64,000 bases of DNA from an uncultured virus (IMG/VR IMGVR_UViG_3300005253_000382) (lineage: Duplodnaviria; Heunggongvirae; Uroviricota; Caudoviricetes). The position numbers were made by a program, and so were the translations under genes. Below, one piece after another: positions 1 through 64,000 of the stretch; position 1 is the first letter of the stretch, and each line of letters opens with the position of its first letter. The stretch lies in IMG/VR virus record IMGVR_UViG_3300005253_000382, positions 1 to 64,000 of that record, one strand, 5' to 3'. The notes under the pieces were generated by a model. It did no database searches and was not told the origin of the DNA. It saw only the letters and a program-made list of their open reading frames with translations.

Positions 1-241
1 ATGTGAGTGAACCCGGCGTTGATAAATCGCCCGTAAGGTCAAGAGTAGCTTCGCCTTCTATGGCGCCGATGGCATCGGAATCGGTATACTTAGTGTGATG
101 GTCTGAGGGACTTACATCATCTAGTTGGTCGTGTGATAGTTGACTGCCTCCGCCTAGACCCTCTAATAGGTTTTTTATAGTTACAGCAACATCCTCTGCT
201 GGGCCTGGGTTAGCTTCTGGTAAATATTTTCCTACTGCCAT
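1..241 (-). CDS. Tail-associated protein, 5' part only (runs off window)
   Basis: ATG at 241 overlaps the TAA of the preceding gene (TAATG); reads MAVGKYLPEANPGPAEDV... open to base 1. Confidence 0.6.
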   Translation of the reverse strand, partial: MAVGKYLPEANPGPAEDVAVTIKNLLEGLGGGSQLSHDQLDDVSPSDHHTKYTDSDAIGAIEGEATLDLTGDLSTPGSLT

Positions 242-2379
242 TATGCCTCCAATGATGGTTTCTTGGTCGCATACCTTAATTCCATCAAATTTAGAATTAT
301 ATCATCCACCTCAGATGTATCAGTCTCCAGGTTAATGGCAAAGGACAGAACATCTAAAGAGTCAATCACATTACTAGCAGCATCATAGTCTATAGCAAAG
401 GTAGTCTTGAATTGCTTATATCGGGCAGAAGCCCCAACAGTAGTGGGCACTTCTACTGTCTGAGTTTTAATAGCCGTGTCTCCTTCCCCTTTATATCTGA
501 CGACCAGTTTGAGGTCTACGGTATCTCCCCCAGCCCCACCTGTATTATCTACGTTGACTTCCCACCAAACATTTATTATCAAGTCACTGGTAGCGTCCCA
601 TTCGACCTCCATATGAGCTTCAAAATAAAGTGTTTCCCCTGAAGCGTTGAGTTGCCAGCCACCAATAGTATTAGAGTCAGGAGCGGTTCGAGTAGCCCCA
701 GACGCACCTGGGTTAAGTGAGGTAGCGAAGAGGTCGTGTTCGTGATGCCAGACTGATGTTTGCGCTGTAATTTTATTAGTATTAGTAAGCTCTTGGTTGT
801 TCCAATCAAACGCAGCACCCGCTTGGGCACTCAGGTCTGAAAGAACCTCTGAATAATCTCTGCCCTCTAGCCCGCTTGTGGTGAATTTAGCATAATCATT
901 ATCAGCTGCATCAGCGTCATCTACAACTAAAACATCCGTGTCAGCGATGCCAGTATCATCCCTGTGAATATACTTTCTTTCTATGGCATTTTCATCAAAA
1001 CCACGAAGATTAGAACCCTCATTCCAGATATAGCCTGCGTTTTCTGTAGAGGGTGTTATCGTCAGGGTAGCACACTCTACATCATCTTCTCCTTGCGCCC
1101 CATAGGTGATGGCATATTTGTCCCCGCCGAGGGACAGTATATAAGGGGTTCGAGCATCCGAGGTTATGAATTCTAGACTGTCGCCAACAGCCCCTACAGT
1201 ACCATCAGAGTTGATAGGTATTGTCACTATAAAGCCGTCATTACCCACGCCTCGGTATACAACAGCAAATAGGTTGGCCTGGGTTGCTAATATGTTACAT
1301 TGCTCGGCATCGCTGGCTTCGTAATTGCCCCAACCCTTGACGATTATGCTGCCAGCGCTATCTATACTAACGATATATATAGTACCCGATACACCAGGGT
1401 CTGCAGTGGCTACAGCATAGTAATCAGTACCAGGGACCCTTATAATGTTACCCATCTGAATACTGATAGAAGCTAATAGTTGTGTATCTGTTACTGCTGC
1501 AGCTATAGTACCATCACTGCCAATATCCACTGTGGTTACATTGGGATAATCGTTAGTGTCAGCCCAAGCTATGGCGTAGTAGTCAGTAGTTCCGACCCTA
1601 GTAATTGATACATTATTCCCAAAAGTATTAGCAGCGACATCTAGTGAATCTACTACCGCATTGCTAATAACTCCAGCACTGTCTATAGTAACAGTAACAA
1701 CAACTACTGGTTTAGTTGCACCAGACTCATTAAATACTATCGCATAGACATCACCTGAGATATGGATTATATCAGTAGCCCACAAATTAACAGGTTCACT
1801 ATTGGTAATTGGAAGTGCCAAGGTTTCTATGAATGACTGGGTAATATCTCCAGTATTACTAACTGTAAAGGTGCTAACTCTAAGTTCGTTAATTGTCTGA
1901 GATAAACTATAGACCGCAGCATAAGTAGTACCTGATATTTTGATAAGCTTGATTGCATTAGTTGTGTCTGCATCAGCAAACTCCCAAGTTTCAATAGTAC
2001 TGCCTATATTACCATCACTTTCGTCTATATGAAAAGTGGATATTCTGCCATCCGAATCATTATCCTTGAAAGCCATCATATAGTGACCAGCAGAGAGCTT
2101 GATACAGTTATAGGTATCACCAAGATTGTTGGATACTATGTCCTTCGTCTCAATGACTGCACTAATGGCCGTTGAATTGGGCTTGACAGGAGGGTATTTG
2201 TCAGTTCCCGCTGGGATTTTATTAGTCTTTTTCACTACTAAATTATTTAAGGTTAGACTATCTTGGCTTAAAATCACCCCAGCAGTGCTGCTTTGAATGT
2301 GTTGGAGCAGGGATGCCATCTCTGCATTATCAACATCATCCCCTAAAGCACCTCGGAACTTTCTTTTAACTATATACAT
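241..2379 (-). CDS. Tail fibre/receptor-binding protein with beta-propeller-like repeats
   Basis: 712 aa; repeated ~55-aa beta-rich units (IIHISGDVYAIV, ITRVGTTDYYAIA, IIRVPGTDYYAVA); lies downstream of tail genes. Confidence 0.6.
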   Translation of the reverse strand: MYIVKRKFRGALGDDVDNAEMASLLQHIQSSTAGVILSQDSLTLNNLVVKKTNKIPAGTDKYPPVKPNSTAISAVIETKDIVSNNLGDTYNCIKLSAGHYMMAFKDNDSDGRISTFHIDESDGNIGSTIETWEFADADTTNAIKLIKISGTTYAAVYSLSQTINELRVSTFTVSNTGDITQSFIETLALPITNSEPVNLWATDIIHISGDVYAIVFNESGATKPVVVVTVTIDSAGVISNAVVDSLDVAANTFGNNVSITRVGTTDYYAIAWADTNDYPNVTTVDIGSDGTIAAAVTDTQLLASISIQMGNIIRVPGTDYYAVATADPGVSGTIYIVSIDSAGSIIVKGWGNYEASDAEQCNILATQANLFAVVYRGVGNDGFIVTIPINSDGTVGAVGDSLEFITSDARTPYILSLGGDKYAITYGAQGEDDVECATLTITPSTENAGYIWNEGSNLRGFDENAIERKYIHRDDTGIADTDVLVVDDADAADNDYAKFTTSGLEGRDYSEVLSDLSAQAGAAFDWNNQELTNTNKITAQTSVWHHEHDLFATSLNPGASGATRTAPDSNTIGGWQLNASGETLYFEAHMEVEWDATSDLIINVWWEVNVDNTGGAGGDTVDLKLVVRYKGEGDTAIKTQTVEVPTTVGASARYKQFKTTFAIDYDAASNVIDSLDVLSFAINLETDTSEVDDIILNLMELRYATKKPSLEA

Positions 2380-4202
2380 TAGCTAAAACTCACTTCCCTT
2401 AAACTCACCTTAATCGCTTGCTCCGCCGCTCGGCCATCTAAATGGACTATCTCTGTTTCTTGAGGGAAGCCAGGCTCCATAACACAATTAACATAATCAG
2501 TCCCAGCAGTCCCACCTGTGTATTCCTCAAAATTCAAATTAGCAAATCTTATCAATGTAGTTGATGTTCTGCCTGTTCTCAAAAGGTCTCTTAGCACCTC
2601 AGCATCTTGAGAAGGAGAGTCGTCTATAGCGTAGGTGGCTTCGTGTATTCTAACTGTCGTTGGTTTCTCGACTCCCTTCGCCTGAAAGTATCTTACCTCA
2701 GGGGTAGCCGTGTTCGTATTAGAGGCTAGGTGAATTTCAAATTGTATCTTATTAGAAGCTAGTTCAGCAGCAAAGTTGGACTCAAACACCCCGTTAGTTG
2801 CAGCAGCAGCAATACATTCAGTGGCTGAAGTTTCGACATCCTTTCTATATTGAATCTGGACAGTCTCCCCAGAAGCCCCACCTACGACTTCCAAAACTGC
2901 CGATTGCCATAACTTATCCCAGTTAGCATCTGTCCCATAATCGTAGGACATCCTTAGAAAACCAGATGGAGCAAATCTGGCTGCTGAATCTGCGGTGGGA
3001 TTGTCGGATAAAATAACATAAGCGGTGGTAGTGCCATACCCAAACCACAGCCTGAAATCAGTTGTTGAGTGCTGGGCAACCGCTATGGTGGCGCAGGCAT
3101 TAGCTCCTAGAAATACCCACGGACACCACTGCCATTGAAGTTTGCCCTGAACATTTAGAATCTCCCTGCCCTTGTAGATGATTGTATTCGTACCCTCATC
3201 TACAGCTACATACAGCCAATCTTTATCACCAGCTATACCAACAATATCCCCCACTTTTCCTATATCATCTATTCCGAATAACGGCCCCATTACGTCATAA
3301 GAATTGTAGGCAGTAATCTCTGCCATCCCCCTAGCTTCGGAGTGATAGACTGAGGTCTGCCATTCGGCTACATATTTATAATTATTTGTTGACTGGTTGA
3401 TTTTAAGGTCATCTCTGAAAGGGTGTGTTCCCCCATTGGAGTCTACGTGAAAAAGATTGTCCTCCCTACCAACCATGAGTTTATTATTCTGTAAAAAGAT
3501 ATTGGTGATATTATGAGACGTATCGCCTACAAAAGTTGGGGATTCCCATTGAACACCACCAGCAGCAGATGTCCGCCCGTCTGTGGTTCTTGATAATTCG
3601 TTGGGTTGTTTGAACTTCCATAAATTCTCAGCAGTCCCATCGGGATTAGGTGTTACTAGGAACCTCTCAGCATATCCGTCCGTAAGGTCTGTCGCAGTCC
3701 AATCCGTTCCATTGGAGGAATATTTGTAAAGAGTGGATGTGCCGAGAGCAGCGTACATAATCCCCTTGAATTCAGCCATGTGGGTTATACCAGCTAAAGT
3801 TTCAACTGCCGTCCAGCCAGTAGTATAAACGTATATCTTGCCCCCAGAAGCACATAACCATTGATTCTGTGCTTCGAACCAAATGAATTGAACAACCGCA
3901 GAATCTAAGTTCCCGCTATCCCCTATTTCCCCGACTGTGTTGATTAGTGGGCCGAGAAATACTCTCCCTTCTTGGGTGGTGTCAATGGATTGTCCCTCAA
4001 AATAAACAGCAGGGGATTTCCTTTCAAAACTGCCATGCCCTTCTATCCAATTAGACTGAGTGAATCTTAAAGGGTCTCTATACTGAGGGATAATGTTGCG
4101 GATATTATACATAACAGCCCCACCCTCTCCTTTGACAAGGCGAAACTGCTGTGTATCACTGCCAATCTTGAGCCCATGGTCATAATCACCTTGAATACTC
4201 AT
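2379..4202 (-). CDS. Tail nozzle/stabilisation protein (podovirus-type)
   Basis: 607 aa beta-rich protein directly after the adaptor gene; synteny. Confidence 0.5.
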   Translation of the reverse strand: MSIQGDYDHGLKIGSDTQQFRLVKGEGGAVMYNIRNIIPQYRDPLRFTQSNWIEGHGSFERKSPAVYFEGQSIDTTQEGRVFLGPLINTVGEIGDSGNLDSAVVQFIWFEAQNQWLCASGGKIYVYTTGWTAVETLAGITHMAEFKGIMYAALGTSTLYKYSSNGTDWTATDLTDGYAERFLVTPNPDGTAENLWKFKQPNELSRTTDGRTSAAGGVQWESPTFVGDTSHNITNIFLQNNKLMVGREDNLFHVDSNGGTHPFRDDLKINQSTNNYKYVAEWQTSVYHSEARGMAEITAYNSYDVMGPLFGIDDIGKVGDIVGIAGDKDWLYVAVDEGTNTIIYKGREILNVQGKLQWQWCPWVFLGANACATIAVAQHSTTDFRLWFGYGTTTAYVILSDNPTADSAARFAPSGFLRMSYDYGTDANWDKLWQSAVLEVVGGASGETVQIQYRKDVETSATECIAAAATNGVFESNFAAELASNKIQFEIHLASNTNTATPEVRYFQAKGVEKPTTVRIHEATYAIDDSPSQDAEVLRDLLRTGRTSTTLIRFANLNFEEYTGGTAGTDYVNCVMEPGFPQETEIVHLDGRAAEQAIKVSLREVSFS

Positions 4203-5518
4203 TGAAACCTTACTGGGATTGATTGAACTTCCATCCCAAATTTACTAATACGTCTTCTTAATTCGCCATCCCAAAAACCCATCATCTCTTGGAAGTCCTG
4301 CCGTGTATTCCTTGAAAAGTTGGGCATTGACATTTGGGTGTAGAGATAAAGGATTGCCCGGGCTATTAAAATATCGGTCTGTGGGGAGTTAATGTTTATG
4401 GTTGAATTCCATGCCGTTGCAGAATCTCCACTAGAATCCACAAAGTCTAAATACCCTATCCCCTTTATCCTTAATCTACGGTCTCTCTGAACTGAGGAAG
4501 GAAGGTACAGGTATCCAAGTTCAGTATCTATTCTGGAATTAAAGATTATAGCCCACGGCTCATCTGTTGAGTAATACCAAGGCTCAATTTCTACTTGAAT
4601 AGGCTTTTCTTGGGCTAATCCTAAAGTTTCTATAAACAATCTTGGCTGATAGGGACCGATAACCCTTGCGTCATCTACATAAGAAGCAGTACCAGACGCA
4701 CCGTAATGGATAGTAAATGTGACTTGGGTGGCGTTCCAATCTATGAATTGGGTGACATACATATTGTCGTTTCTGGGATTATCTTGAGTCCATGCCGAGT
4801 CCCCAGCGTGGTATCCTGAGTAAGTTTGAGTAGTGCCATCATTGATTGAAATACGTAGGTCGGTAGCATTATCAGACCATCCTTGGATTGAAAAGGTAGG
4901 GGAGTGTCCCCTTAGATTCCTCAAATCCTCATTCTCGGCTGTGCCTGCCTTCCATTCCTGTACTACCGTCCCCGCTGAACCGCTTAACTTGACTGAGTAA
5001 GTACCATGCCTCAGATAACCAGCAGTAGAAGTCTTGGTAATTGTTGAGGTTGTAGTAGTCCAATATGTCAAAGCAGAAGATGAAGCCCATATCTCGAAAG
5101 AACCGTCTTTCAGCCAATTCCCCGAAACCATACTTTCATCCCATATCTTTTCATGTATATGAGGATAAGCCATTCTAGCGGCAGCTATTAAAGCCCTTCT
5201 TTTATCCGAGGCAGTGAATAATCTATGAACCTCATAATCCAAGCCTGAAATTATCTGGGCGGTATGTGCCAGTGTGGAGAGAGTCCCACTTGAATTATCC
5301 AGAGAGGATATTTGCCTTTCATTGTCCACAGAGGTATCCCCTGATTCCGTGATGAGAGTGTACATATCCTTGCCTATCCAGGCGTTTTGTTTGGCTTTCA
5401 GGGCATCATCAATCATTGTAGTACCACCCCCATTTCCAGTGCCAGAGGTCGTACCTGCCCAAAAGTCTCCGATTTGACGGCTTAATTCCTGTCTATTAAC
5501 TGCGAGAGTAGTAGTCAT
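4199..5518 (-). CDS. Head-tail adaptor-like protein with inserted carbohydrate-binding-like domain
   Basis: Helical N- and C-termini; internal NWLKDGSFE CBM-like segment; position between capsid accessories and tail. Confidence 0.5.
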   Translation of the reverse strand: MTTTLAVNRQELSRQIGDFWAGTTSGTGNGGGTTMIDDALKAKQNAWIGKDMYTLITESGDTSVDNERQISSLDNSSGTLSTLAHTAQIISGLDYEVHRLFTASDKRRALIAAARMAYPHIHEKIWDESMVSGNWLKDGSFEIWASSSALTYWTTTTSTITKTSTAGYLRHGTYSVKLSGSAGTVVQEWKAGTAENEDLRNLRGHSPTFSIQGWSDNATDLRISINDGTTQTYSGYHAGDSAWTQDNPRNDNMYVTQFIDWNATQVTFTIHYGASGTASYVDDARVIGPYQPRLFIETLGLAQEKPIQVEIEPWYYSTDEPWAIIFNSRIDTELGYLYLPSSVQRDRRLRIKGIGYLDFVDSSGDSATAWNSTININSPQTDILIARAILYLYTQMSMPNFSRNTRQDFQEMMGFWDGELRRRISKFGMEVQSIPVRFQ

Positions 5519-5928
5519 TTGCTTACTCCAAATTTTACTAAGTATCCACCCCCATAGGACGCTTTATCGTCAGATTCATTCCAACAGCTACTAGGGTATC
5601 CTATGGGTCGTGGCTTCCAACCACAATTGACTATCTCTTCTAAGAACCAGTCAAAGCGATAATGGTAGTAGGGGTCGTGCTCATACTCGTCTATGAAAAT
5701 CCTGAATAATGCTCTAAACAATCCGTTCCTGCCCAAGTTGTTTTCATACTTAAAGAACTTATCTTGTATATCCAGTAATTTTAATGTATTCGGATGAATG
5801 ATGTTGTCTCTTGTTGGTTCAGGATATCGTTGTGCGAATTTAATAAGAGCTTTCATCAAGGGTGCTTTAACCTTGTGCATGATATATTCCCTCATATCTC
5901 CTTCAAGCATATAATTAACGAGGAACAT
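5515..5928 (-). CDS. Hypothetical protein, paralogue 1 of triplicated family
   Basis: Shares RYPEPT, LLDI.DKFF.YENN, YEHD.YY..RFDW, GW..R...P..CW with 7109 and 9125. Confidence 0.8.
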   Translation of the reverse strand: MFLVNYMLEGDMREYIMHKVKAPLMKALIKFAQRYPEPTRDNIIHPNTLKLLDIQDKFFKYENNLGRNGLFRALFRIFIDEYEHDPYYHYRFDWFLEEIVNCGWKPRPIGYPSSCWNESDDKASYGGGYLVKFGVSK

Positions 5929-5937
5929 AACGCTCCT

Positions 5938-6180
5938 TTATATCTCCTGTTCGAGTTCGCAATTTCCGCCAGTGTCATGATGGCAGATGTGCCAACTTGC
6001 CCTTACCGTCATTTCTTCATTTCCCATACCCTCATTGATTTTGACAGCATAAGACTTGGCTAGTTTAAGTAGCTGGTAAAGTTCTACCAACTTTCCTCTG
6101 ACGGCAGGTTTATCTGCTATCTCTTTGGGAATTGCCAAATCTACTCGTATTCTAATCAAAGCCATTATACATACCCCCAT
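5938..6180 (-). CDS. Hypothetical protein
   Basis: ORF in operon; C-terminal HICHHD..C motif resembles the HRCY...C end of 54516-54710. Confidence 0.6.
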   Translation of the reverse strand: MGVCIMALIRIRVDLAIPKEIADKPAVRGKLVELYQLLKLAKSYAVKINEGMGNEEMTVRASWHICHHDTGGNCELEQEI

Positions 6181-6365
6181 TTCGTTATAGCGTAAATCTC
6201 AAAGCGTTCTGAGATAAGCTTCTTCATCGTTATTCCAGACTTTCTCAAAACATTTCTTACAATAGGGTTGTGTTAGACATCCCCTTGTCTCTTCTTGGCT
6301 AATCTTTTTACCACAGTTTACACACATCAGATAAAGTTTTCTTTCATTTGCCATTTACTTCTCCC

Positions 6366-7112
6366 CTATACGAACTTATGCTGCGTGTATGATTTGTTTT
6401 TAAGATATAATCCCTGAGCGGTGCTCAGAACATAGTCGTGAATCCAAACCTCACTGATATTACCTACCAAGTCAAAGTTGACAGCATCGCTTAGAACTCC
6501 AATGTAGAGTGGGTCGTTGGCGTTACCTGTACCACCATCGTCTCTTGTTTTGTCAACATTTCCCTTAGATACTTCATCCACAAAGAACTCTCCGTTGGTA
6601 TTGACAGGAGCTTGATTCCAAGTTATACGACAGAAATGATAATTTGAATCAGCAGGATAGGCTACAACATCCGAGAAATCCCCAACTATAACACCAGGGT
6701 CTCCCTTTATGCTTAAATGAAATCTGCGGTTTTCTGCTCCATCGTCACGATAATAAATATTGATACCTACATTTGCACCACCCCGATTGTTTGAGAATAA
6801 GGCATAAAGAGTACTAGGGTCAGGATTATCTAGCTTCATCCACCATGATAGAGTCCAAGTAAATCCTGTAGTGTTTGGAGTACCATGCATGAACCTGAAG
6901 GTAGAAGTATCCCCTACTATGATATGGTCATCCCCATCAAAGTCCCTGCTGTCGTTTTCCTGAATACAACCAACCACTGTAACAGCATGTCCGAAGGAGT
7001 CTACGGACTTGAAGGCACTACCTCTTAAACTTGGAGACCACAAAGGCAAATACAGCTTACAACCATTAGGAATGGGATTGTAGCTCCATAAACTCTTGGC
7101 GTATTCCGTCAT
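6366..7112 (-). CDS. LamG/ConA-like lectin domain virion protein
   Basis: DFDGDDHI, WTLSWWMK, GNISEVWIHDYVLS LamG-type motifs. Confidence 0.75.
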   Translation of the reverse strand: MTEYAKSLWSYNPIPNGCKLYLPLWSPSLRGSAFKSVDSFGHAVTVVGCIQENDSRDFDGDDHIIVGDTSTFRFMHGTPNTTGFTWTLSWWMKLDNPDPSTLYALFSNNRGGANVGINIYYRDDGAENRRFHLSIKGDPGVIVGDFSDVVAYPADSNYHFCRITWNQAPVNTNGEFFVDEVSKGNVDKTRDDGGTGNANDPLYIGVLSDAVNFDLVGNISEVWIHDYVLSTAQGLYLKNKSYTQHKFV

Positions 7113-7492
7113 CTAATTCTCCCATAAGGCACTGGCTCTTTCCAACATTGAGTAGGATGATTCAATGCTCTCTGTTTCCATCCGCTCTTATTTATTTCTT
7201 CAATGAACCAATCAAACCTACCACTGTAGTAGGGACTATGTTCGTATTTAACTATCAGTATCTTAAAAAGTACACTAAACAAAGCCCTCTTCAGTCGGTT
7301 ATTCTCATACTCAAAAAACTTGTCCCTTATATCTAAAAGTCTATGAGAGTTGGGATAAATGCAACTCAATTTTGTCGGTTCAGGATACCGATTACCAAGG
7401 ATAACGATAGCCTTCTCTAAGGGCTTATTCACCTTCTCCATGAAGTAACCCCGCATCCCACTCCTGTTTATATGGGGTTTAAGAAACTCCAC
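7109..7492 (-). CDS. Hypothetical protein, paralogue 2 of triplicated family
   Basis: Same motifs as 5515 and 9125. Confidence 0.8.
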   Translation of the reverse strand: MEFLKPHINRSGMRGYFMEKVNKPLEKAIVILGNRYPEPTKLSCIYPNSHRLLDIRDKFFEYENNRLKRALFSVLFKILIVKYEHSPYYSGRFDWFIEEINKSGWKQRALNHPTQCWKEPVPYGRIR

Positions 7493-8172
7493 TAAAACTG
7501 CTCAACTAACAATGCAATAGTTATATCGTCAGTGGCTGTCTGTGTGAAGGCATCCCTTGCAATAAAGATACCAGAGAGGTCTTTTGTGCCCGATGCACAC
7601 TTAAATATTTGGGGCAAGCCACCCAATGTTGATGGTGAGGCTAAGGTGGTTGAGGCATCGGTAGTAGTACAAAGGGATTCCATGGCAACGAAGTCTATCT
7701 GTGCTACCTTCAGTAGCCTGTCTGCTCTAGCTTCAGTAGATAATGAGTTATCTGTTAACTGGCTTGATGGCAAAGCATTGTAAAGACGGAGTATAGTTCG
7801 TGGTGTCACCCCCTCCTTCTCATTGAAAACACTGGCATTGATTATTTTGCCATACCCACCATTCTCCAGCACCATATCCGAGAATGTCCACGCTGTAGCC
7901 GTGGTGGAACAGTCGTCATCATTTATCACATCAAAGGCAGCATAAGCCCCTATCGATGCATCAATCACCTTGGAAGTGGTTATCTGTTTTACAACGTTGG
8001 TAGCGGACTTGAGAACCCAATTCGTTTTGTCATAAGTAATATACAGAGCACCTGTATCATACTCAAAAAATGTAGAACCCTCACGAACCGAACTGCTCAA
8101 CGCTTGGGTGGGCTTGGTATCAGTTGATAAACCAATAAACTTTCTAGGTTGGGCTATTATTCTTACAGCCAT
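7492..8172 (-). CDS. Putative virion structural protein
   Basis: GLSTDTKPT...GSTFFEYDTG short N-terminal module plus beta-rich domain. Confidence 0.5.
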   Translation of the reverse strand: MAVRIIAQPRKFIGLSTDTKPTQALSSSVREGSTFFEYDTGALYITYDKTNWVLKSATNVVKQITTSKVIDASIGAYAAFDVINDDDCSTTATAWTFSDMVLENGGYGKIINASVFNEKEGVTPRTILRLYNALPSSQLTDNSLSTEARADRLLKVAQIDFVAMESLCTTTDASTTLASPSTLGGLPQIFKCASGTKDLSGIFIARDAFTQTATDDITIALLVEQF

Positions 8173-8189
8173 TTTTGCAACCTCCTATT

Positions 8190-8786
8190 CTATTTTATTT
8201 TTGCTTTATCTTTTGCACTCACGTAGAGAGGTGCCTCAGTTACTTCTTTCTTTCCCCCCACAGCTTCATATAGAGTCTTCTGGAATGACCTATCTTCCTG
8301 TCGCTCTGCTTCCTTCCTCATGTCCTCTATTGCCTGCCATTCTTTGGGATGTTTTTTGGACATGTGTTGCTTGACTTCAAATTTGTTGATAATGTTTGAT
8401 TTCTTACATACTCTCAAACCCATCTCGTCAAACCTTTCTCTATTAGGGCTGTCCTTATGAAGTAAGCACTTGTGCGTTCCCTTCTTAGGGAGTTGCTTGG
8501 GGTCGTTGGTAGTCCAGATAAAAGAGCCATCTTCCCGCCTTCTTCGTAGAATACTGGGGAGCATGTAATAAAGGACAGGTGCTCTTTCAAACGTGCGGGA
8601 GTCCCACACGTAGACATACCCCGCACTCGACAGTTCCTTAACTGTCATTGGTGCGTCCAGTGTTTCGTCACCCTTATGGATGACTGGATTTTTCTTGAGT
8701 CCGCTAGGAAGGTCAACTAATTTCGCATCCCTTAGTGCCTCCTGAATCAAACTCTCGTTGTCTGTAAGTGTTTCCTTTGTAGTCAT
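8190..8786 (-). CDS. Hypothetical protein with C2H2-like zinc motif
   Basis: CLLH...C...HMSKKH; positional counterpart of 57144-57623. Confidence 0.6.
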   Translation of the reverse strand: MTTKETLTDNESLIQEALRDAKLVDLPSGLKKNPVIHKGDETLDAPMTVKELSSAGYVYVWDSRTFERAPVLYYMLPSILRRRREDGSFIWTTNDPKQLPKKGTHKCLLHKDSPNRERFDEMGLRVCKKSNIINKFEVKQHMSKKHPKEWQAIEDMRKEAERQEDRSFQKTLYEAVGGKKEVTEAPLYVSAKDKAKIK

Positions 8787-8816
8787 TTTTACCTCCTTGA
8801 CTTATTTCGTTTCCAC

Positions 8817-9146
8817 TTACCCTGCTTTGTAATGTTCTAAACCAAGCCAATCTTTAACGTCAATGAATGTCTCATTGCGTAGAACATTCGCTATATCTAA
8901 AAGTTCCTCGACCGAATGCTCCCACAAACTTGGGACGTTGAATTGTCTTATGCCCTTGAAGTTTTTAGCTAATCCCATATCCTCCCTATATTCGGCAAGT
9001 TTTCCATCACGGTTGACTATAAGTATCCTGTATCTGTGAAAGCCCCTGGAGCCAGGTGATTGGAGATGGACTTCCTGCAAGCTGTAAGCCTTCTCATTAC
9101 CCGAAACCAATGTCGTGGCAGGTATTAGCATTTTTCCTTCCAGCAT
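8817..9146 (-). CDS. Hypothetical protein
   Basis: ORF in late operon. Confidence 0.6.
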   Translation of the reverse strand: MLEGKMLIPATTLVSGNEKAYSLQEVHLQSPGSRGFHRYRILIVNRDGKLAEYREDMGLAKNFKGIRQFNVPSLWEHSVEELLDIANVLRNETFIDVKDWLGLEHYKAG

Positions 9147-9547
9147 TTAACTGGGAACCTTATGGGTCTGATACCCCAACCACTTTTGACAATTTCCTCA
9201 ATAACCCAATCTATGCGGTCTCGGTAGTAACCATCGTGCTCATACTCAATAATGAACATCCGCCACATAGCCCGAAACAACGCATCCCTACCCTTATTGT
9301 TCTCATACTCGAAGAACTTGTTTTGAATATCTATTAGTATGTGGGTCTTGGGCAAAAGGGTATGGTCTTTGGTGGCTTCAGGGTACCGCATAGCCAGAGT
9401 TACAATAGCCTTCATAAGCGGCTTCTTGATTTTATCTATCACATACTGCCTCTTATGAAAAAGCATCCACCAACTAACCCACTTATGCTGGGGTAAAGAG
9501 CAACTTGTCCCACCTTCAAGTAAGTCAGCTAGGATACTCTTTGTCAC
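9125..9547 (-). CDS. Hypothetical protein, paralogue 3 of triplicated family
   Basis: Same motifs as 5515 and 7109. Confidence 0.8.
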   Translation of the reverse strand: MTKSILADLLEGGTSCSLPQHKWVSWWMLFHKRQYVIDKIKKPLMKAIVTLAMRYPEATKDHTLLPKTHILIDIQNKFFEYENNKGRDALFRAMWRMFIIEYEHDGYYRDRIDWVIEEIVKSGWGIRPIRFPVKCWKEKC

Positions 9548-10008
9548 GCTACTGTCATCTCCCCGTCAGGGTCTAGTGGTATATAAGTTGCCGCCCACTT
9601 AATGTTCCCAGTACTCGTTTCACCACATTCTAGGTCTATTGTCCCAACTTGTAGCACGACTGGTGATGAAATTATTACAGTTGCCCCAGCGTTAGTTCCT
9701 ATTAAGGCATCAGCGAATGCACCAGTAATACCATATAAAGTCCCAACCTCATCACCTGTAGCATTCAGGTCGGCGGCAATATCAGCAGTAGTACCAGTCG
9801 TAGGGTTCACCTGAACCTTCAGGTTGGTTGTTTGTCCCTGTATTTGGATAGTTGCCTCCCCGATGAGAGATGTGAGTATAACCCGTCCATTGACAATATT
9901 GAACAATGGGTCTACTGTATTCTGTGGCAAAGCAGCAGTGGCCTTATCAACCTTCGCACCGAGTATTTCTCTCCTTAATGCTCTTCCTTTAAAATATCTG
10001 TTACTCAC
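9544..10008 (-). CDS. Putative virion protein (paralogue of 10008-10481)
   Basis: LFNIVNGRVILTSLIGE...PTTGT...STGNIKWAATYIPLD. Confidence 0.65.
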   Translation of the reverse strand: MSNRYFKGRALRREILGAKVDKATAALPQNTVDPLFNIVNGRVILTSLIGEATIQIQGQTTNLKVQVNPTTGTTADIAADLNATGDEVGTLYGITGAFADALIGTNAGATVIISSPVVLQVGTIDLECGETSTGNIKWAATYIPLDPDGEMTVA

Positions 10009-10481
10009 TATGCCACCTCCATGTAAGCGTTATCGTCCAGTGGAATATAGGTTATCGTCCATTTGATTGAACCTGTTGAGGTTGCCCCTGTAGTTATCCC
10101 TAGTGTTCCAGTGTTTATGACTATTCCATTGGCAGAAGATATGTTAGTACCTCCCGCTCCTCCTGTCATGGCAGCAACATAGGCACCAATACCATAAAGA
10201 CTTTGAACCGCATCTGCGTTTGTGTTTAGGTTGGTAGCGATGTCAACAGCCGTGCCAGTTGTGGGGGTCGCAGTGATTTTTATATTGGTTGTCTGACTAT
10301 GTATTACTGTCGTTACTTCACCTATCATTGAGGTAAGTACAACCCTTCCCCCCACTATATTAAATAACGCACCATAAGTAGTCGCTGGTAAAGTGGCAGT
10401 CTCCCTATCAAGCTGTAGCCCCAGCTTGGCTCTTTTGCGAGATAAACCACCATGAAATCCTTTTCCCATGTTTCCTCCCAA
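10008..10481 (-). CDS. Putative virion protein (paralogue of 9544-10008)
   Basis: LFNIVGGRVVLTSMIGE...PTTGT...STGSIKWTITYIPLD. Confidence 0.65.
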   Translation of the reverse strand: MGGNMGKGFHGGLSRKRAKLGLQLDRETATLPATTYGALFNIVGGRVVLTSMIGEVTTVIHSQTTNIKITATPTTGTAVDIATNLNTNADAVQSLYGIGAYVAAMTGGAGGTNISSANGIVINTGTLGITTGATSTGSIKWTITYIPLDDNAYMEVA

Positions 10482-10508
10482 GCAACTAAAAGTTGCAATT
10501 TACTAGGC

Positions 10509-10534
10509 GTGGCTTGATTTCAGGCTCAAGCCAC
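10509..10534 (-). terminator. Hairpin after decoration-like genes (terminator or stabiliser)
   Basis: GTGGCTTGA / TCAAGCCAC inverted repeat; no strong U-tract. Confidence 0.4.
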
Positions 10535-10546
10535 AAAGCCCCTAAA

Positions 10547-11308
10547 TTATATTGTCCAGTCTCGTGAAGCCTTGACCAGCATGTAGTCAAGGTCAGCCGT
10601 CATAGAGGTAGTAGTGAGGGTCTGAAGAATAGCTTGAGCAGCTAAATCGGTAGTTGTAGAAACTGCTCCCTCTAACGTCTTTAATAGAACCCCGTCAATA
10701 TACCATCGGACAGTGCCGTTGTTGTCTACTTCAAGTCGCAGAACCTGCCATTCGCCAGTAGTGAGGGTGTTATCTAAATCAAGTTCAGTTGAATCAGTTA
10801 CCGCTGCCGCAACCCCACCTTTATAGACTGCATGCCAATCCGTGCTGTCAGTAGCTTCGGCTGAAAAAAGGAAGCCACAAACGTCAGAGGCACCATATAC
10901 AACAGTTGTGGCATTAGCCGTAGCAATATAGACTATACCAGTCTCAAGAATAGCCGTATCGGTATTAACATCCGAGAGACCAAAGAAAAATTCCTTGGTA
11001 GCAGCGGAGCTAAACTGAACACGGCATTCCAAAACAAGTGGAGCCATCTTTGCAACATCAAAACACAGGGCTGTGGTAAGCCCACAGGAGTGATTGTCTT
11101 CATCGGTTGTGGTAAGACGGGCAACTCCACTTAAAGTAGGGTCAGTCTCATTGACAATAACGCCTGAGTCGTCAGTTTCTATTCCCTGCCCGATAACCCT
11201 AAGAGCGCCTAGTGCACCTGAGGCAGCTGTTTCTGCGATAATCCATTCTGGGCCGCAAAAGTCTTCAAAGATTCTAATTCCACCTTTTCCACTTTGTTGT
11301 AAGGTCAT
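10547..11308 (-). CDS. Capsid decoration-like lectin-fold protein (paralogue of 11318-12076)
   Basis: FEDF.G.EWI.AETAASG, ECRVQF, GEWQ.LR.E.D.NGT.RWYIDG, RDWT shared with neighbour. Confidence 0.6.
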   Translation of the reverse strand: MTLQQSGKGGIRIFEDFCGPEWIIAETAASGALGALRVIGQGIETDDSGVIVNETDPTLSGVARLTTTDEDNHSCGLTTALCFDVAKMAPLVLECRVQFSSAATKEFFFGLSDVNTDTAILETGIVYIATANATTVVYGASDVCGFLFSAEATDSTDWHAVYKGGVAAAVTDSTELDLDNTLTTGEWQVLRLEVDNNGTVRWYIDGVLLKTLEGAVSTTTDLAAQAILQTLTTTSMTADLDYMLVKASRDWTI

Positions 11309-11317
11309 ATTTCCTCC

Positions 11318-12076
11318 TTACACCGTCCAGTCTCGATTAGCGCTGACATGCAAATAATCCACATAGCATACTTCCGCACCACCAGCGTGGTCGCCAAGTA
11401 AGGCTACAACAGCCAAGTCTTCTGTAGTTGAGGCAGCACCTGTGATGGTTTGCAATAGTGTGCCATCAATGTACCAGCGAGCCGTGCCGTTAGTGTCTAT
11501 CTCGAACCTCAGAATCTGCCATTCTCCGTTTACGATAAGGTTATTGGGAAAGTCAACTGATACTCCGAGTGTTGGCGCTGTTCTAGTTCCCCCCTTGTAG
11601 ACACCATGCCAAGAAGTTGCATAAGAAGTTGCCTCAGCATCAAAGTAGAAGCCGACAAAGTCATCTGCTGAAATAGTAAAAGTATTAGTAGAAATGGAGA
11701 TTATATCATCTTCAATGGATACGGTATCTGCATTTTCGTTGGTTAGACCGAAGGCAAAACCCTTGGTAAGTACATCAGCAAATTGCACACGGCACTCTGC
11801 AACCAATGTTCCCATCTTCCCAATCTCAAAACACAATGATGTACTAAGTCCTATAGCGTGGTTATCGTCTCCTGACGTTGTGTAAATACCTACACCACTC
11901 AGGGGAACTAGGGCTTCATCAACTATTATGCCCGAATCGCTCTGTTCGCCACCATCTCCAATAACCCTGAACGGGCCGAGGTCGCCTGAAGCAGCCGTCT
12001 CAGCAACAATCCACTCTGCCCCTAAGAAATCCTCAAATAACTCAATTCTTCCTGTGCCACTTTGTATAGTAGCCAT
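11318..12076 (-). CDS. Capsid decoration-like lectin-fold protein
   Basis: Downstream of MCP; paralogue of 10547. Confidence 0.6.
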   Translation of the reverse strand: MATIQSGTGRIELFEDFLGAEWIVAETAASGDLGPFRVIGDGGEQSDSGIIVDEALVPLSGVGIYTTSGDDNHAIGLSTSLCFEIGKMGTLVAECRVQFADVLTKGFAFGLTNENADTVSIEDDIISISTNTFTISADDFVGFYFDAEATSYATSWHGVYKGGTRTAPTLGVSVDFPNNLIVNGEWQILRFEIDTNGTARWYIDGTLLQTITGAASTTEDLAVVALLGDHAGGAEVCYVDYLHVSANRDWTV

Positions 12077-12289
12077 TTATTTCTCCCTTAAGAGTTTTAA
12101 CTCTTTTTCCAAATTTCTTATCCTCGCCACATAAGGGGCAGTTACCTGACCCAAATGAACAGGATTTCTGGGGATAGCAGCAAGATTCTCTATATGAACG
12201 TCTCCCCTATTTCCGTTCAGAGAGTGAATTAACCACCCTTTAGGGATTAGACCGTGATGCTCTTGCCATACTTCACGTCTTTCGCTCAT
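12077..12289 (-). CDS. Minimal, possibly degenerate HNH endonuclease
   Basis: VWQEHHGLIPKGWLIHSLNGNRGDVHIENL resembles HNH_3 with substitutions. Confidence 0.65.
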   Translation of the reverse strand: MSERREVWQEHHGLIPKGWLIHSLNGNRGDVHIENLAAIPRNPVHLGQVTAPYVARIRNLEKELKLLREK

Positions 12290-12301
12290 TCATTAACTCT
12301 T

Positions 12302-13177
12302 CTAAGAAGTTGGAGCAGTCGCATCTGACTTTATCTGGTATACCCAGTTTGAAAGCCTGATACCATAAGCATATTCATCATAGTGATAAACATGATCTCC
12401 ACCACCACCCCTCTTCTCATTCCTTACGGATATGATTCGGGGGGCACGACCTTGAACCAGGATAATTCCCTCCATAGCAAAGACACCACCAATAGCATCA
12501 TCCGAACCATCTATAGTGATGTTGCCATCCTCATAAACCTCCACACCTGCTATTGGGAGGTCAAACCTGTTCTGGAATACTCTGGCAGTTGGGCCTTCAT
12601 CAACCACATACGCCCCTACACCAGCTACTAGTTCGTCATAGAGGTCTTTTAGCTGGAAGCCGTGACTCACAAACCGTATTGGTTTATGCCCAGGCTCAGT
12701 AGTATTAGAAGTAACATTGTAGGAAGCTGCGGCAACATAGCCCGAAGTTAAAGTCGTTCCAGCACCAGGGGAAGCTGTAGTACCAGCACTGGCAAATAAT
12801 ACCAGCCCATCCTCATCCTTCTTCCTCTGAATTGCGTTCTGCCCAAGACTACCTATCTTAGATAAGCCTATTTTGCTGATTCTCGCCCCTACCCGGTCAG
12901 TGATAAATGTCTCAATACCCACCACTGTCGGAGTAATTGTTATCAGTGAATCAACTAACTGCTGAGGGTTTTCCAAATCCGTATTTTCAGTTATAGCCTG
13001 TGCGGTTAACTGGTCATACTTGATTTCCTGCCACGAAAGACCAATGCCCTCACCAAGCATTGCTTTATCTACCAATTGGGGCATAACCCCCTCAAATTCC
13101 CTGACTATCCTTGCTGAAGAACGGACATCATCCAAACTATCAGCAAGTGAGCCAGTGGTTGTCCATCCTGCTGGCAT
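12302..13177 (-). CDS. Major capsid protein A
   Basis: 291 aa following scaffold; alignable by eye with 61436-62329 (ITP..VG....TD; G....EDGN; ER/KR...E.YG). Confidence 0.8.
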   Translation of the reverse strand: MPAGWTTTGSLADSLDDVRSSARIVREFEGVMPQLVDKAMLGEGIGLSWQEIKYDQLTAQAITENTDLENPQQLVDSLITITPTVVGIETFITDRVGARISKIGLSKIGSLGQNAIQRKKDEDGLVLFASAGTTASPGAGTTLTSGYVAAASYNVTSNTTEPGHKPIRFVSHGFQLKDLYDELVAGVGAYVVDEGPTARVFQNRFDLPIAGVEVYEDGNITIDGSDDAIGGVFAMEGIILVQGRAPRIISVRNEKRGGGGDHVYHYDEYAYGIRLSNWVYQIKSDATAPTS

Positions 13178-13188
13178 ATTATTTCTCC

Positions 13189-13971
13189 TTATGCGGTTTC
13201 TAGTTTCCTAGCCCGCTTCATATTTACTTGAGTATTAGGAAGTTCACCCGAACCCCAAGCTCTTTTGAACTCAGCATCGGAATCATCCCCACTACCACCT
13301 CCTGCGGTAGTATCTACCAAGTCAAGATTTAACTCTTTGCGATTTCTAAGGTTCTGTTCCTCAATCTTCGCTGTAAGTCTCTTTTCCATATCTGTTTCAG
13401 CCACCTTTTTCTCTTCACTTATTATCTTTGCCACGGAAGCGTCTAATCTCGCTCTGGCTTCGGGCAAATCCCTTGAACCCTCGCCCCAATCCAATCTTTT
13501 ATCGTCTCTCGGTATTCCAAGGTTATCCAGATTAGTCAAAACTTGGGTGTTGATCCTTCCCCAAAAGTCAGCATCCTGTTGTTTCTGTGCATCTTCCTGT
13601 GCGGTTGACTGAAAGTACTTATCTTGTTCTCGGTATCTTGCCAGTTCTATGTCCTTTTGAGTTTCCTCATCAAGACCTTTAAAACTGGTCTCATAGGCAT
13701 TGGCTTTACTCTCGGCAAACCTAGCCCGTTTTTCGGTATTTATATTGCGGTCTTGTTCACTTTGTAGTTGTCGCCGACCCGCTTCTACTGCTTGCTTGGT
13801 AGCTTCATCTGTAGCCTGTGCCACCATCTGCTGTATCCTAGCCTCTTGCTCTTCATTAAAAGGCTGTTCTTTAGGTTCGCCCTCTGGTTTAACTTCGGGC
13901 TTAACCTCTGGCAAAACATCTTTGCCTTCTGGCAAAACTGCTTCTGGTTGAACGTTCTCTTTGTCGCTCAT
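13189..13971 (-). CDS. Capsid scaffolding protein A
   Basis: Acidic coiled-coil protein directly upstream of MCP. Confidence 0.7.
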   Translation of the reverse strand: MSDKENVQPEAVLPEGKDVLPEVKPEVKPEGEPKEQPFNEEQEARIQQMVAQATDEATKQAVEAGRRQLQSEQDRNINTEKRARFAESKANAYETSFKGLDEETQKDIELARYREQDKYFQSTAQEDAQKQQDADFWGRINTQVLTNLDNLGIPRDDKRLDWGEGSRDLPEARARLDASVAKIISEEKKVAETDMEKRLTAKIEEQNLRNRKELNLDLVDTTAGGGSGDDSDAEFKRAWGSGELPNTQVNMKRARKLETA

Positions 13972-14100
13972 CTTTACCTCCTAGTTAATTCCGCCTACCC
14001 TGAACCCCTTTTTATATGGGTTCAACCCACCCTTAAATGTCCAACAAAATGTCCACGTTTTTAGTCTCAATTTGACGTTTACATGTCCACTCCGATGTCT

Positions 14101-14150
14101 AAAATAAAAAAAGCCCACCAAGGGCTTCATGAGCCTCTTAAATGGGCTAT
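14101..14150 (-). terminator. Intrinsic terminator/attenuator upstream of scaffold A
   Basis: Minus strand: AGCCCA...TGGGCT stem followed by TTTTTTATTTT. Confidence 0.6.
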
Positions 14151-14178
14151 CTATGTAGCTCTAAATATTTAAGAATAT

Positions 14179-14304
14179 ACTTATCGGCTAGGGATTTGAA
14201 TTTCTGTCACCCTAGATGTCTCCGCTTCATCGGCTTTCACACCTTTACATTAGCATTGACTCGCCTTCACGCTAGAGCGTCTACCTATTCCGCCACCAAT
14301 AAGT
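14179..14304 (-). ncRNA. tRNA-like structured RNA (non-canonical)
   Basis: Closing stem CTTATTGG/CCGATAAG, D-arm-like TGGCGGAATAGGTAGACGC, T-arm-like CTAGGG...TTCAAATCCCTAG; no canonical anticodon arm. Confidence 0.55.
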
Positions 14305-14343
14305 TATTCCATTTTTAAGGTTCTACGTCTATCGGCTATCTTA

Positions 14344-14670
14344 TTATACCACAAGTGGATATTTTGCACTTTTTGCCTTATGATGCTTCTTGCAAAGCCA
14401 AGTAATCTCTAATGGTTTTGAGTAATCTTCGTGATGCCGCTCACCCGATGCTTCGCAGCCACCTGCGCTGCATACTTGGGCAGGCAAACCCCTGAAGGCA
14501 TAGGTCTGGGCACGATGGCGTTCAGGATTTTCTTGTGCGTATGCTATCCGCCAATCATAGTGTTTTCCCTTGTTCTCCTGATACCACTTATGAAAATTCC
14601 TGCGGTTTACATCAGGATGCAACGCCATCCACTTCCTGTTATATTCTCTCCGTTTCTCAATACTATTCAT
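14344..14670 (-). CDS. HNH-like endonuclease, probably leaderless
   Basis: C..C...HHEDYSKPLEITWLCKKHH; TTGACT-17-TATGAT ends 6 nt before ATG 14670. Confidence 0.7.
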   Translation of the reverse strand: MNSIEKRREYNRKWMALHPDVNRRNFHKWYQENKGKHYDWRIAYAQENPERHRAQTYAFRGLPAQVCSAGGCEASGERHHEDYSKPLEITWLCKKHHKAKSAKYPLVV

Positions 14671-14701
14671 ATCACTATCATACCACACCTTTACTAGAAA
14701 G

Positions 14702-14878
14702 TCAAAGCGTACTCTTCATTATTTTAGTAATTGCTTCCAACATCTTACTTCTTTTGAATATATTAAACCGCTTGCAAGTAGAACGAGGGCATACAGTTTC
14801 AAAGTCTAAATTAACTGTAAACCTTCCAAGTTTCTTATTACAGCCATCACATCTACAGTATCCTTGTTCGTCTATCAT
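14702..14878 (-). CDS. Small zinc-ribbon protein (Mu Com-like)
   Basis: Hand translation MIDEQGYCRCDGCNKKLG...CPRSTCKRFN (58 aa). Confidence 0.55.
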   Translation of the reverse strand: MIDEQGYCRCDGCNKKLGRFTVNLDFETVCPRSTCKRFNIFKRSKMLEAITKIMKSTL

Positions 14879-15199
14879 TGCTTAGTTAATTTGCCTCCAC
14901 GCTCAACATGATACAGTAAGCGCATTTGGCTCATAGCCTCTTCCCTTGTAGCATGGGTTCCTTTTACATGACCAGTTTCAGAATTTATCGTAACCCACTT
15001 ATTTCCTCTCTTGTGGACGGCGTATGGCATCACCTTCCTCCCTCAATTTGATATATTCCGTACAGGTCTTGGCATATGGCATGTTTGTCTTTATTATTTC
15101 CCTTGCTGTGTATAAGTAATAAATTGCCGATGGTTTGCGCACTATTTCTTCCCTTTCGGCTTTGGATGCCCTTTAGTAGCTTTGTATGGCTTACTTCCT

Positions 15200-15463
15200 T
15201 TATGTGGCATTGCTTTCTCCTTTTAATGGTTCCCTTGTAATTGTTTGGTGTCCGCATTTCTTGTGCAGTTGCGTGGTATACAACGGGAGCACTGGAACGA
15301 CATAATCCCCCTCTGTATATTCAGGCATTTCAGAATGTTCTATTAAAACATCTAATACACCCACCTTATCACAACTACTGCGAATATCCACAATCCTGCC
15401 ATCTTCAAAGTGTAGCCAACTCAACAAAACCTTGTTTGTAATAGATACTTTACCTAGTTTCAT
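15200..15463 (-). CDS. Hypothetical protein
   Basis: GGAGG SD; in operon. Confidence 0.6.
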   Translation of the reverse strand: MKLGKVSITNKVLLSWLHFEDGRIVDIRSSCDKVGVLDVLIEHSEMPEYTEGDYVVPVLPLYTTQLHKKCGHQTITREPLKGESNAT

Positions 15464-15472
15464 TTCCCCCTC

Positions 15473-18400
15473 CTAAAATCTATAGAATTGGTTTAACGCA
15501 TTTGTTATCTCTTGGCTCGTCATTTTCAGTTGTCTCTTAAGTAACGCTATCTGCCTTCTGGCAAAAACTATTTGGGGATAAGAAAACAGCATTATTTTCG
15601 CCTGTCGAGGGTCTGTTCTTTCTAAAATCTTAATCTGGTCTGATATTTGTTTTAATCCTGGCAGTTGACTCCATACCTGTCTTTCTATATCCCAATAGGG
15701 TTGTAAAACCCGTCTGGCCTCTCTAAGCATCTTTACCGCAGATGGCTCATCTACTCTACGTTCCCCAATCACAGATTCTACAGAATTAAGCGCTTCTATT
15801 CCATATTGCTGTATAAAAAGATTTCTTCGCCTATCGGCTTCGTCAAACCTATATTCTCCAAATTCATCATATAAATCTGGCGCATACATTATCTGATTAT
15901 AGTCACGATATAAAAGTTTTTGGGGTTGCATATCAGCCCTTTGCTCTTCTGTTAGTGGCACATTAAAGGTATCTCTTACAATAACAAAGCGGTCTTGTTT
16001 AAGTAAATCGTTCATCATCTGGGCTTTAAGCCAATATGCTTGATTAACCCTTTCTCTTAATTGGCTGCCATTCCCTGTAGTTTCAAACTGTCTCGATGCT
16101 TGATTAAGTTCTTGTGTAACCATTACACCGATACGGTCAGCTTGTTGAGTATATTCATTCCATACTAACTGTTCACTACGAGCAAACTTCTCAGATTGTT
16201 CTGCTGTTTTAGCTGTTAAATCCTGTAATTCTTGGTCTCTGGATAATTGGGACTGAAGCAGAAAACCATCTGGGCGTTGCCCTAATTCATCCCAAGTCAC
16301 TCCATATTGCTCTTGAGCCAATTCATCCTGCCTGTCTTTTAGTTCGGCATAAGCACTTTGGGGATAAGCCCGCATACCTCCAAATTCTCCTATCCCCCTT
16401 GTTACTCTTGCTGCAAAATCGCCACCCTCTAAAGCTACACTTTGCACCCAGATAGGGAGTAGATTCTCTGCTAATATTGTTTTTGTTAAACTAGGCAATC
16501 CATCCCTTGTCGGGTCGCCCATAAAATCCTTGCCTGAAATTAAATCCATACTTGTTCTAAGGAATGGTGAGAAATTACCTTGTAAAAATCTACCCGCATA
16601 AAAGGCGGTATCTTCTGGTCTCTTTGTCATCTTCCCAAAAGTAGCAAGTAAACTTCTAACCTTTGAACCAGGCCCAATTCTTTGCCCCACTATATCCCAA
16701 GTCATAAAATTAGTTGATAATGGATTGAGATGGTCTACAATTTCTTCTTCTGATTCCCCCATAGCCATCGAGACAGCTACGGTCATTGCCATTATCGCAG
16801 CCGTACCCTTTGCCACGGCTTGTCTGGCTAATTGTCCCCTTAAATTCCCTTGCGTGAGGTCATACATTAAAGCCCCAATAGCACGATTATATTGAGGAGC
16901 GAGTATCACCCCTCTCTCTATTTGCCTTTGTCCACTTGATATTCCTATTCTTGTAGTATTAAGTAACCCCCTGAATTCATTTATAAAAGCATCTACTTGT
17001 GCTCTACGTGCAGCAGTAGTTCCAAGATGTTCATAGGCTTCTGCCATATAAATTCCCGCAGTATCCAAAGCAGACTCAAATCCTCTTTGGAATGGTTCCA
17101 GTACTTTGCCCGCTATTTTCAAGGGGCCTTTTCTGAGTAACCCCCCTTTAGCCATAGCTTCGGTCATTTCTGTAGAACCGCCTCTGGTTAATATTAACCC
17201 AGGATGCCTCTGAATAGTTCCGATATGCTTTGCCAAAAAGTTATCGTGATATAAAGGATCAAACATTGCTCTAACAAACCCGCCCATTGCTTTACCATAA
17301 ATCTTGGGATGGGCACCAGCTAAGAAGATAAGCTGGATACCAAACGGACTCATATCTCCTGCTAGGGCAAAATACCTTCCCACAGCATTAACCTGATTGA
17401 TTGCACTAAGTGCAGCGTTAAATTGAGGGTTTAATTCGTTACGGATTATATTTACATATTCCTTAGCTTCTGGGCTAGTGAAGACTTTGCCCGCAAACGC
17501 CGGTATATCAGGAGCAATTGCTCCGCCAAATGGTGCTCTACGGGCTTTAGCAAGAGCATCTTTCCATATAGGTTCTATTTCTGCTAATTCTACTAGCCTA
17601 TCATCTAATCGCTTACTAACATCAAGAACCTTCTGATAAGCCGCTTCGTTTCTATTAGCTACATTAGCATAGGTTCTCGCTAACTTATTGGCATACCTCT
17701 TCTCCGCACTAAGTCTTCCCTTGAGATAACTTACATTTTGCTTCAATGCTTGTCTTGTGGTTACTTCACTGAGTAAATCCCCAACTTCCTCTGTTGCTCT
17801 AAATGTAACTCCTTGTTGGCGTTCAATGTCTCTCGCACTCTGTTTAAGTTTCTTGTGTGCATTTCTTAGAGACGCCCTAGCTCCTGTAACCCCAGTTCTA
17901 AAGAAGTTAACTTGTGCCTTCAAGTCTTCTGGACCTGCAGTGGTTCGCCAAGGAACTCTCTCTAGAAACCAATCTGTATATTGTCTATTTGCGACACTAT
18001 TATAAGCACCAGTGATATTATAATAAAGGGCTTCTTCTTCGGGAAGATAGCGGAATCCGTCTCTAATGGCATCATTTATATCTTCATATTGCCTTGATTT
18101 GAGTGCTGCTGTCTTTGCGCCAGGTCTACCTGGTTGTCCTCGTCCTATATAAGCAGTATCTATTAGATTACCTTCGGCATCAAACTTGCCCAGAACCCGC
18201 CTACCCGCATATACACCACCCTCTTCAAAGGTTAATTCGGGAACTTCTATACCATATCTTTCAAATAATGCCTTCTTTTCCCGTTCTAATAATTGAGCCT
18301 GTTCTATCCACGCCCTTTGTGGTTCAGTTAAATCATCCCAATATTTCTTAGGAAAGGTTCTAATCTCATTAAGATGAACCTGCTTGCCCCGAATAGCCAT

Positions 18401-19381
18401 TAGACCATCATCGGTCAACTTAAACAATCGCCTAGAATCACCCATTCTATTCAACGTAGCAATAGCTGCCGTAGCTTTATTGGAACCCTCAAATCTTAAT
18501 ACATCTCTTCCTACTAATGATAATGTGGCTGGATTATTAGCTGTAGCCATTCTGCCACCTATAGCACTGGCTAATCCCTTCAGGGGGTTTCTGCCCCCAA
18601 TCTCCATATTAACCAAACTTCGTAATTTACTCGGTTGAGTTGCAATAGATATAGCATCATCTACTGGCTGTAAGTCAGCAAGAATACGAGCGCCAGCATC
18701 TGCAATTCTAGGTGCAATCTTCTTTGCCGCTATTGAAAGTGGTTTAGTTATCGGATAGGCCAATGCTCTCTCCGCAGCAATAACAGGGCGCAATGCCTTT
18801 TGTCCCAGCGAGGCAGCCCGCACTAGACCCCCAAGACCAGTTTTCACGCCCACAGCACCTAGCCCAGCCAATCCCCCAGTGGCTAAAGCCGTAGCAAACC
18901 AAGGAATTGTCTCTAAAGCACCTTTAACGCCAATAGTCCACGGCTTATCCCTTATCTCTTGTGGTGTCCAAGGAAGTCTAAAAAGAGGTTGAACTTGAAA
19001 ACTCGGTTCATCCCAAGCCTCATATTCAGCCCTTTCTCTTTGCCACCACGGAAGATTCTCCGTCCCTGCAACCGAAGGAGTAAATGGGGCAGCTAAAAAT
19101 GTACCCGCAGCTTGCTCGGCAGTTCTTATCCAGTTTAATGGGTGTTGCCACCAAGGAATGTCTTGAGGGGCTTGTATGGGCGTTGTAGGCTGTCTGGTGA
19201 TAGGTTGAGGGGCTTGTTGCGATTGAAACCCCCCTAACTTAAGTTCAGGTAATCTCTTTAATTGTTCAAGGGCAGTATTTCTCTCTAACTCCCCCATCTC
19301 TTTAAGTCTCTGGGGAAGTTGCTTACGAAATATATCTAAGGCTTCTGGTGAAAGTGCCCTAACTTGTCTTTCTAAAGTCAT
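15473..19381 (-). CDS. Large internal virion/ejection protein
   Basis: 1302 aa helical protein between portal and scaffold, typical of podovirus-like phages. Confidence 0.6.
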   Translation of the reverse strand: MTLERQVRALSPEALDIFRKQLPQRLKEMGELERNTALEQLKRLPELKLGGFQSQQAPQPITRQPTTPIQAPQDIPWWQHPLNWIRTAEQAAGTFLAAPFTPSVAGTENLPWWQRERAEYEAWDEPSFQVQPLFRLPWTPQEIRDKPWTIGVKGALETIPWFATALATGGLAGLGAVGVKTGLGGLVRAASLGQKALRPVIAAERALAYPITKPLSIAAKKIAPRIADAGARILADLQPVDDAISIATQPSKLRSLVNMEIGGRNPLKGLASAIGGRMATANNPATLSLVGRDVLRFEGSNKATAAIATLNRMGDSRRLFKLTDDGLMAIRGKQVHLNEIRTFPKKYWDDLTEPQRAWIEQAQLLEREKKALFERYGIEVPELTFEEGGVYAGRRVLGKFDAEGNLIDTAYIGRGQPGRPGAKTAALKSRQYEDINDAIRDGFRYLPEEEALYYNITGAYNSVANRQYTDWFLERVPWRTTAGPEDLKAQVNFFRTGVTGARASLRNAHKKLKQSARDIERQQGVTFRATEEVGDLLSEVTTRQALKQNVSYLKGRLSAEKRYANKLARTYANVANRNEAAYQKVLDVSKRLDDRLVELAEIEPIWKDALAKARRAPFGGAIAPDIPAFAGKVFTSPEAKEYVNIIRNELNPQFNAALSAINQVNAVGRYFALAGDMSPFGIQLIFLAGAHPKIYGKAMGGFVRAMFDPLYHDNFLAKHIGTIQRHPGLILTRGGSTEMTEAMAKGGLLRKGPLKIAGKVLEPFQRGFESALDTAGIYMAEAYEHLGTTAARRAQVDAFINEFRGLLNTTRIGISSGQRQIERGVILAPQYNRAIGALMYDLTQGNLRGQLARQAVAKGTAAIMAMTVAVSMAMGESEEEIVDHLNPLSTNFMTWDIVGQRIGPGSKVRSLLATFGKMTKRPEDTAFYAGRFLQGNFSPFLRTSMDLISGKDFMGDPTRDGLPSLTKTILAENLLPIWVQSVALEGGDFAARVTRGIGEFGGMRAYPQSAYAELKDRQDELAQEQYGVTWDELGQRPDGFLLQSQLSRDQELQDLTAKTAEQSEKFARSEQLVWNEYTQQADRIGVMVTQELNQASRQFETTGNGSQLRERVNQAYWLKAQMMNDLLKQDRFVIVRDTFNVPLTEEQRADMQPQKLLYRDYNQIMYAPDLYDEFGEYRFDEADRRRNLFIQQYGIEALNSVESVIGERRVDEPSAVKMLREARRVLQPYWDIERQVWSQLPGLKQISDQIKILERTDPRQAKIMLFSYPQIVFARRQIALLKRQLKMTSQEITNALNQFYRF

Positions 19382-20401
19382 TTATCTAAACCTGCTAAAT
19401 CCCCCAAATCGCCCTGTAGGCGCTCGTCCTGCACCTAACCTGAATTGAGTCTCTTGTGGCGCAGCACCTGTTCTTGCTTGTCTATATCCTAAGAATTGAG
19501 CCTGTGCTGTCGGCCCCCATCTAGCCTGAAGTTGAGCAGATGGAGTTGTCAATTGGGGCAAATCCCCGAAACTCTGTATATCCCTTTGACCTGCTTGCCC
19601 TTGGAATCCTGGTATGGGTTGACCTGCCTGTAATCCTTGAGGAGTTACATCCCCACCCACATTCTGAAATCCTAATGGAATCATCCAAGGTTGTATAACA
19701 GGGGGTTCTCCTGTATAAGCAGAATATTGTAACCAGTTTATCGGGTTAGCAGCTAGTTGCGACCTGTATTGCCTTTCTTCTTCTTCTGCAGCGAATCTTG
19801 CTTGCTCCTGTTGAAATTCTAATTGTGCTTGAAATTGTGTTTCCGCTTGACCTAACTGTTGTTGTTGAAACCCTAATTGCTGCTGTCTAAAAAGTTCCTC
19901 TCTCCTTGATTGTTCTCGCTGTGTAAGAAGTTGCTCTTGTTGAAATGCTGTAATATCCCGTGGTTCTAATTGCTGTCGTTGAAGGTCTAATTGTTGTCGT
20001 TGGTAAGGGGTTATTGAAGGAGTGGCCTTTTTCCGCCTAACATCAAAATTACCAAACTCATTCTTGTAAACTTCCCAATTCTCATTGGGAAGCGAGCCAA
20101 GTGCCTCCTTAAAGGTTTCAAAGCCCATCCGTCCCCTTCCCCCTAAATCCACTCCTGCAGCTTCCTTTTCTGCAGCACGCCTTTGTGCTGCTTTCTGGGG
20201 AACTGTAAGTTTGGGGGGTTCTACTAAACCAGCCCTTTCTTCGGGCTGTAACCCCCTCAAAATATCAAAAGTGCGGGGTGTAAGTTGTGCAATCGGTCTA
20301 GCCGCAGGAGCACGTTGACCAAGTAGTCCCTGAAATAAACTTGCTTTTGTGGGGTCACTCCACGGGAATAGATTTCTTCTCCAATCAAATCCATCTGGCA
20401 T
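19382..20401 (-). CDS. Gln-rich internal (pilot-like) virion protein
   Basis: Q-rich coiled coil; adjacent to large internal protein. Confidence 0.5.
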   Translation of the reverse strand: MPDGFDWRRNLFPWSDPTKASLFQGLLGQRAPAARPIAQLTPRTFDILRGLQPEERAGLVEPPKLTVPQKAAQRRAAEKEAAGVDLGGRGRMGFETFKEALGSLPNENWEVYKNEFGNFDVRRKKATPSITPYQRQQLDLQRQQLEPRDITAFQQEQLLTQREQSRREELFRQQQLGFQQQQLGQAETQFQAQLEFQQEQARFAAEEEERQYRSQLAANPINWLQYSAYTGEPPVIQPWMIPLGFQNVGGDVTPQGLQAGQPIPGFQGQAGQRDIQSFGDLPQLTTPSAQLQARWGPTAQAQFLGYRQARTGAAPQETQFRLGAGRAPTGRFGGFSRFR

Positions 20402-20560
20402 TATGTTTCCTCCTCAAGTTTTTTCATTTCCCGAAACGCTTTTTCAAATTCTTTCTTCTCTAATTGTTCTCTGAATTGTATTAAGGGCAGTATATCTTCG
20501 GCAATAACTTCCCTCATCAATTCAAGGTCTTCCTTAACTAATTCCTGCATAATTTCTAGG

Positions 20561-21136
20561 TCATTTGGCATTACCTATTACCTCCTCTTTTATACGCTTA
20601 TTTTCCCAACGAAGTAGTCTAATCTCTTGTTTTAATTCTTGGATTTGCTTATCTTGTGCATCTTGAAAACCCTGCCTATACCCATCACGATAACCCTTGT
20701 TGTGCTGACGACTGTGAGAACCCGTAGTTGAGAGTTCCAAATTCTCGATTCGGTTATCGTCCTTAACCCCATTCTTATGATGTACTATCTCCCAGGATTG
20801 CAAGCATCTACCAAGATGCTTTGCCATAACGAGACGGTGTTCCCTTGTATACCTATCCTTTTTAATCATAGGCGCAAAGAAATCATCTTTATCTAACCAA
20901 ACCATTACATACCCATCAGTGTCATAAAAACGCCCACCCTTCCAATTTGAAGCCCTATCACCCTTGGGATAATCCTTATAATCACGATGCCTAGCAGAAC
21001 AACTCCTGCAACTATATTTATTGAGAAGTTTCTTAATGCAACTTAGCCATCTCTCCTTGCCACAATATATACAAACCACCCAAATTTGCCATCGTCCATT
21101 TTCATCTTTCCCAGTCTCCCCTAAGTGTGGCATCAA
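20561..21136 (-). CDS. HNH homing endonuclease
   Basis: WKGGR...EHRLVMAKHLGRCL..WEIVHHKNGVKDDNRIENL. Confidence 0.9.
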   Translation of the reverse strand: MMPHLGETGKDENGRWQIWVVCIYCGKERWLSCIKKLLNKYSCRSCSARHRDYKDYPKGDRASNWKGGRFYDTDGYVMVWLDKDDFFAPMIKKDRYTREHRLVMAKHLGRCLQSWEIVHHKNGVKDDNRIENLELSTTGSHSRQHNKGYRDGYRQGFQDAQDKQIQELKQEIRLLRWENKRIKEEVIGNAK

Positions 21137-22950
21137 CGCTGACCTCCGCCACCAAGTCCTTGTCCGCCTTGTATCCCCGAACTATTCTGTTGTACTAGAT
21201 TCCTTAATTGGTTATCTAAATCTTGTGCTGACCCAAGAGGTGCTCGGTTCGGAATCTCAGGAACTAAAGGTCTCTGTCCTTGAGATGTTCCCTGAGCTGG
21301 TTGTCCTTGAGGTGGTTGACCTTGCAATCCAACTTGTCCTAAAGCTTGCTGATATAACATAGCCATTGTCTGGTCTTTGATTTGATTATAAGAGGGCATC
21401 CTTCTTAAATTCTCTTTCTCCTGCTGTCTTCTCATCCTTTCTGGGTCAACATTGGACATTTGATTCCAAGTCCACTCCTGAGTAGTGATTCCATCCCCAC
21501 TATTCCACATCTTTAATAAAGAATCCTGCCGTCTATATTCATCCTCTTCAGAGATGGGTGCAAACTCAACATAATAATTAAGTGGCTCTCTGATTAAATC
21601 TTTTTTAACCACTACATCAAACTCATCTGTAGGTGTTTTAGTCCATATCTCGAAGTCACCTGGGATAACATTCTTTACTAACATCGCACATTTTGAAAGT
21701 ATCTGTGCCCAACCATTCTGGAAAGCAGGAGTAGCGTATTGATAAATAGCTGAAGCCTCAGCGATTATTAACCTTCGGTCAGCCCCACTTCTCACTCCAA
21801 CCTCAGAAAGTCCTCTAGCACTTCTAGGTGCAGCGTGAGCCGAAATATAGTCGTGAGTAGTGGCTAATTGTCTAAAGGAGGCCTCTGGGGGTACCTTGGA
21901 TTCCCAATCGTGAAACTCTACATCCTTATCTCCCACAGGCCAGTATTTGCCGTATTCCTGTTTGATTTCCCCAAGAGAACCAGCATCCGCCCCCGTGATA
22001 TATCCGCCCTTCATTGTTTCTCTCGCCATCAAGATATTGTTTAAACTATAGTTCATAGATTCAGAAACTAGAAGGTCATACATATATCTTAACAGGCCGA
22101 CATATCTATTTTCTGGCTTATTATTTGTATCCTCATCCCCAAGTCCAGATTCTATTAAAGTATAAGGGTTAAAGCCATATTTGTGGGCTACTACACCACC
22201 AGGGATTTTCAGCATAGACTCATTTTCCACAAACTCAGCCCTGTATTTGTCTGTCCAAAAAGAGAAGGTTTCTATCATATCATCAGGTTCTCTGCCTTTT
22301 TTATCCTTGAAGTGAGGCCAGATTCTTTTGACATCATATAATTTCCTCTTATACCACTCTATGACATAATAATCTCCCCCAGTATAGGGGTCGGGCATTA
22401 TGTGATACGGATTTATAGCCTTAATAACTATTGGAAGGGAAAGATGTTGCCCAGCCCGCCATTCATCCAATCTTACAGCGTAATTTTCTTTAGATTCACC
22501 GTCTTTTTGTTCGGGTTTATCTATCCACCTATCAGCGTCCCAGATGGTCTTAAAAACTGCTAATCCGTGCTTCCAGTAATGCTTTGCCCCGACATGGGCG
22601 GGAGCTATACGAGATTCTACATTTATCCCGTGAATTATCCCAAGACCTAATTTACGCAACATCTCGGCAGATTTCTTCCCGATTTCCGATGTTCCCTTTT
22701 TATTGGTGAAAACACGAGCATTAAAGATATTTGTGTGATTTATACCAGTATCCACGACATCTCTAGCCGTGGGCAGAACAACCCTGTCTTTCGCAAACTC
22801 ACCTGGAATATGCAGTTTTTTCTTAAAATCTAAATTATAGAAGTTCTCATCCCATTCATAGCAAGTTCTCAGCTTAGAATAGTATTTCTTACAGAATTCA
22901 AACTGCTCTAAAATGCTTTCTTTGGTAGGCTTTTCATCACGCTTCGGCAT
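21133..22950 (-). CDS. Portal protein
   Basis: 605 aa after terminase; Q/G-rich C-terminal tail typical of podovirus portals. Confidence 0.7.
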   Translation of the reverse strand: MPKRDEKPTKESILEQFEFCKKYYSKLRTCYEWDENFYNLDFKKKLHIPGEFAKDRVVLPTARDVVDTGINHTNIFNARVFTNKKGTSEIGKKSAEMLRKLGLGIIHGINVESRIAPAHVGAKHYWKHGLAVFKTIWDADRWIDKPEQKDGESKENYAVRLDEWRAGQHLSLPIVIKAINPYHIMPDPYTGGDYYVIEWYKRKLYDVKRIWPHFKDKKGREPDDMIETFSFWTDKYRAEFVENESMLKIPGGVVAHKYGFNPYTLIESGLGDEDTNNKPENRYVGLLRYMYDLLVSESMNYSLNNILMARETMKGGYITGADAGSLGEIKQEYGKYWPVGDKDVEFHDWESKVPPEASFRQLATTHDYISAHAAPRSARGLSEVGVRSGADRRLIIAEASAIYQYATPAFQNGWAQILSKCAMLVKNVIPGDFEIWTKTPTDEFDVVVKKDLIREPLNYYVEFAPISEEDEYRRQDSLLKMWNSGDGITTQEWTWNQMSNVDPERMRRQQEKENLRRMPSYNQIKDQTMAMLYQQALGQVGLQGQPPQGQPAQGTSQGQRPLVPEIPNRAPLGSAQDLDNQLRNLVQQNSSGIQGGQGLGGGGQR

Positions 22951-22958
22951 ATATCCTC

Positions 22959-23153
22959 CTAGTTTATCGCTATACCCTGAGAGCGGAGATATTTCAGCAT
23001 CTCCGATTCCATTTCCTCAACGCACTCTTGCGGTAGTTTGTGGTCTTCTGAATATTCGATAAAGTGTGCACCACCCAATCTGCTATAAGTCCCATCACAA
23101 TAATTGGTTATGACTCCCCTTATTATCCTCTGTATCTCTTCCTGTTTGACCAT
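22959..23153 (-). CDS. Hypothetical protein
   Basis: Small ORF between terL and portal, TAATG coupling. Confidence 0.55.
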   Translation of the reverse strand: MVKQEEIQRIIRGVITNYCDGTYSRLGGAHFIEYSEDHKLPQECVEEMESEMLKYLRSQGIAIN

Positions 23154-24778
23154 TAACTTACCCCCTGTAATTGTCTATCTATAAGTTTCTGTATCACTGG
23201 TGGGACATCTTTTTCTCCAAAAGTTAATGTCTCAATGGGTTTTAAGATTTCCTGCTTCATATCCCTCTTTTTCAAAAGGCATATCCCTGTCATTATAACA
23301 TAGTCATCGTGAGTTGAGGACATTGCTTCTATTTTACCATTTTTGTTGGAGTTTCTTATCATATTAAAGAAATGCCTCAATCCCTGTTCGTTGTAAATCC
23401 TTATTTGCATATCGTTTATACCAGAAATCAAACCACCGAATAAGTCCGTCCTTGACTTTTCATTAGTAGAAAACCCTATCTTTGAAAGCATCTCGGGTCT
23501 GTCAAGTTGACTCCAAGTAATATCTCCCTTATGACCTAATTTCTTATATCCCAATTCAACAGCTTTCTTTATGACAATTCTCCCACCACCAGCGACATTA
23601 TTCTCAATCCACCACCAAGGGTTTTTGTAATGCTTTAAAAGTTCCACAGAATACTCGGTGAATTCGTCAGGCTCTAACTTATTAGACATAATATCAGCCA
23701 CCATATCACCGTGTTCGTCCATTACCCCTGTAACCGAAAAGTCCGCACCAACCCCCCAACTAACATCAGAAGAGGCGACATACTTATTCCCAACATGATA
23801 ATCTTTATAAATATGAATCGAGTCGTCCAATTCCCATCCTTCGTTTATATGCCCCCTGACATCCTGCATCATTAGATTAAGAACCTTCTTATCAAACACC
23901 GCTACAGATTCAGCCGTAGAAAGAGCTTCTTCTATAGAATGAGGATAATTTTTAGCCATATAAAGAGTAGGACTTAATTTGGCTAAATCTCTTTCGGGGA
24001 TAGTTCGCATGGTCTCTTCATACCATTTTTCATCCCTATCAGGTATAACATCCCAAGAGAAAAAAAGAGGATAGAAACCGTTTTTCTTTTTAAGAGCATC
24101 CTCAAAGATAGCTGTTGCCAAATTATCGTTCCCAAACGGGTCTGCGGTGAAAATTGAAATAACCTGCCCGCCGCCGTCTATAGTTGGTTTGGCATGGGTA
24201 TAATTCGTATCAGCGTATTCATGCTTGGCGTGTTCATCCCATACTAAGATAGAAGCTGTCTCCCCAATCCCAGCCGAGGTCGTTGAGGGTAATGCCTTGA
24301 TAACACTTTTAATAACAGGAAAACCTATCGCTTCTTTTGAGTCGGGGTCTAATTTGAATTTCAAAAATTTGGGTAATTGGTCATAAACATTTCTGCACTT
24401 TTGTAAAAGAGCCTTCGCCTCATCCTGTCCCTGAGAGAATAAAAGAACATTCGCCCCTATATGACCCAAAGCATACCAGGTTACATAAACAGCAATTGTC
24501 GTTGATAAACCTATCTGGCGAGCCTTTAAGACAGAGATGTGCTTTTCCCTTAAAAGGGTGGCAATCGTTTCTTGTGTATGTTCCCACATCTCTAAAGGAA
24601 CAATACTCTCACTTACTTGTCCTGGCATTGGGGGTCGGATAATCCTCGCCCACTTCAGAAAATGTAAAAAGTCAAGCTGACAGATAGCCCTTTCGTGTTC
24701 CCAAACTTCTCTGTCTTCTGGGGTTAAATCTGTCTCTTCTTTATAAGCACAATTAGTCAGGATTTCTTCATAGTTCAT
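23153..24778 (-). CDS. terL: Terminase large subunit
   Basis: Walker A LKARQIGLST, Walker B ILVWDE, nuclease motifs SSDVSWG and HDDYV. Confidence 0.92.
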   Translation of the reverse strand: MNYEEILTNCAYKEETDLTPEDREVWEHERAICQLDFLHFLKWARIIRPPMPGQVSESIVPLEMWEHTQETIATLLREKHISVLKARQIGLSTTIAVYVTWYALGHIGANVLLFSQGQDEAKALLQKCRNVYDQLPKFLKFKLDPDSKEAIGFPVIKSVIKALPSTTSAGIGETASILVWDEHAKHEYADTNYTHAKPTIDGGGQVISIFTADPFGNDNLATAIFEDALKKKNGFYPLFFSWDVIPDRDEKWYEETMRTIPERDLAKLSPTLYMAKNYPHSIEEALSTAESVAVFDKKVLNLMMQDVRGHINEGWELDDSIHIYKDYHVGNKYVASSDVSWGVGADFSVTGVMDEHGDMVADIMSNKLEPDEFTEYSVELLKHYKNPWWWIENNVAGGGRIVIKKAVELGYKKLGHKGDITWSQLDRPEMLSKIGFSTNEKSRTDLFGGLISGINDMQIRIYNEQGLRHFFNMIRNSNKNGKIEAMSSTHDDYVIMTGICLLKKRDMKQEILKPIETLTFGEKDVPPVIQKLIDRQLQGVS

Positions 24779-24783
24779 TTTTT

Positions 24784-25769
24784 TTATATTTGCCTACCAG
24801 CAAAGCCCATCCCTACTTCCCGTAATTCTACCTTTAATTCTTTGGGTATACTATCCCACGCTAATTCAGTCGCTTCGTAAGTCTTTTCAGGACTCGTGCT
24901 GTGCATATATAAAATGAATGTCTGCAACTTGGAATCAAAACAAAGTATGCGTCCCGCAACCCCTAACTCCACCACGTTAAGGCAATCTCTTAACTTCTGA
25001 TATAATATATCTTCGTAATTCATATCAATGGTATAGTTGCTATCTCAAGCAATGACCTTACCGCCAAAAGAAGCCGATAATACTCCAAAAGCGATTATTT
25101 ATTTGCTTATCCCAAAACTTCACCGCACAATTTATCATCTTTTCCATTTCTCCTCCTTAATTAAAGATTCAGTTGCTACATAGCCAGCCCTGAGCATATC
25201 TTGTTGAGCCTTATCATGCGCCATGTAAAACGGATACCATCTAGCGTTTGGATTATCACCCCATCCATTATACCTGTTCTTCAGGCAACTCCCTATCTAC
25301 CTTTATCACTACTCCTCGAGAATCCATATCCTTAAAGTGTTGTGTTATGAAATCCTCGTTGCTAGCACAAAAAGCAGGAGCTTCTCTATTCAGTGGATTA
25401 TACCAGCAGTCAGCCACAACACCCATAACCTTCTGAATGGCCTTACAGTGTTGGCAAAATAAATACTGAGTTGCTTCCCTTATCTCTTCTCGATTAGTCA
25501 TCTTATCCGCTTTAACTTAACCACCCCCATAGTTTATAAAACCATCCATACCTTTCCCTTAAATAATGGTGATAAGCTACATACTCAGCTTCAATTTTCA
25601 TCCACATCAACCCCTCTCTAATATGTTTGATATAAGTCTCTGATGTATCCATTATTTCTCCCTTATGTAAAGTAAGCCTAAAATATGATAAAAATTTACC
25701 TGCTTGATTAACAATATAATAACCCCATCTCGTGTGCCCAACCCACTTCCCGAATAGTCCTTCACTCAC
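24784..25769 (-). other. Cluster of small hypothetical genes between terS and terL (24784-25023, 25268-25501, 25512-~25652 and others)
   Basis: Several 40-85 aa ORFs with SD sequences. Confidence 0.5.
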
Positions 25770-26132
25770 AACTGATACACACTACAACAGGCTAGTAACT
25801 GACGGATTAGTAACCTGGTATCCCTAGCTTCATTCTATTCTCCTATGGGACGCACTATATATGTAAACTTGCTGGGCTGAGGGTTTGCACCCTTCTTTGG
25901 TTTACTACGACAATCCCTACAGATACGATAGGTTGCGGTGTCGGTGCCACCATTGAATACAAAGTCCCTGCCGCATTGAGCACATACTACCCACATATCT
26001 CCTCCTTAATACTCAGGTACGATATTACCGTCTGCATCCAGCTCTTGGGTCTTAACAACAGGTCTTAACACACGCTGTTTTAGCCTCAGATTGCGCATAT
26101 AGTCCTTCATATATGTACGCTGATAGTCTTTC

Positions 26133-26504
26133 TTAGCTTGTCCCTTCAACATTATACTTCTCCTTCAGCTCCCGGGTACCATTCATTGCGCCTGTAAGCC
26201 GTTTCTGGGCTTGTTCTAAGAGTTCGGGTGTTGTATGAGCCATAATGCCCAATGTTAGCCTGGTTTCAGTTACCTTACCATCAGTGCGGTCTATGTATTC
26301 CCTTATAGCAGACATATCCCCTCGAATAGCCAGGGCATAGAGTGTATCAGCTACTTTCTTGTTGTCCTCTGGGTTTCTATTCTTTAAGAGTGTAGTAACT
26401 GAACTCTTTGGCCTGCCGTTAGGATTACCAGATTGACCAGGCTGCCATCCCTTAGCTGGATCGGGGTTTTTATAACCATAATCATTGCTATTTCGTTGTA
26501 CCAT
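26133..26504 (-). CDS. terS: Terminase small subunit-like protein (DUF5681-type N-terminus)
   Basis: WQPGQSGNPNGRPK motif; AIREYIDRTDGK; likely ATG at 26504, 6 nt after TGTGGTATAAT. Confidence 0.7.
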   Translation of the reverse strand: MVQRNSNDYGYKNPDPAKGWQPGQSGNPNGRPKSSVTTLLKNRNPEDNKKVADTLYALAIRGDMSAIREYIDRTDGKVTETRLTLGIMAHTTPELLEQAQKRLTGAMNGTRELKEKYNVEGTS

Positions 26505-26593
26505 TATCTTATTATACCACAAACAGATTAAAAACACATTTCAGAACAGATTAGGCACAAAATAAATATTCAGCTCACGCCTAGGGGGGGGTA

Positions 26594-26622
26594 TTGACAG
26601 CCTGACTAGACTATAGTAAAAT
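26594..26622 (+). promoter_or_regulatory. Sigma70-type promoter for plus-strand early island
   Basis: TTGACA-17 bp-TAAAAT. Confidence 0.75.
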
Positions 26623-26859
26623 GAGACTAGAATAAACAAAGGGGGCAAGGCGATGACAACAATCAACAAGCATTATATCTTACACCTTGCAGACGAAGAT
26701 GGCACAATTCTCGATAGTATCGACCTCTTCGAGTACAACCTTGATAAATCCATAGCACAGAGTGATATTTGCCATACCATACAATATGCCATTGAGGTTT
26801 GGGAACAACAGCAAGAGAAAAAAGGCAGCTAACCTAACAAATAGAATAAAGGAGGGATA

Positions 26860-27054
26860 ATGAAAAAAGGTAGCTTAGAAGGGCTAGCCTTGGATAGAAT
26901 AAAAGAATTATTAGAAGTGATTGAGCGTTCCATAACAAGAGAATGTGCGGACAAAGGCGAAGAACTTAAATCTGGCACTCACTTGTGTGATATTTCGGTA
27001 GCTAATACTGATGCCAAAAGATGGGTTAGGGCATTACTGGAAGAACTGACATAG
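26860..27054 (+). CDS. Hypothetical protein
   Basis: AAGGAGG SD. Confidence 0.65.
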   Translation: MKKGSLEGLALDRIKELLEVIERSITRECADKGEELKSGTHLCDISVANTDAKRWVRALLEELT

Positions 27055-27494
27055 GCGAACTATGAAGTAGCGAGTGATATTGAACTTAATATATGAAATA
27101 GCACCTTAACAATTGAATAGAGCCTGCTGGTGTCCTGTATATCGGTAATCCAGCTTGGATGATAGCTGATGAGCCAAAGGCACAAGCCCTCAATGTCCGT
27201 CTAGTTCAAAATAGCTAACCGCTTGACTATCTGGCCGGGGGTTGAGGTCCCCGGTCAGCCGTGAGGCGGTAAGTAAATAAAGGAGGGATGAGATGCCACT
27301 AACACCTGAACAACAAGAGTTTGTTAAGGAAGTAGATGAGTTCAAGATTCAATCACACAATGTACTAAAGGAAGCCCGGGAATTAGATGCTAAAGCCATA
27401 TCTATTATCAAACGCTTTAACAAGCTTGAGAAAATAATTAAGGATATGGCAAAGGAACACGGATTATAATACTCTAGCTGAGGAGGTTTAGAAG

Positions 27495-27707
27495 ATGACC
27501 CCGGAAAAGCGATATAAGAAATACCTGAAAGACCTGATTACTCAAGTAGAAATTCATCTTACTGATATAGATAAAATTATGAAACTACCTGAGAGCAACA
27601 AGAGAGGTCAACTTATCGCCAAATCGTGTAATAACTTGGATTTGGTGAAAGATATGGCAAGGCACTTTGGACTTGGTTTGCCCTTCAAAAAGAAAGTAGC
27701 ACCTTAA
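27495..27707 (+). CDS. Hypothetical protein
   Basis: GAGGAGG SD. Confidence 0.65.
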   Translation: MTPEKRYKKYLKDLITQVEIHLTDIDKIMKLPESNKRGQLIAKSCNNLDLVKDMARHFGLGLPFKKKVAP

Positions 27708-27884
27708 CAATTGAATGTTAAGGAAAGGAAGGGAAGATGTCGCCAACAATGATTAGGTATCTCAGGGACAATTACTGCCTACAGTTTGGACATTGTAAGC
27801 TCCGTTCTCACCCTTGCATCAAGAACCTGGAGGAAGTGAGGGTTGTATGTATGGAGTGTAAGAAATTATCGAGAGGAGGTTAGT

Positions 27885-27917
27885 ATGAAGAAGTATCAGA
27901 TAATATATGCTGAAAGG
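27885..27917 (+). repeat. Cassette 5' arm (MT-A70 N-terminus-like, MKKYQIIYA)
   Basis: ATGAAGAAGTATCAGATAATATATGCTGAAAGG; related copies at 29128(+), 36399-36421(-), 37571-37597(-). Confidence 0.8.
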
Positions 27918-27927
27918 GGAAGGTTTA

Positions 27928-28353
27928 ATGTTTGAAGTTAAATATAAGGCGCTGAGTTTTAAGCAACCTTGGGCGTGGTTGATGTGTAAGGGATTTAAGG
28001 ATATAGAGAATCGGAATTGGCAAACAAGATTCAGGGGGCGGATTTATGTCCACGCTAGTAAATCGCAATCAGATATGGACAAGGAGACTCTAGCTTTTAT
28101 GCTGAAACGATTGTCGAACAGGCAAGCTAGTGAGTTTATGCTTGCTTATAGCCGATTGACTTTTGGGGCGATAATAGGCGAGCTAAATATTACTGGATGT
28201 GTGGATTTACACCCTAGCCCGTGGTTCTTTGGAAAGTATGGTTTTATGGTTAGCGAGCCAGTCCTTTATGACAAGCCAATCCCGTGTAGGGGTAAACCTA
28301 GTTTTTTCACCCCAGAGCTAACTGAAGTGAGTATCTTTAAGTTGGGGCAATGA
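27928..28353 (+). CDS. ASCH domain protein
   Basis: KALSFKQPWAWL...GFKDIENRNW.T.FRGRIYVHAS; GAIIG; P.RGK. Confidence 0.9.
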   Translation: MFEVKYKALSFKQPWAWLMCKGFKDIENRNWQTRFRGRIYVHASKSQSDMDKETLAFMLKRLSNRQASEFMLAYSRLTFGAIIGELNITGCVDLHPSPWFFGKYGFMVSEPVLYDKPIPCRGKPSFFTPELTEVSIFKLGQ

Positions 28354-28372
28354 AGTAGAGAGTGATATAGAA
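28339..28372 (+). repeat. Cassette 3' arm (MT-A70 C-terminus-like, WGNEVESDIE)
   Basis: AAGTTGGGGCAATGAAGTAGAGAGTGATATAGAA identical (34 nt) to 36181-36214 on the minus strand. Confidence 0.85.
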
Positions 28373-28388
28373 ATTAAAGGAGGTCAAG

Positions 28389-28664
28389 ATGACAGATAAA
28401 CTGGTGGAGAAGTGCTTGTTGACACCTGAAGAAATGAAAGAGGCGTGGCTAAAAGCCTGTAGAGAGAATACTACACTAGATATGCTCAACTATCCGCAGG
28501 TCATAACCAAAGATCAACTAATCAAGGCCATCCCCATCATAGCCGAGGAGATAAAGAGGGAGTTGGAGTTAGAAAGCTACGGAGACCCTAGAGTTACTGA
28601 TTGGGTAAAAATCTCTTATAGTGATTGGCACACATTCTGGGAAAAATATAAAGGAGGTAAATGA
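28389..28664 (+). CDS. Hypothetical protein
   Basis: AAGGAGG SD; LLTPEE...KDQLIKA small phage family also seen at 34633. Confidence 0.65.
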   Translation: MTDKLVEKCLLTPEEMKEAWLKACRENTTLDMLNYPQVITKDQLIKAIPIIAEEIKRELELESYGDPRVTDWVKISYSDWHTFWEKYKGGK

Positions 28665-29095
28665 TGCAAGAGACTAAACAATTAGAGGAACAAATCAAGG
28701 TGGTGGCTGAGGCGAGACAACGGGCACAGAATGCAGTAGCAGTTAAGACCGCCTGTCAAAGAGAATGGGTGGACGAGAACAAAGATATGCTTGACATTGT
28801 TGTTGCTGTAGCACAAGAAGTAACCGAAGCCGAAGTCAAGCTCCGAGAACTCACACTCCAAGCCTATGCTGAGACCGGCAACAAAGCACCGGCAGTAGGT
28901 GTGGGTATCAGGGAAGTAACCAAGCTAGACTATGATGGCAAGGTTGCCTTTGACTGGGCTAAGTCGCACAAGATGGCATTGAAACTAGATGTATCAGCCT
29001 TTGAGAAGATAGCGAAGGCAGACACACCTGATTTTGTCAAAATCACTACTGAACCACAGGCTACAATAGCTACTGAACTTAATAAGGTGGAGTAA
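28661..29095 (+). CDS. Hypothetical coiled-coil protein (Gp157/Gam-like architecture, tentative)
   Basis: Coiled coil followed by a KLD.S.F.K beta module. Confidence 0.45.
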   Translation: MMQETKQLEEQIKVVAEARQRAQNAVAVKTACQREWVDENKDMLDIVVAVAQEVTEAEVKLRELTLQAYAETGNKAPAVGVGIREVTKLDYDGKVAFDWAKSHKMALKLDVSAFEKIAKADTPDFVKITTEPQATIATELNKVE

Positions 29096-29161
29096 ACGAA
29101 CCCATAATCGCCATGAGAGCGAGGTAGAGAAGTATCAGATATATGCTGAAAGGAGGAGGAA

Positions 29162-29437
29162 TTGAAAGAACTTGAACTTGAAGACCTTACTAAGCAAGAG
29201 TTAATAGAGTTAATCAAAAACAATATATACTTTGTTTTCAGTTTCAAACAGCGTGACCTCATAGAGATTAAATGGAAATCGAAGAATAAGGAAGCTAGTA
29301 GAATTATGGGCGAAGCCGTAGAGGAGCAAGCTCTTTACTCAGAGGGAACAGATATGACCAGTCTTGCAAAATGGGATGAGGCAAGCCCTAGCCAAAGCAG
29401 AATAATCACGCACTACAATCTAGGAAAGAGCCGGTGA
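29162..29437 (+). CDS. Hypothetical protein following a cassette 5' arm
   Basis: TTG start after AAGGAGGAGG. Confidence 0.6.
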   Translation: MKELELEDLTKQELIELIKNNIYFVFSFKQRDLIEIKWKSKNKEASRIMGEAVEEQALYSEGTDMTSLAKWDEASPSQSRIITHYNLGKSR

Positions 29438-29457
29438 GTCATATCGGCTTTTTCTTT
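29425..29457. terminator. Bidirectional terminator between convergent blocks
   Basis: AAAGAGCCG...CGGCTTTTTCTTT. Confidence 0.6.
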
Positions 29458-29472
29458 ACCTTCCAAGCCCAC

Positions 29473-29703
29473 TTAGTGCTTGGTTACACGAGAGGCATAC
29501 TCGTCAAATAGCTCCCTGATTTTATTCTTTTCTGCCCACGGAGGCGGTTCCTTATACTCAGCTATACATTCAGACCAGGGGCAATTCAAACATTCTCCCT
29601 TAACCTTGACAATCTTACCGTTTATCACCTTTTTAATGAGGTAATGTTTACAACCCTGATAGTCTTTATATGTGGGTTCTATGTCTTTCTTTTCAGTAAT
29701 CAT
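29473..29703 (-). CDS. Hypothetical Cys-rich protein
   Basis: GC...CLNCPWSEC. Confidence 0.55.
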   Translation of the reverse strand: MITEKKDIEPTYKDYQGCKHYLIKKVINGKIVKVKGECLNCPWSECIAEYKEPPPWAEKNKIRELFDEYASRVTKH

Positions 29704-29822
29704 TGTCCATCTTTCACCACACAGTTCTCATCTACTATAACCTGGGCATAATAAAGTAAAAGCTCCAATACAGTCGGTCCTCTAGGTTTTTAGTCCCGGC
29801 ATCTTTTACTTTAGGCATAGCC

Positions 29823-30131
29823 TTAATGTTTTCGCTCCAATATCGTGACGATGCGTCTAGTTGTTTCAATCCCCATGTTGATAGTCTTATTCATTGATTC
29901 CATGTTTCCCTGCATCAGCATCACACCTTGCTGTATTTCGGCATGTTGTTTGTCATTTTGTTTAATTAGGGTAGCAACATCGTCAACCAAATGGTGAAAA
30001 TCGTTTGTTAGAAATTTCCTCCATTCTTTCTGGAAGTCACGAAAGTCCTTTCCCAATTTCTCGACGGGGTCTTTCTTCTTTTCCTCGCTCATTGTCCTAG
30101 CTCCTTTTTTTTTATAGCACCTTTTTATCAA
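29823..30131 (-). CDS. Hypothetical coiled-coil protein
   Basis: Likely start MSEEKK after AAGGAG. Confidence 0.6.
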   Translation of the reverse strand: MIKRCYKKKGARTMSEEKKKDPVEKLGKDFRDFQKEWRKFLTNDFHHLVDDVATLIKQNDKQHAEIQQGVMLMQGNMESMNKTINMGIETTRRIVTILERKH

Positions 30132-30188
30132 GTCTGTCTAACTTGATAAACTTGTCAGCCCTGACAATCTGTAGCTAGTATAACACAT

Positions 30189-30327
30189 TTGACCAAAAGT
30201 CAACACCTGGAGCAATTATTTTGTGCCTGAGTGAAAATATTTTTGGTGATTTTCTTACTTTTTCTCACTATTCCTTACATTTTCGGGGTATTTTGAGTAA
30301 AAAGTCAAGTTATTGACACTTTGTCAA
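30189..30327. promoter_or_regulatory. Divergent promoter region with two TTGAC-N5-GTCAA palindromes
   Basis: TTGACCAAAAGTCAA 30189-30203; TTGACACTTTGTCAA 30313-30327. Confidence 0.55.
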
Positions 30328-30384
30328 CCATATCTTGACATCCCCTAGTTTAGGAGTATGATCCACATTAAAGGGGGTGATATT

Positions 30385-30708
30385 ATGGCAGAGACACCAA
30401 CAATTAGTTGGGCTGGAACATCCGGGGAAAAGTACCTCTACTGGATTTATGCAATTGGAACCTCTTTTAAAGCTGAACCTGGTAACTATATCTTCGCCAA
30501 AGAAACCAAACCCAATACATGGGCACCAGTTTATATTGGTCAAACGGGCAACCTCAGTGAACGCTTAAATAACCATGATGAAATGCCATGTATCAAGCGA
30601 AATGGGGGCACCCATATACATGCCCATATCAATAATGCTGGGGAAACTACACGTTTAGCAGAAGAAAGAGACTTGGTTTCAAAATGGTCGCCTCCCTGTA
30701 ATGGATAA
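30385..30708 (+). CDS. GIY-YIG nuclease family protein (moron-like)
   Basis: PGNYIF...VYIGQTGNLSERL...EERDL; own promoter TTGACA-16-TATGAT at 30335-30362. Confidence 0.8.
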   Translation: MAETPTISWAGTSGEKYLYWIYAIGTSFKAEPGNYIFAKETKPNTWAPVYIGQTGNLSERLNNHDEMPCIKRNGGTHIHAHINNAGETTRLAEERDLVSKWSPPCNG

Positions 30709-31076
30709 ACAGACTAACTAATAACATCAGGTTTATTTGTTTCATCAACAATTGTGCCAGGCGGATTACCAAGACACGTTTCAACTGCGTGACCGTTCCT
30801 ATCTAGCCACTCTAAGAAGTCATCCATTTTGCTGTCAGGAACGGTATACTCCATACTGTTGTTGATAAGTAGATGATTACTAGGCATACTTTCACCTCCT
30901 TTCTACGTGTGTCAAGGGGAACATCACCGCAGGTTAGTAATACTTCAGGATAGTTCATTTTCCCTCTGAGGTGTTACGATTGGAATAACCAGTCGCCAAC
31001 ACCTAGAGCAAAATCTTATAATATCGCATGTAATCCATAAATGGCCGTATCCGCATATAGGGCAAATTCTTATCAT

Positions 31077-31394
31077 TTAATCCTCCTCTGGGATAAAGAT
31101 TACCCATCCCTTCTTACCACACTGCCTTATCAAATTATCGGGATTATGTATATCAAGGGTTTCTTCGTGATTCCCCTTAGCCTCAATGACAAGAGACCAT
31201 GTAGTTGTAGCTTCTACCTTTGTGCCATAACTCTTTTTCAATTCCCTCAACATCGCATCAGCACCAGCTTCATAAGCAGAAAATTCAGGTTGCTCATTCC
31301 AACTTTCCTCGCCAAAATCTCCAGTTTTATGAAAGGGATTATCCCAATTCTCTTTAGGTCTCCAACTCATTTTCTCCTCCTTTCCGTTACTCAT
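31077..31394 (-). CDS. Hypothetical protein
   Basis: WRP..W.NP...AYEAGADAML...G.VIFIPE small phage family. Confidence 0.65.
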   Translation of the reverse strand: MSNGKEEKMSWRPKENWDNPFHKTGDFGEESWNEQPEFSAYEAGADAMLRELKKSYGTKVEATTTWSLVIEAKGNHEETLDIHNPDNLIRQCGKKGWVIFIPEED

Positions 31395-31443
31395 CAGGCT
31401 TAATCAGCCTGCAATATAGATTACATTGTGTTAAAATAAAGTT

Positions 31444-31881
31444 ATGGGAATACAAAACCCCGCAAATTTTTGCACTGATTGCGGTGTGATTATATTGAAG
31501 GAATCCAAGCGTTGTTATAGTTGTGCCACTAAACATAAATGGGAACAGGGAATTATGCATACGCTCAGGGGGGCTCAACATCCCCAATGGAGAGGGGGTC
31601 GCTTCATCAGTCTTGGATATGTACTTATTTGGTATCCGCAACACCCCCGTGCTTCTAAACAGGGGTATGTTAAAGAGCATATCCTTATATGGGAGCAATA
31701 TCATGGTAAGCCTGTGCCGAAGGGGTGGATAATTCATCATCTGAATGGGATTAGAAATGATAATCGGCCGCAAAATCTGGTTGCTTTTCCAGATAGGAAA
31801 CATAAACATATTCTTCAAGCTAAGGCTAAACGCATTCAAGAATTGGAAGCTCTCCTTAATCATCAATCACAACTCCTCTGA
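31444..31881 (+). CDS. HNH homing endonuclease inserted antisense
   Basis: C..C..C..C, WRGGR, GYVKEHILIWEQ, IHHLNGIRNDNRPQNL; leaderless promoter. Confidence 0.9.
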   Translation: MGIQNPANFCTDCGVIILKESKRCYSCATKHKWEQGIMHTLRGAQHPQWRGGRFISLGYVLIWYPQHPRASKQGYVKEHILIWEQYHGKPVPKGWIIHHLNGIRNDNRPQNLVAFPDRKHKHILQAKAKRIQELEALLNHQSQLL

Positions 31882-32001
31882 GCGAATTAGCCCCCTATCT
31901 TTTAGCCATTGTATGAACTCTTTATAATCAACTCCACCCCAAAGATATTGCATTATCTTGAGCTTCATTTCTTCTTCTGTTGGGCGTTTATCTTCTGTCA
32001 T

Positions 32002-32349
32002 TTACTTCTCCTTATCTAATACACAATATAGAGCTAGGGCAGGATTTACCTCTTCTCTGCTTAGGCTTACCTTGCAAGCCCAATCAACTAGCAGTTTATA
32101 CAGTGCTTCTCCTCCATAGTGGAACTTATAGACTGGCACAGCATGCAGGAACAGGTTTCCTAATGCCTCAATGCCAGTAAGGTCAGGCGGTGCTTGATGG
32201 GTAGACCCATCTGGATATTCCCAGTAAGGCTGTCGGCACACAATGCCCCCTTCGTAGGCAGTCTCTTCTTCGGGGAAAGTTTCAAGAGGATGATATACAA
32301 GCCCACACCCTTCCCAGAACCTTTCTTCCTGCTCTTTTGTTGGTTTCAT
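32002..32349 (-). CDS. Hypothetical protein (ABA-sandwich/NinX-like, tentative)
   Basis: PPD...LF..AVP...PALAL pattern also in 39944. Confidence 0.45.
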   Translation of the reverse strand: MKPTKEQEERFWEGCGLVYHPLETFPEEETAYEGGIVCRQPYWEYPDGSTHQAPPDLTGIEALGNLFLHAVPVYKFHYGGEALYKLLVDWACKVSLSREEVNPALALYCVLDKEK

Positions 32350-32527
32350 TTCTTCCTCCTTATCTTACAAGCTGGTTGCTCACCATGCCATTCACATAAT
32401 TTCATATACATCTCACAGTTAGATTGTAGGAATTTCTTACAGGGTACTGTATCTCTAACATGCTGATTGGGGGGCTTGTTATCCCCTGATAGATATTGCG
32501 GGCAAGTGATATGTATGTAACAGTTTT

Positions 32528-33400
32528 TCATCTTTTCTCATATTCCACGCAAAATGTCTCAAAATCATACTTGGCGAATGTCCAGAATTGGTTACACCAT
32601 TCAGCTAGTCTTATATATTGTTTCTCTCTTGGGGTGTTCTCATGCCTCATAATGTAAGGGCGACAGTCGAGCTTCCGCAGTAGATTACAACGTTGTAAAT
32701 CTTGTTCGAAGGTAGTATTAAAGCCGACCAAAACATAGAAGAAAATATACTTCCGCTTGTAGTGTTGGCGAAGCAGGGCAATTTTCTCTCTAACTATTGG
32801 CTCTAATTCAGGATAATCAAAGGCAAATCGAACACCGCCCTTTAACCTAACTTCATTTAGCAACTTAATTATGCGAACTGTCAATAAGCGAATGTCCATA
32901 CCTTGATTCCAATCAATAGCCAGTGATTCTCTTATCGCTTGCCTGGCTATCTTTTCAAAGTGGTCTTCATCGGCATAGGGATTATTGTCATAAAGCACCA
33001 CCCATTCATTTTTACCATCCCAAACATCATAAATGTCCCCAATAGCATGCCAATATCCTTCCTTGCGTCGTACAATACAAAAGGGGCAATTGCGGATACA
33101 CCCCAAAGAAGTATAACCGTAGTTTATATGTGGCTTTACGCCCTCAATCTCTTGTGGTAATTTTATATCTAGGTCGAACCCACTACCGCCAGCCATAATA
33201 TTGGGGTGCAACCCTAATAAATTCTCTACTTTTTGTTTATTCTTGGTGAATATACAAGAGGCATAAACCTTGTCCGCATTATAGATATCCATAGGTGAAC
33301 CCCATAGAACACTATCGCCTTGCTGAGCGTGCCACATGGCTATTTTATGGAGTGCGATATTGGGTAGCTTACTATCTATATTCAAAAGCAATATGTTCAT
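32528..33400 (-). CDS. Radical SAM protein (phage type)
   Basis: CIRNCPFC motif; NQGMDIRL; YVLVGFN. Confidence 0.88.
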   Translation of the reverse strand: MNILLLNIDSKLPNIALHKIAMWHAQQGDSVLWGSPMDIYNADKVYASCIFTKNKQKVENLLGLHPNIMAGGSGFDLDIKLPQEIEGVKPHINYGYTSLGCIRNCPFCIVRRKEGYWHAIGDIYDVWDGKNEWVVLYDNNPYADEDHFEKIARQAIRESLAIDWNQGMDIRLLTVRIIKLLNEVRLKGGVRFAFDYPELEPIVREKIALLRQHYKRKYIFFYVLVGFNTTFEQDLQRCNLLRKLDCRPYIMRHENTPREKQYIRLAEWCNQFWTFAKYDFETFCVEYEKR

Positions 33401-33440
33401 ACTTCCACCTTTACTCGCTTCTTCCTATCACCAACTAGAG

Positions 33441-34430
33441 TTATTCATATAATTTACCACCATACATAAGGGCATGTCCCAGAATCGGTATCTGCTCGGT
33501 CAGAAATCTCTTTTTACCTAGAAAATGAACTAATGAAAAGCCATGCACCCAGTTGGGATTTTGTATCCAGTCAGGGTAGAGTGAGCATAAACAAAAGTTC
33601 TCCCACCAACCCCATACGCCAAACCTATCTCGCTTATAGAAAGAACCACCGCGATGACAATGCCCACATACCCCACAGCCACCATGCTTCTCATACATTC
33701 TCTTGGCTGTATATCCAGAGTGAATACTGGCAATATCACCATGAAGAACAAGGAATATATCGTTTATCATTAACCCGCATTCATAAGGGATATAATCAAT
33801 CTCATAAGCGTCTAAATCAAAAAGCTCTGTAATGCTGAGGCAAGTTAGAGAGGATAGTTCGGGGGCTTTTGTCCATAGAAACTTCTGCCATCTCTCTTCG
33901 TGATTACCTGCTATTAGTTTCTTCTTTGTGTTGGGCAGTATCTTCTTATGTCTTTCAAACATTGCCTTGGTATTATTGACATCAGATTGTAAGTCAACTA
34001 CTCTTTTCGGGTCTTTATCGAACTTTGAAATCTGGTAGAAATCGCACATATCCCCACCATATATCAAATAATCAGGTTGGACTTCCACTAATAAATCTTC
34101 TACTAATTGCAAAACCTTATTGTCCTGATAGGGATTATGGGTATCTCCAATAATCGCTACTGTCTTCAATTCACCATTAAGATGTAAATTGAGGGGTACG
34201 TTGGATTTTACCCCCGTTGAAGAAGGGATGGGATATGTCGCCACTCTTCTTAATTTGAAATGGCGATAAACAGCATCCTTGAAGGTGCCAATCGTAGAAT
34301 AACCACAAGTTTCTGACCAGCTTTCGATTTGCTCCCTGGTAGCAGTGGGATAGAAAGCCATAATCTCTTCGGCTAAAGCAGTCCCTCTTTCTGGTAAAAA
34401 ACTATCCATGTCTACTCCATTTTTCACCAA
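33441..34430 (-). CDS. Calcineurin-like metallophosphoesterase
   Basis: GDTH, GGD..D, GNHE, HG, GHCH motifs. Confidence 0.9.
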   Translation of the reverse strand: MVKNGVDMDSFLPERGTALAEEIMAFYPTATREQIESWSETCGYSTIGTFKDAVYRHFKLRRVATYPIPSSTGVKSNVPLNLHLNGELKTVAIIGDTHNPYQDNKVLQLVEDLLVEVQPDYLIYGGDMCDFYQISKFDKDPKRVVDLQSDVNNTKAMFERHKKILPNTKKKLIAGNHEERWQKFLWTKAPELSSLTCLSITELFDLDAYEIDYIPYECGLMINDIFLVLHGDIASIHSGYTAKRMYEKHGGCGVCGHCHRGGSFYKRDRFGVWGWWENFCLCSLYPDWIQNPNWVHGFSLVHFLGKKRFLTEQIPILGHALMYGGKLYE

Positions 34431-34632
34431 GCAGACAGCTTACTATAAAACCAATAAGAAAAAGAAGTAGACCGAATGTAATGATTTGTTCTAATGTGGT
34501 TTCAATCATTTCTTGCCTCCATTAAGTTTTTTCCTCTTAGCTACTGGGTTAAATTTCCTGTTAAGGTTCTTTCTAGCAGAGTCTAAATTCCCAGTAATTA
34601 CAATACCTAGTTCCTTTAGTTGCTCTTTGCGT

Positions 34633-34956
34633 TTATCCATCTAATCCCGCCTCTTTTAATGCTTCTCGGTATTTATGATAGTCAGGAACAAGGTAAGCAG
34701 TATTATCCATTCTCTTAACTTCCTTACCTACGCCCAAAAGTGCTTTCTTGAGTTGGGCTTGGGCTACCCTTGCGAAACATGAATCTAACTCACTAGGCTT
34801 TTTTAGTTTCCATTCACGAGTCCTATTCCTTGCCCATATCTTCCTGCTTTCTATCGCATAAGCCTCTCGTTCTATTTCTATCTCCTCATCTCTCAGTCTT
34901 ATCATCTTAACCCTCCTCTTTGCCAAGTGGCATAATATTAACGAATTTTTCACCAC
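34633..34956 (-). CDS. Hypothetical protein
   Basis: AQAQLKKA family; start probably MIRLRD. Confidence 0.55.
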   Translation of the reverse strand: MVKNSLILCHLAKRRVKMIRLRDEEIEIEREAYAIESRKIWARNRTREWKLKKPSELDSCFARVAQAQLKKALLGVGKEVKRMDNTAYLVPDYHKYREALKEAGLDG

Positions 34957-35779
34957 CCACTAGCTTAAACGACCACCGTAAACCATCGGGGTTGACATCT
35001 CTATCCACCCATGATTTGCCCTTCAGGATTTTTAGAATCCCACCCTCCATAGAAACAACCATTCTTGGTAATTGCTTGGCCCAATCTTTTCCATAAGGCA
35101 AGTCTCTCCCCTCTGGCTTCTGTAGCATAACAATCCATATACCAGTAGTTAGCATATCCCTAAGTTCTCTAAGTAAAGTTCTAATCTCCCAAATGTTTTC
35201 AGGGGATTCTAGGTAGTCAATAATATTGAGAGCATCTGGTTCACCCACATCGGCAAAATCAAAACTCTTGGAACGAATTAAATCGTCTGGCCACTCTTGA
35301 AAGTTGGAGTATTGAGATAATCTCTCATATAATTCTGCCTCACTATTCTCGGTATCAAACAAAACAATCTTATGCTTCTTCCAGTTAAGGTCTACAATGT
35401 TATGAGCAATAGCGGTCTTGCCTGCTTGTGGCGACCCCCCAAAAATAATAACGCTCCTGCGTGGGGTTTTCACATACTCTTCCAAGCCAAAGGGATACTT
35501 AATATCAAACCATCCCCCAGGATTAGCGTGCTTAAAATTCAGTATGTCGTAATCCCTATCAATAACCTGATAAAACCTGTCTCTCTTTTTAAGTTTGGGC
35601 TGTTGTTTGGTAGTTTCATAATAGAGTTTCTTGGAAAGAGCATCCCTGGTTTCCCTCTCCCTCCAATCATAGTATCTGGCAATATCATCAAAGGTGAAAC
35701 GCTCATCTAGCCGCAAGAGAAACCACTCATCAACCCTTAGTGATACCTTCTTATATACTCCGTCTGTGGGTTCATCCAT
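34907..35779 (-). CDS. RecA/DnaB-fold ATPase, putative replicative helicase
   Basis: Walker A GGSPQAGKT, FDTE, Walker B NIIDYL, LQK. Confidence 0.8.
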   Translation of the reverse strand: MDEPTDGVYKKVSLRVDEWFLLRLDERFTFDDIARYYDWRERETRDALSKKLYYETTKQQPKLKKRDRFYQVIDRDYDILNFKHANPGGWFDIKYPFGLEEYVKTPRRSVIIFGGSPQAGKTAIAHNIVDLNWKKHKIVLFDTENSEAELYERLSQYSNFQEWPDDLIRSKSFDFADVGEPDALNIIDYLESPENIWEIRTLLRELRDMLTTGIWIVMLQKPEGRDLPYGKDWAKQLPRMVVSMEGGILKILKGKSWVDRDVNPDGLRWSFKLVGGEKFVNIMPLGKEEG

Positions 35780-35783
35780 TTAG

Positions 35784-35887
35784 TTGTATCTCCTTGTATA
35801 TTTTGTATCCGCTTGGGTGTGTTTGTATGAAAGTTGTATAGAATTTGTATGAGTTTTGTATGGACAAGGCTAGAATTCTCAATACAA
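35784..35887. repeat. TTGTAT iteron array, candidate replication origin
   Basis: TTGTAT at 35784, 35794, 35803, 35823, 35834, 35845, 35856 plus an inverted copy at 35882. Confidence 0.6.
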
Positions 35888-35905
35888 GACCTCCTATATA
35901 CTATA

Positions 35906-36178
35906 TTAAATAATATCTTTCTTATAAGAGAGCTTCTTCTTCTGTTCGATAACCTTTTTAAGATTTTCTTCTAGGGATACGATTCTTTCCTGTAATCGCA
36001 TAGCTTTTCTATCAAGATGTATGTGAGTATGTGTATGAATAGTTTGTTTCTCAGGAATCTTTTCCTCTTCAGGGTATGTGGGGTAGGACTGAAACTTACT
36101 TCTCCAAGCCTCCAGCCTAGCTCTGGCTTCGTATATTTCTACCCATTGTTCTCGGGTGAAAAGGGGTTTAGTATTCAT
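35906..36178 (-). CDS. Hypothetical protein
   Basis: ATG overlaps the end of the 3' arm (GAATTATGA). Confidence 0.6.
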   Translation of the reverse strand: MNTKPLFTREQWVEIYEARARLEAWRSKFQSYPTYPEEEKIPEKQTIHTHTHIHLDRKAMRLQERIVSLEENLKKVIEQKKKLSYKKDII

Positions 36179-36180
36179 AA

Positions 36181-36214
36181 TTCTATATCACTCTCTACTT
36201 CATTGCCCCAACTT
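36181..36214 (-). repeat. Cassette 3' arm copy
   Basis: 34-nt exact match to 28339-28372. Confidence 0.85.
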
Positions 36215-36389
36215 TGATATGTCCATCCTCATCCCATCTCGGTTCACCGAATGTTTGACTATAATAGAGTTCTACCATAGTAAAATGTCCCTTCTTTTTA
36301 TGGTGTATTGCAGCAACTCCCATAGCATTTTTACCCTCAGTCTTCCAATCGCACTCAGTACACCAAGCATTAGCGTCTAGTAGGTGCAT
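36195..36389 (-). CDS. Small C2H2-like zinc protein, cassette cargo
   Basis: CTECDW...HH...H; flanked by both arms. Confidence 0.65.
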   Translation of the reverse strand: MHLLDANAWCTECDWKTEGKNAMGVAAIHHKKKGHFTMVELYYSQTFGEPRWDEDGHIKVGAMK

Positions 36390-36401
36390 CTTCTCCTCCT
36401 T

Positions 36402-36560
36402 TCAGCATATATTATCTTCTTTATCTCTCGGCATTTTCCCTATTAACATATCTTCTATGTCCTGTTTCTTTAAGGTAATATCTACCCATTCTCCATTTGA
36501 GTGATAATTCTTACTATGTCGGATTAAGTATCGGGCGATTATTTCTAAGAGTATTTTATC
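36402..36560 (-). CDS. Hypothetical protein ending in the cassette 5' arm
   Basis: MDKILLE...; its TGA stop is the TGA of TATGCTGA. Confidence 0.5.
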   Translation of the reverse strand, partial: DKILLEIIARYLIRHSKNYHSNGEWVDITLKKQDIEDMLIGKMPRDKEDNIC

Positions 36561-36933
36561 CATCCTCCATCTCCTTAATTTTCTCTTTAAGGATAGCTTC
36601 AGTCTGAACATCATCACGTTTTTTATAGGTATTTGAGCGAATGGTTAATTCTTCGAAACCCTTTTGTCCCAATCTGGTTATCATATATTCGGTGTAATCA
36701 GCACGCTCCTCTCCTCCCCATCGTCTATGACACGGCATATTGCACAGAAGGGTTACATTGTCATCGTCATATCTTGTGGCCTCTCTGCTCCGTCCGTAAT
36801 AATGGCTCACCCCCAGGTTGTATAAGGAACCATCCTCATCGTATTGTCTACCGCACTTCTGGCAGGTGTAGTTAAATCTAAACCTCTGTATCTGCGTAAA
36901 TAATCGGTCAGTTTTTCTCAATTTGATTTTCAT
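36556..36933 (-). CDS. NinG/Rap-like recombination endonuclease
   Basis: CQKCG...SHYYGR...TRYDDDN...LC..CH...Y...LGQ. Confidence 0.75.
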   Translation of the reverse strand: MKIKLRKTDRLFTQIQRFRFNYTCQKCGRQYDEDGSLYNLGVSHYYGRSREATRYDDDNVTLLCNMPCHRRWGGEERADYTEYMITRLGQKGFEELTIRSNTYKKRDDVQTEAILKEKIKEMEDG

Positions 36934-37562
36934 AACTCTATATCCTTTACTTCATTGCCCCAACAATCCCAACCCTTTGTTGTTGTTGGGTTATTTTGTA
37001 TTAGTATAAAGTCCACCATTCCCATTGGAATATGTTGAACCCTCACATTACCGAGCCGCTCTTTAATTTCTTGTGTGCGGTGAAGGTGATATTCCCCGTG
37101 GTTCACCCTCGGATAATGTTGATATACTAGCACATCGCAATCTTGTTCTAGTATCGGTTCTATATCTGAATAATAGACATACCGCTTGCTCTGTGGGCTG
37201 TTACGATGAACTGATTTAATCTCCAAACCATTATCGGGGTCAAAAAATAGCAAATCAGGTAAATCTTCTTCATCAATATCCTCTAGGTTGGGGTAATACT
37301 TTCGTATAGGGATAATGCCTGCCTTCTGAATAGCTTTTATATCCCTTATACCAGAAGTTACTAACCCCCGAAGGCAATCGTATATCAGGGTATCTTGCCT
37401 TTTACTCCCATCAAACAAGTAGTTAGTTTTCCTCCCATCCCTTTTGCCATCATCGGGGGTAAGCATCCAGCAAATATCTATCGTATCATAGATATTTGAA
37501 ATGTCTGTTAGGAGTAGGTATTTATTATAATCATTAACATCGGCCACATATTGGTTTTTCAT
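36930..37562 (-). CDS. Uncharacterised protein (MKNQY..DVNDY.KY / FFDPDNGLE family) fused in frame to MT-A70-like tail
   Basis: Ends KGWDCWGNEVKDIEL; preceded by cassette 5' arm. Confidence 0.7.
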   Translation of the reverse strand: MKNQYVADVNDYNKYLLLTDISNIYDTIDICWMLTPDDGKRDGRKTNYLFDGSKRQDTLIYDCLRGLVTSGIRDIKAIQKAGIIPIRKYYPNLEDIDEEDLPDLLFFDPDNGLEIKSVHRNSPQSKRYVYYSDIEPILEQDCDVLVYQHYPRVNHGEYHLHRTQEIKERLGNVRVQHIPMGMVDFILIQNNPTTTKGWDCWGNEVKDIEL

Positions 37563-38017
37563 CCCCTTCTCCTTTCAGCATATAGTATCTTCTTCATTCC
37601 ATTCCTTTATAATTTCGTCATTCTTTGGGGGGCGGGTATCTTTTGTCCAGCTCGGCGACCAGCTTATCGCTTTCTCTTAACACCTCTTCCATCGTCCCAC
37701 CAGTAATATCTACCGTGCAATCGTAGGTCTTAATTCCCTTTACTGACGTGCTGATGTTTACCCTATAACGCTTTGATACTTCCACTTTTGTTCCTCCTTT
37801 TCAGATTAGGGCATTTATCCATTATTCCTCCCTTCCTACTTACTATCCTTTTCAAACCGAGCAAGAATCTTCTTGAGATATTTCATTGCATTCTTCTCGG
37901 CATCTTTTATTACCAACAAGATTTCAGGGCTTGCCAACAGATTGCCCTTTTAACGCTGTTGCAATCCTTCGGACTTCCTAGCTTTATATCCAGAAGCACG
38001 GACTCAGGCTAGGCAAT

Positions 38018-38089
38018 CTTGCTGATGTAGCACCCTTTCTCTATTAAGGTGTCACCATGTCACCGATTTACACCACTTCCATCAGCAAG
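38018..38089 (-). ncRNA. Structured intergenic RNA element
   Basis: Perfect 10-bp closing stem CTTGCTGATG/CATCAGCAAG right after AGAACCTTAAAACAG. Confidence 0.45.
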
Positions 38090-38307
38090 CTGTTTTAAGG
38101 TTCTAATCTATTTCCTCTAGGACTTCTTTGCAGTACTGAATGTAAGTCTCAATTTCGCTACGGGTGGGTGTCTCTTCCAATGAGTCAAAATCACAAAGCT
38201 CACCATCTCTTACTATGGCGATAAAACATTTGTTAGATTCTGGCACCTTAACTTCTATCCCTATTTCTTTTACCTCGCTTTTCATTTCTCCCTCCTTTTA
38301 AGGTTCT

Positions 38308-38742
38308 TTATTGCCCCTCGATATATTTAAGGAACTCGTCAGCCCATCTTCTCATATCAGATATGCCGATAAGTTTAGCACACGCCAAATCTTTGGCATA
38401 GGAAAGAGATACCGCCTTGTCCTTCTTGTCATGCTTGATTTCCTGTGGGGCAGGTACTCTCTTTAAGTCTTTATCTATCTGTGCTTGGTCAGGGGTTTCT
38501 ACTTCAGGGGGTGGCACTGGTTGAGGAAGTGCACCCGCAACTGACTTGGCATTGGCGACATAAGGTTTATTATTATAGGTCTGCCAGTCTAATTGCACTG
38601 CTTGCCCCTGTTGGAATATAGGGTGGAGACTTTCACGCTTCTTGGCGATTTTAATCTTCTCTCCCCCACCTTGCGGTGTTACCCATAAATTACCATATCC
38701 GTCTACTTCAGTATGTCCTACTACTATAATTGTTTCAGCCAT
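38308..38742 (-). CDS. Putative ssDNA-binding/recombination protein
   Basis: OB-like N-terminal half, Pro-rich linker, helical tail; tentative. Confidence 0.4.
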   Translation of the reverse strand: MAETIIVVGHTEVDGYGNLWVTPQGGGEKIKIAKKRESLHPIFQQGQAVQLDWQTYNNKPYVANAKSVAGALPQPVPPPEVETPDQAQIDKDLKRVPAPQEIKHDKKDKAVSLSYAKDLACAKLIGISDMRRWADEFLKYIEGQ

Positions 38743-39877
38743 TTATTTCCTCCCCCAATTTAATAAATATTGCCAATCTTCATCATTAAGCATTAACCCA
38801 TCTATACAAGAAAACCCATTGTGGTCTTTAAGCCACTGAATTAACTCGGACATTTCCACACAATCGTAGGCTTCTATAGCTCTGTCGCAGTACGGGCAGT
38901 GAATTGTTGCGTGTTTCATTTCTGCTCCTTTAGTTTGGCTTGCCAGCAAAAACCACACTCTCTGCGTTTCATTGTCCCACTGTGCTTCTTATCAGTGCAA
39001 ACCTCATCCCCCCACTCCATCACTTCCTTTCTACCTGACTCAATTCCTTCCAGTAAAATCTCACTTAGGGATACTAAGCAGACATCCTCTTGCCCCGCCT
39101 TGAATGAGATTTCGGCTTGGATTTCCGTGCCATCTTTCCATCCCGTTGCATAGCACGCCTTAGCATGTATACTATCCTCTTGGTTTTCAAATATCTGCTT
39201 CGGAACTGCTTTTAGCTTAATCACCGTCTCTTTCCAATTCATTTTATTCTCCATTCATCCATTGATTATCTAATTGCCTGAATACATTACAATAAAAGTC
39301 ATAAGAACAGGTGTCGCACTTTACACCATCTCTACAAGGGAAGAAGTGTCCTTTACCATCAATGGTTGTAACTAGACGGTGTTTGCCATAACAGATATGA
39401 GCGCTTGAGATGTCCCTTGCTTGTTGCTCTTTTTGTATTGCCGTGTAGGTCATTCTGCCTCCTTAATAGTTATAATTATCATTGCACCCACCAAACAAAC
39501 CCAACCGATTGTGGTTGCATCAGGCACTTTTTGTAGTGGCCCCCACCAATGCATAATTGTAACGAACATTAAAAATAACCAAACTATAAACCTTACTATA
39601 CGCTCTATCATTTCTTCTTCCTTAATCTGTATGCTATCCTACATTCCTCGCAGTTTTTAAGTATCTTCCAAGCTGTTGAAAAGTTCTCACTTCCAAATTC
39701 CTCTTGTGCCATTTCCTTCGGCTTGATTCCACACTTAGCTGCTAGTTCACTAATACTCGGTTCCTTTGGCTCTTTCATACCCTCATCCAGTACTCGCTTC
39801 TGTTTCCTACTCAATTGTGGAAACACTGGTGCACTGCCTCTTCCAAGCTTTAACCAACCTTTTCTCATAAGAAGCAT
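38743..39877 (-). other. Run of small hypothetical early genes (38743, 38916, 39244, 39608)
   Basis: Overlapping start/stop codons; Cys pairs. Confidence 0.55.
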
Positions 39878-39943
39878 CTTTACCCATACTTTCTCTTGCC
39901 TTTATAATCTTTTCCATTGCCTCGATTGAGTATTCTGTTTTTG

Positions 39944-40261
39944 TCATTTTTCACCTATCAGTTTTTCTATTGCTAGGCAGAGGGCTAGGGTCGATTCTCT
40001 TTCTGATGCATGATAATTAACACCACTCTCAAAATGTATTCCCCAACCATGGCGCAACATATCAATGTTTCTTGCAAATCCTATGTATTGATAACTCAAT
40101 AATCTAAACCCTATTAGGTTATACAACTTCGGCACAAGCACCTTAAAGCAACGTGCTATACCAAACTCAGGGTCGGTGAAGTTATAATCTTCAGGATACA
40201 TAATGAACTCATCTATTGAGATACCTGCCCACAATGCTAGTTTTTTGTTTAGTTCTTCCAT
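39944..40261 (-). CDS. Phage ABA-sandwich/NinX-like protein
   Basis: ELNKKLALWAG...NFT...CFKVLVPKL...LALCLAIEKL. Confidence 0.55.
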   Translation of the reverse strand: MEELNKKLALWAGISIDEFIMYPEDYNFTDPEFGIARCFKVLVPKLYNLIGFRLLSYQYIGFARNIDMLRHGWGIHFESGVNYHASERESTLALCLAIEKLIGEK

Positions 40262-40388
40262 GCCCTCTCCTTAAAGAAATCCTGCCATTTAATATAATTT
40301 CTTTCAGGATAAAGAATACTGGGTTTACTCCATAACCAGATATCTATAAGTTGATGAGGTGTCCAGCGTCTAAGTCTTTTTAGTGGTC

Positions 40389-40739
40389 TCATTTTAATAG
40401 TTCCTTATTCTCATATATGTTGCCGATGACTTCACACATTAAAGCCATATCAGCCTTAGTTATTCCGTGCCAGCCACCGTGAATAGGTTTCAAATACCAT
40501 CCTGCTAAATTATCGTGCCATTCAATTATGTATAAAATATCTAACCTTCGGACAATATCTTTTTGGTATGCCTCCTTGCCGTTCTTGTCTTTGAGTCCTG
40601 TGAATTCTTGGTCATCACCCTTTCGGCAACCAGATAATTCTCGTCCCACGAAGCCATCAGGGAATATCCCCCAATAATGGAACATCTCAAACTCGCCATT
40701 TACATCTAATAATGGTTGTCTGAATTTAATTTCTCTCAT
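40389..40739 (-). CDS. YopX family protein
   Basis: MREIKFR...FTGLKDKNGKE.Y..DIV...EVIGNIYEN.ELL. Confidence 0.9.
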   Translation of the reverse strand: MREIKFRQPLLDVNGEFEMFHYWGIFPDGFVGRELSGCRKGDDQEFTGLKDKNGKEAYQKDIVRRLDILYIIEWHDNLAGWYLKPIHGGWHGITKADMALMCEVIGNIYENKELLK

Positions 40740-40948
40740 ATCCCCACCTTCTTCCTAAGCAAATCCAATCTTTCCCAGATAGTTAATTTCCTTCTCTTCC
40801 ATACTTGATTGACACACTGCCTTGATACACCATATTCTTTAGCAATATATACTTGAGAGTAACCCCGCTTAATTAACTTAATCCAATATAAGTTCCTCTC
40901 GTAGGTTTTCCAAGCCCTTTGTAAAATGATTGATTTAGATTGTTTCAT
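40736..40948 (-). CDS. Helix-turn-helix DNA-binding protein
   Basis: GYSQVYIAKEYGVSRQCVNQ. Confidence 0.8.
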   Translation of the reverse strand: MKQSKSIILQRAWKTYERNLYWIKLIKRGYSQVYIAKEYGVSRQCVNQVWKRRKLTIWERLDLLRKKVGI

Positions 40949-41167
40949 TTAATCCACTCTTAACTCTGACTGCTGTAGCAAAAGTTCTAAGTCAGCCCTG
41001 TTTTCGGGATTTGTAAGGCAATGTAAAATCCAGCGAGCACCCTCTACTTCGGGGGGGCAACAAAGAGGTACAGCTAGTTCATATTTATAAAGGTCAAATA
41101 AACCACCAATACCCTCTATATACTTGCGAGCCATAGCCTCATAATTATCTATTGGAGTTTCTTTCAT
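40949..41167 (-). CDS. Hypothetical protein
   Basis: ORF in early operon. Confidence 0.55.
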   Translation of the reverse strand: MKETPIDNYEAMARKYIEGIGGLFDLYKYELAVPLCCPPEVEGARWILHCLTNPENRADLELLLQQSELRVD

Positions 41168-41334
41168 TCCTTTTTAATCCTTCTCATATTTTCGTCCCCG
41201 ATTTTCTTGTCGTGTTTATCGCAGACATCCAGCCATTCTTTATTACCAGAAGGAAGGGTTATACCCATAAGGTATTTGGCTAGATTTCTACATTCCTTAA
41301 TCTCACACTGTTTCATAATTCTCCTTAACAACTC

Positions 41335-41437
41335 AATAGAAGGGGGGAGCTGGTGCTGTGAATTCCATCGCCACTAGGATTTGCAACAGTCTTATACAAC
41401 TAATGCTGACTCACCCTCAGCACTCCCCCACTCTATT
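41335..41437 (-). ncRNA. Structured 5' leader of early operon
   Basis: AATAGA..GGGGGAG..TGCTG / CAGCA..CTCCCCC..TCTATT long-range stem after a boxA-like motif. Confidence 0.45.
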
Positions 41438-41462
41438 CAATTATTAAAGTCCTTTATTACAT

Positions 41463-41491
41463 AAAATATCACAATTTTTAGTCATTGTCAA
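41463..41491 (-). promoter_or_regulatory. Sigma70-type promoter of early/replication operon
   Basis: TTGACA-17 bp-TATTTT. Confidence 0.7.
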
Positions 41492-41545
41492 TAGGGTACG
41501 GAACTATTTTTGCCCTTTGAGAATAAATAACTCTTGACCTGTATA

Positions 41546-41580
41546 AAAGAAAAACCCCCCTGAATCGTAACTCAGGGGGG
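41546..41580 (-). terminator. Intrinsic terminator
   Basis: CCCCCCTGA..TCAGGGGGG followed by a T-tract on the minus strand. Confidence 0.8.
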
Positions 41581-41606
41581 AGATTTTACTCCACTGGTGA
41601 TGGTTT

Positions 41607-41718
41607 GCTGGGGCTACACACTAGTCTGCACTAGCATCCTTTCGCTGACTTTGACACTCACGGTATCTTAAGTGGCAGCACACCCTAAATACCCCTATTG
41701 TTCAGCCCTCACCCCAGC
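41607..41718 (-). ncRNA. Stand-alone small RNA candidate (~112 nt core)
   Basis: TGTTATAAT -10 at 41725-41733; predicted start at GCTGGGG, which pairs with CCCCAGC; terminator downstream; no convincing ORF. Confidence 0.55.
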
Positions 41719-41807
41719 ATCTATATTATAACATATCCAACTACCAATATGTCAGTTAAGGGGCTGTATGGGCATCCTGGTGCGTGCCAGATATACAGTA
41801 GGGGATA

Positions 41808-42077
41808 TTACGGGTTTAATTTCTTGGCTATACTTTTTGGTAATAGAAGCATAACAGCGTTAAAGACATCCATCCATTCTTCCAGCAATTCTACGGCTTC
41901 GGCTTTGGTGATTTTTTTGTCTTCTAATGCTTCGCCTGTCTTGGTGAAAGCCTCGCCTAATTCAAGTAGTAAATTTACCACTTGCTTCCACTTTCTATAG
42001 AAGTTGCCACCAAGAACTGCACCACAGATAACTACTACCAACGATAGAATTTCATACCATTCCATATTTACCCCCAA
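41808..42077 (-). CDS. Holin-like membrane protein
   Basis: N-terminal TM helix; last gene of late operon B. Confidence 0.5.
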   Translation of the reverse strand: MGVNMEWYEILSLVVVICGAVLGGNFYRKWKQVVNLLLELGEAFTKTGEALEDKKITKAEAVELLEEWMDVFNAVMLLLPKSIAKKLNP

Positions 42078-42416
42078 TCAATATCCGCAAGGTGGTCGTT
42101 AGAATTACAAATCGAGCAAATCCCAATAGACTTTTCTATTCCTATTAACTCCTCCCCGCATTCACATAGACATTTACTGCACAGCCATTTATCGTTTACG
42201 AGTTTTAATCTGTCTACATTAAAACATCCGCATTGCTGAAAGGATATTGTTTGTGCTTCATTCATCTAGGATCTCCATTTGATGTCTCACTAATCGGGCA
42301 ATATCTAAGGCGTCATCATAAAGTCTCTTCTTCTTAGCATACCATATTTTCAATATCTTGATTTCTTCCTTGAGTTCCTCATTTTCCTTTAATAAATCTT
42401 CGTAGGTGGGTTTCAT

Positions 42417-42641
42417 CTAACCCCCCAGAGTAAGCCTTAATAACCATCCTATAATAACGACAAGCCCTGTCCCCCCAATGCTGACAGTTACCCTTCGCCA
42501 GATTGTGTTTGTTTTGACCGCACCATTTAATTGCTTGAGGCGCTCTTTGATTTCTGGGATGTCTCCCTCATCACCATCTTTGAGAGTCTTTAACCTCTCA
42601 TCAATCCGTATTAAAAGCTCATCTCTTTCTGGTTGTTTCAT
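42417..42641 (-). CDS. Small membrane protein (holin/XhlA-like)
   Basis: RDELLIRIDER...LNG.V plus C-terminal TM helix. Confidence 0.5.
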   Translation of the reverse strand: MKQPERDELLIRIDERLKTLKDGDEGDIPEIKERLKQLNGAVKTNTIWRRVTVSIGGTGLVVIIGWLLRLTLGG

Positions 42642-42829
42642 TTCGGCTTCTTACCATTCAGGCTCTTTAGTAAATCTACTGCCCCCTGATTCTTCAGAGC
42701 CTCATTGATAAGAAGTTGCTGTCTCTGTTGGAGTTGGGTTGCCTGTTGCTGCATTAGACTTAGTTCCTCACCAATCTTCCGTGCCTCGGCTTTTAACTTT
42801 GCTTCCTGTTTCTCTATGTTAATTTCCAT
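42638..42829 (-). CDS. Coiled-coil protein (tail-fibre chaperone-like)
   Basis: Short Q-rich coiled coil after fibre genes. Confidence 0.45.
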   Translation of the reverse strand: MEINIEKQEAKLKAEARKIGEELSLMQQQATQLQQRQQLLINEALKNQGAVDLLKSLNGKKPK

Positions 42830-42898
42830 ATTATACTCCTTGTGGTAAAACTAATTCTATCTAACTTTATTCCTCTTATGAGTTGCCTGCTTTTATTT

Positions 42899-43432
42899 TT
42901 AATAAATAACTTCTATTTCCCTAAACTGACTTCCAGCACCAGAGAAAGTATCTACTACTTCGCAGACACTCCTTATTTTATCAGTTAGTACTTCAGTTAC
43001 AGTAGAATAACCGCTCCAATCACGAGTGCTCCTTGTGGCAAGGCCAGTTACCCAATCTGTCCAAGCGTGGGTTGCTAAGTTATAATATTGAATTTTCCAT
43101 CTTCCATCACCACCATTATTGAACTCACCGTACTGTCTCCAACGCTTTATGTAGACTACTTTACCAAAGTCAACTTCAATATACTCACCAACAGCGTTAT
43201 GCCCGCCTATAGTGCCAGTGTCATTATCGTTAATCCTGGCTGGCCAATAGCCAGTTCCAGTAGCTGGATTAGCCTGAAACATAGCCACAGTAGCTTCAAG
43301 CCCAACTGCAGCACCTGGGCTTGTTAGGGTGATAGTGGTGGCATCCTCTACTGCATCAATACCATTACCTGTTATAAGTAGCTTATATCCCTCCCTATTA
43401 CCGTCACTTCTGCCAGAAAAATAGGCGACCAT
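42899..43432 (-). CDS. Discoidin/F5-8-type carbohydrate-binding virion protein
   Basis: GEYIEVDFGKVVYIK...YG...FREIEV. Confidence 0.65.
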   Translation of the reverse strand: MVAYFSGRSDGNREGYKLLITGNGIDAVEDATTITLTSPGAAVGLEATVAMFQANPATGTGYWPARINDNDTGTIGGHNAVGEYIEVDFGKVVYIKRWRQYGEFNNGGDGRWKIQYYNLATHAWTDWVTGLATRSTRDWSGYSTVTEVLTDKIRSVCEVVDTFSGAGSQFREIEVIY

Positions 43433-43443
43433 CTCAACTCCTT

Positions 43444-44169
43444 CTACGCTGCCGCGATTAGCCCGTGACTAATCATGGCATCCCTAAGAGCATCTATAAC
43501 TCCATCAGTAGTTGCATCTCCTGAGTTTATGGCATCATCACACCTGGCATCAACTACCCTCGTTCCAACTACTTGAGCACTATTAACATCAAGAATAGAA
43601 TTTACATTATCTATGTTTTGGCTGTTAGCATCTAAAGCACCACTCAGCACTATGCCTGTAATCGTGCTATTTTGGAATGTCCATACCGCAGTATCAACAC
43701 CGCCGCTCAAGCTCAATCTTACTCTATAGATATCGGAGGTGTCCCTTGACCTAATGTCCCAAGCTATGCCAGCATTTGCAGCGGTTAACGCAGCCCAGAA
43801 GGCACCTAGGGCGGACGCAGTACCAAGTTCTATATCTAAGACATTAGTTAAGGCTTGAGAGTTAGCATCCATTGTGCCACCAAGAGTAAAGGCAGGGATA
43901 GTCAATCCAGTGGTAGCTATTGTGCCGTTGATGGTAGGAGAGGTTAAGGTTAAACTAGCAGCCTCAACTTGGTCTACCACTGAGCTTATAGCAGCTTGAT
44001 CGTTACCATCAATCACATCTGTGAGGTGGTGAGTGCAGAGAGTTAATCCCAGAAAGACACTAAGCCTACTCTCCAATAAGGTTGAGCCAGAAGCACTCTC
44101 CTCATATCGCCCCGATACTGATGCCGGATTACTCGTTAATGTTGCGCCACATATTGTACAAGTTGCCAT
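43444..44169 (-). CDS. Tail fibre-like protein
   Basis: TLTSPTINGT, LGGTMDANSQ / LSGALDANSQ repeats; C-terminal LRDAMISHGLI. Confidence 0.6.
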   Translation of the reverse strand: MATCTICGATLTSNPASVSGRYEESASGSTLLESRLSVFLGLTLCTHHLTDVIDGNDQAAISSVVDQVEAASLTLTSPTINGTIATTGLTIPAFTLGGTMDANSQALTNVLDIELGTASALGAFWAALTAANAGIAWDIRSRDTSDIYRVRLSLSGGVDTAVWTFQNSTITGIVLSGALDANSQNIDNVNSILDVNSAQVVGTRVVDARCDDAINSGDATTDGVIDALRDAMISHGLIAAA

Positions 44170-44193
44170 TGTTTTCTCCTTTTTAAGAGTATA

Positions 44194-45360
44194 TCATAAT
44201 TCGAGCCAGTTACTCCCGTGCTTCATAAAGATTAAATGCTGTTTCGTGGAGGCCATATAGGTAAAGGCTGGGGCAGTGTGTACCCCCAAGTGGAGGTCGG
44301 CGTGTTCTATTGCCCTGTTTGCTGATGTCGTTATCTCTACTACTGTCCCTTCACTGCCACTTCCTGTAATATCAGTGTTCAAATCGACCCGCTTATGCTG
44401 GAATGGTTCACCATTTATTAGGTTCTGTTCCGTTGAGTGGTCGGTATTCATATTAGTTAATTCGTTAGCTTCTCCAGCAGTCGGGCCAGGTACAAAAGCT
44501 GTTGCATGCCAATGCCAATTCGCTGTGCTGTGTTTAAGTAATCTAACATTAGCACCTGTATCATTTGCTCCCGCAACACCTACTACCTCAAATAAAGATG
44601 AGGTGAAGTCTTGATTGCCGAAATCTTCATACTTAGCATATCCGTAATTAAACGAACAGTTAAATGTACCTCCACTAGTAGAGGAAAGAGTGATCGTGGC
44701 TTGGCCTAACCATTTCTTAGGAGTCTCTGACATTGTGTTGAGGGCGAAGGTGGCAAGTAAGGCATCAGCTACGATAACTTCAGAATCAGAGCCGTTGTAA
44801 TTTCCTTCATCATCAATACTTGCCCCTGTTACTGTTAATACCAGGTCGGAACCATCAGTTGCCCCGTCACCCTTACCTACAACAACAGCGTGCATAGCAT
44901 AAGAACCATTAGCCGAACCAACCGTTACAGTGAGGCTGGCATTGGTAAGGGCTGCTTCCGTTGCAGGAAATAGATAATTACCGCCCACATAATCAATACC
45001 TGACGAACCAGTAGGAGAGTTAAAACTATAATCGGCTCGATCTACTTGGTGCTTGGTGTATATGTTCCCAACACCGTTACGGATGCGGACTGTCTGGGCA
45101 TCGTTGGATGGTAAAATAAATAAAACCTCTCCGGACTCACCGCCGTTAATAGTGTCAAGGTCATCATCAGCAGCACCGGACTCGTTTAATACCTTGATAT
45201 GGCCGTGGTCTATAGTTATCGCACCACTAGAGATAGTGACTTCTTGGGCACTCTCAAAATCTATACCACGAAGATTAGAGGCTCTTGTATTCCCGAAGTC
45301 CAAATCACCATCTTCTTGAAGGGCTGGTTTGTCGTGTCCTGGTACTAAAGGTTTGCTCAT
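44194..45360 (-). CDS. Tail fibre/baseplate-associated protein
   Basis: TISSGAIT...DDLDTINGG...TVRIRNGVGNI split domain with large insert. Confidence 0.55.
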   Translation of the reverse strand: MSKPLVPGHDKPALQEDGDLDFGNTRASNLRGIDFESAQEVTISSGAITIDHGHIKVLNESGAADDDLDTINGGESGEVLFILPSNDAQTVRIRNGVGNIYTKHQVDRADYSFNSPTGSSGIDYVGGNYLFPATEAALTNASLTVTVGSANGSYAMHAVVVGKGDGATDGSDLVLTVTGASIDDEGNYNGSDSEVIVADALLATFALNTMSETPKKWLGQATITLSSTSGGTFNCSFNYGYAKYEDFGNQDFTSSLFEVVGVAGANDTGANVRLLKHSTANWHWHATAFVPGPTAGEANELTNMNTDHSTEQNLINGEPFQHKRVDLNTDITGSGSEGTVVEITTSANRAIEHADLHLGVHTAPAFTYMASTKQHLIFMKHGSNWLEL

Positions 45361-45746
45361 GCTAGAAATCCAAAAACATCTATCGTGGCCGTTGCTGCGG
45401 CCGTACTACCTGTGATTACTTTAATTCCAAACACAGAGGCTGCTGCATTATCGGTGTATTTTGTATTAGCAGCCCCCCTGATTTCCATGTAGTCTGTACC
45501 TGCCGTAGTCATAGTTGATAAATCGTTGGTCTGTCTCCACGTATCGGCATTAGCTCCTGTCCCCAAGTCGTAATCAGTCCCCCCAGCTAGAGATGCGGAA
45601 GTCTCCCTTATCACTACTGAAGTAACGTAGGCTGTCTTACCAGTAGGGACTGTATAAAGCGTGTTCTTCTGGGCGGTTTTCATATCTACCGCAGTTGTAG
45701 TAGAGAGTAAAGCTATCGAGTTTTCAATTAGTGGGGCACCTGGCAT
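45357..45746 (-). CDS. Putative virion protein
   Basis: LYTVPTGKTAYVT beta-sandwich. Confidence 0.55.
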   Translation of the reverse strand: MPGAPLIENSIALLSTTTAVDMKTAQKNTLYTVPTGKTAYVTSVVIRETSASLAGGTDYDLGTGANADTWRQTNDLSTMTTAGTDYMEIRGAANTKYTDNAAASVFGIKVITGSTAAATATIDVFGFLA

Positions 45747-45755
45747 AATATCCTC

Positions 45756-46124
45756 CTAGTTATAAATAACCTGGTCGTTAATAGTCACAACCAAACCATC
45801 ATAAACCACAATCTCAGGGTCTATAGTATGGGTTGCGTGCCACTCTGAAGGCCCCGCTTTTGTTCTTATAGCCTCATACTGCTCATCTAAAATCTGATTA
45901 GGCACCCCATCTATGTTAGACGTACTCGTAACGGTAACTTGATTCGTGGAGGTGTCTATCTTTTTAACTGTATGTTCCCTACCACCTATACTCGTGACCG
46001 CAGGCAGAGTTATAGTAACGGCACCACTTGAAGCATCTACCAGAATAAGCCTATCACCATCGGTGGCAGTATAATCCCCTGTCTTGGAAGTTACCCCTGA
46101 TAAATCCTTAGTCCAGTCTGGCAT
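45756..46124 (-). CDS. Tail fibre-associated domain protein
   Basis: SKTGDYTAT.D..ILVDASSGAVTITLPA...VKKID.S.N.VTV. Confidence 0.65.
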   Translation of the reverse strand: MPDWTKDLSGVTSKTGDYTATDGDRLILVDASSGAVTITLPAVTSIGGREHTVKKIDTSTNQVTVTSTSNIDGVPNQILDEQYEAIRTKAGPSEWHATHTIDPEIVVYDGLVVTINDQVIYN

Positions 46125-46133
46125 TAAAGTTCC

Positions 46134-47165
46134 TTATGGGACAAGAGTCCCCTCGATAAACCGTTCCCTTCCATCATCGTGCCCTACCCAATGAAGGCGG
46201 TTTTGTACTACTGATAGATTGCCTGGTATCAATTGAGTACCACCACCACCTACACCAGAGGTAAAGACCACATTCGCTCCGTAAACAGTCCCCTCAGTAT
46301 TCGTTGCATACGCTCTCACATAATATTTCTGCCCATCTAGTAAACCAGTGATGCTTGAGGTAAACACCCCTAAACTTCCAGCCCCGTTATCCACATTGTT
46401 ATCTCCTGTAACAGGGTCTACAGATGTATTCCAAGCGTGTCCGTGTGCCGTCACTGAGCTTATACCAGTATCATCAATAGCCCCATTCCCCGTTGCGGTG
46501 GTGGCTGTGATGACTGTCATAGCCTGAGTGCTTACTTGAAGGGCTGTAGCTATCGTGGTAGAAATCTCAAAGTTCTGAGTCCAGCCACTAGTAGCTTTGG
46601 TAGTACCCTGATTGGCTGACATTATCGCATAAATATATCTAAAATCCTTCTTGGATGTGGCGAGTCCCAAAGCAACACTACTAACAATAACAGTCCTTGC
46701 TGCATCAGAATATACAACAAGGTAAATCGTGCCAAAAGTTCCCACGCTTTCATCTCTGTAGAATTTTAGATAATAATTTGTGAGATGGGTCAAAGTTATA
46801 ACAGTCGCTTCACGCCTTGTTCCACCATCTATTTCTGTTAAAATAGCCCTGAATGAAGCCCCTGCTGCTGCCGGACGGCTAAATCTCACCCCTTGCATGT
46901 CTTCACTGTTAATCTCAATCCCCCTAAAATCGTCTACAACATTAGCCAGTGCGCACCACACAAATTGAGCATCAGTCTCAGATAAGATTGTATGCAGATC
47001 AAACTCAATTACAAAGTTACCACCAAAGAATGCAGCTCCTTTATCAAAGTAAACATAGGCATCCTCATTCCTTGCCAGACTAGTCCACGTAGCCCTGCTA
47101 GTAGTCACAGCAATCTTGGAATTAGGGTCGGTTTCCGTATAGGTAGTTAAATCTTCAGTTGCCAT
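46134..47165 (-). CDS. Virion protein with lectin-like and FN3-like domains
   Basis: FTSSITGLLDGQKYYVRAYATN..GT.YG FN3-like motif. Confidence 0.65.
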   Translation of the reverse strand: MATEDLTTYTETDPNSKIAVTTSRATWTSLARNEDAYVYFDKGAAFFGGNFVIEFDLHTILSETDAQFVWCALANVVDDFRGIEINSEDMQGVRFSRPAAAGASFRAILTEIDGGTRREATVITLTHLTNYYLKFYRDESVGTFGTIYLVVYSDAARTVIVSSVALGLATSKKDFRYIYAIMSANQGTTKATSGWTQNFEISTTIATALQVSTQAMTVITATTATGNGAIDDTGISSVTAHGHAWNTSVDPVTGDNNVDNGAGSLGVFTSSITGLLDGQKYYVRAYATNTEGTVYGANVVFTSGVGGGGTQLIPGNLSVVQNRLHWVGHDDGRERFIEGTLVP

Positions 47166-47362
47166 TACCCACTAAGCCCCACTACCTTACTTCCTACATT
47201 ACCTTCAGGAAAGGTATAAACGTCATACAATTCTCCTCGTTGCCTTATCTCTGTAATATAGCCTAGTTTTTCGTACTCAGTAGCACACCTTTTGGCTAGA
47301 AATTCTGCGGTTCTACCCTTTGGCTGTATACTGTTATCATATGTGGCTAACCAATACATCAT
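47165..47362 (-). CDS. Small inserted hypothetical gene
   Basis: AAGGAG SD directly after a duplicated N-terminus of the downstream gene. Confidence 0.6.
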   Translation of the reverse strand: MMYWLATYDNSIQPKGRTAEFLAKRCATEYEKLGYITEIRQRGELYDVYTFPEGNVGSKVVGLSG

Positions 47363-47406
47363 CCTTATGCTCCTTATACGTAGTAAAATCTTCTATTGCC
47401 ATAATA

Positions 47407-48771
47407 TCACTCGTGGGGTATCTCTAAAGCATCTGTTACAGTTAATCTCCTGAAATAAGCATCTTCTATCTGTGCGTTCAGAAATTCTATTATTCCCGTC
47501 TGGGTACTATCTAAATTAAAAATAGCAAAAGTAATTGAAGTAACAGCTTCTATGAGGTTAGCAATATTTGTGTCTCCTCCACCTACTCGTCCTACTCCCC
47601 CACCAGATGTACCTACCAAGATAGGACTTGGCAGAATAGCCGACTTCCCAAACCTTATGTCCATATCAAAAACAAGCTGGCCGCCACGTCCAGGCACTTG
47701 AACATTCCTTTTAAGGTATCTAACATTACCAGTCCTCGTATCGTTCTGGCGTGAGTCCGTAACCTTAATGAAATCCCACACCTCCTGTCCTACGTTCATT
47801 GGAACCTTCACCGCCCCAACCTCACTATCCAGCTCATAGGTTTCTATAATAGCCGGAGCAATAGAGGCTGCTATACCCGTAGAAGTCAATCTTAAATAAG
47901 TAGTATGGGTCTGAGGGAACAACGCAAAACTGGTAGCACTGGTAGCACTAGCCGTAAATTGAGGGGTATGTGAAGGGTGAGAGGAGACCACTTCTTTATT
48001 AGGATTAACAAACCTGTTGATAAGCTCCTTATTAAACAAGGTATGCTCTCCCGATACAGCCAGTTTATATTCATAATCGAATACAGCCCCTGAAATAACA
48101 GGGTCGAAGAAGTGTAACGCCTCATCATCTTCAACCCTCATCTTCTCCCCAGTCCACGACAACAATCTTTTAACCCTACTCAAACGGGAAGAGTTTAACG
48201 GCACCCTGAAAGCCTCTTTGGGTAGAAGGCCGTCTACTACCCCATCCAGACTATCAAATGTTGTCGTGAAATTGGTGTAATTAGTGTATGGAGCTAAGGT
48301 TGCATTAGCTACCGCACTGATTAAGGTCTGAACAGTTCGTGCATCCCCCTCAGTTAAAGTTAGTTCCGATTCAGCAAGGTCTAACCCTAACAAATTAGGG
48401 ACACCGATTAAATTTAACTGGCACACCAGAATCCCTTGAGCAGAGAAGAAGCGCTGGTTCTTGACAAATACAGGGGCAGTAGGGGAGTATTCATCTCCCT
48501 GAGTAGGGTCATTATACCCATACGAAATAACACCCCTGTATCTCTCAAAGTCTATCGTAGTAAGAACGCCATCGGAGTTATCCAGTAAAACAGTAGCTAT
48601 TCCATTGTCTTCTGTTTCTGTATGACTGATTGAAAGGATACGTGTTTTGGTGTAGGTCTGTGTAGACTGTCCCGCCCTTGAAAGCGTAATTTTCCAAATA
48701 GGGTTTTGGGGTAGCCCATCTACCCCAACGGAAGCCTGATTACTCGTAAGTGTTGCACTTAAAGTACGAAT
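47407..48771 (-). CDS. Tail protein, probable non-canonical ATT start
   Basis: Frame open 115 codons upstream of the GTG at 48426, back to ATT CGT ACT TTA AGT (xRTLSATL), 9 nt after GAGGGGG. Confidence 0.6.
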   Translation of the reverse strand: MRTLSATLTSNQASVGVDGLPQNPIWKITLSRAGQSTQTYTKTRILSISHTETEDNGIATVLLDNSDGVLTTIDFERYRGVISYGYNDPTQGDEYSPTAPVFVKNQRFFSAQGILVCQLNLIGVPNLLGLDLAESELTLTEGDARTVQTLISAVANATLAPYTNYTNFTTTFDSLDGVVDGLLPKEAFRVPLNSSRLSRVKRLLSWTGEKMRVEDDEALHFFDPVISGAVFDYEYKLAVSGEHTLFNKELINRFVNPNKEVVSSHPSHTPQFTASATSATSFALFPQTHTTYLRLTSTGIAASIAPAIIETYELDSEVGAVKVPMNVGQEVWDFIKVTDSRQNDTRTGNVRYLKRNVQVPGRGGQLVFDMDIRFGKSAILPSPILVGTSGGGVGRVGGGDTNIANLIEAVTSITFAIFNLDSTQTGIIEFLNAQIEDAYFRRLTVTDALEIPHE

Positions 48772-48777
48772 TTTAGA

Positions 48778-49833
48778 TTACCCCCTCGTATACAACCTCT
48801 TGCTTCTCGGTTTGCTGCCACCTAGTTCATTGATAACTTCGTTATATAGTTCTCTCTTCCATCCCATATAATCAGCCCAAGTCCCGGGCCCGCCTATGTT
48901 AATAGTGTTTATGAAACTTCTGGAATCACTCATTGCAGCCCTGGCAGCCACAAGGCGTCCAAATATTTCCTCATCCTGATCCCTTAAAGTGTTCTTCCTG
49001 AATGTTAAAACCTCAGCCGTATTTGAGGCGTCACTGTCTAATCCCGGGAAGAAACTAATGGTAGCTGTATTACTGGCTATCGTGGTGGCAGTAGTTACAG
49101 TATAAACGAACCTCTGATTTTCAAGATGAAACTCCTCCCCTATCTCAATCGTACCGGCTCCCATTGTTGCTGATGCCAGGGAAGTAGCCCCTGCTGTTGT
49201 AGTAGTTGCCACCTGCCCCGTTAAACCAACCAACTGTGAGATTTTGTGGGCGACTGCAAACCTGACTAAAACATCTACATCAGGTAATCGGTCGAGCGTA
49301 GAATCACTGTCAGGTATCTGGTCTACCATTATCTCAATAACGTCATCCAATTCCTTCCAGTTCCTCTTTTCACCTACGGGATATTCTACGGAATCAATCC
49401 ACATATAGGGCATAAAATCCCCTATGAATATCTGCCTGTTATTGGTACACCTTTTATTATAGATTCGATAGGCTTCATTGGCACTAAAAATATCCTTGCT
49501 AATTGAGAATATGGAGGTTGAATCCTGAGCTAGAACCACAGCGTAAGTGTTTTGGCTAAGATTATGCACTACCTTTTCGTCAGTGGCATCCCCCGCTAAG
49601 AATTGAGCCTTCACAGAGTCGGTTAATTTATCGGTTGTACCGGTGACATCATCCCCAAACCTTGACTCCAATTTGAAGATAACATCCACTAGATGAGGAC
49701 GATAAGTAGAGAACTTCTTTAACCCTTCTTCAATCCAGTAATCCCATTCCACTGTTCCAGCAACAGCATTACCAGTATCCTGATATATCTGCTCAACGAG
49801 ATTACGGAATTCAGAATATGTTCGACTTCCCAT
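48778..49833 (-). CDS. Head-tail adaptor-like protein B
   Basis: Helical N-terminus (RTYSEFRNLVEQ), IDSVEYPVG; counterpart of 4199-5518. Confidence 0.55.
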   Translation of the reverse strand: MGSRTYSEFRNLVEQIYQDTGNAVAGTVEWDYWIEEGLKKFSTYRPHLVDVIFKLESRFGDDVTGTTDKLTDSVKAQFLAGDATDEKVVHNLSQNTYAVVLAQDSTSIFSISKDIFSANEAYRIYNKRCTNNRQIFIGDFMPYMWIDSVEYPVGEKRNWKELDDVIEIMVDQIPDSDSTLDRLPDVDVLVRFAVAHKISQLVGLTGQVATTTTAGATSLASATMGAGTIEIGEEFHLENQRFVYTVTTATTIASNTATISFFPGLDSDASNTAEVLTFRKNTLRDQDEEIFGRLVAARAAMSDSRSFINTINIGGPGTWADYMGWKRELYNEVINELGGSKPRSKRLYTRG

Positions 49834-49883
49834 CTGTCACCTCTTCTTTGCCGATTTCAATGTTTTCTTTATATGTTTTGGCA

Positions 49884-50009
49884 TTATTTCTTCCTCGTAA
49901 ATTCCTTTAGTTTCTTCTCGGATAACCCTGTCTTGGTTTTCTTCCCTGCCCTCCGCCTTGAAAGCTCGGCTCCAAAGAACCTTCTCTGCTTTGTACTCTT
50001 AGCTGGCAT
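49884..50009 (-). CDS. Small basic protein
   Basis: Hand translation MPAKSTKQRRFFGAELSRRRAGKKTKTGLSEKKLKEFTRKK. Confidence 0.6.
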   Translation of the reverse strand: MPAKSTKQRRFFGAELSRRRAGKKTKTGLSEKKLKEFTRKK

Positions 50010-50538
50010 TACTCACCTCAATCAATAAACTACTCCTGTCACTATTCAAGGCACACTTATAACTCTCAACAACATCCTCAGCCTTGTCTAGTTTAATGAC
50101 ATCCACGTTCTTTAATATGTCCCTGAAGCCTGAAGTGTAATCAGAGCAATGCTGTATCCCGGGATATAAAGGTTCGGTTGCTCCTACTGCTGTACGTATG
50201 ATTACTTTAGGATTGAACTCTCCATTGCTCATTTCACTTATCTTGTCCAGATGATTGACTAGCTGGTTCATTGCCAGGATTAAGAAATCAAATCTCGGAT
50301 AAATGCTAATCGGGATATACCCCTCTAAAGATAACCCGATACTCATACCTAATTGGGTATCTTCCATAATTCCAACCTCTAATCTCTTGTCCATTGGTAC
50401 ACCTTTTAACGTGTCATACATACCACTCCCCGAATACTCCACTGTCTGCCCTAAGAATATCGTTCTGGGGTCACTCCCTAAAAGGGTCATTGCTTTTGTC
50501 AGTTCTTCATACATCAAAAATTCACCCACTGCCCGCAT
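49999..50538 (-). CDS. TPP-dependent enzyme E1-beta/transketolase pyrimidine-binding domain
   Basis: IFLGQ.V, IMEDTQLGMSIGLSL.G..PI..PRFDFL..AMNQLVN, GIQH. Confidence 0.88.
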   Translation of the reverse strand: MRAVGEFLMYEELTKAMTLLGSDPRTIFLGQTVEYSGSGMYDTLKGVPMDKRLEVGIMEDTQLGMSIGLSLEGYIPISIYPRFDFLILAMNQLVNHLDKISEMSNGEFNPKVIIRTAVGATEPLYPGIQHCSDYTSGFRDILKNVDVIKLDKAEDVVESYKCALNSDRSSLLIEVSNAS

Positions 50539-51065
50539 CCGTGATGAGGAAAGCCCCTTTCATAGCTATATCTCCATACATCCTTTGTTGGAGTATTCAC
50601 ACTAAAACCGTTATCTTCCACCACAAATTTAATCGGTAACTCGTGTCCGTTAGCATACTTAACGCATTCGTGAAAAACCCCTGTCTCAGCCCCCATATCA
50701 CCGATGAATACCCATACCTTATTAGGAGCATTCCGCCTCTTTAGTCCCAATGCCACACCAAGGGCTATCGGTAAACACCCCCCCACAATAGAAGAAGTGA
50801 AAAACTTATGCTCTTTACTATTGATGTGCATTGACCTGTTATCCAGTATCTCAGCCCGTAACCATTCCACACCCATCCCCTTTAATAAGGCGTGGTAATG
50901 ACTCCTATGAGTGGAGAATACCCAATCATCAGGGTGAATATTCCTGAATATGCTAATCAACTGCTCCTCATTCCCCTTACTCAAATGCACCGGCGAATGT
51001 ATCTTCCCACCAATGTAGGCAGTTTTAATCCCTTCCTCAAAGTCTATTAAGGTCTTGGTGTCCAC
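50514..51065 (-). CDS. TPP-dependent enzyme E1-alpha (minimal)
   Basis: HLSKGNE, STHRSH, IVGG, GD...EDN TPP-binding motif. Confidence 0.88.
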   Translation of the reverse strand: MDTKTLIDFEEGIKTAYIGGKIHSPVHLSKGNEEQLISIFRNIHPDDWVFSTHRSHYHALLKGMGVEWLRAEILDNRSMHINSKEHKFFTSSIVGGCLPIALGVALGLKRRNAPNKVWVFIGDMGAETGVFHECVKYANGHELPIKFVVEDNGFSVNTPTKDVWRYSYERGFPHHGCGQWVNF

Positions 51066-52267
51066 TCTAGCATCTCCTGTATCTGGATTACTGCTTGCTT
51101 CCCATACTTCTTCTGTATCATTTTCAGGTAATCTTCCCTTGAGAAGTATTCCTGAAAAGCCCTGTCTCTGAACTCCAACACTTCCTTAGAAGTCAAATAC
51201 TTGGTCGGTAAGGGCTTCAGGTTAGGAGAATACTGGTCGTAATCCTCCCATTTATCAGGTAAATCCTCTTTAGGGGTGTCTTCGTACAATTGAGAGCCTG
51301 GATAAGCCATCGCACAGTAGAAATTAACATACTCACACTTTAATTCCTCAGCGAAGTCTAAAGTCTCCCTCATTGATTTAAGGTCGTCATCAGGCAGGCC
51401 AAATATGAAGTTCCCCAGAACACTTATACCCGCCTCTTTGGTCATCTCAGTGGCTCTCATCATATCTTCCGTACTTTGTTTCTTACCTATACCTTTGAGA
51501 ACATCCTCGTTAGCTGATTCAAAACCATAAGCCAGCCAGTTTATGCCGACTTGCTTCATTCTTTTTAACATCTCAGGTTGTACCAAACCTACCTTAGCAT
51601 ACGCCCACACATTCAGATTCTTCCCTTCCAAAACATCACATATCTGGTAGACGTGACTTGGGCTTATTGTAAACAACTCATCGGCTATCTTCAGGTTCTT
51701 AACTCCTTTAGAAACCAGATAATCTATCTCCTCACCTACATCTTGTGGCTCCCTGTAAGTTACCCCCTTATATAGCGTGTGGATGTTACAATAAGAGCAA
51801 CTAAAAGGACACCCGAATGACGTATAAATAACTCCGTAATTACTCCTGTCACTCCCATTCAGACAGTGCCAATTGTGAGCTTTATATTTAGAGAAGTCTA
51901 TTAAGTCCCAACGAGGGACAAGCTCACACAATTGCTCAGGAGAAGGTATTGGCATACAATAGCCTTTTTGAGTTACAGCTTGATGATGCAGTCCCATTAT
52001 CTTTGGGGTTTTTATAAGCCTATAATAAAGTTCACCCACTATTCCCATCTTAGGCGTAGAAGACGCTGAAGGATTTGCTCCCATTGCTACAAGAACTGAC
52101 TTCTCCTTTCCTATCTGAGCTACTGTTTCCCACGATGACCATCCCTCAACCTCAGCATCGAGTATTTTATCAGCCTTCAAATAACCCGCTAGATAAGCAC
52201 ACCATATCGGAGGCTCTATCGCTGATTGAGGCGAAGGATTCCTATGATTTGGATTAACGATAATCAC
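51047..52267 (-). CDS. B12-binding-type radical SAM protein
   Basis: IEPPIW..YLA N-terminal domain; TSFGCPFSCSYC; GFES; FIFGLP; YPGS. Confidence 0.88.
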   Translation of the reverse strand: MIIVNPNHRNPSPQSAIEPPIWCAYLAGYLKADKILDAEVEGWSSWETVAQIGKEKSVLVAMGANPSASSTPKMGIVGELYYRLIKTPKIMGLHHQAVTQKGYCMPIPSPEQLCELVPRWDLIDFSKYKAHNWHCLNGSDRSNYGVIYTSFGCPFSCSYCNIHTLYKGVTYREPQDVGEEIDYLVSKGVKNLKIADELFTISPSHVYQICDVLEGKNLNVWAYAKVGLVQPEMLKRMKQVGINWLAYGFESANEDVLKGIGKKQSTEDMMRATEMTKEAGISVLGNFIFGLPDDDLKSMRETLDFAEELKCEYVNFYCAMAYPGSQLYEDTPKEDLPDKWEDYDQYSPNLKPLPTKYLTSKEVLEFRDRAFQEYFSREDYLKMIQKKYGKQAVIQIQEMLEWTPRP

Positions 52268-52341
52268 GTAATGCTCCTGCGGGGAAGGCTGCTACTAAAT
52301 GTAACCTATTAGCCTTACCAATGTCAGTTCCGATTGCTTCT

Positions 52342-52677
52342 CTATATGCCATTTGTACCTCCATTTGTAGAACCTGAAAGACGAATAACATCATCCTCCC
52401 TGTGAGGTGTACTTACTTCTAAAATAACCGCATCTGAAATCCCAAAGAACTTATGTGGAGTATTAGGGTTAATGGTATAAGGCTCTTCCAAAAGAAACTC
52501 ATCACCATCGATTGTCAAACTAACCTCACCCTCTAAGCAATAAAAGGTCTCCTGTTTCTCAGGATGATAGTGATAGGAACAATTAGCACCTGCATCCAGG
52601 TAGAGCAATTTACCGCAATATTTATCGTTGTTCACTACCCAGATCTCCTTCCCCCAGTTCTTCTTGACCTCAATCAC
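52342..52677 (-). CDS. Cupin (mannose-6-P isomerase/D-lyxose isomerase-like)
   Basis: KNWGKE, YCGKLL, SYHYH..KQETF, PH.F, EVST. Confidence 0.85.
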   Translation of the reverse strand: MIEVKKNWGKEIWVVNNDKYCGKLLYLDAGANCSYHYHPEKQETFYCLEGEVSLTIDGDEFLLEEPYTINPNTPHKFFGISDAVILEVSTPHREDDVIRLSGSTNGGTNGI

Positions 52678-53470
52678 AATAAATTACCTTTGCCCCGTCA
52701 GTATCAAACTTAAACTCCACCTGTTTTATCTTCAATGCCTGCCCGACATTATCCTGCTTGTCCGGCTCAACCACAAAGACTATAAACCCTCCACCTCCAG
52801 CCCCTAAAAGTTTCCCTCCTATCGCACCGGCTTTGAGAGCTTTATCATAAATGGTATCCGTGAGGGGAGAGGAAACATCATCAGCCAGTTTCTTCTTGAG
52901 TTGCCATGACATATCAAGTGCTGCCCCAAACTCTGAGGGGGTGTTGTAGTCATTCAATGCCACCTCCTTTAACTGATGAAGTATATCCTGATTCTCATCC
53001 ACTCTTTCAAGCTGATGCTCCACTATCTTCCCAGCACTCCTATATTGTCCTGTATCAAACAACATTAAGTAAGGCTCAAGCCATCTGTAATCTACTTCCT
53101 CATCTACTATCCCGGAAGCATAAAACCTTAATCTGCGAAACCCACCCATAGCACAAATATACTGATCTTGATAACCAACATGACCATCCAGTTTATCCCT
53201 CTCCCATATCGTAGCGAGACCTGCTATCTCCTCATTACTCTTATCCGTGCAAGCCTTCAGTAACCCTACCGTAAAAGCCGAACTCGTTGCCATACCACTT
53301 CTCACAGGTAAATCAGAATGCGACCACATCTTCCCGCTATCTACTCCTACATAACAATACTTATTTATCGAGGTGGCTAGAACTACTCCCCCGTGTTCGT
53401 TAAAATATTCAGGGTAATCCGTCCCTCCTCCAAAAAAGGATATTCTAAATGGTGTCCTGCTTATAATCAT
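52670..53470 (-). CDS. GHMP sugar kinase, HddA (heptose-7-P kinase)-like
   Basis: SRTPFRISFFGGGTD, P..SGM..SS, G.QDQY, GGKLLGAGGGG. Confidence 0.88.
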   Translation of the reverse strand: MIISRTPFRISFFGGGTDYPEYFNEHGGVVLATSINKYCYVGVDSGKMWSHSDLPVRSGMATSSAFTVGLLKACTDKSNEEIAGLATIWERDKLDGHVGYQDQYICAMGGFRRLRFYASGIVDEEVDYRWLEPYLMLFDTGQYRSAGKIVEHQLERVDENQDILHQLKEVALNDYNTPSEFGAALDMSWQLKKKLADDVSSPLTDTIYDKALKAGAIGGKLLGAGGGGFIVFVVEPDKQDNVGQALKIKQVEFKFDTDGAKVIYCD

Positions 53471-54516
53471 GGGAAGCTAACGCACATACTATCGCTCTCA
53501 ATTGCAGTGACCTGTTTATTGTATTCACTCCACGTACACCTGGCACACTCTACAGCAGGGTCAATATCTTTAAGCAATGCCCTGTGTTCATTGGAACCCC
53601 ACTCTTTAATCTCAAACCTTTCCTCCATCCTGTGGTCAACACAAACGTACATCTTCTTATCACTGCATATCTGCACTACTAAAGGTGAAGCCAGGCATTT
53701 ATTGAAGTCATGCTTAACGTGAAACTCATTATCATATTTATGCGTTACCGTGTGTACATGGAAATCCTCCCCTTCCAACTCATGCAATTGACTAAACACA
53801 TAATGCACCTTCTCCATATCCAGTTCAGCCCTTTCCCCGGTAAAGTCTTTTCTCTCTAAATCTACAGGTCGAACATGAAAGTCCTGAACACCTAATTCTT
53901 TAGCAACCTTACCGGTATAAAGTAACGTGTCTATAGTCTCAGGCAGAACCAATGCCTTAATGCAAATATCAGTTCTCTGTCTATGGAGTGCCAACCACTT
54001 TATATTATCTAACACCTTCAAGCAGTCATCACTACCCCTTACCTTCCTGTAGACCTCAGGGTCCGCACTGTCCAATGAAATCCCGACCCACCTGCAAAGC
54101 TGTAACTCATTACGTACATCCGAATCCATGAGTACCCCATTGGTAATTATCGAACACTCCATTCCGAGATTAACACCATAAGCAGTCATCCCTTTTATGT
54201 TCTCATTCAAGAGAGCTTCACCACCACCACCCCAGCAGAAGGCTTTAACCCCCCATTCAGAAAGATAATTAAGAGTGTCTTTAATGTATTCTCCATCCCA
54301 CTTAAACTTAGCCGGTAAATATCGCTGAGAATTACAGTAATAACAATTCTGATTACAAGCGCTTATAGGGTCAAGGGAAGCCTCAATCGGTGCAGGAAGT
54401 TCCCCACCATCAAGCCATGCCACTATCTTTTTGTAATGCTCGTAGTACGTTAATCCTTTGTACGAGTTAAAACTTGAGTATTTATTAGCGTCAGACCACT
54501 CTTTTATCTTTTCCAT
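53467..54516 (-). CDS. Radical SAM protein with SPASM/twitch-like C-terminus
   Basis: CNQNCYYC, GGGE, ITNG, C-terminal Cys cluster. Confidence 0.88.
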   Translation of the reverse strand: MEKIKEWSDANKYSSFNSYKGLTYYEHYKKIVAWLDGGELPAPIEASLDPISACNQNCYYCNSQRYLPAKFKWDGEYIKDTLNYLSEWGVKAFCWGGGGEALLNENIKGMTAYGVNLGMECSIITNGVLMDSDVRNELQLCRWVGISLDSADPEVYRKVRGSDDCLKVLDNIKWLALHRQRTDICIKALVLPETIDTLLYTGKVAKELGVQDFHVRPVDLERKDFTGERAELDMEKVHYVFSQLHELEGEDFHVHTVTHKYDNEFHVKHDFNKCLASPLVVQICSDKKMYVCVDHRMEERFEIKEWGSNEHRALLKDIDPAVECARCTWSEYNKQVTAIESDSMCVSFP

Positions 54517-54710
54517 TATTTTGTATACCTCTCAATGACTTCACAAGGTTTACCCTGATAGCATCTGTGGATATTACATGATGGTCTTATTCCATTAACA
54601 ATCTTAGTCTTAGAAACCTCTGCCTTCCTTTTGCCAAAGACTGACCTCGCCTCTGGTTCTGTATCAAAATCTTCGTTAGGTTTGCCATCCATCATTACTC
54701 TGTATTTCAT
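54516..54710 (-). CDS. Hypothetical protein
   Basis: Small ORF, translationally coupled. Confidence 0.55.
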   Translation of the reverse strand: MKYRVMMDGKPNEDFDTEPEARSVFGKRKAEVSKTKIVNGIRPSCNIHRCYQGKPCEVIERYTK

Positions 54711-55495
54711 CTATACCCCCCCTTGGTAGCTAGGAAAATACCTCGGATTGTATTAGAAGGTAGAGGCTTATCGTAAATTATAACCTCTCCTATCTTTCCT
54801 CCGAACATGAGGACTGAGGTAGCTCTTCTTAAAGTTCCAACAGCAAAACTATCCCGCAAATCAGTATCAGCAAACCAATCTCCGTTGTTAGCACCTCCGA
54901 TAACAGTTAACGTTCCTTCATCTAAACCATCTATCAAGATTGAGTAGGCTGTGCCATTAGATACCAACGCCCCAAGATGCCAAGTATCGTCCCTAACATC
55001 TGTTACACCACGAAGTTCGTCATTGGTATCCGCATTTCGTTGCTGCACAACAAGTAATCCACTACTATTTATCTCTAAGAAAAGGTAATTAGCATTAGGC
55101 CCAGCCTCATCTGACGAACTAAAAAGACAACCAGATGTGCCCGATATGCAATTAAACCATACCAAGATTGTACCCGCAGAGTCACCGCTTCTAAAGTTAG
55201 CTACAGTGGTAAAGACCTCATCGTCAACGTCATCAAAACTTAACACCCGTTTCCCACTGTCTGAGATAGCCCAAGTAGCCCCGTCAATGGTACCGTGATT
55301 TTCAAATTTAGTTTTATCAAACCAAAAAAAGGGGTTTGGTTCGTGTAGGGGAGATACAAGATGTAGCACCTCGGCTTTAGCTAAATTGGTACTAGGGGAG
55401 TATAGGTCGTCAATAGCATAACTAGCCACGCCCTTACTAAAGTCACGGCTCACGCTGCCTATCTGGTTAGGTCTTATGATATGTGATTGTACCAT
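54707..55495 (-). CDS. LamG/ConA-like lectin domain virion protein B
   Basis: NHGTIDGATW, SFDDVDD, TILVWF, DTWH, FGGKIGEVIIYDKPL. Confidence 0.8.
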   Translation of the reverse strand: MVQSHIIRPNQIGSVSRDFSKGVASYAIDDLYSPSTNLAKAEVLHLVSPLHEPNPFFWFDKTKFENHGTIDGATWAISDSGKRVLSFDDVDDEVFTTVANFRSGDSAGTILVWFNCISGTSGCLFSSSDEAGPNANYLFLEINSSGLLVVQQRNADTNDELRGVTDVRDDTWHLGALVSNGTAYSILIDGLDEGTLTVIGGANNGDWFADTDLRDSFAVGTLRRATSVLMFGGKIGEVIIYDKPLPSNTIRGIFLATKGGYR

Positions 55496-55504
55496 TCCTT
55501 CTCC

Positions 55505-56137
55505 TTACAACGATGTTATGAGGGCTGCCCTTGCGACTATAGGCTGTGTTCCAGAGCTATTGTTGTTATTGACAATCACTCTCACCCTCGTTACCGCTTC
55601 CAGGTCAGCAGAAACTACGAAATGTTCACCACCACCAAATATACCGGTATCCGAAGCATGGTCGAATCTGGTAGCATCCTGAACACTGAACGAGGCTGTG
55701 CCTGCTATGGCAGTCGCCCTAACCCACTCAATTGTCCCACTTGTAAAGCAGATAATATCACCCAAGACCATAGCAGTTCCACTGGTGATTTTGACCACTG
55801 ATGTACCGATAGCAACATCAGATGAAGCGGCTGCTGAAGCTGCCACCGCCGACCCCGCTACCAAGGAAGCAATAGGTCTCCACGTGTCATTGTCCGCAGA
55901 CTCTGCCGATACCTCTATCCNNNNNNNNNNNNNNNNNNNNNNNNNNNNNNNNNNAGCGTCAGATGTGTATAAGAGACAGGTCTCAATAGTCTCCGTGTTA
56001 CTAACAGCTACCGTCCCCGCAGCAACTGTGCTGGCAACCGCAATAACCTTCATGGCATCAACGGTCTCATCAAACATATCATCGCCGTCACCGGTATATG
56101 GCGTTCTCCCTGGATACTTCCTAAAATTATTAACCAT
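55505..56137 (-). CDS. Putative virion protein interrupted by assembly gap and adapter
   Basis: Ala/Thr-rich; CLLYTSDA segment is translated adapter. Confidence 0.5.
   Translation of the reverse strand: MVNNFRKYPGRTPYTGDGDDMFDETVDAMKVIAVASTVAAGTVAVSNTETIETCLLYTSDAXXXXXXXXXXXXIEVSAESADNDTWRPIASLVAGSAVAASAAASSDVAIGTSVVKITSGTAMVLGDIICFTSGTIEWVRATAIAGTASFSVQDATRFDHASDTGIFGGGEHFVVSADLEAVTRVRVIVNNNNSSGTQPIVARAALITSL
55921..55979 (+). other. Scaffold gap plus Nextera/Tn5 adapter contamination
   Basis: 34 Ns followed by AGCGTCAGATGTGTATAAGAGACAG. Confidence 0.97.
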
Positions 56138-57034
56138 TACTTACCTCCTGAAGGATAAAACGCTTGTCTCCATTTCTTGTGTCCTACGCTCATAAGTTTC
56201 CCTCCCTGTGCTCTGATTCCCATTAGTCGTCTGAGTTCCTTCCGAGCCTCTTCGACTTTCCTTCTCTTTTCGTAATCCTCTTCGGCTGCATCGCAAACAG
56301 ACTGAACATAAGCCTCATCCGTAATGCCCTGTTTAGAAAGTTCCAGCCGGACAATATCGTCTAGCTCACTCCTCTCCATCTTATAAAAAGGCACCACCAG
56401 AGAAGGGCTGTCTTTAGTCTGCCCTAATGGAATGTATAATCCTAATCTCTCGGAGTCACGCTGAAAGGATAGATTAGCCATTATTTACCTCCGGCAGTGT
56501 ACCAGGACTTTGATATGCTTTCCTGGTCTGCCTCTTTTTATCCACATTGACAGTATCAGCGATTATTTGTTCGGCAGTTCGTTCTGCCTTCACACGTTTT
56601 GCCTCTCTAGCCTTAACTAAATTCTCGACCCTTTGCTTTCTTAACAAGTCAAGTGGCGTCTCTTGCGTTACTACGGCAGCCACGCTTCCAGACTCCTCAT
56701 TGTAAGCCTTACGGCCTGCCTCAAGGAACCCCGTAGTCTGTCCATAGATACGGTTTTCTGAGACCTTTACATCCTTATTTAATCTCCGTATTTCAGAACT
56801 CGGCATATCCTTTATCTGTGAGTTAAAATATTTTCCCATTTACGATTTCCCCCTTAATACATTCCTTATTCGACACAAGTCCTCGATTGCCCCAATCACC
56901 TCATTTTCCTCTTCCCACTTCTCAACTACCTTTTGTTCAAAACAAGAATGACAGGCCAGAGTAACGGTAGATGGGTTGGTTAAATCATAGGGTACAAATC
57001 CCGATACTGCATACCAATCGTGACAACAAGTCAT
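56137..57034 (-). other. Three hypothetical genes (56137-56481, 56474-56839, 56840-57034)
   Basis: Coupled ORFs in late operon B. Confidence 0.6.
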
Positions 57035-57143
57035 TCCTCCTCCTTATCAGGTATCTCCCCTACTCCATGACAGGTTTTACAAAGAATTCCTGAATGGTCT
57101 GGAACAAGCCATTTCCAACCTTGCCCATCGCAATCGGGACACT

Positions 57144-57623
57144 TCATTTCTTAGCCTCCAACAGCTTCATTAGTTCCTTGTTCTGTTCGATTAGTGAGTG
57201 TACATCACCTTTGAGTTCCAGGAATTCAGTTCGTAGTTCTTCTGTTTCCTTGGCTGCCTCCATTGCTTCACCCTGCTGCCTTTCCTTCGCCCACTTCTCC
57301 CACTCCGCAGCCTTAGTTTTCTTTCCAAGGATACAGGCATCTACCTCTTCCTGTGTATCGTGCCAGTTATCGCACCCATCACAGTGAGGTTTTAATTCAG
57401 TAGGCATAACAGGCAACCACCCCTTATCATAGTTGGCATCCCTCGTCCCCGATTCTATAACCTTGCCATCCTGTTTAACCACATAATCCCTGATAGCGGG
57501 GATTGCTCTCATTTTCCGTCCATCTGGTGTGAAATAGGTCTGCCTCCCTATCCCACCAATATCACCACTAATACCATATCCAGACCTTTCAATCCCTTCT
57601 TTAGCCTGCTCAGAAATAGTCAT
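57144..57623 (-). CDS. Hypothetical protein with CxxC..H motif
   Basis: HCDGCDNWH plus C-terminal coiled coil; counterpart of 8190. Confidence 0.6.
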   Translation of the reverse strand: MTISEQAKEGIERSGYGISGDIGGIGRQTYFTPDGRKMRAIPAIRDYVVKQDGKVIESGTRDANYDKGWLPVMPTELKPHCDGCDNWHDTQEEVDACILGKKTKAAEWEKWAKERQQGEAMEAAKETEELRTEFLELKGDVHSLIEQNKELMKLLEAKK

Positions 57624-59203
57624 GCTGCCTCCAATTTGATTTTGATTCTCTTATTACATTGATGGCAACTCGTACCTAATTGATGTAACCCTGCTTCTTT
57701 ATTAGCTACTTGCCGATACATTAAATCCTCTCCGCAATGGGGACATACAGCAAATATCTGATAAGCACGGAATCCATTATTCAACATAGGGCTTTCAGAC
57801 TGTGGTTCCTCAATAACATTTACAGCAGTAGTCGATTCAGCCATCATCCAGGTCTGCTCCAATCTCATAATAAACTGCATCCACTGCCCGAATAAGGGGT
57901 TAGGCATTGCAGTCATATTGTAATTAACCTCATCAATCATCTCGTAATATTGCTCTTTATCAGGAATAATTCCCTTCTCGATAGAGTATTCAAATATCTT
58001 ACACCCCGGATAAGGGATAACCATAGCCAGAAACACCAATGACTGCTGACAATACTTTGCCCAGAAGTCCAACGTTTCCTGTATGGTTTCTTCAGTCTCA
58101 GCAGGGTCTCCAAATAAAAGATTCCCTCCAAAACCTATTCCGACTTCCTTAGCTAAACTTATGGCCTCGATGAATTGACCAACATTAGCCTTCTTATTCA
58201 TACTCTTTAAGACTATAGGAGATGCACTCTCTATCCCATAAGAGAAGAAATAACAACCGGCTTTCTTAGCCAACTCCAATGATTCCCTGTCTAGCTTGGC
58301 ATTAGCATGAGTCTGAAACATCCAGTCAAAGTCCCAGCCGTATTTCTCTTTATTCTTAATCAAAGCATTGCAAAAGTCCTTCATACGCTTCTTGTTAGTA
58401 GCAAACAACTCATCACCGATAATCAAAATATTAAAGTTATACTTCTTGTAAAGCTGTTTAATCTCAGCCATGATGTTTTTAATCGACCTGGCTCTATACT
58501 TCGGACCACCTGAATGAACACAGAAGGAGCAATTAAAAGGACACGACCTTGCTGTGTTAATCGTCATCGGTCTGGGGTAAGGACGGGAATATTTATATAA
58601 GACTCTGGTAGACATTGAATAATCATCCAGCATCCCCTGAATCCCGAAAGGTTCATAATCAGGGAATGCCCGGTCATCCAAGTTCCCATAATCATAGTTA
58701 GTCTCATTAAACACTGCCCCATCATCTGTCCAGTAAGCCAGATTATCAATACCTCTAGGGTGTCCTTCTGTTTTAAGTATATCAACCAGTTTAACTATCG
58801 CCTCTTCACCCTCACCCCAAATACCGAAGTCAGGTTTCAGGAGATTAAAAATAAACTCTTTGTCGTTATTTACAATCCCGCCACCTAAGACTATCGAGAC
58901 AGAAGAACACTTCCTGATAACATCGATTGCGTCTTTCAAGAATGAATAATCCGTGCAAAGCCCACCCAAACCTACCAGGTCAGGCTGTTCTCTCTCAAGC
59001 GTTTGCTGTAACTCATTAGCTATCCTGAGAAACGGAGACGGGTACTTGGTAGCATTGTTCAAGTTTAACCCGATAACTTCATGTCCGGCGTTCTTTAAGG
59101 CTGAAGCAATGTACGCTAACCCGGTCGGGAAGTCGCTCATTGACAAGTAAGTAAAGTTTTTCTTCTTATATTGAAAAGTAGGAACGCATAGGAGTACTTT
59201 CAA
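57620..59203 (-). CDS. B12-dependent radical SAM methyltransferase-like protein with C-terminal Zn ribbon
   Basis: PTGLAYIAS.LK..GHEV, GEGE, RSCPFNCSFC, GIES, PYPG, CPHC..CHQC. Confidence 0.9.
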   Translation of the reverse strand: MKVLLCVPTFQYKKKNFTYLSMSDFPTGLAYIASALKNAGHEVIGLNLNNATKYPSPFLRIANELQQTLEREQPDLVGLGGLCTDYSFLKDAIDVIRKCSSVSIVLGGGIVNNDKEFIFNLLKPDFGIWGEGEEAIVKLVDILKTEGHPRGIDNLAYWTDDGAVFNETNYDYGNLDDRAFPDYEPFGIQGMLDDYSMSTRVLYKYSRPYPRPMTINTARSCPFNCSFCVHSGGPKYRARSIKNIMAEIKQLYKKYNFNILIIGDELFATNKKRMKDFCNALIKNKEKYGWDFDWMFQTHANAKLDRESLELAKKAGCYFFSYGIESASPIVLKSMNKKANVGQFIEAISLAKEVGIGFGGNLLFGDPAETEETIQETLDFWAKYCQQSLVFLAMVIPYPGCKIFEYSIEKGIIPDKEQYYEMIDEVNYNMTAMPNPLFGQWMQFIMRLEQTWMMAESTTAVNVIEEPQSESPMLNNGFRAYQIFAVCPHCGEDLMYRQVANKEAGLHQLGTSCHQCNKRIKIKLEAA

Positions 59204-59766
59204 CTTACTAATTCCTTTGTTTTAATTTGCCATTGCAACAATCTAATTTCGTTCTTTAACTCTCGCAATTGATTCGATTGACCATCAAGGTATCCTTGTT
59301 GATAGCCATCTCGATAGCCTTTACTATGACTCAGGGAATGACTCCCATTTGTAGAGAGTTGCAGGTTTTCGATACGGTTGTCATCTTTAATGCCGTTCTT
59401 GTGGTGGACTATTTCCCACCTATGAAGACATCTACCAAGATGCTTTGCCATTACAAGGCGATGTTCAAGGACATAAACTCGCTTACCCGACATTGGATAA
59501 AAGAAATCATCCGATGCAACATAAATACGTATATAGCCTTGAGTATTTAACACACGGCCACCTTTCCAAAGATGGCAATCTTTCCCACGATTATGTAGAC
59601 GAATCTTAGCACTACAACTACCACATCGAGGTGTTAAAGGTTTGCCTTTGCATAAAGTAACCCATCGTTCTCTCTGGCAATTAGGGCAAGCAGTCCAAAT
59701 ACGTGCAGTATTGTGCTTATATCCCAACTCTCGTCCATACTTGATAGAACCTAAAAGTATCTTCAT
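59200..59766 (-). CDS. HNH homing endonuclease (close relative of 20561-21136)
   Basis: EHRLVMAKHLGRCLHRWEIVHHKNGIKDDNRIENL. Confidence 0.9.
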   Translation of the reverse strand: MKILLGSIKYGRELGYKHNTARIWTACPNCQRERWVTLCKGKPLTPRCGSCSAKIRLHNRGKDCHLWKGGRVLNTQGYIRIYVASDDFFYPMSGKRVYVLEHRLVMAKHLGRCLHRWEIVHHKNGIKDDNRIENLQLSTNGSHSLSHSKGYRDGYQQGYLDGQSNQLRELKNEIRLLQWQIKTKELVS

Positions 59767-60581
59767 TGGCCTATTCCAGGGATGGTGTGGATAAGGTCTA
59801 TCTCATTCACATCCTCCACACTCTTTTGGAACTCCTCGTAGAATCCCCATCTCTTATAAAATGTAATCATGTTCTCTGCGTTGAGTTCTTTCCCATCTAA
59901 AGTGTTATCCATCCTCGTAGCCTTCGGTGCGTGATAACCTACTCCATACCCGCAGTAAAATATATCCCATCCCTTATCTTTGACTACAAAGCAGTTATCT
60001 ATATCGTCTACACCCTTGAATCCGTTAAATAAATCCTCATCGAGATTTCCCTCAACCGCTTCCTTTCTTAAGAGAGCGAAAGCCCACTGGCAGGCATCCA
60101 CTTGATAAATACCTGTTAATCTGTGAGATGGTAAATCTCTCCCAATATCACAAGGAAGCCACTTATTCATCCTTATCCCAGCACTTTCAATAAGCCCTGT
60201 AGAGGGGTACAAGCACTTGAATCCGATAACCCCTATCTTGGGGTTTGATTCCATAAGTTTAAGGGCTTCAATCTCCCACTCAGGCTCTACGGTTACACTA
60301 TTCATTACAGTAGCCAGGTAGGGTGTTTTCATATGAGAGATTGCGATATTGAAGAATTGATTGCCGGATTTATACGGCTCATCTGAATGTATGAAAGTTA
60401 TGTTTCCATTACGCTGTTTCAGATCAGCCATATATAAGACGGTTAAATCCGTAGAGTCATCGACAACAATAAGATGGAAAGGAGAAGGTGTACAAAGATA
60501 AAGCCTCTCAATACACTTAACAGTTAGTTCAAGGTGTCCGTGTGTTGGTATTAATATATCCAGTTTATACTCATCCATCAC
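59763..60581 (-). CDS. Glycosyltransferase family 2
   Basis: DILIPT, IVVDDSTD, DDIDNC (ED.D-like), H motif. Confidence 0.85.
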   Translation of the reverse strand: MMDEYKLDILIPTHGHLELTVKCIERLYLCTPSPFHLIVVDDSTDLTVLYMADLKQRNGNITFIHSDEPYKSGNQFFNIAISHMKTPYLATVMNSVTVEPEWEIEALKLMESNPKIGVIGFKCLYPSTGLIESAGIRMNKWLPCDIGRDLPSHRLTGIYQVDACQWAFALLRKEAVEGNLDEDLFNGFKGVDDIDNCFVVKDKGWDIFYCGYGVGYHAPKATRMDNTLDGKELNAENMITFYKRWGFYEEFQKSVEDVNEIDLIHTIPGIGQ

Positions 60582-60603
60582 TCCGCCACATCCTCCTTTT
60601 CTT

Positions 60604-60628
60604 GGGAGGGGCTTTTACACCCCTCCCC
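60604..60628 (-). terminator. GC-rich hairpin after capsid-associated gene
   Basis: GGGAGGGG...CCCCTCCC. Confidence 0.5.
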
Positions 60629-60633
60629 ATAAT

Positions 60634-61425
60634 CTATTCCAGGTTCAAGTTCATCATGCCAAAGTTTTCAGCCGTTCCAGCAGCAGTCACGCAGTAACCG
60701 ACCTCAGCTTCAGTAGCCCACGACAGATTGTTAGCCGAAGCAGCGGCAAACCAAACACTGAAGGCACCAGCAGCTTGTGTAGCTGCAACTACAGGTAAGC
60801 CAACAACAGCCAAAGTAGCTGAAGCGAAGTACGCAACGTAACCCCTTCTCTGAATCCAACCGAAGGAATTGGCAGGGATAGCAGTAGGCGGAACACCCGC
60901 CAAAGCACCAACCCTGACTGTATCAGCAGTAGTGAGTAGTACATTCTTGTACTCATTCTGCCTTAAACCAGTCTTGGTAGTACCCCCTGCTATTGCAGTC
61001 TTGACGGGGTCACTCTGGTAAAGCGTGATACTGGCAGCAGCCGAACCGGCAGCAGCCGAACCATTAGCCCTTACCTTATAGACCTCGCCAACGCCACCAC
61101 CGGCACTTGAGGCAGTGGTGAAGTAGCCATCCTCAAACTGGTCTTTAGTAACAGCCGTAGTCCCGCCAGTAGTAATAGTGATAGCGGTAGCCCCAACAAC
61201 TGCACTACCTGTCACCAGTTGCTGTTGATACATAGTATCAGCAACCTGAGCCTCACCCTGATAAAGTTTACCAGCAATAAGCGCAGTGGCAGATGCCTGT
61301 ACGTGACGAAATATCCGTCCGTCTGGCAATTCCATTCTGGTTCCAAGAGGTAAGCCACCAATCTTAGCTGCAGCCGTTACCTTCTCATCCCCAAAACTTC
61401 CGTAAACCGTACTTGGATAACTCAT
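60634..61425 (-). CDS. Capsid decoration/cement-like protein B
   Basis: PLGTRMELPDGRIFR; FGWIQRRG; directly after MCP. Confidence 0.6.
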   Translation of the reverse strand: MSYPSTVYGSFGDEKVTAAAKIGGLPLGTRMELPDGRIFRHVQASATALIAGKLYQGEAQVADTMYQQQLVTGSAVVGATAITITTGGTTAVTKDQFEDGYFTTASSAGGGVGEVYKVRANGSAAAGSAAASITLYQSDPVKTAIAGGTTKTGLRQNEYKNVLLTTADTVRVGALAGVPPTAIPANSFGWIQRRGYVAYFASATLAVVGLPVVAATQAAGAFSVWFAAASANNLSWATEAEVGYCVTAAGTAENFGMMNLNLE

Positions 61426-61435
61426 TTATTCCTCC

Positions 61436-62329
61436 TTATGCAGGTGTAGTGGCATCATTGAACAGTTCGACTATCCAGCCTGGTAGATACTCACCAACCC
61501 CATATTCTCCAACGATATTGAGCTCCCACCCTCGTAGGGACGCATCCCTCTCAGGTTCGACCGACCACTCATTTGCAGTTGCTAGTATGATACCTCCACC
61601 CAAACCCGCAGCGAACACTCCACCCTTTCCAGCAGTAGAAGTGGCTATATCCAGGTTGCCATCTTCGACAATCGGCATCCCAAACAGCCTCCCGACACTG
61701 TAGTTCCTTAGAATGTCCTCAGCCCCACCACTCCATGCACCGGCAGCCGAAGCTGACCCAGCGATAGGAACCAGTGGTGTTACAATGTCCACCAAATCGA
61801 GTAAAGTGAACGGGTGGTGAACCATAACGTAGGGCATCGGGGCTGGCCCGCCAGTAGCCGTAGCATTACCCGAAAGTAACGCCCTGCCAGCAGCGATAGC
61901 TCCCATAGTCAGGGCTGTTGAACTACCACCAATGGACTCAGTAGCATCGTCTAACTGCCCCAGCAAGTCCTGGTCACGCTTCTTTTCCATTGCATCACCA
62001 AGTATCCTACCAGCAGCAGCCTGGACATCATTCATATTGTCTCTGATCAGTTTATCCGTTAGGATTATCTTGACACCCACTTCAGCAGGAGTAATCTGAA
62101 CATTGGTATCCTCCATAGCTGAAGCGTTAGTCATATCAACACCTTCGGTCAGACCAACAGCTATGACCTCACCCCAGTAGGGAATGTTGACAGTTTTTCC
62201 GTCTCCTTTTTCCTTGGTGATTTTCCATACTAAAGAAGCCATAACAGCCTTAAACTGTGCCGTAAATCTAGCTTGCTCTATGACTGTTGGGATAGTATCA
62301 CCAAGTTCAGCAGTTGTGGTAATTGTCAT
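61436..62329 (-). CDS. Major capsid protein B
   Basis: GKTVNIPYW, LTEGVD, ITPAEVG...LTD, LFGMPIVEDGN, ERDASLR, YGVGE. Confidence 0.85.
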   Translation of the reverse strand: MTITTTAELGDTIPTVIEQARFTAQFKAVMASLVWKITKEKGDGKTVNIPYWGEVIAVGLTEGVDMTNASAMEDTNVQITPAEVGVKIILTDKLIRDNMNDVQAAAGRILGDAMEKKRDQDLLGQLDDATESIGGSSTALTMGAIAAGRALLSGNATATGGPAPMPYVMVHHPFTLLDLVDIVTPLVPIAGSASAAGAWSGGAEDILRNYSVGRLFGMPIVEDGNLDIATSTAGKGGVFAAGLGGGIILATANEWSVEPERDASLRGWELNIVGEYGVGEYLPGWIVELFNDATTPA

Positions 62330-62348
62330 CCAATTACCTCCTTATATT

Positions 62349-63011
62349 TTATCTTCCTTCGCTTGCACGAAGTTCCATATATCTTTCTTTAACTTTAGGG
62401 TCATCAGGATTCTTGATATAATCCTCAATGATTTTCTCCCTGCCTTTACCACCAATCGTCCTATTAGAATCAACTTTAAGGGTTTTCTCCTCACCCTTCT
62501 TGGGAAGCTCTCCAGCTATCTCCTCTATCGCTTCAAGTGACCAGTCTGTACGTTTAGCGAGTTTAACGAGTGACTTCTTGTCTACATTAAGACGTTCAGC
62601 TACCTCACTTGCAGTTTCTTCTCCTTTTAAGCTAGCTTCTATCTTCTCGTATCCTTGAAGTTTCTCATTTACCTCGTCTCGTTCTAAGGTCATTGATTCA
62701 AGGTTGGATTCAGCCGTTCTGCGTGTTTGCCTTTCTGTGATAGCACTTAACTGCTCGGTATTCCCTTCAGCAGCCTTTATCTCTGCTTCGTCTGATTCCT
62801 TTTGAATCCTGTCTAACCTTGCAGTTATCCTTTGGGAATTACTGATGAGTTTTGCGTTCTCAGTTCTTAATCTACCAACCTCAACTAACCCATCACTTTT
62901 TCCCTTACGCTCTGCTTCCTCAAGTTTCTTGGTAAAAGTCTCGGTGTCCTGTGAAGTCTCCTTTGACTCAACAGAAGTATCGTCCTGCTTCGTCTCTAGT
63001 TCGTCCGGCAT
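62349..63011 (-). CDS. Capsid scaffolding protein B
   Basis: Acidic coiled coil upstream of MCP. Confidence 0.7.
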   Translation of the reverse strand: MPDELETKQDDTSVESKETSQDTETFTKKLEEAERKGKSDGLVEVGRLRTENAKLISNSQRITARLDRIQKESDEAEIKAAEGNTEQLSAITERQTRRTAESNLESMTLERDEVNEKLQGYEKIEASLKGEETASEVAERLNVDKKSLVKLAKRTDWSLEAIEEIAGELPKKGEEKTLKVDSNRTIGGKGREKIIEDYIKNPDDPKVKERYMELRASEGR

Positions 63012-63030
63012 ATCTCCTCCTATTTTTTGA

Positions 63031-63071
63031 TAATAAAAAAGCCGAATCAGAATTTAATCCAATTCGGCTAT
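63031..63071 (-). terminator. Terminator/attenuator upstream of scaffold B
   Basis: Minus strand: AGCCGAAT...ATTCGGCT followed by TTTTTATTA. Confidence 0.6.
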
Positions 63072-63088
63072 CGTTCTCGATTAACCTG

Positions 63089-63172
63089 CTTGCTGGCTGG
63101 TTTTATTTAGGCTCTAAGCCAAAGGATTCTCAATAAAGCGGTATATCCTCTTTCATTACCGCCACCAGCAAG
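63089..63172 (-). ncRNA. Structured RNA element related to 14179-14304
   Basis: CTTGCTGG TGGCGG...CCAGCAAG after GAACATTAACAATAGAATAA. Confidence 0.5.
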
Positions 63173-63313
63173 TTATTCTATTGTTAATGTTCAGTCTAAC
63201 TTCGTGTCGTGCTTGATAGGACTTACCATAACAGGTTGCCCATCCTTCACAACAACCTCAACCTTGCCCCATCCGAACTCTTTACAGTATTCTAAAGTAA
63301 ATCACAATCATTT

Positions 63314-64000
63314 TTACTTGTCAAGTTCTTGTAACTCTCTTCTCTTTCTTTCTAGTTCCCCAAGTGATGAAGGCGTACCTTTTCTTTTAGGCGCTACTCT
63401 TGCTCTTGGCTTGCCATTTCTCTCCTCAAATGGCTTCCACTTACCTAATCTAACGCCCTCAGCGTCGAATTTAAGGTCATTACCCCTAAAAGCATACCTA
63501 GCAGCACCTAACTCCTGTTTCTCATACTCAACGAGCTTCTCTTCAAATTCTACAGTAGGTATTTTATCGAAGTCTATTTCCTGATTACCCAGTATACCTA
63601 GCCAGACATTATTATAATAATCCTCATTATCTCTCAGAAGTCTCTCTTGGTCAAAACCCGTTCTCGGTAATGAATAATATTGCAGGTATGTTCCTTCAAG
63701 ATTCTCCGGAACCCCTATTTCGATAGCCTGAATCAATCTCTCATCCTTTACCCATTGGGGATGAGTTAAGTCAAAAGCCTCACGTTCTTCGTCAGTCTCC
63801 AGTGCTTCCCTTTGCTCACTTAATTCTCTACCTTTAACTTTTAATTCCAACCGTCTAACAGAATCGTCTATTTCATCTAAACCACGCCATTCTCGGTATT
63901 TGGCATCCTTAGCTAGAATAAGGCGAGCCTCAGCACTGTTGGCACCAAACTCCTTAACGGCATCAAGGTAATTAGTGTGAGATACCTCTGAACCTTTGGG
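63314..64000 (-). CDS. C-terminal part of large internal virion protein B (starts outside window)
   Basis: Helical acidic ORF in the same position as 15473-19381. Confidence 0.55.
   Translation of the reverse strand, partial: PKGSEVSHTNYLDAVKEFGANSAEARLILAKDAKYREWRGLDEIDDSVRRLELKVKGRELSEQREALETDEEREAFDLTHPQWVKDERLIQAIEIGVPENLEGTYLQYYSLPRTGFDQERLLRDNEDYYNNVWLGILGNQEIDFDKIPTVEFEEKLVEYEKQELGAARYAFRGNDLKFDAEGVRLGKWKPFEERNGKPRARVAPKRKGTPSSLGELERKRRELQELDK

Follow-up and report, generated by a model that had tools for sequence, protein, structure and literature searches.

The window, by which we mean the whole 64,000-nucleotide stretch that was analyzed from a 66,101-base uncultured virus record (G000), carries three unrelated genes that are each bracketed by the same two short sequences, referred to here as the 5' arm and the 3' arm (Table 1). 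The positions of these genes agree with those in the original prediction, which had been made from the letters alone, and the core of each arm has three matches in the window, against a chance mean of 0.01 for the 5' core and 0.02 for the 3' core (0 of 100 shuffles reached three in either case). Over 34 nt, the 3' arm at 28339-28372 is fully complementary (100%) to the one at 36181-36214, and every 5' arm in the window breaks after GCTGA, from where it passes into AAGG. Besides the three predicted pairs, we found two unpaired arms, i.e., a 5' arm at 29128-29149, with no 3' arm found after its ORF (29162-29437), and a decayed 3' arm at 27062-27086. Judging from like joints in L047, L083, and L086, the latter is probably part of an eroded head-to-tail joint. 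All arm copies in the window sit in two operons, each headed by promoter-like sites.

Table 1. Arms, linkers, cargos, and associated features in the window.
Feature	Position	Strand	Remarks
Decayed 3' arm running into a 9-nt 5'-arm remnant	27062..27095	+	3' of ORF 26860-27054
5' arm, unit 1	27885..27913	+	First 29 nt of MT-A70 gene (translation MKKYQIIYA); break falls within the DPPW Asp codon
RBS linker, unit 1	27914..27927	+	Purine-rich; 14 nt, against a modal 12 nt
Cargo 1, ASCH-like protein, 141 aa	27928..28353	+	Stop codon inside 3' arm; C-terminus LGQ
3' arm, unit 1	28341..28371	+	MT-A70 end (WGNEVESDIE frame); stops in the other two frames
Unpaired 5' arm	29128..29149	+	3-nt deletion; followed by 12-nt RBS linker and ORF 29162-29437
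3' arm, unit 2	36174..36212	-	ORF 35906-36178 starts at its terminal ATGA
Cargo 2, 64-aa protein	36195..36389	-	Conserved Cys/His; ends inside 3' arm (VGAMK)
RBS linker, unit 2	36390..36401	-	12 nt
5' arm, unit 2	36402..36417	-	Eroded, 16 nt; its TGA terminates upstream ORF 36402-36617
NinG/Rap-like endonuclease gene	36556..36933	-	phrog_5034, E = 1.3e-15; marks a recurrent slot
3' arm, unit 3	36929..36976	-	Long form with 3-nt deletion; the NinG-like gene begins at its ATGA
Cargo 3, 210-aa protein, unnamed family	36930..37562	-	In-frame fusion to MT-A70 tail (GWDCWGNEVKDIEL)
RBS linker, unit 3	37563..37574	-	12 nt
5' arm, unit 3	37575..37597	-	6-nt deletion

Cargo 1 matches phrog_3193 (E = 1.7e-41); its earlier ASCH label is weak on the protein itself (E = 0.0083, under the curated cut-off) and finds support in its relatives, which carry PF04266. 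A second, nested arm pair around this cargo, suggested by shared protein ends, was absent elsewhere in the loci and was rejected. Cargo 2, previously called a Zn protein, does have conserved Cys/His residues, and family searches with it gave no match; the ATG that had been read into the 5' arm ahead of it is absent. For cargo 3, there was only a weak lead to a possible methyltransferase-like fold (TM ~0.5), and with regard to the function of this protein and of ORF 38308-38742, Atlas yielded unnamed clusters and weak fold leads only.

Intact MT-A70 genes on related contigs share the arm DNA at their ends and align with the arms; the 5' arm of unit 1 is identical across its 29 nt to the intact MT-A70 starts in L006 and L011. 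All five intact relatives tested matched PF05063 (positions 1-172, E = 3e-20 to 4e-28). At the level of sequence, these alignments identify the arms as the two ends of MT-A70 coding genes, namely the first 9-10 and the last 11-16 codons of phage members, in agreement with the original prediction. Of the MT-A70 N6-adenine methyltransferases themselves, the window retains gene ends only and no enzyme: in line with the prediction, PF05063 matched none of its 89 ORFs and nothing in the 66,101-base record.

The 5' arm and its linker carry a ribosome-binding site (RBS) up to the cargo ATG; a ready-made RBS is present before the cargo as predicted, with the correction that it belongs to the arm and not to the cargo. 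A distance of 12 nt from RBS to ATG occurs in 26 of 32 framed genes vs 30 of 158 native genes, and the 12-nt linker of unit 3 is letter-identical ahead of 7 different cargos. Each of the three reading frames meets a stop within the 3' arm, which also overlaps the start of the next gene; the longest ORF terminates inside this arm in 60 of the 72 framed units found on related contigs. Since the 5' arm and 12-nt linker supply the RBS, and the 3' arm supplies an any-frame stop and an ATGA hand-over, a framed gene fits any such slot and leaves the operon undisturbed. The fixed RBS spacing, three-frame stops, and ATGA overlap, along with the confinement of the window copies to two promoter-headed operons, would also be expected if the arms were solely an efficient translation-coupling or regulator-binding module that gene conversion had spread, shuffling being a by-product. 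We regard this as very unlikely: any RBS and stop would serve, and therefore such a module leaves the retained MT-A70 sequence and the pairing of the arms unexplained. In addition, neither promoter-like sites (0 of 41) nor terminator-like sites were found within the arms, and they hold no conserved structure.

The 72 distinct arm-framed units on related contigs represent 62 cargo families, in support of the original prediction, which had named many different cargos between the arms, plus some intact MT-A70 genes, as what would favor it. The cargos begin at the start codon, end near the native stop, and include several DNA-modifying enzymes (N6/N4 methylase, Dam, and Mom); some units contain two genes, and unpaired arms are common. 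The junction, said to fall always at the same point, does so in the window, whereas in the relatives the 5' break lies there in 35 of 72 units and at 15 other positions in the remainder; at the two most frequent 5' break positions, the arm ends in TGA or TAA directly before the RBS. The 3' break is scattered, with 47 of 72 inside one 8-nt zone. Several tail offsets and frames occur in the families of cargo 3 (7 of 19 relatives) and cargo 2 (8 of 21, judged by eye), and we count this as support for the view that the same cargo family may have been captured by the arms repeatedly.

The carriers are phages with different terminases; no gene is common to all of them, and the most widespread family occurs in 12 of 18 records. 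Of 33 records that had been selected only by their capsid and were not known beforehand, 1 had arms; among NinG-selected loci, which were mostly distant, 0 of 19 did. Among the loci, which were chosen by arm, no other 14-mer exceeds 8 contexts, vs 143 for the arm. In cultured phages, the best match had E = 0.2, and no record covered 80% of a joint. Searches of prokaryote genomes returned 6 matches, which are MT-A70-type ends with no cargo unit seen, and therefore no host was assigned.

In 17 whole records, 21 of 24 cargo 5' arms were paired with a 3' arm. With the array left out, 15 of 18 were paired, against a null mean of 3.0, and 0 of 20,000 shuffles reached the observed value. Stand-alone units outnumber arrays; the latter comprise 37 distinct 3'-5' joints in 29 loci, 25 of them via an ATGA/GTGA overlap, and the longest consists of six consecutive units in G011. 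Arms also erode, with indels in 18 of the 53 cargo 3' arms that had not been selected by search patterns; 3-6 nt deletions are tolerated, and decayed copies were seen as well.

One reading is that the arms are passive scars with no role in movement, left when illegitimate replacements near gene boundaries removed MT-A70, a frequent accessory gene (7 of 21 records), and that its first and last bases were kept because the stop and start signals of the neighbors lie there. Exchange at boundaries is the standard model of phage mosaicism in the accessible text of PMC3029335, and variable junctions, arm erosion, and highly varied slots all fit; the two commonest 5' breaks could have been reached by independent microhomology deletions. 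We nevertheless consider scars unlikely, since they do not yield head-to-tail arrays of six, multiple copies within a genome, the identical 15-nt linker shared by 7 unrelated cargos, or the same armed cargo in unrelated neighborhoods. The arm bases are, moreover, conserved though cargos read them in three frames, a conservation whose apparent extent is inflated by the collection of loci through arm patterns.

The slots are nearly as diverse as the cargos. The 131 genes downstream of 3' arms fall into 101 families, which contradicts the single fixed slot of the original prediction, and arm-to-arm swapping alone therefore does not explain the spread. Intact MT-A70 genes do occupy the same slots as cargos: the 9 arms upstream of the NinG-like family belong to 1 MT-A70 gene and 8 others, a second slot family has 3 MT-A70 genes and 6 others, and three same-slot pairs were recognized at the DNA level (L008/L081, L100/L130, and L102/L109). 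Conversely, L001 and L107 share a cargo at ~90% with flanks that are unrelated on both sides, and one methylase cargo has four different downstream neighbors. L053 equals L054 minus exactly one unit (a 64-nt run, then 119/119), where the origin of both in one assembly makes a graph artefact possible. In two cases, a short word common to both sequences marks the recruitment of a downstream neighbor (L050 to L023; L082 to L144). Where related genomes are mosaic, their breakpoints lie at the linker, with the shared side ~70-97% alike and only L053/L054 identical.

The sample data consisted of contigs from three DNA runs of one study, one of which may be the source of the window; no RNA run was listed. 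A joint between 27913 and 28343 was found in contigs of all three runs; the loose end in X2/X3 is the flank of another phage's intact MT-A70 gene (L002), and this joint was therefore not counted as variation in the window phage. In a single low-depth contig, 36419 runs back into 36182, which would fit an excised mini-circle, and array joints of other phages produce an identical signal. Empty-site alleles, sought among all loci, amounted to one uninformative pair.

The absence of a visible integrase, noted in the original prediction, extends to the relatives, among which no integrase is shared: in 21 phage records, some of which may be fragments, the tyrosine recombinase PF00589 was found once (absent from G000 and from array record G011, 49% complete), while the IS607-type serine recombinase PF00239, the IS200/605-type HUH transposase PF01797, and the reverse transcriptase PF00078 were each found in none. 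These counts speak against a dedicated enzyme acting in trans, i.e., a site-specific recombinase, transposase, or reverse transcriptase of a host or helper that uses the arms as recognition sites for the capture or movement of whole ORFs; were there such an enzyme, the framed genes would therefore be non-autonomous elements or integron-like cassettes. The start-to-stop extent of the cargos, the strong pairing, the often exact outer ends (the 5' arm begins at position 0-1 in 90 of 130), the recurrence of ATGA at joints, and a cargo that is new in nearly every unit agree with such an enzyme. The inner junctions, by contrast, are scattered and arm deletions of 3-6 nt are tolerated, and arms and joints show no more folding than shuffles do (z from -1.0 to +1.9 in 10 of 11, and -2.2 in the remaining one; five array joints at z = 0.05 to 1.88, with no attC-type imperfect hairpin). 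No Rfam family was found in three array loci (L023, L054, and L079), and a hairpin recombination site within the arms was discarded on these two grounds. Overall, we deem a trans-acting enzyme quite unlikely, and assign the same low probability to its specific form in which the MT-A70 ends are recognition ends for a host or helper system that takes up whole ORFs, start to stop, in a single step and places them at ATGA overlaps. If true, it would amount to a cassette factory that needs neither integrase nor hairpin and a working model for whole-ORF cassette formation.

We propose instead that the MT-A70 gene ends (the first and last 30-40 bases) have probably come to serve as gene-boundary linkers for general recombination, and that the arms most likely enable these phages to swap, add, and stack whole genes with no dedicated enzyme; their use in recombination is suggested by the comparisons above. 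In this scheme, the 5' arm and 12-nt linker provide an RBS for any ORF, and the 3' arm provides a stop in any frame and passes translation to the next gene via the ATGA overlap. As the comparisons show, slots are filled by intact MT-A70 or other genes, near-identical cargos stand among unrelated neighbors and lose their similarity at the arms, and units stack head to tail. Units would be exchanged, added, or lost by homologous recombination or strand annealing over the 25-45 bp arm, with any phage or host recombinase. No annealing recombinase was recognized in the window's genome, and matches among the 21 records were to RecT (2), Rad52 (1), ERF (0), and AAA_24 (3, 2 of them over the cut-off). 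More tentatively, a unit could be born when a microhomology deletion joins the last codons of a neighbor to the 3' arm, or its start to the 5' arm; a crossover anchored in one arm, followed by microhomology at the RBS/ATG, could then close the unit, and selection may retain products with a whole ORF. Birth one end at a time might predict more halves and repeated cargos than are seen, as more than one unit was seen in just 9 of the 62 families.

Integron gene cassettes have attC hairpin sites and are served by the IntI tyrosine recombinase, and how promoterless whole-ORF cassettes are born is an open question for integrons. The units described here resemble them in being promoterless whole ORFs with little spare DNA and in forming arrays with a repeat between units. 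They differ in having neither hairpin site nor linked tyrosine recombinase, in a variable crossover, in a repeat of coding origin, and in the excess of stand-alone units over arrays.

The idea that linkers mediate gene shuffling in phages is old; to our knowledge, well-documented cases are few, and none explains how linkers originate. In a literature search of the main text of mostly non-subscription articles, nothing was found on linkers made from MT-A70 ends. The available portion of PMC2839356 (Arbiol et al. 2010) describes PeSL cassettes of the T4-type phages RB49 and phi1, promoter plus stem-loop terminator units with demonstrated mini-circles that shuffle on patches of <50 bp; the authors attribute this to general recombination with no dedicated integrase and liken PeSLs to integrons. 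As far as that portion goes, short repeats bracket small unrelated ORFs in accessory regions in both systems. The arms, in contrast, have no sigma70-like promoter or stem-loop terminator and act at the level of translation; they are two distinct coding remnants of one gene, recognized by comparison of contigs. Compared with PeSL-type shuffling, the distinctive point is that the linkers stem from the two ends of a known coding gene.

The arms are also akin to Susskind-Botstein linkers, conserved short boundary sequences that, in the accessible parts of PMC2839356 and PMC3029335, permit module exchange while preserving placement and expression; a short sequence common to the boundaries of unrelated genes is what we observe across 62 cargo families. 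For T6SS/Rhs effector-immunity arrays, the part of PMC5361080 at hand proposes that growth occurs by homology-facilitated illegitimate recombination besides homologous recombination. On that account, a conserved coding stretch there likewise anchors the replacement or insertion of unrelated modules, with arrays as a consequence, but the anchor is part of a working gene and the cargos form one functional class, whereas here the parent gene is destroyed, both of its ends are used, and the cargos are unrelated accessory genes.

This system offers a series that leads from the parent gene through intermediates (unpaired arms, an empty frame, and eroded joints) to stand-alone units and arrays, which indicates that the ends of a dispensable gene can turn into a common plug format for an accessory gene pool. 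Cassette birth thereby becomes testable with defined parts of 30-45 bp, and the arms can be used as a tag to extract accessory genes from metagenomes. The arms also account for the spurious common tails (GAMK, LGQ, and EVESDIEL) on otherwise unrelated proteins.

The original prediction placed three genes in the window between the two ends of an MT-A70 methyltransferase gene, with no intact copy present, and both the framed genes, at the positions predicted, and the origin of their arms were borne out. The core of each arm has 3 matches in the window, compared with 0.01-0.02 expected by chance from shuffle controls, and a further 5' arm and a decayed 3' arm were also found. All of these lie within two small-gene blocks. 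Scanning of arm patterns in viral sequences, metagenomes (at least 124 stretches, 80 of those with full flanks), and prokaryote genomes yielded at least 174 loci, many of which carry an intact gene whose start and end are the arms themselves. The whole PF05063 model matched 5 of 5 intact arm-ended genes tested, and alignments revealed that the window arms track intact MT-A70 genes base for base until the break, which on the 5' side falls within the Asp codon of the DPPW motif. Seven MT-A70 matches, every one full length, were found in 21 virus records and none in the window's genome, in agreement with the predicted absence. In one related locus (L005), an MT-A70 gene carries TGA in frame in place of this motif's Trp codon, its remaining Trp codons being TGG; either the gene is broken or the TGA is a sequencing error.

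Coordinates of features in the window and in related loci (L numbers)
Feature	Position	Strand	Remark
Cargo 1, ASCH-like	27928-28353	+	framed
Cargo 2, 64 aa	36195-36389	-	framed
Cargo 3, 210 aa	36930-37562	-	framed
Further 5' arm	29128
Decayed 3' arm	27062
ORF	29162-29437		5' arm present, 3' arm absent; end coincides with strand switch
Small-gene block	26653-29437	+	in otherwise minus-strand genome
Promoter-like sites	26594; 41491	+; -	at block heads
Repeated motif, 18-22 nt	27101-27118; 27699-27716; 41431-41463	+; +; -
34-nt 3' arms	28339; 36214		identical, inverted
Extra ASCH ends	27928-27945; 28317-28340		MFE[AV]KY; EVS[VI]F[KR]L
Armless cargo relative	32528-33400
Capsid-like genes	12302-13177; 61436-62329
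HNH genes	20727; 59351		116-nt repeat between them
Gene cluster	47407-60581
YopX gene	40572-40611		stretch within the gene; numerous loose contig ends
L005, MT-A70 gene	1497-2025		in-frame TGA
L150, empty frame	259-330
L023, nested remnant	4305-4490

Units (5' arm, cargo, and 3' arm) were called by alignment; the caller gave 2 hits in 249,600 shuffled bases at a score of 24, and a threshold of 26 was applied thereafter. This uncovered at least 140 framed units in the at least 174 loci, or at least 96 once near-identical ones were collapsed. The script labeled 75 units as non-MT, and 3 were reassigned to MT-A70 by eye. The remaining set of at least 72 takes in the window's three units along with an empty frame (L150) and a half MT-A70 (L118); it falls into at least 62 tblastx families with a median interior of 328 nt; thus, the same arms do enclose many unrelated cargos, as had been proposed. 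When 60 cargo ORFs were scanned against Pfam, 9 gave a match (N6/N4 methylase, twice, Mom, Dam, GNAT, PAPS reductase, DUF4326, and DUF3326, with radical SAM under the cut-off), and cargo relatives without arms were found in the same phages.

In the empty frame, only 3 nt separate the 5' arm from the MT-A70 3' end. The nested remnant in L023 has a 5' arm that runs in frame into the first part of a second gene (89% to the L079 cargo), which is cut short and followed by different sequence. A subset of ASCH relatives at 48% to 86% identity have extra common ends, as if a second, nested frame were present; these ends were not found elsewhere among the collected loci. Protein P0261 joins the cargo 2 C-terminal half, with an arm tail, to an N-terminus resembling a LAGLIDADG homing endonuclease start.

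Of the 72 listed units, 35 break on the 5' side at position 29, 9 at 19, 6 at 31, and the others at 13 further positions; on the 3' side, 47 break inside an 8-nt zone, with positions taken from alignment ends and uncertain by a few bases. Where the break is at position 29, 26 of 32 start codons lie 12 nt after the RBS, a spacing that 30 of 158 native genes have, and ahead of 7 cargos one 15-nt linker recurs letter for letter; therefore, the RBS belongs to the arm and cargos are joined at the ATG. An exclusive role of the arms in expression is very improbable in our estimate; no promoter or terminator was found inside them. All three reading frames meet a stop in the 3' arm, and by a heuristic measure the longest ORF terminates there in 60 of the 72 listed units. 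Cargo 3 relatives natively stop about two residues past DFILIQ, but 7 of the 19 closest, counting the window's own, end instead in arm tails, which start at several offsets and are read in two frames. The same applies, by eye, to 8 of the 21 relatives aligned with cargo 2, and to 4 of 120 relatives of cargo 1. Such varied tails past native ends indicate that whole ORFs were framed and that the join was made or trimmed more than once.

Arms occur in pairs. Across 17 whole records (G003, G015, and G018 not included, and G012 excluded because it duplicates the G011 array), a 3' arm comes after 21 of the 24 cargo 5' arms; leaving that array aside, the count is 15 of 18 vs a null mean of 3.0, which 0 of 20,000 shuffles reached. 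In the listed loci, 72 3' arms follow a 5' arm, 25 follow another 3' arm, and 14 have no arm within 1.4 kb upstream, while 7 5' arms have no arm downstream. Units also stack head to tail, with at least 37 distinct 3'-to-5' joints in at least 29 loci (ATGA/GTGA overlap in 25 of 37) and six consecutive units in G011.

The slot upstream of NinG-like genes, the window's included, holds MT-A70 in 1 case and other genes in 8, and that upstream of a second recurrent family holds 3 and 6, respectively. DNA-level allele pairs have MT-A70 in one member and cargo in the other. The same cargos have unrelated flanks past the arms (L001/L107; L027/L054/L145/L151; L061/L062/L113). L053 matches L054 minus one unit, but both are from a single assembly. 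Comparison establishes the descent of the arms from MT-A70, their adaptor anatomy and pairing, the arrays, the allelic slots, and the breakpoints at the arms. That the arms are passive scars seems unlikely. Genes that in one phage lie behind a 3' arm are, in another, joined to a 5' arm at a short common word, as expected if deletion recruits neighbors. A simple swap is opposed by the 101 families among 131 listed downstream genes and by the lack of a clean empty site among the listed loci. Judging from comparison, units would probably be exchanged via general recombination across the arms and be born through microhomology deletion plus arm-anchored capture, a reading that explains least well how precisely whole ORFs are captured and why nearly every unit has a cargo of its own.

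A dedicated system acting in trans appears somewhat less likely even than passive scars. The enzyme searches, which covered phage records alone (at least 90% complete in just 10 of 21), found no serine recombinase, HUH transposase, or reverse transcriptase, and a tyrosine recombinase in 1 of 21 records, not the window's genome. General recombinases comprised RecT in 2, Rad52 in 1, ERF in 0, and AAA_24 in 3 (2 over the cut-off), and the window's genome matched none of these eight. No gene is universal to the carriers, which spread over several terminase groups. The arms gave no folding signal, and indels were present in 18 of 53 unselected 3' arms. Arms occurred in 1 of 33 records picked by capsid similarity, a set of many fragments or distant records that leaves out six arm-bearing capsid hits and short contigs. 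No framed cargo was found in cultured phages or in one scan of prokaryote genomes.

The system is real and well populated, and is probably a new form of linker-mediated gene shuffling with parent gene and intermediates visible. It would work like PeSL shuffling in T4-type phages (PMC2839356), although by the features tested the arms themselves are not PeSLs, and like Susskind-Botstein linker shuffling (PMC2839356, PMC3029335). Those boundary-linker features that could be tested are present in the arms, which, by features tested, are of neither integron nor known transposon type. Precedents appear in PMC5361080 (anchored capture) and PMC2568036 (a coding stretch acting as a recombination site). 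A literature search with partial journal coverage found no MT-A70-derived linkers.

The window covers bases 1-64,000 of a linear virus record (66,101 bases), whose genes include those for a terminase, a DnaB-like helicase, and a NinG-like nuclease, one of the capsid family, and numerous small unannotated ones. Its two capsid-like genes are related (clustered together), and another IMG/VR record agreeing with the window at the compared loci is 40,995 bases long; structural modules of two phages may be combined in the 66-kb record, or it may be an assembly chimera. The identical inverted 3' arms could flip 7.8 kb. The 18-22-nt motif, which we take to resemble a boxA antitermination site, sits 3' of the two strongest promoter-like sites, which head small-gene operons. 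Loose ends in the YopX gene probably reflect a conserved motif common to other phages. The cluster of three radical SAM, GHMP kinase, cupin, split transketolase/E1-like, and family 2 glycosyltransferase genes likely encodes a sugar or surface modification pathway.
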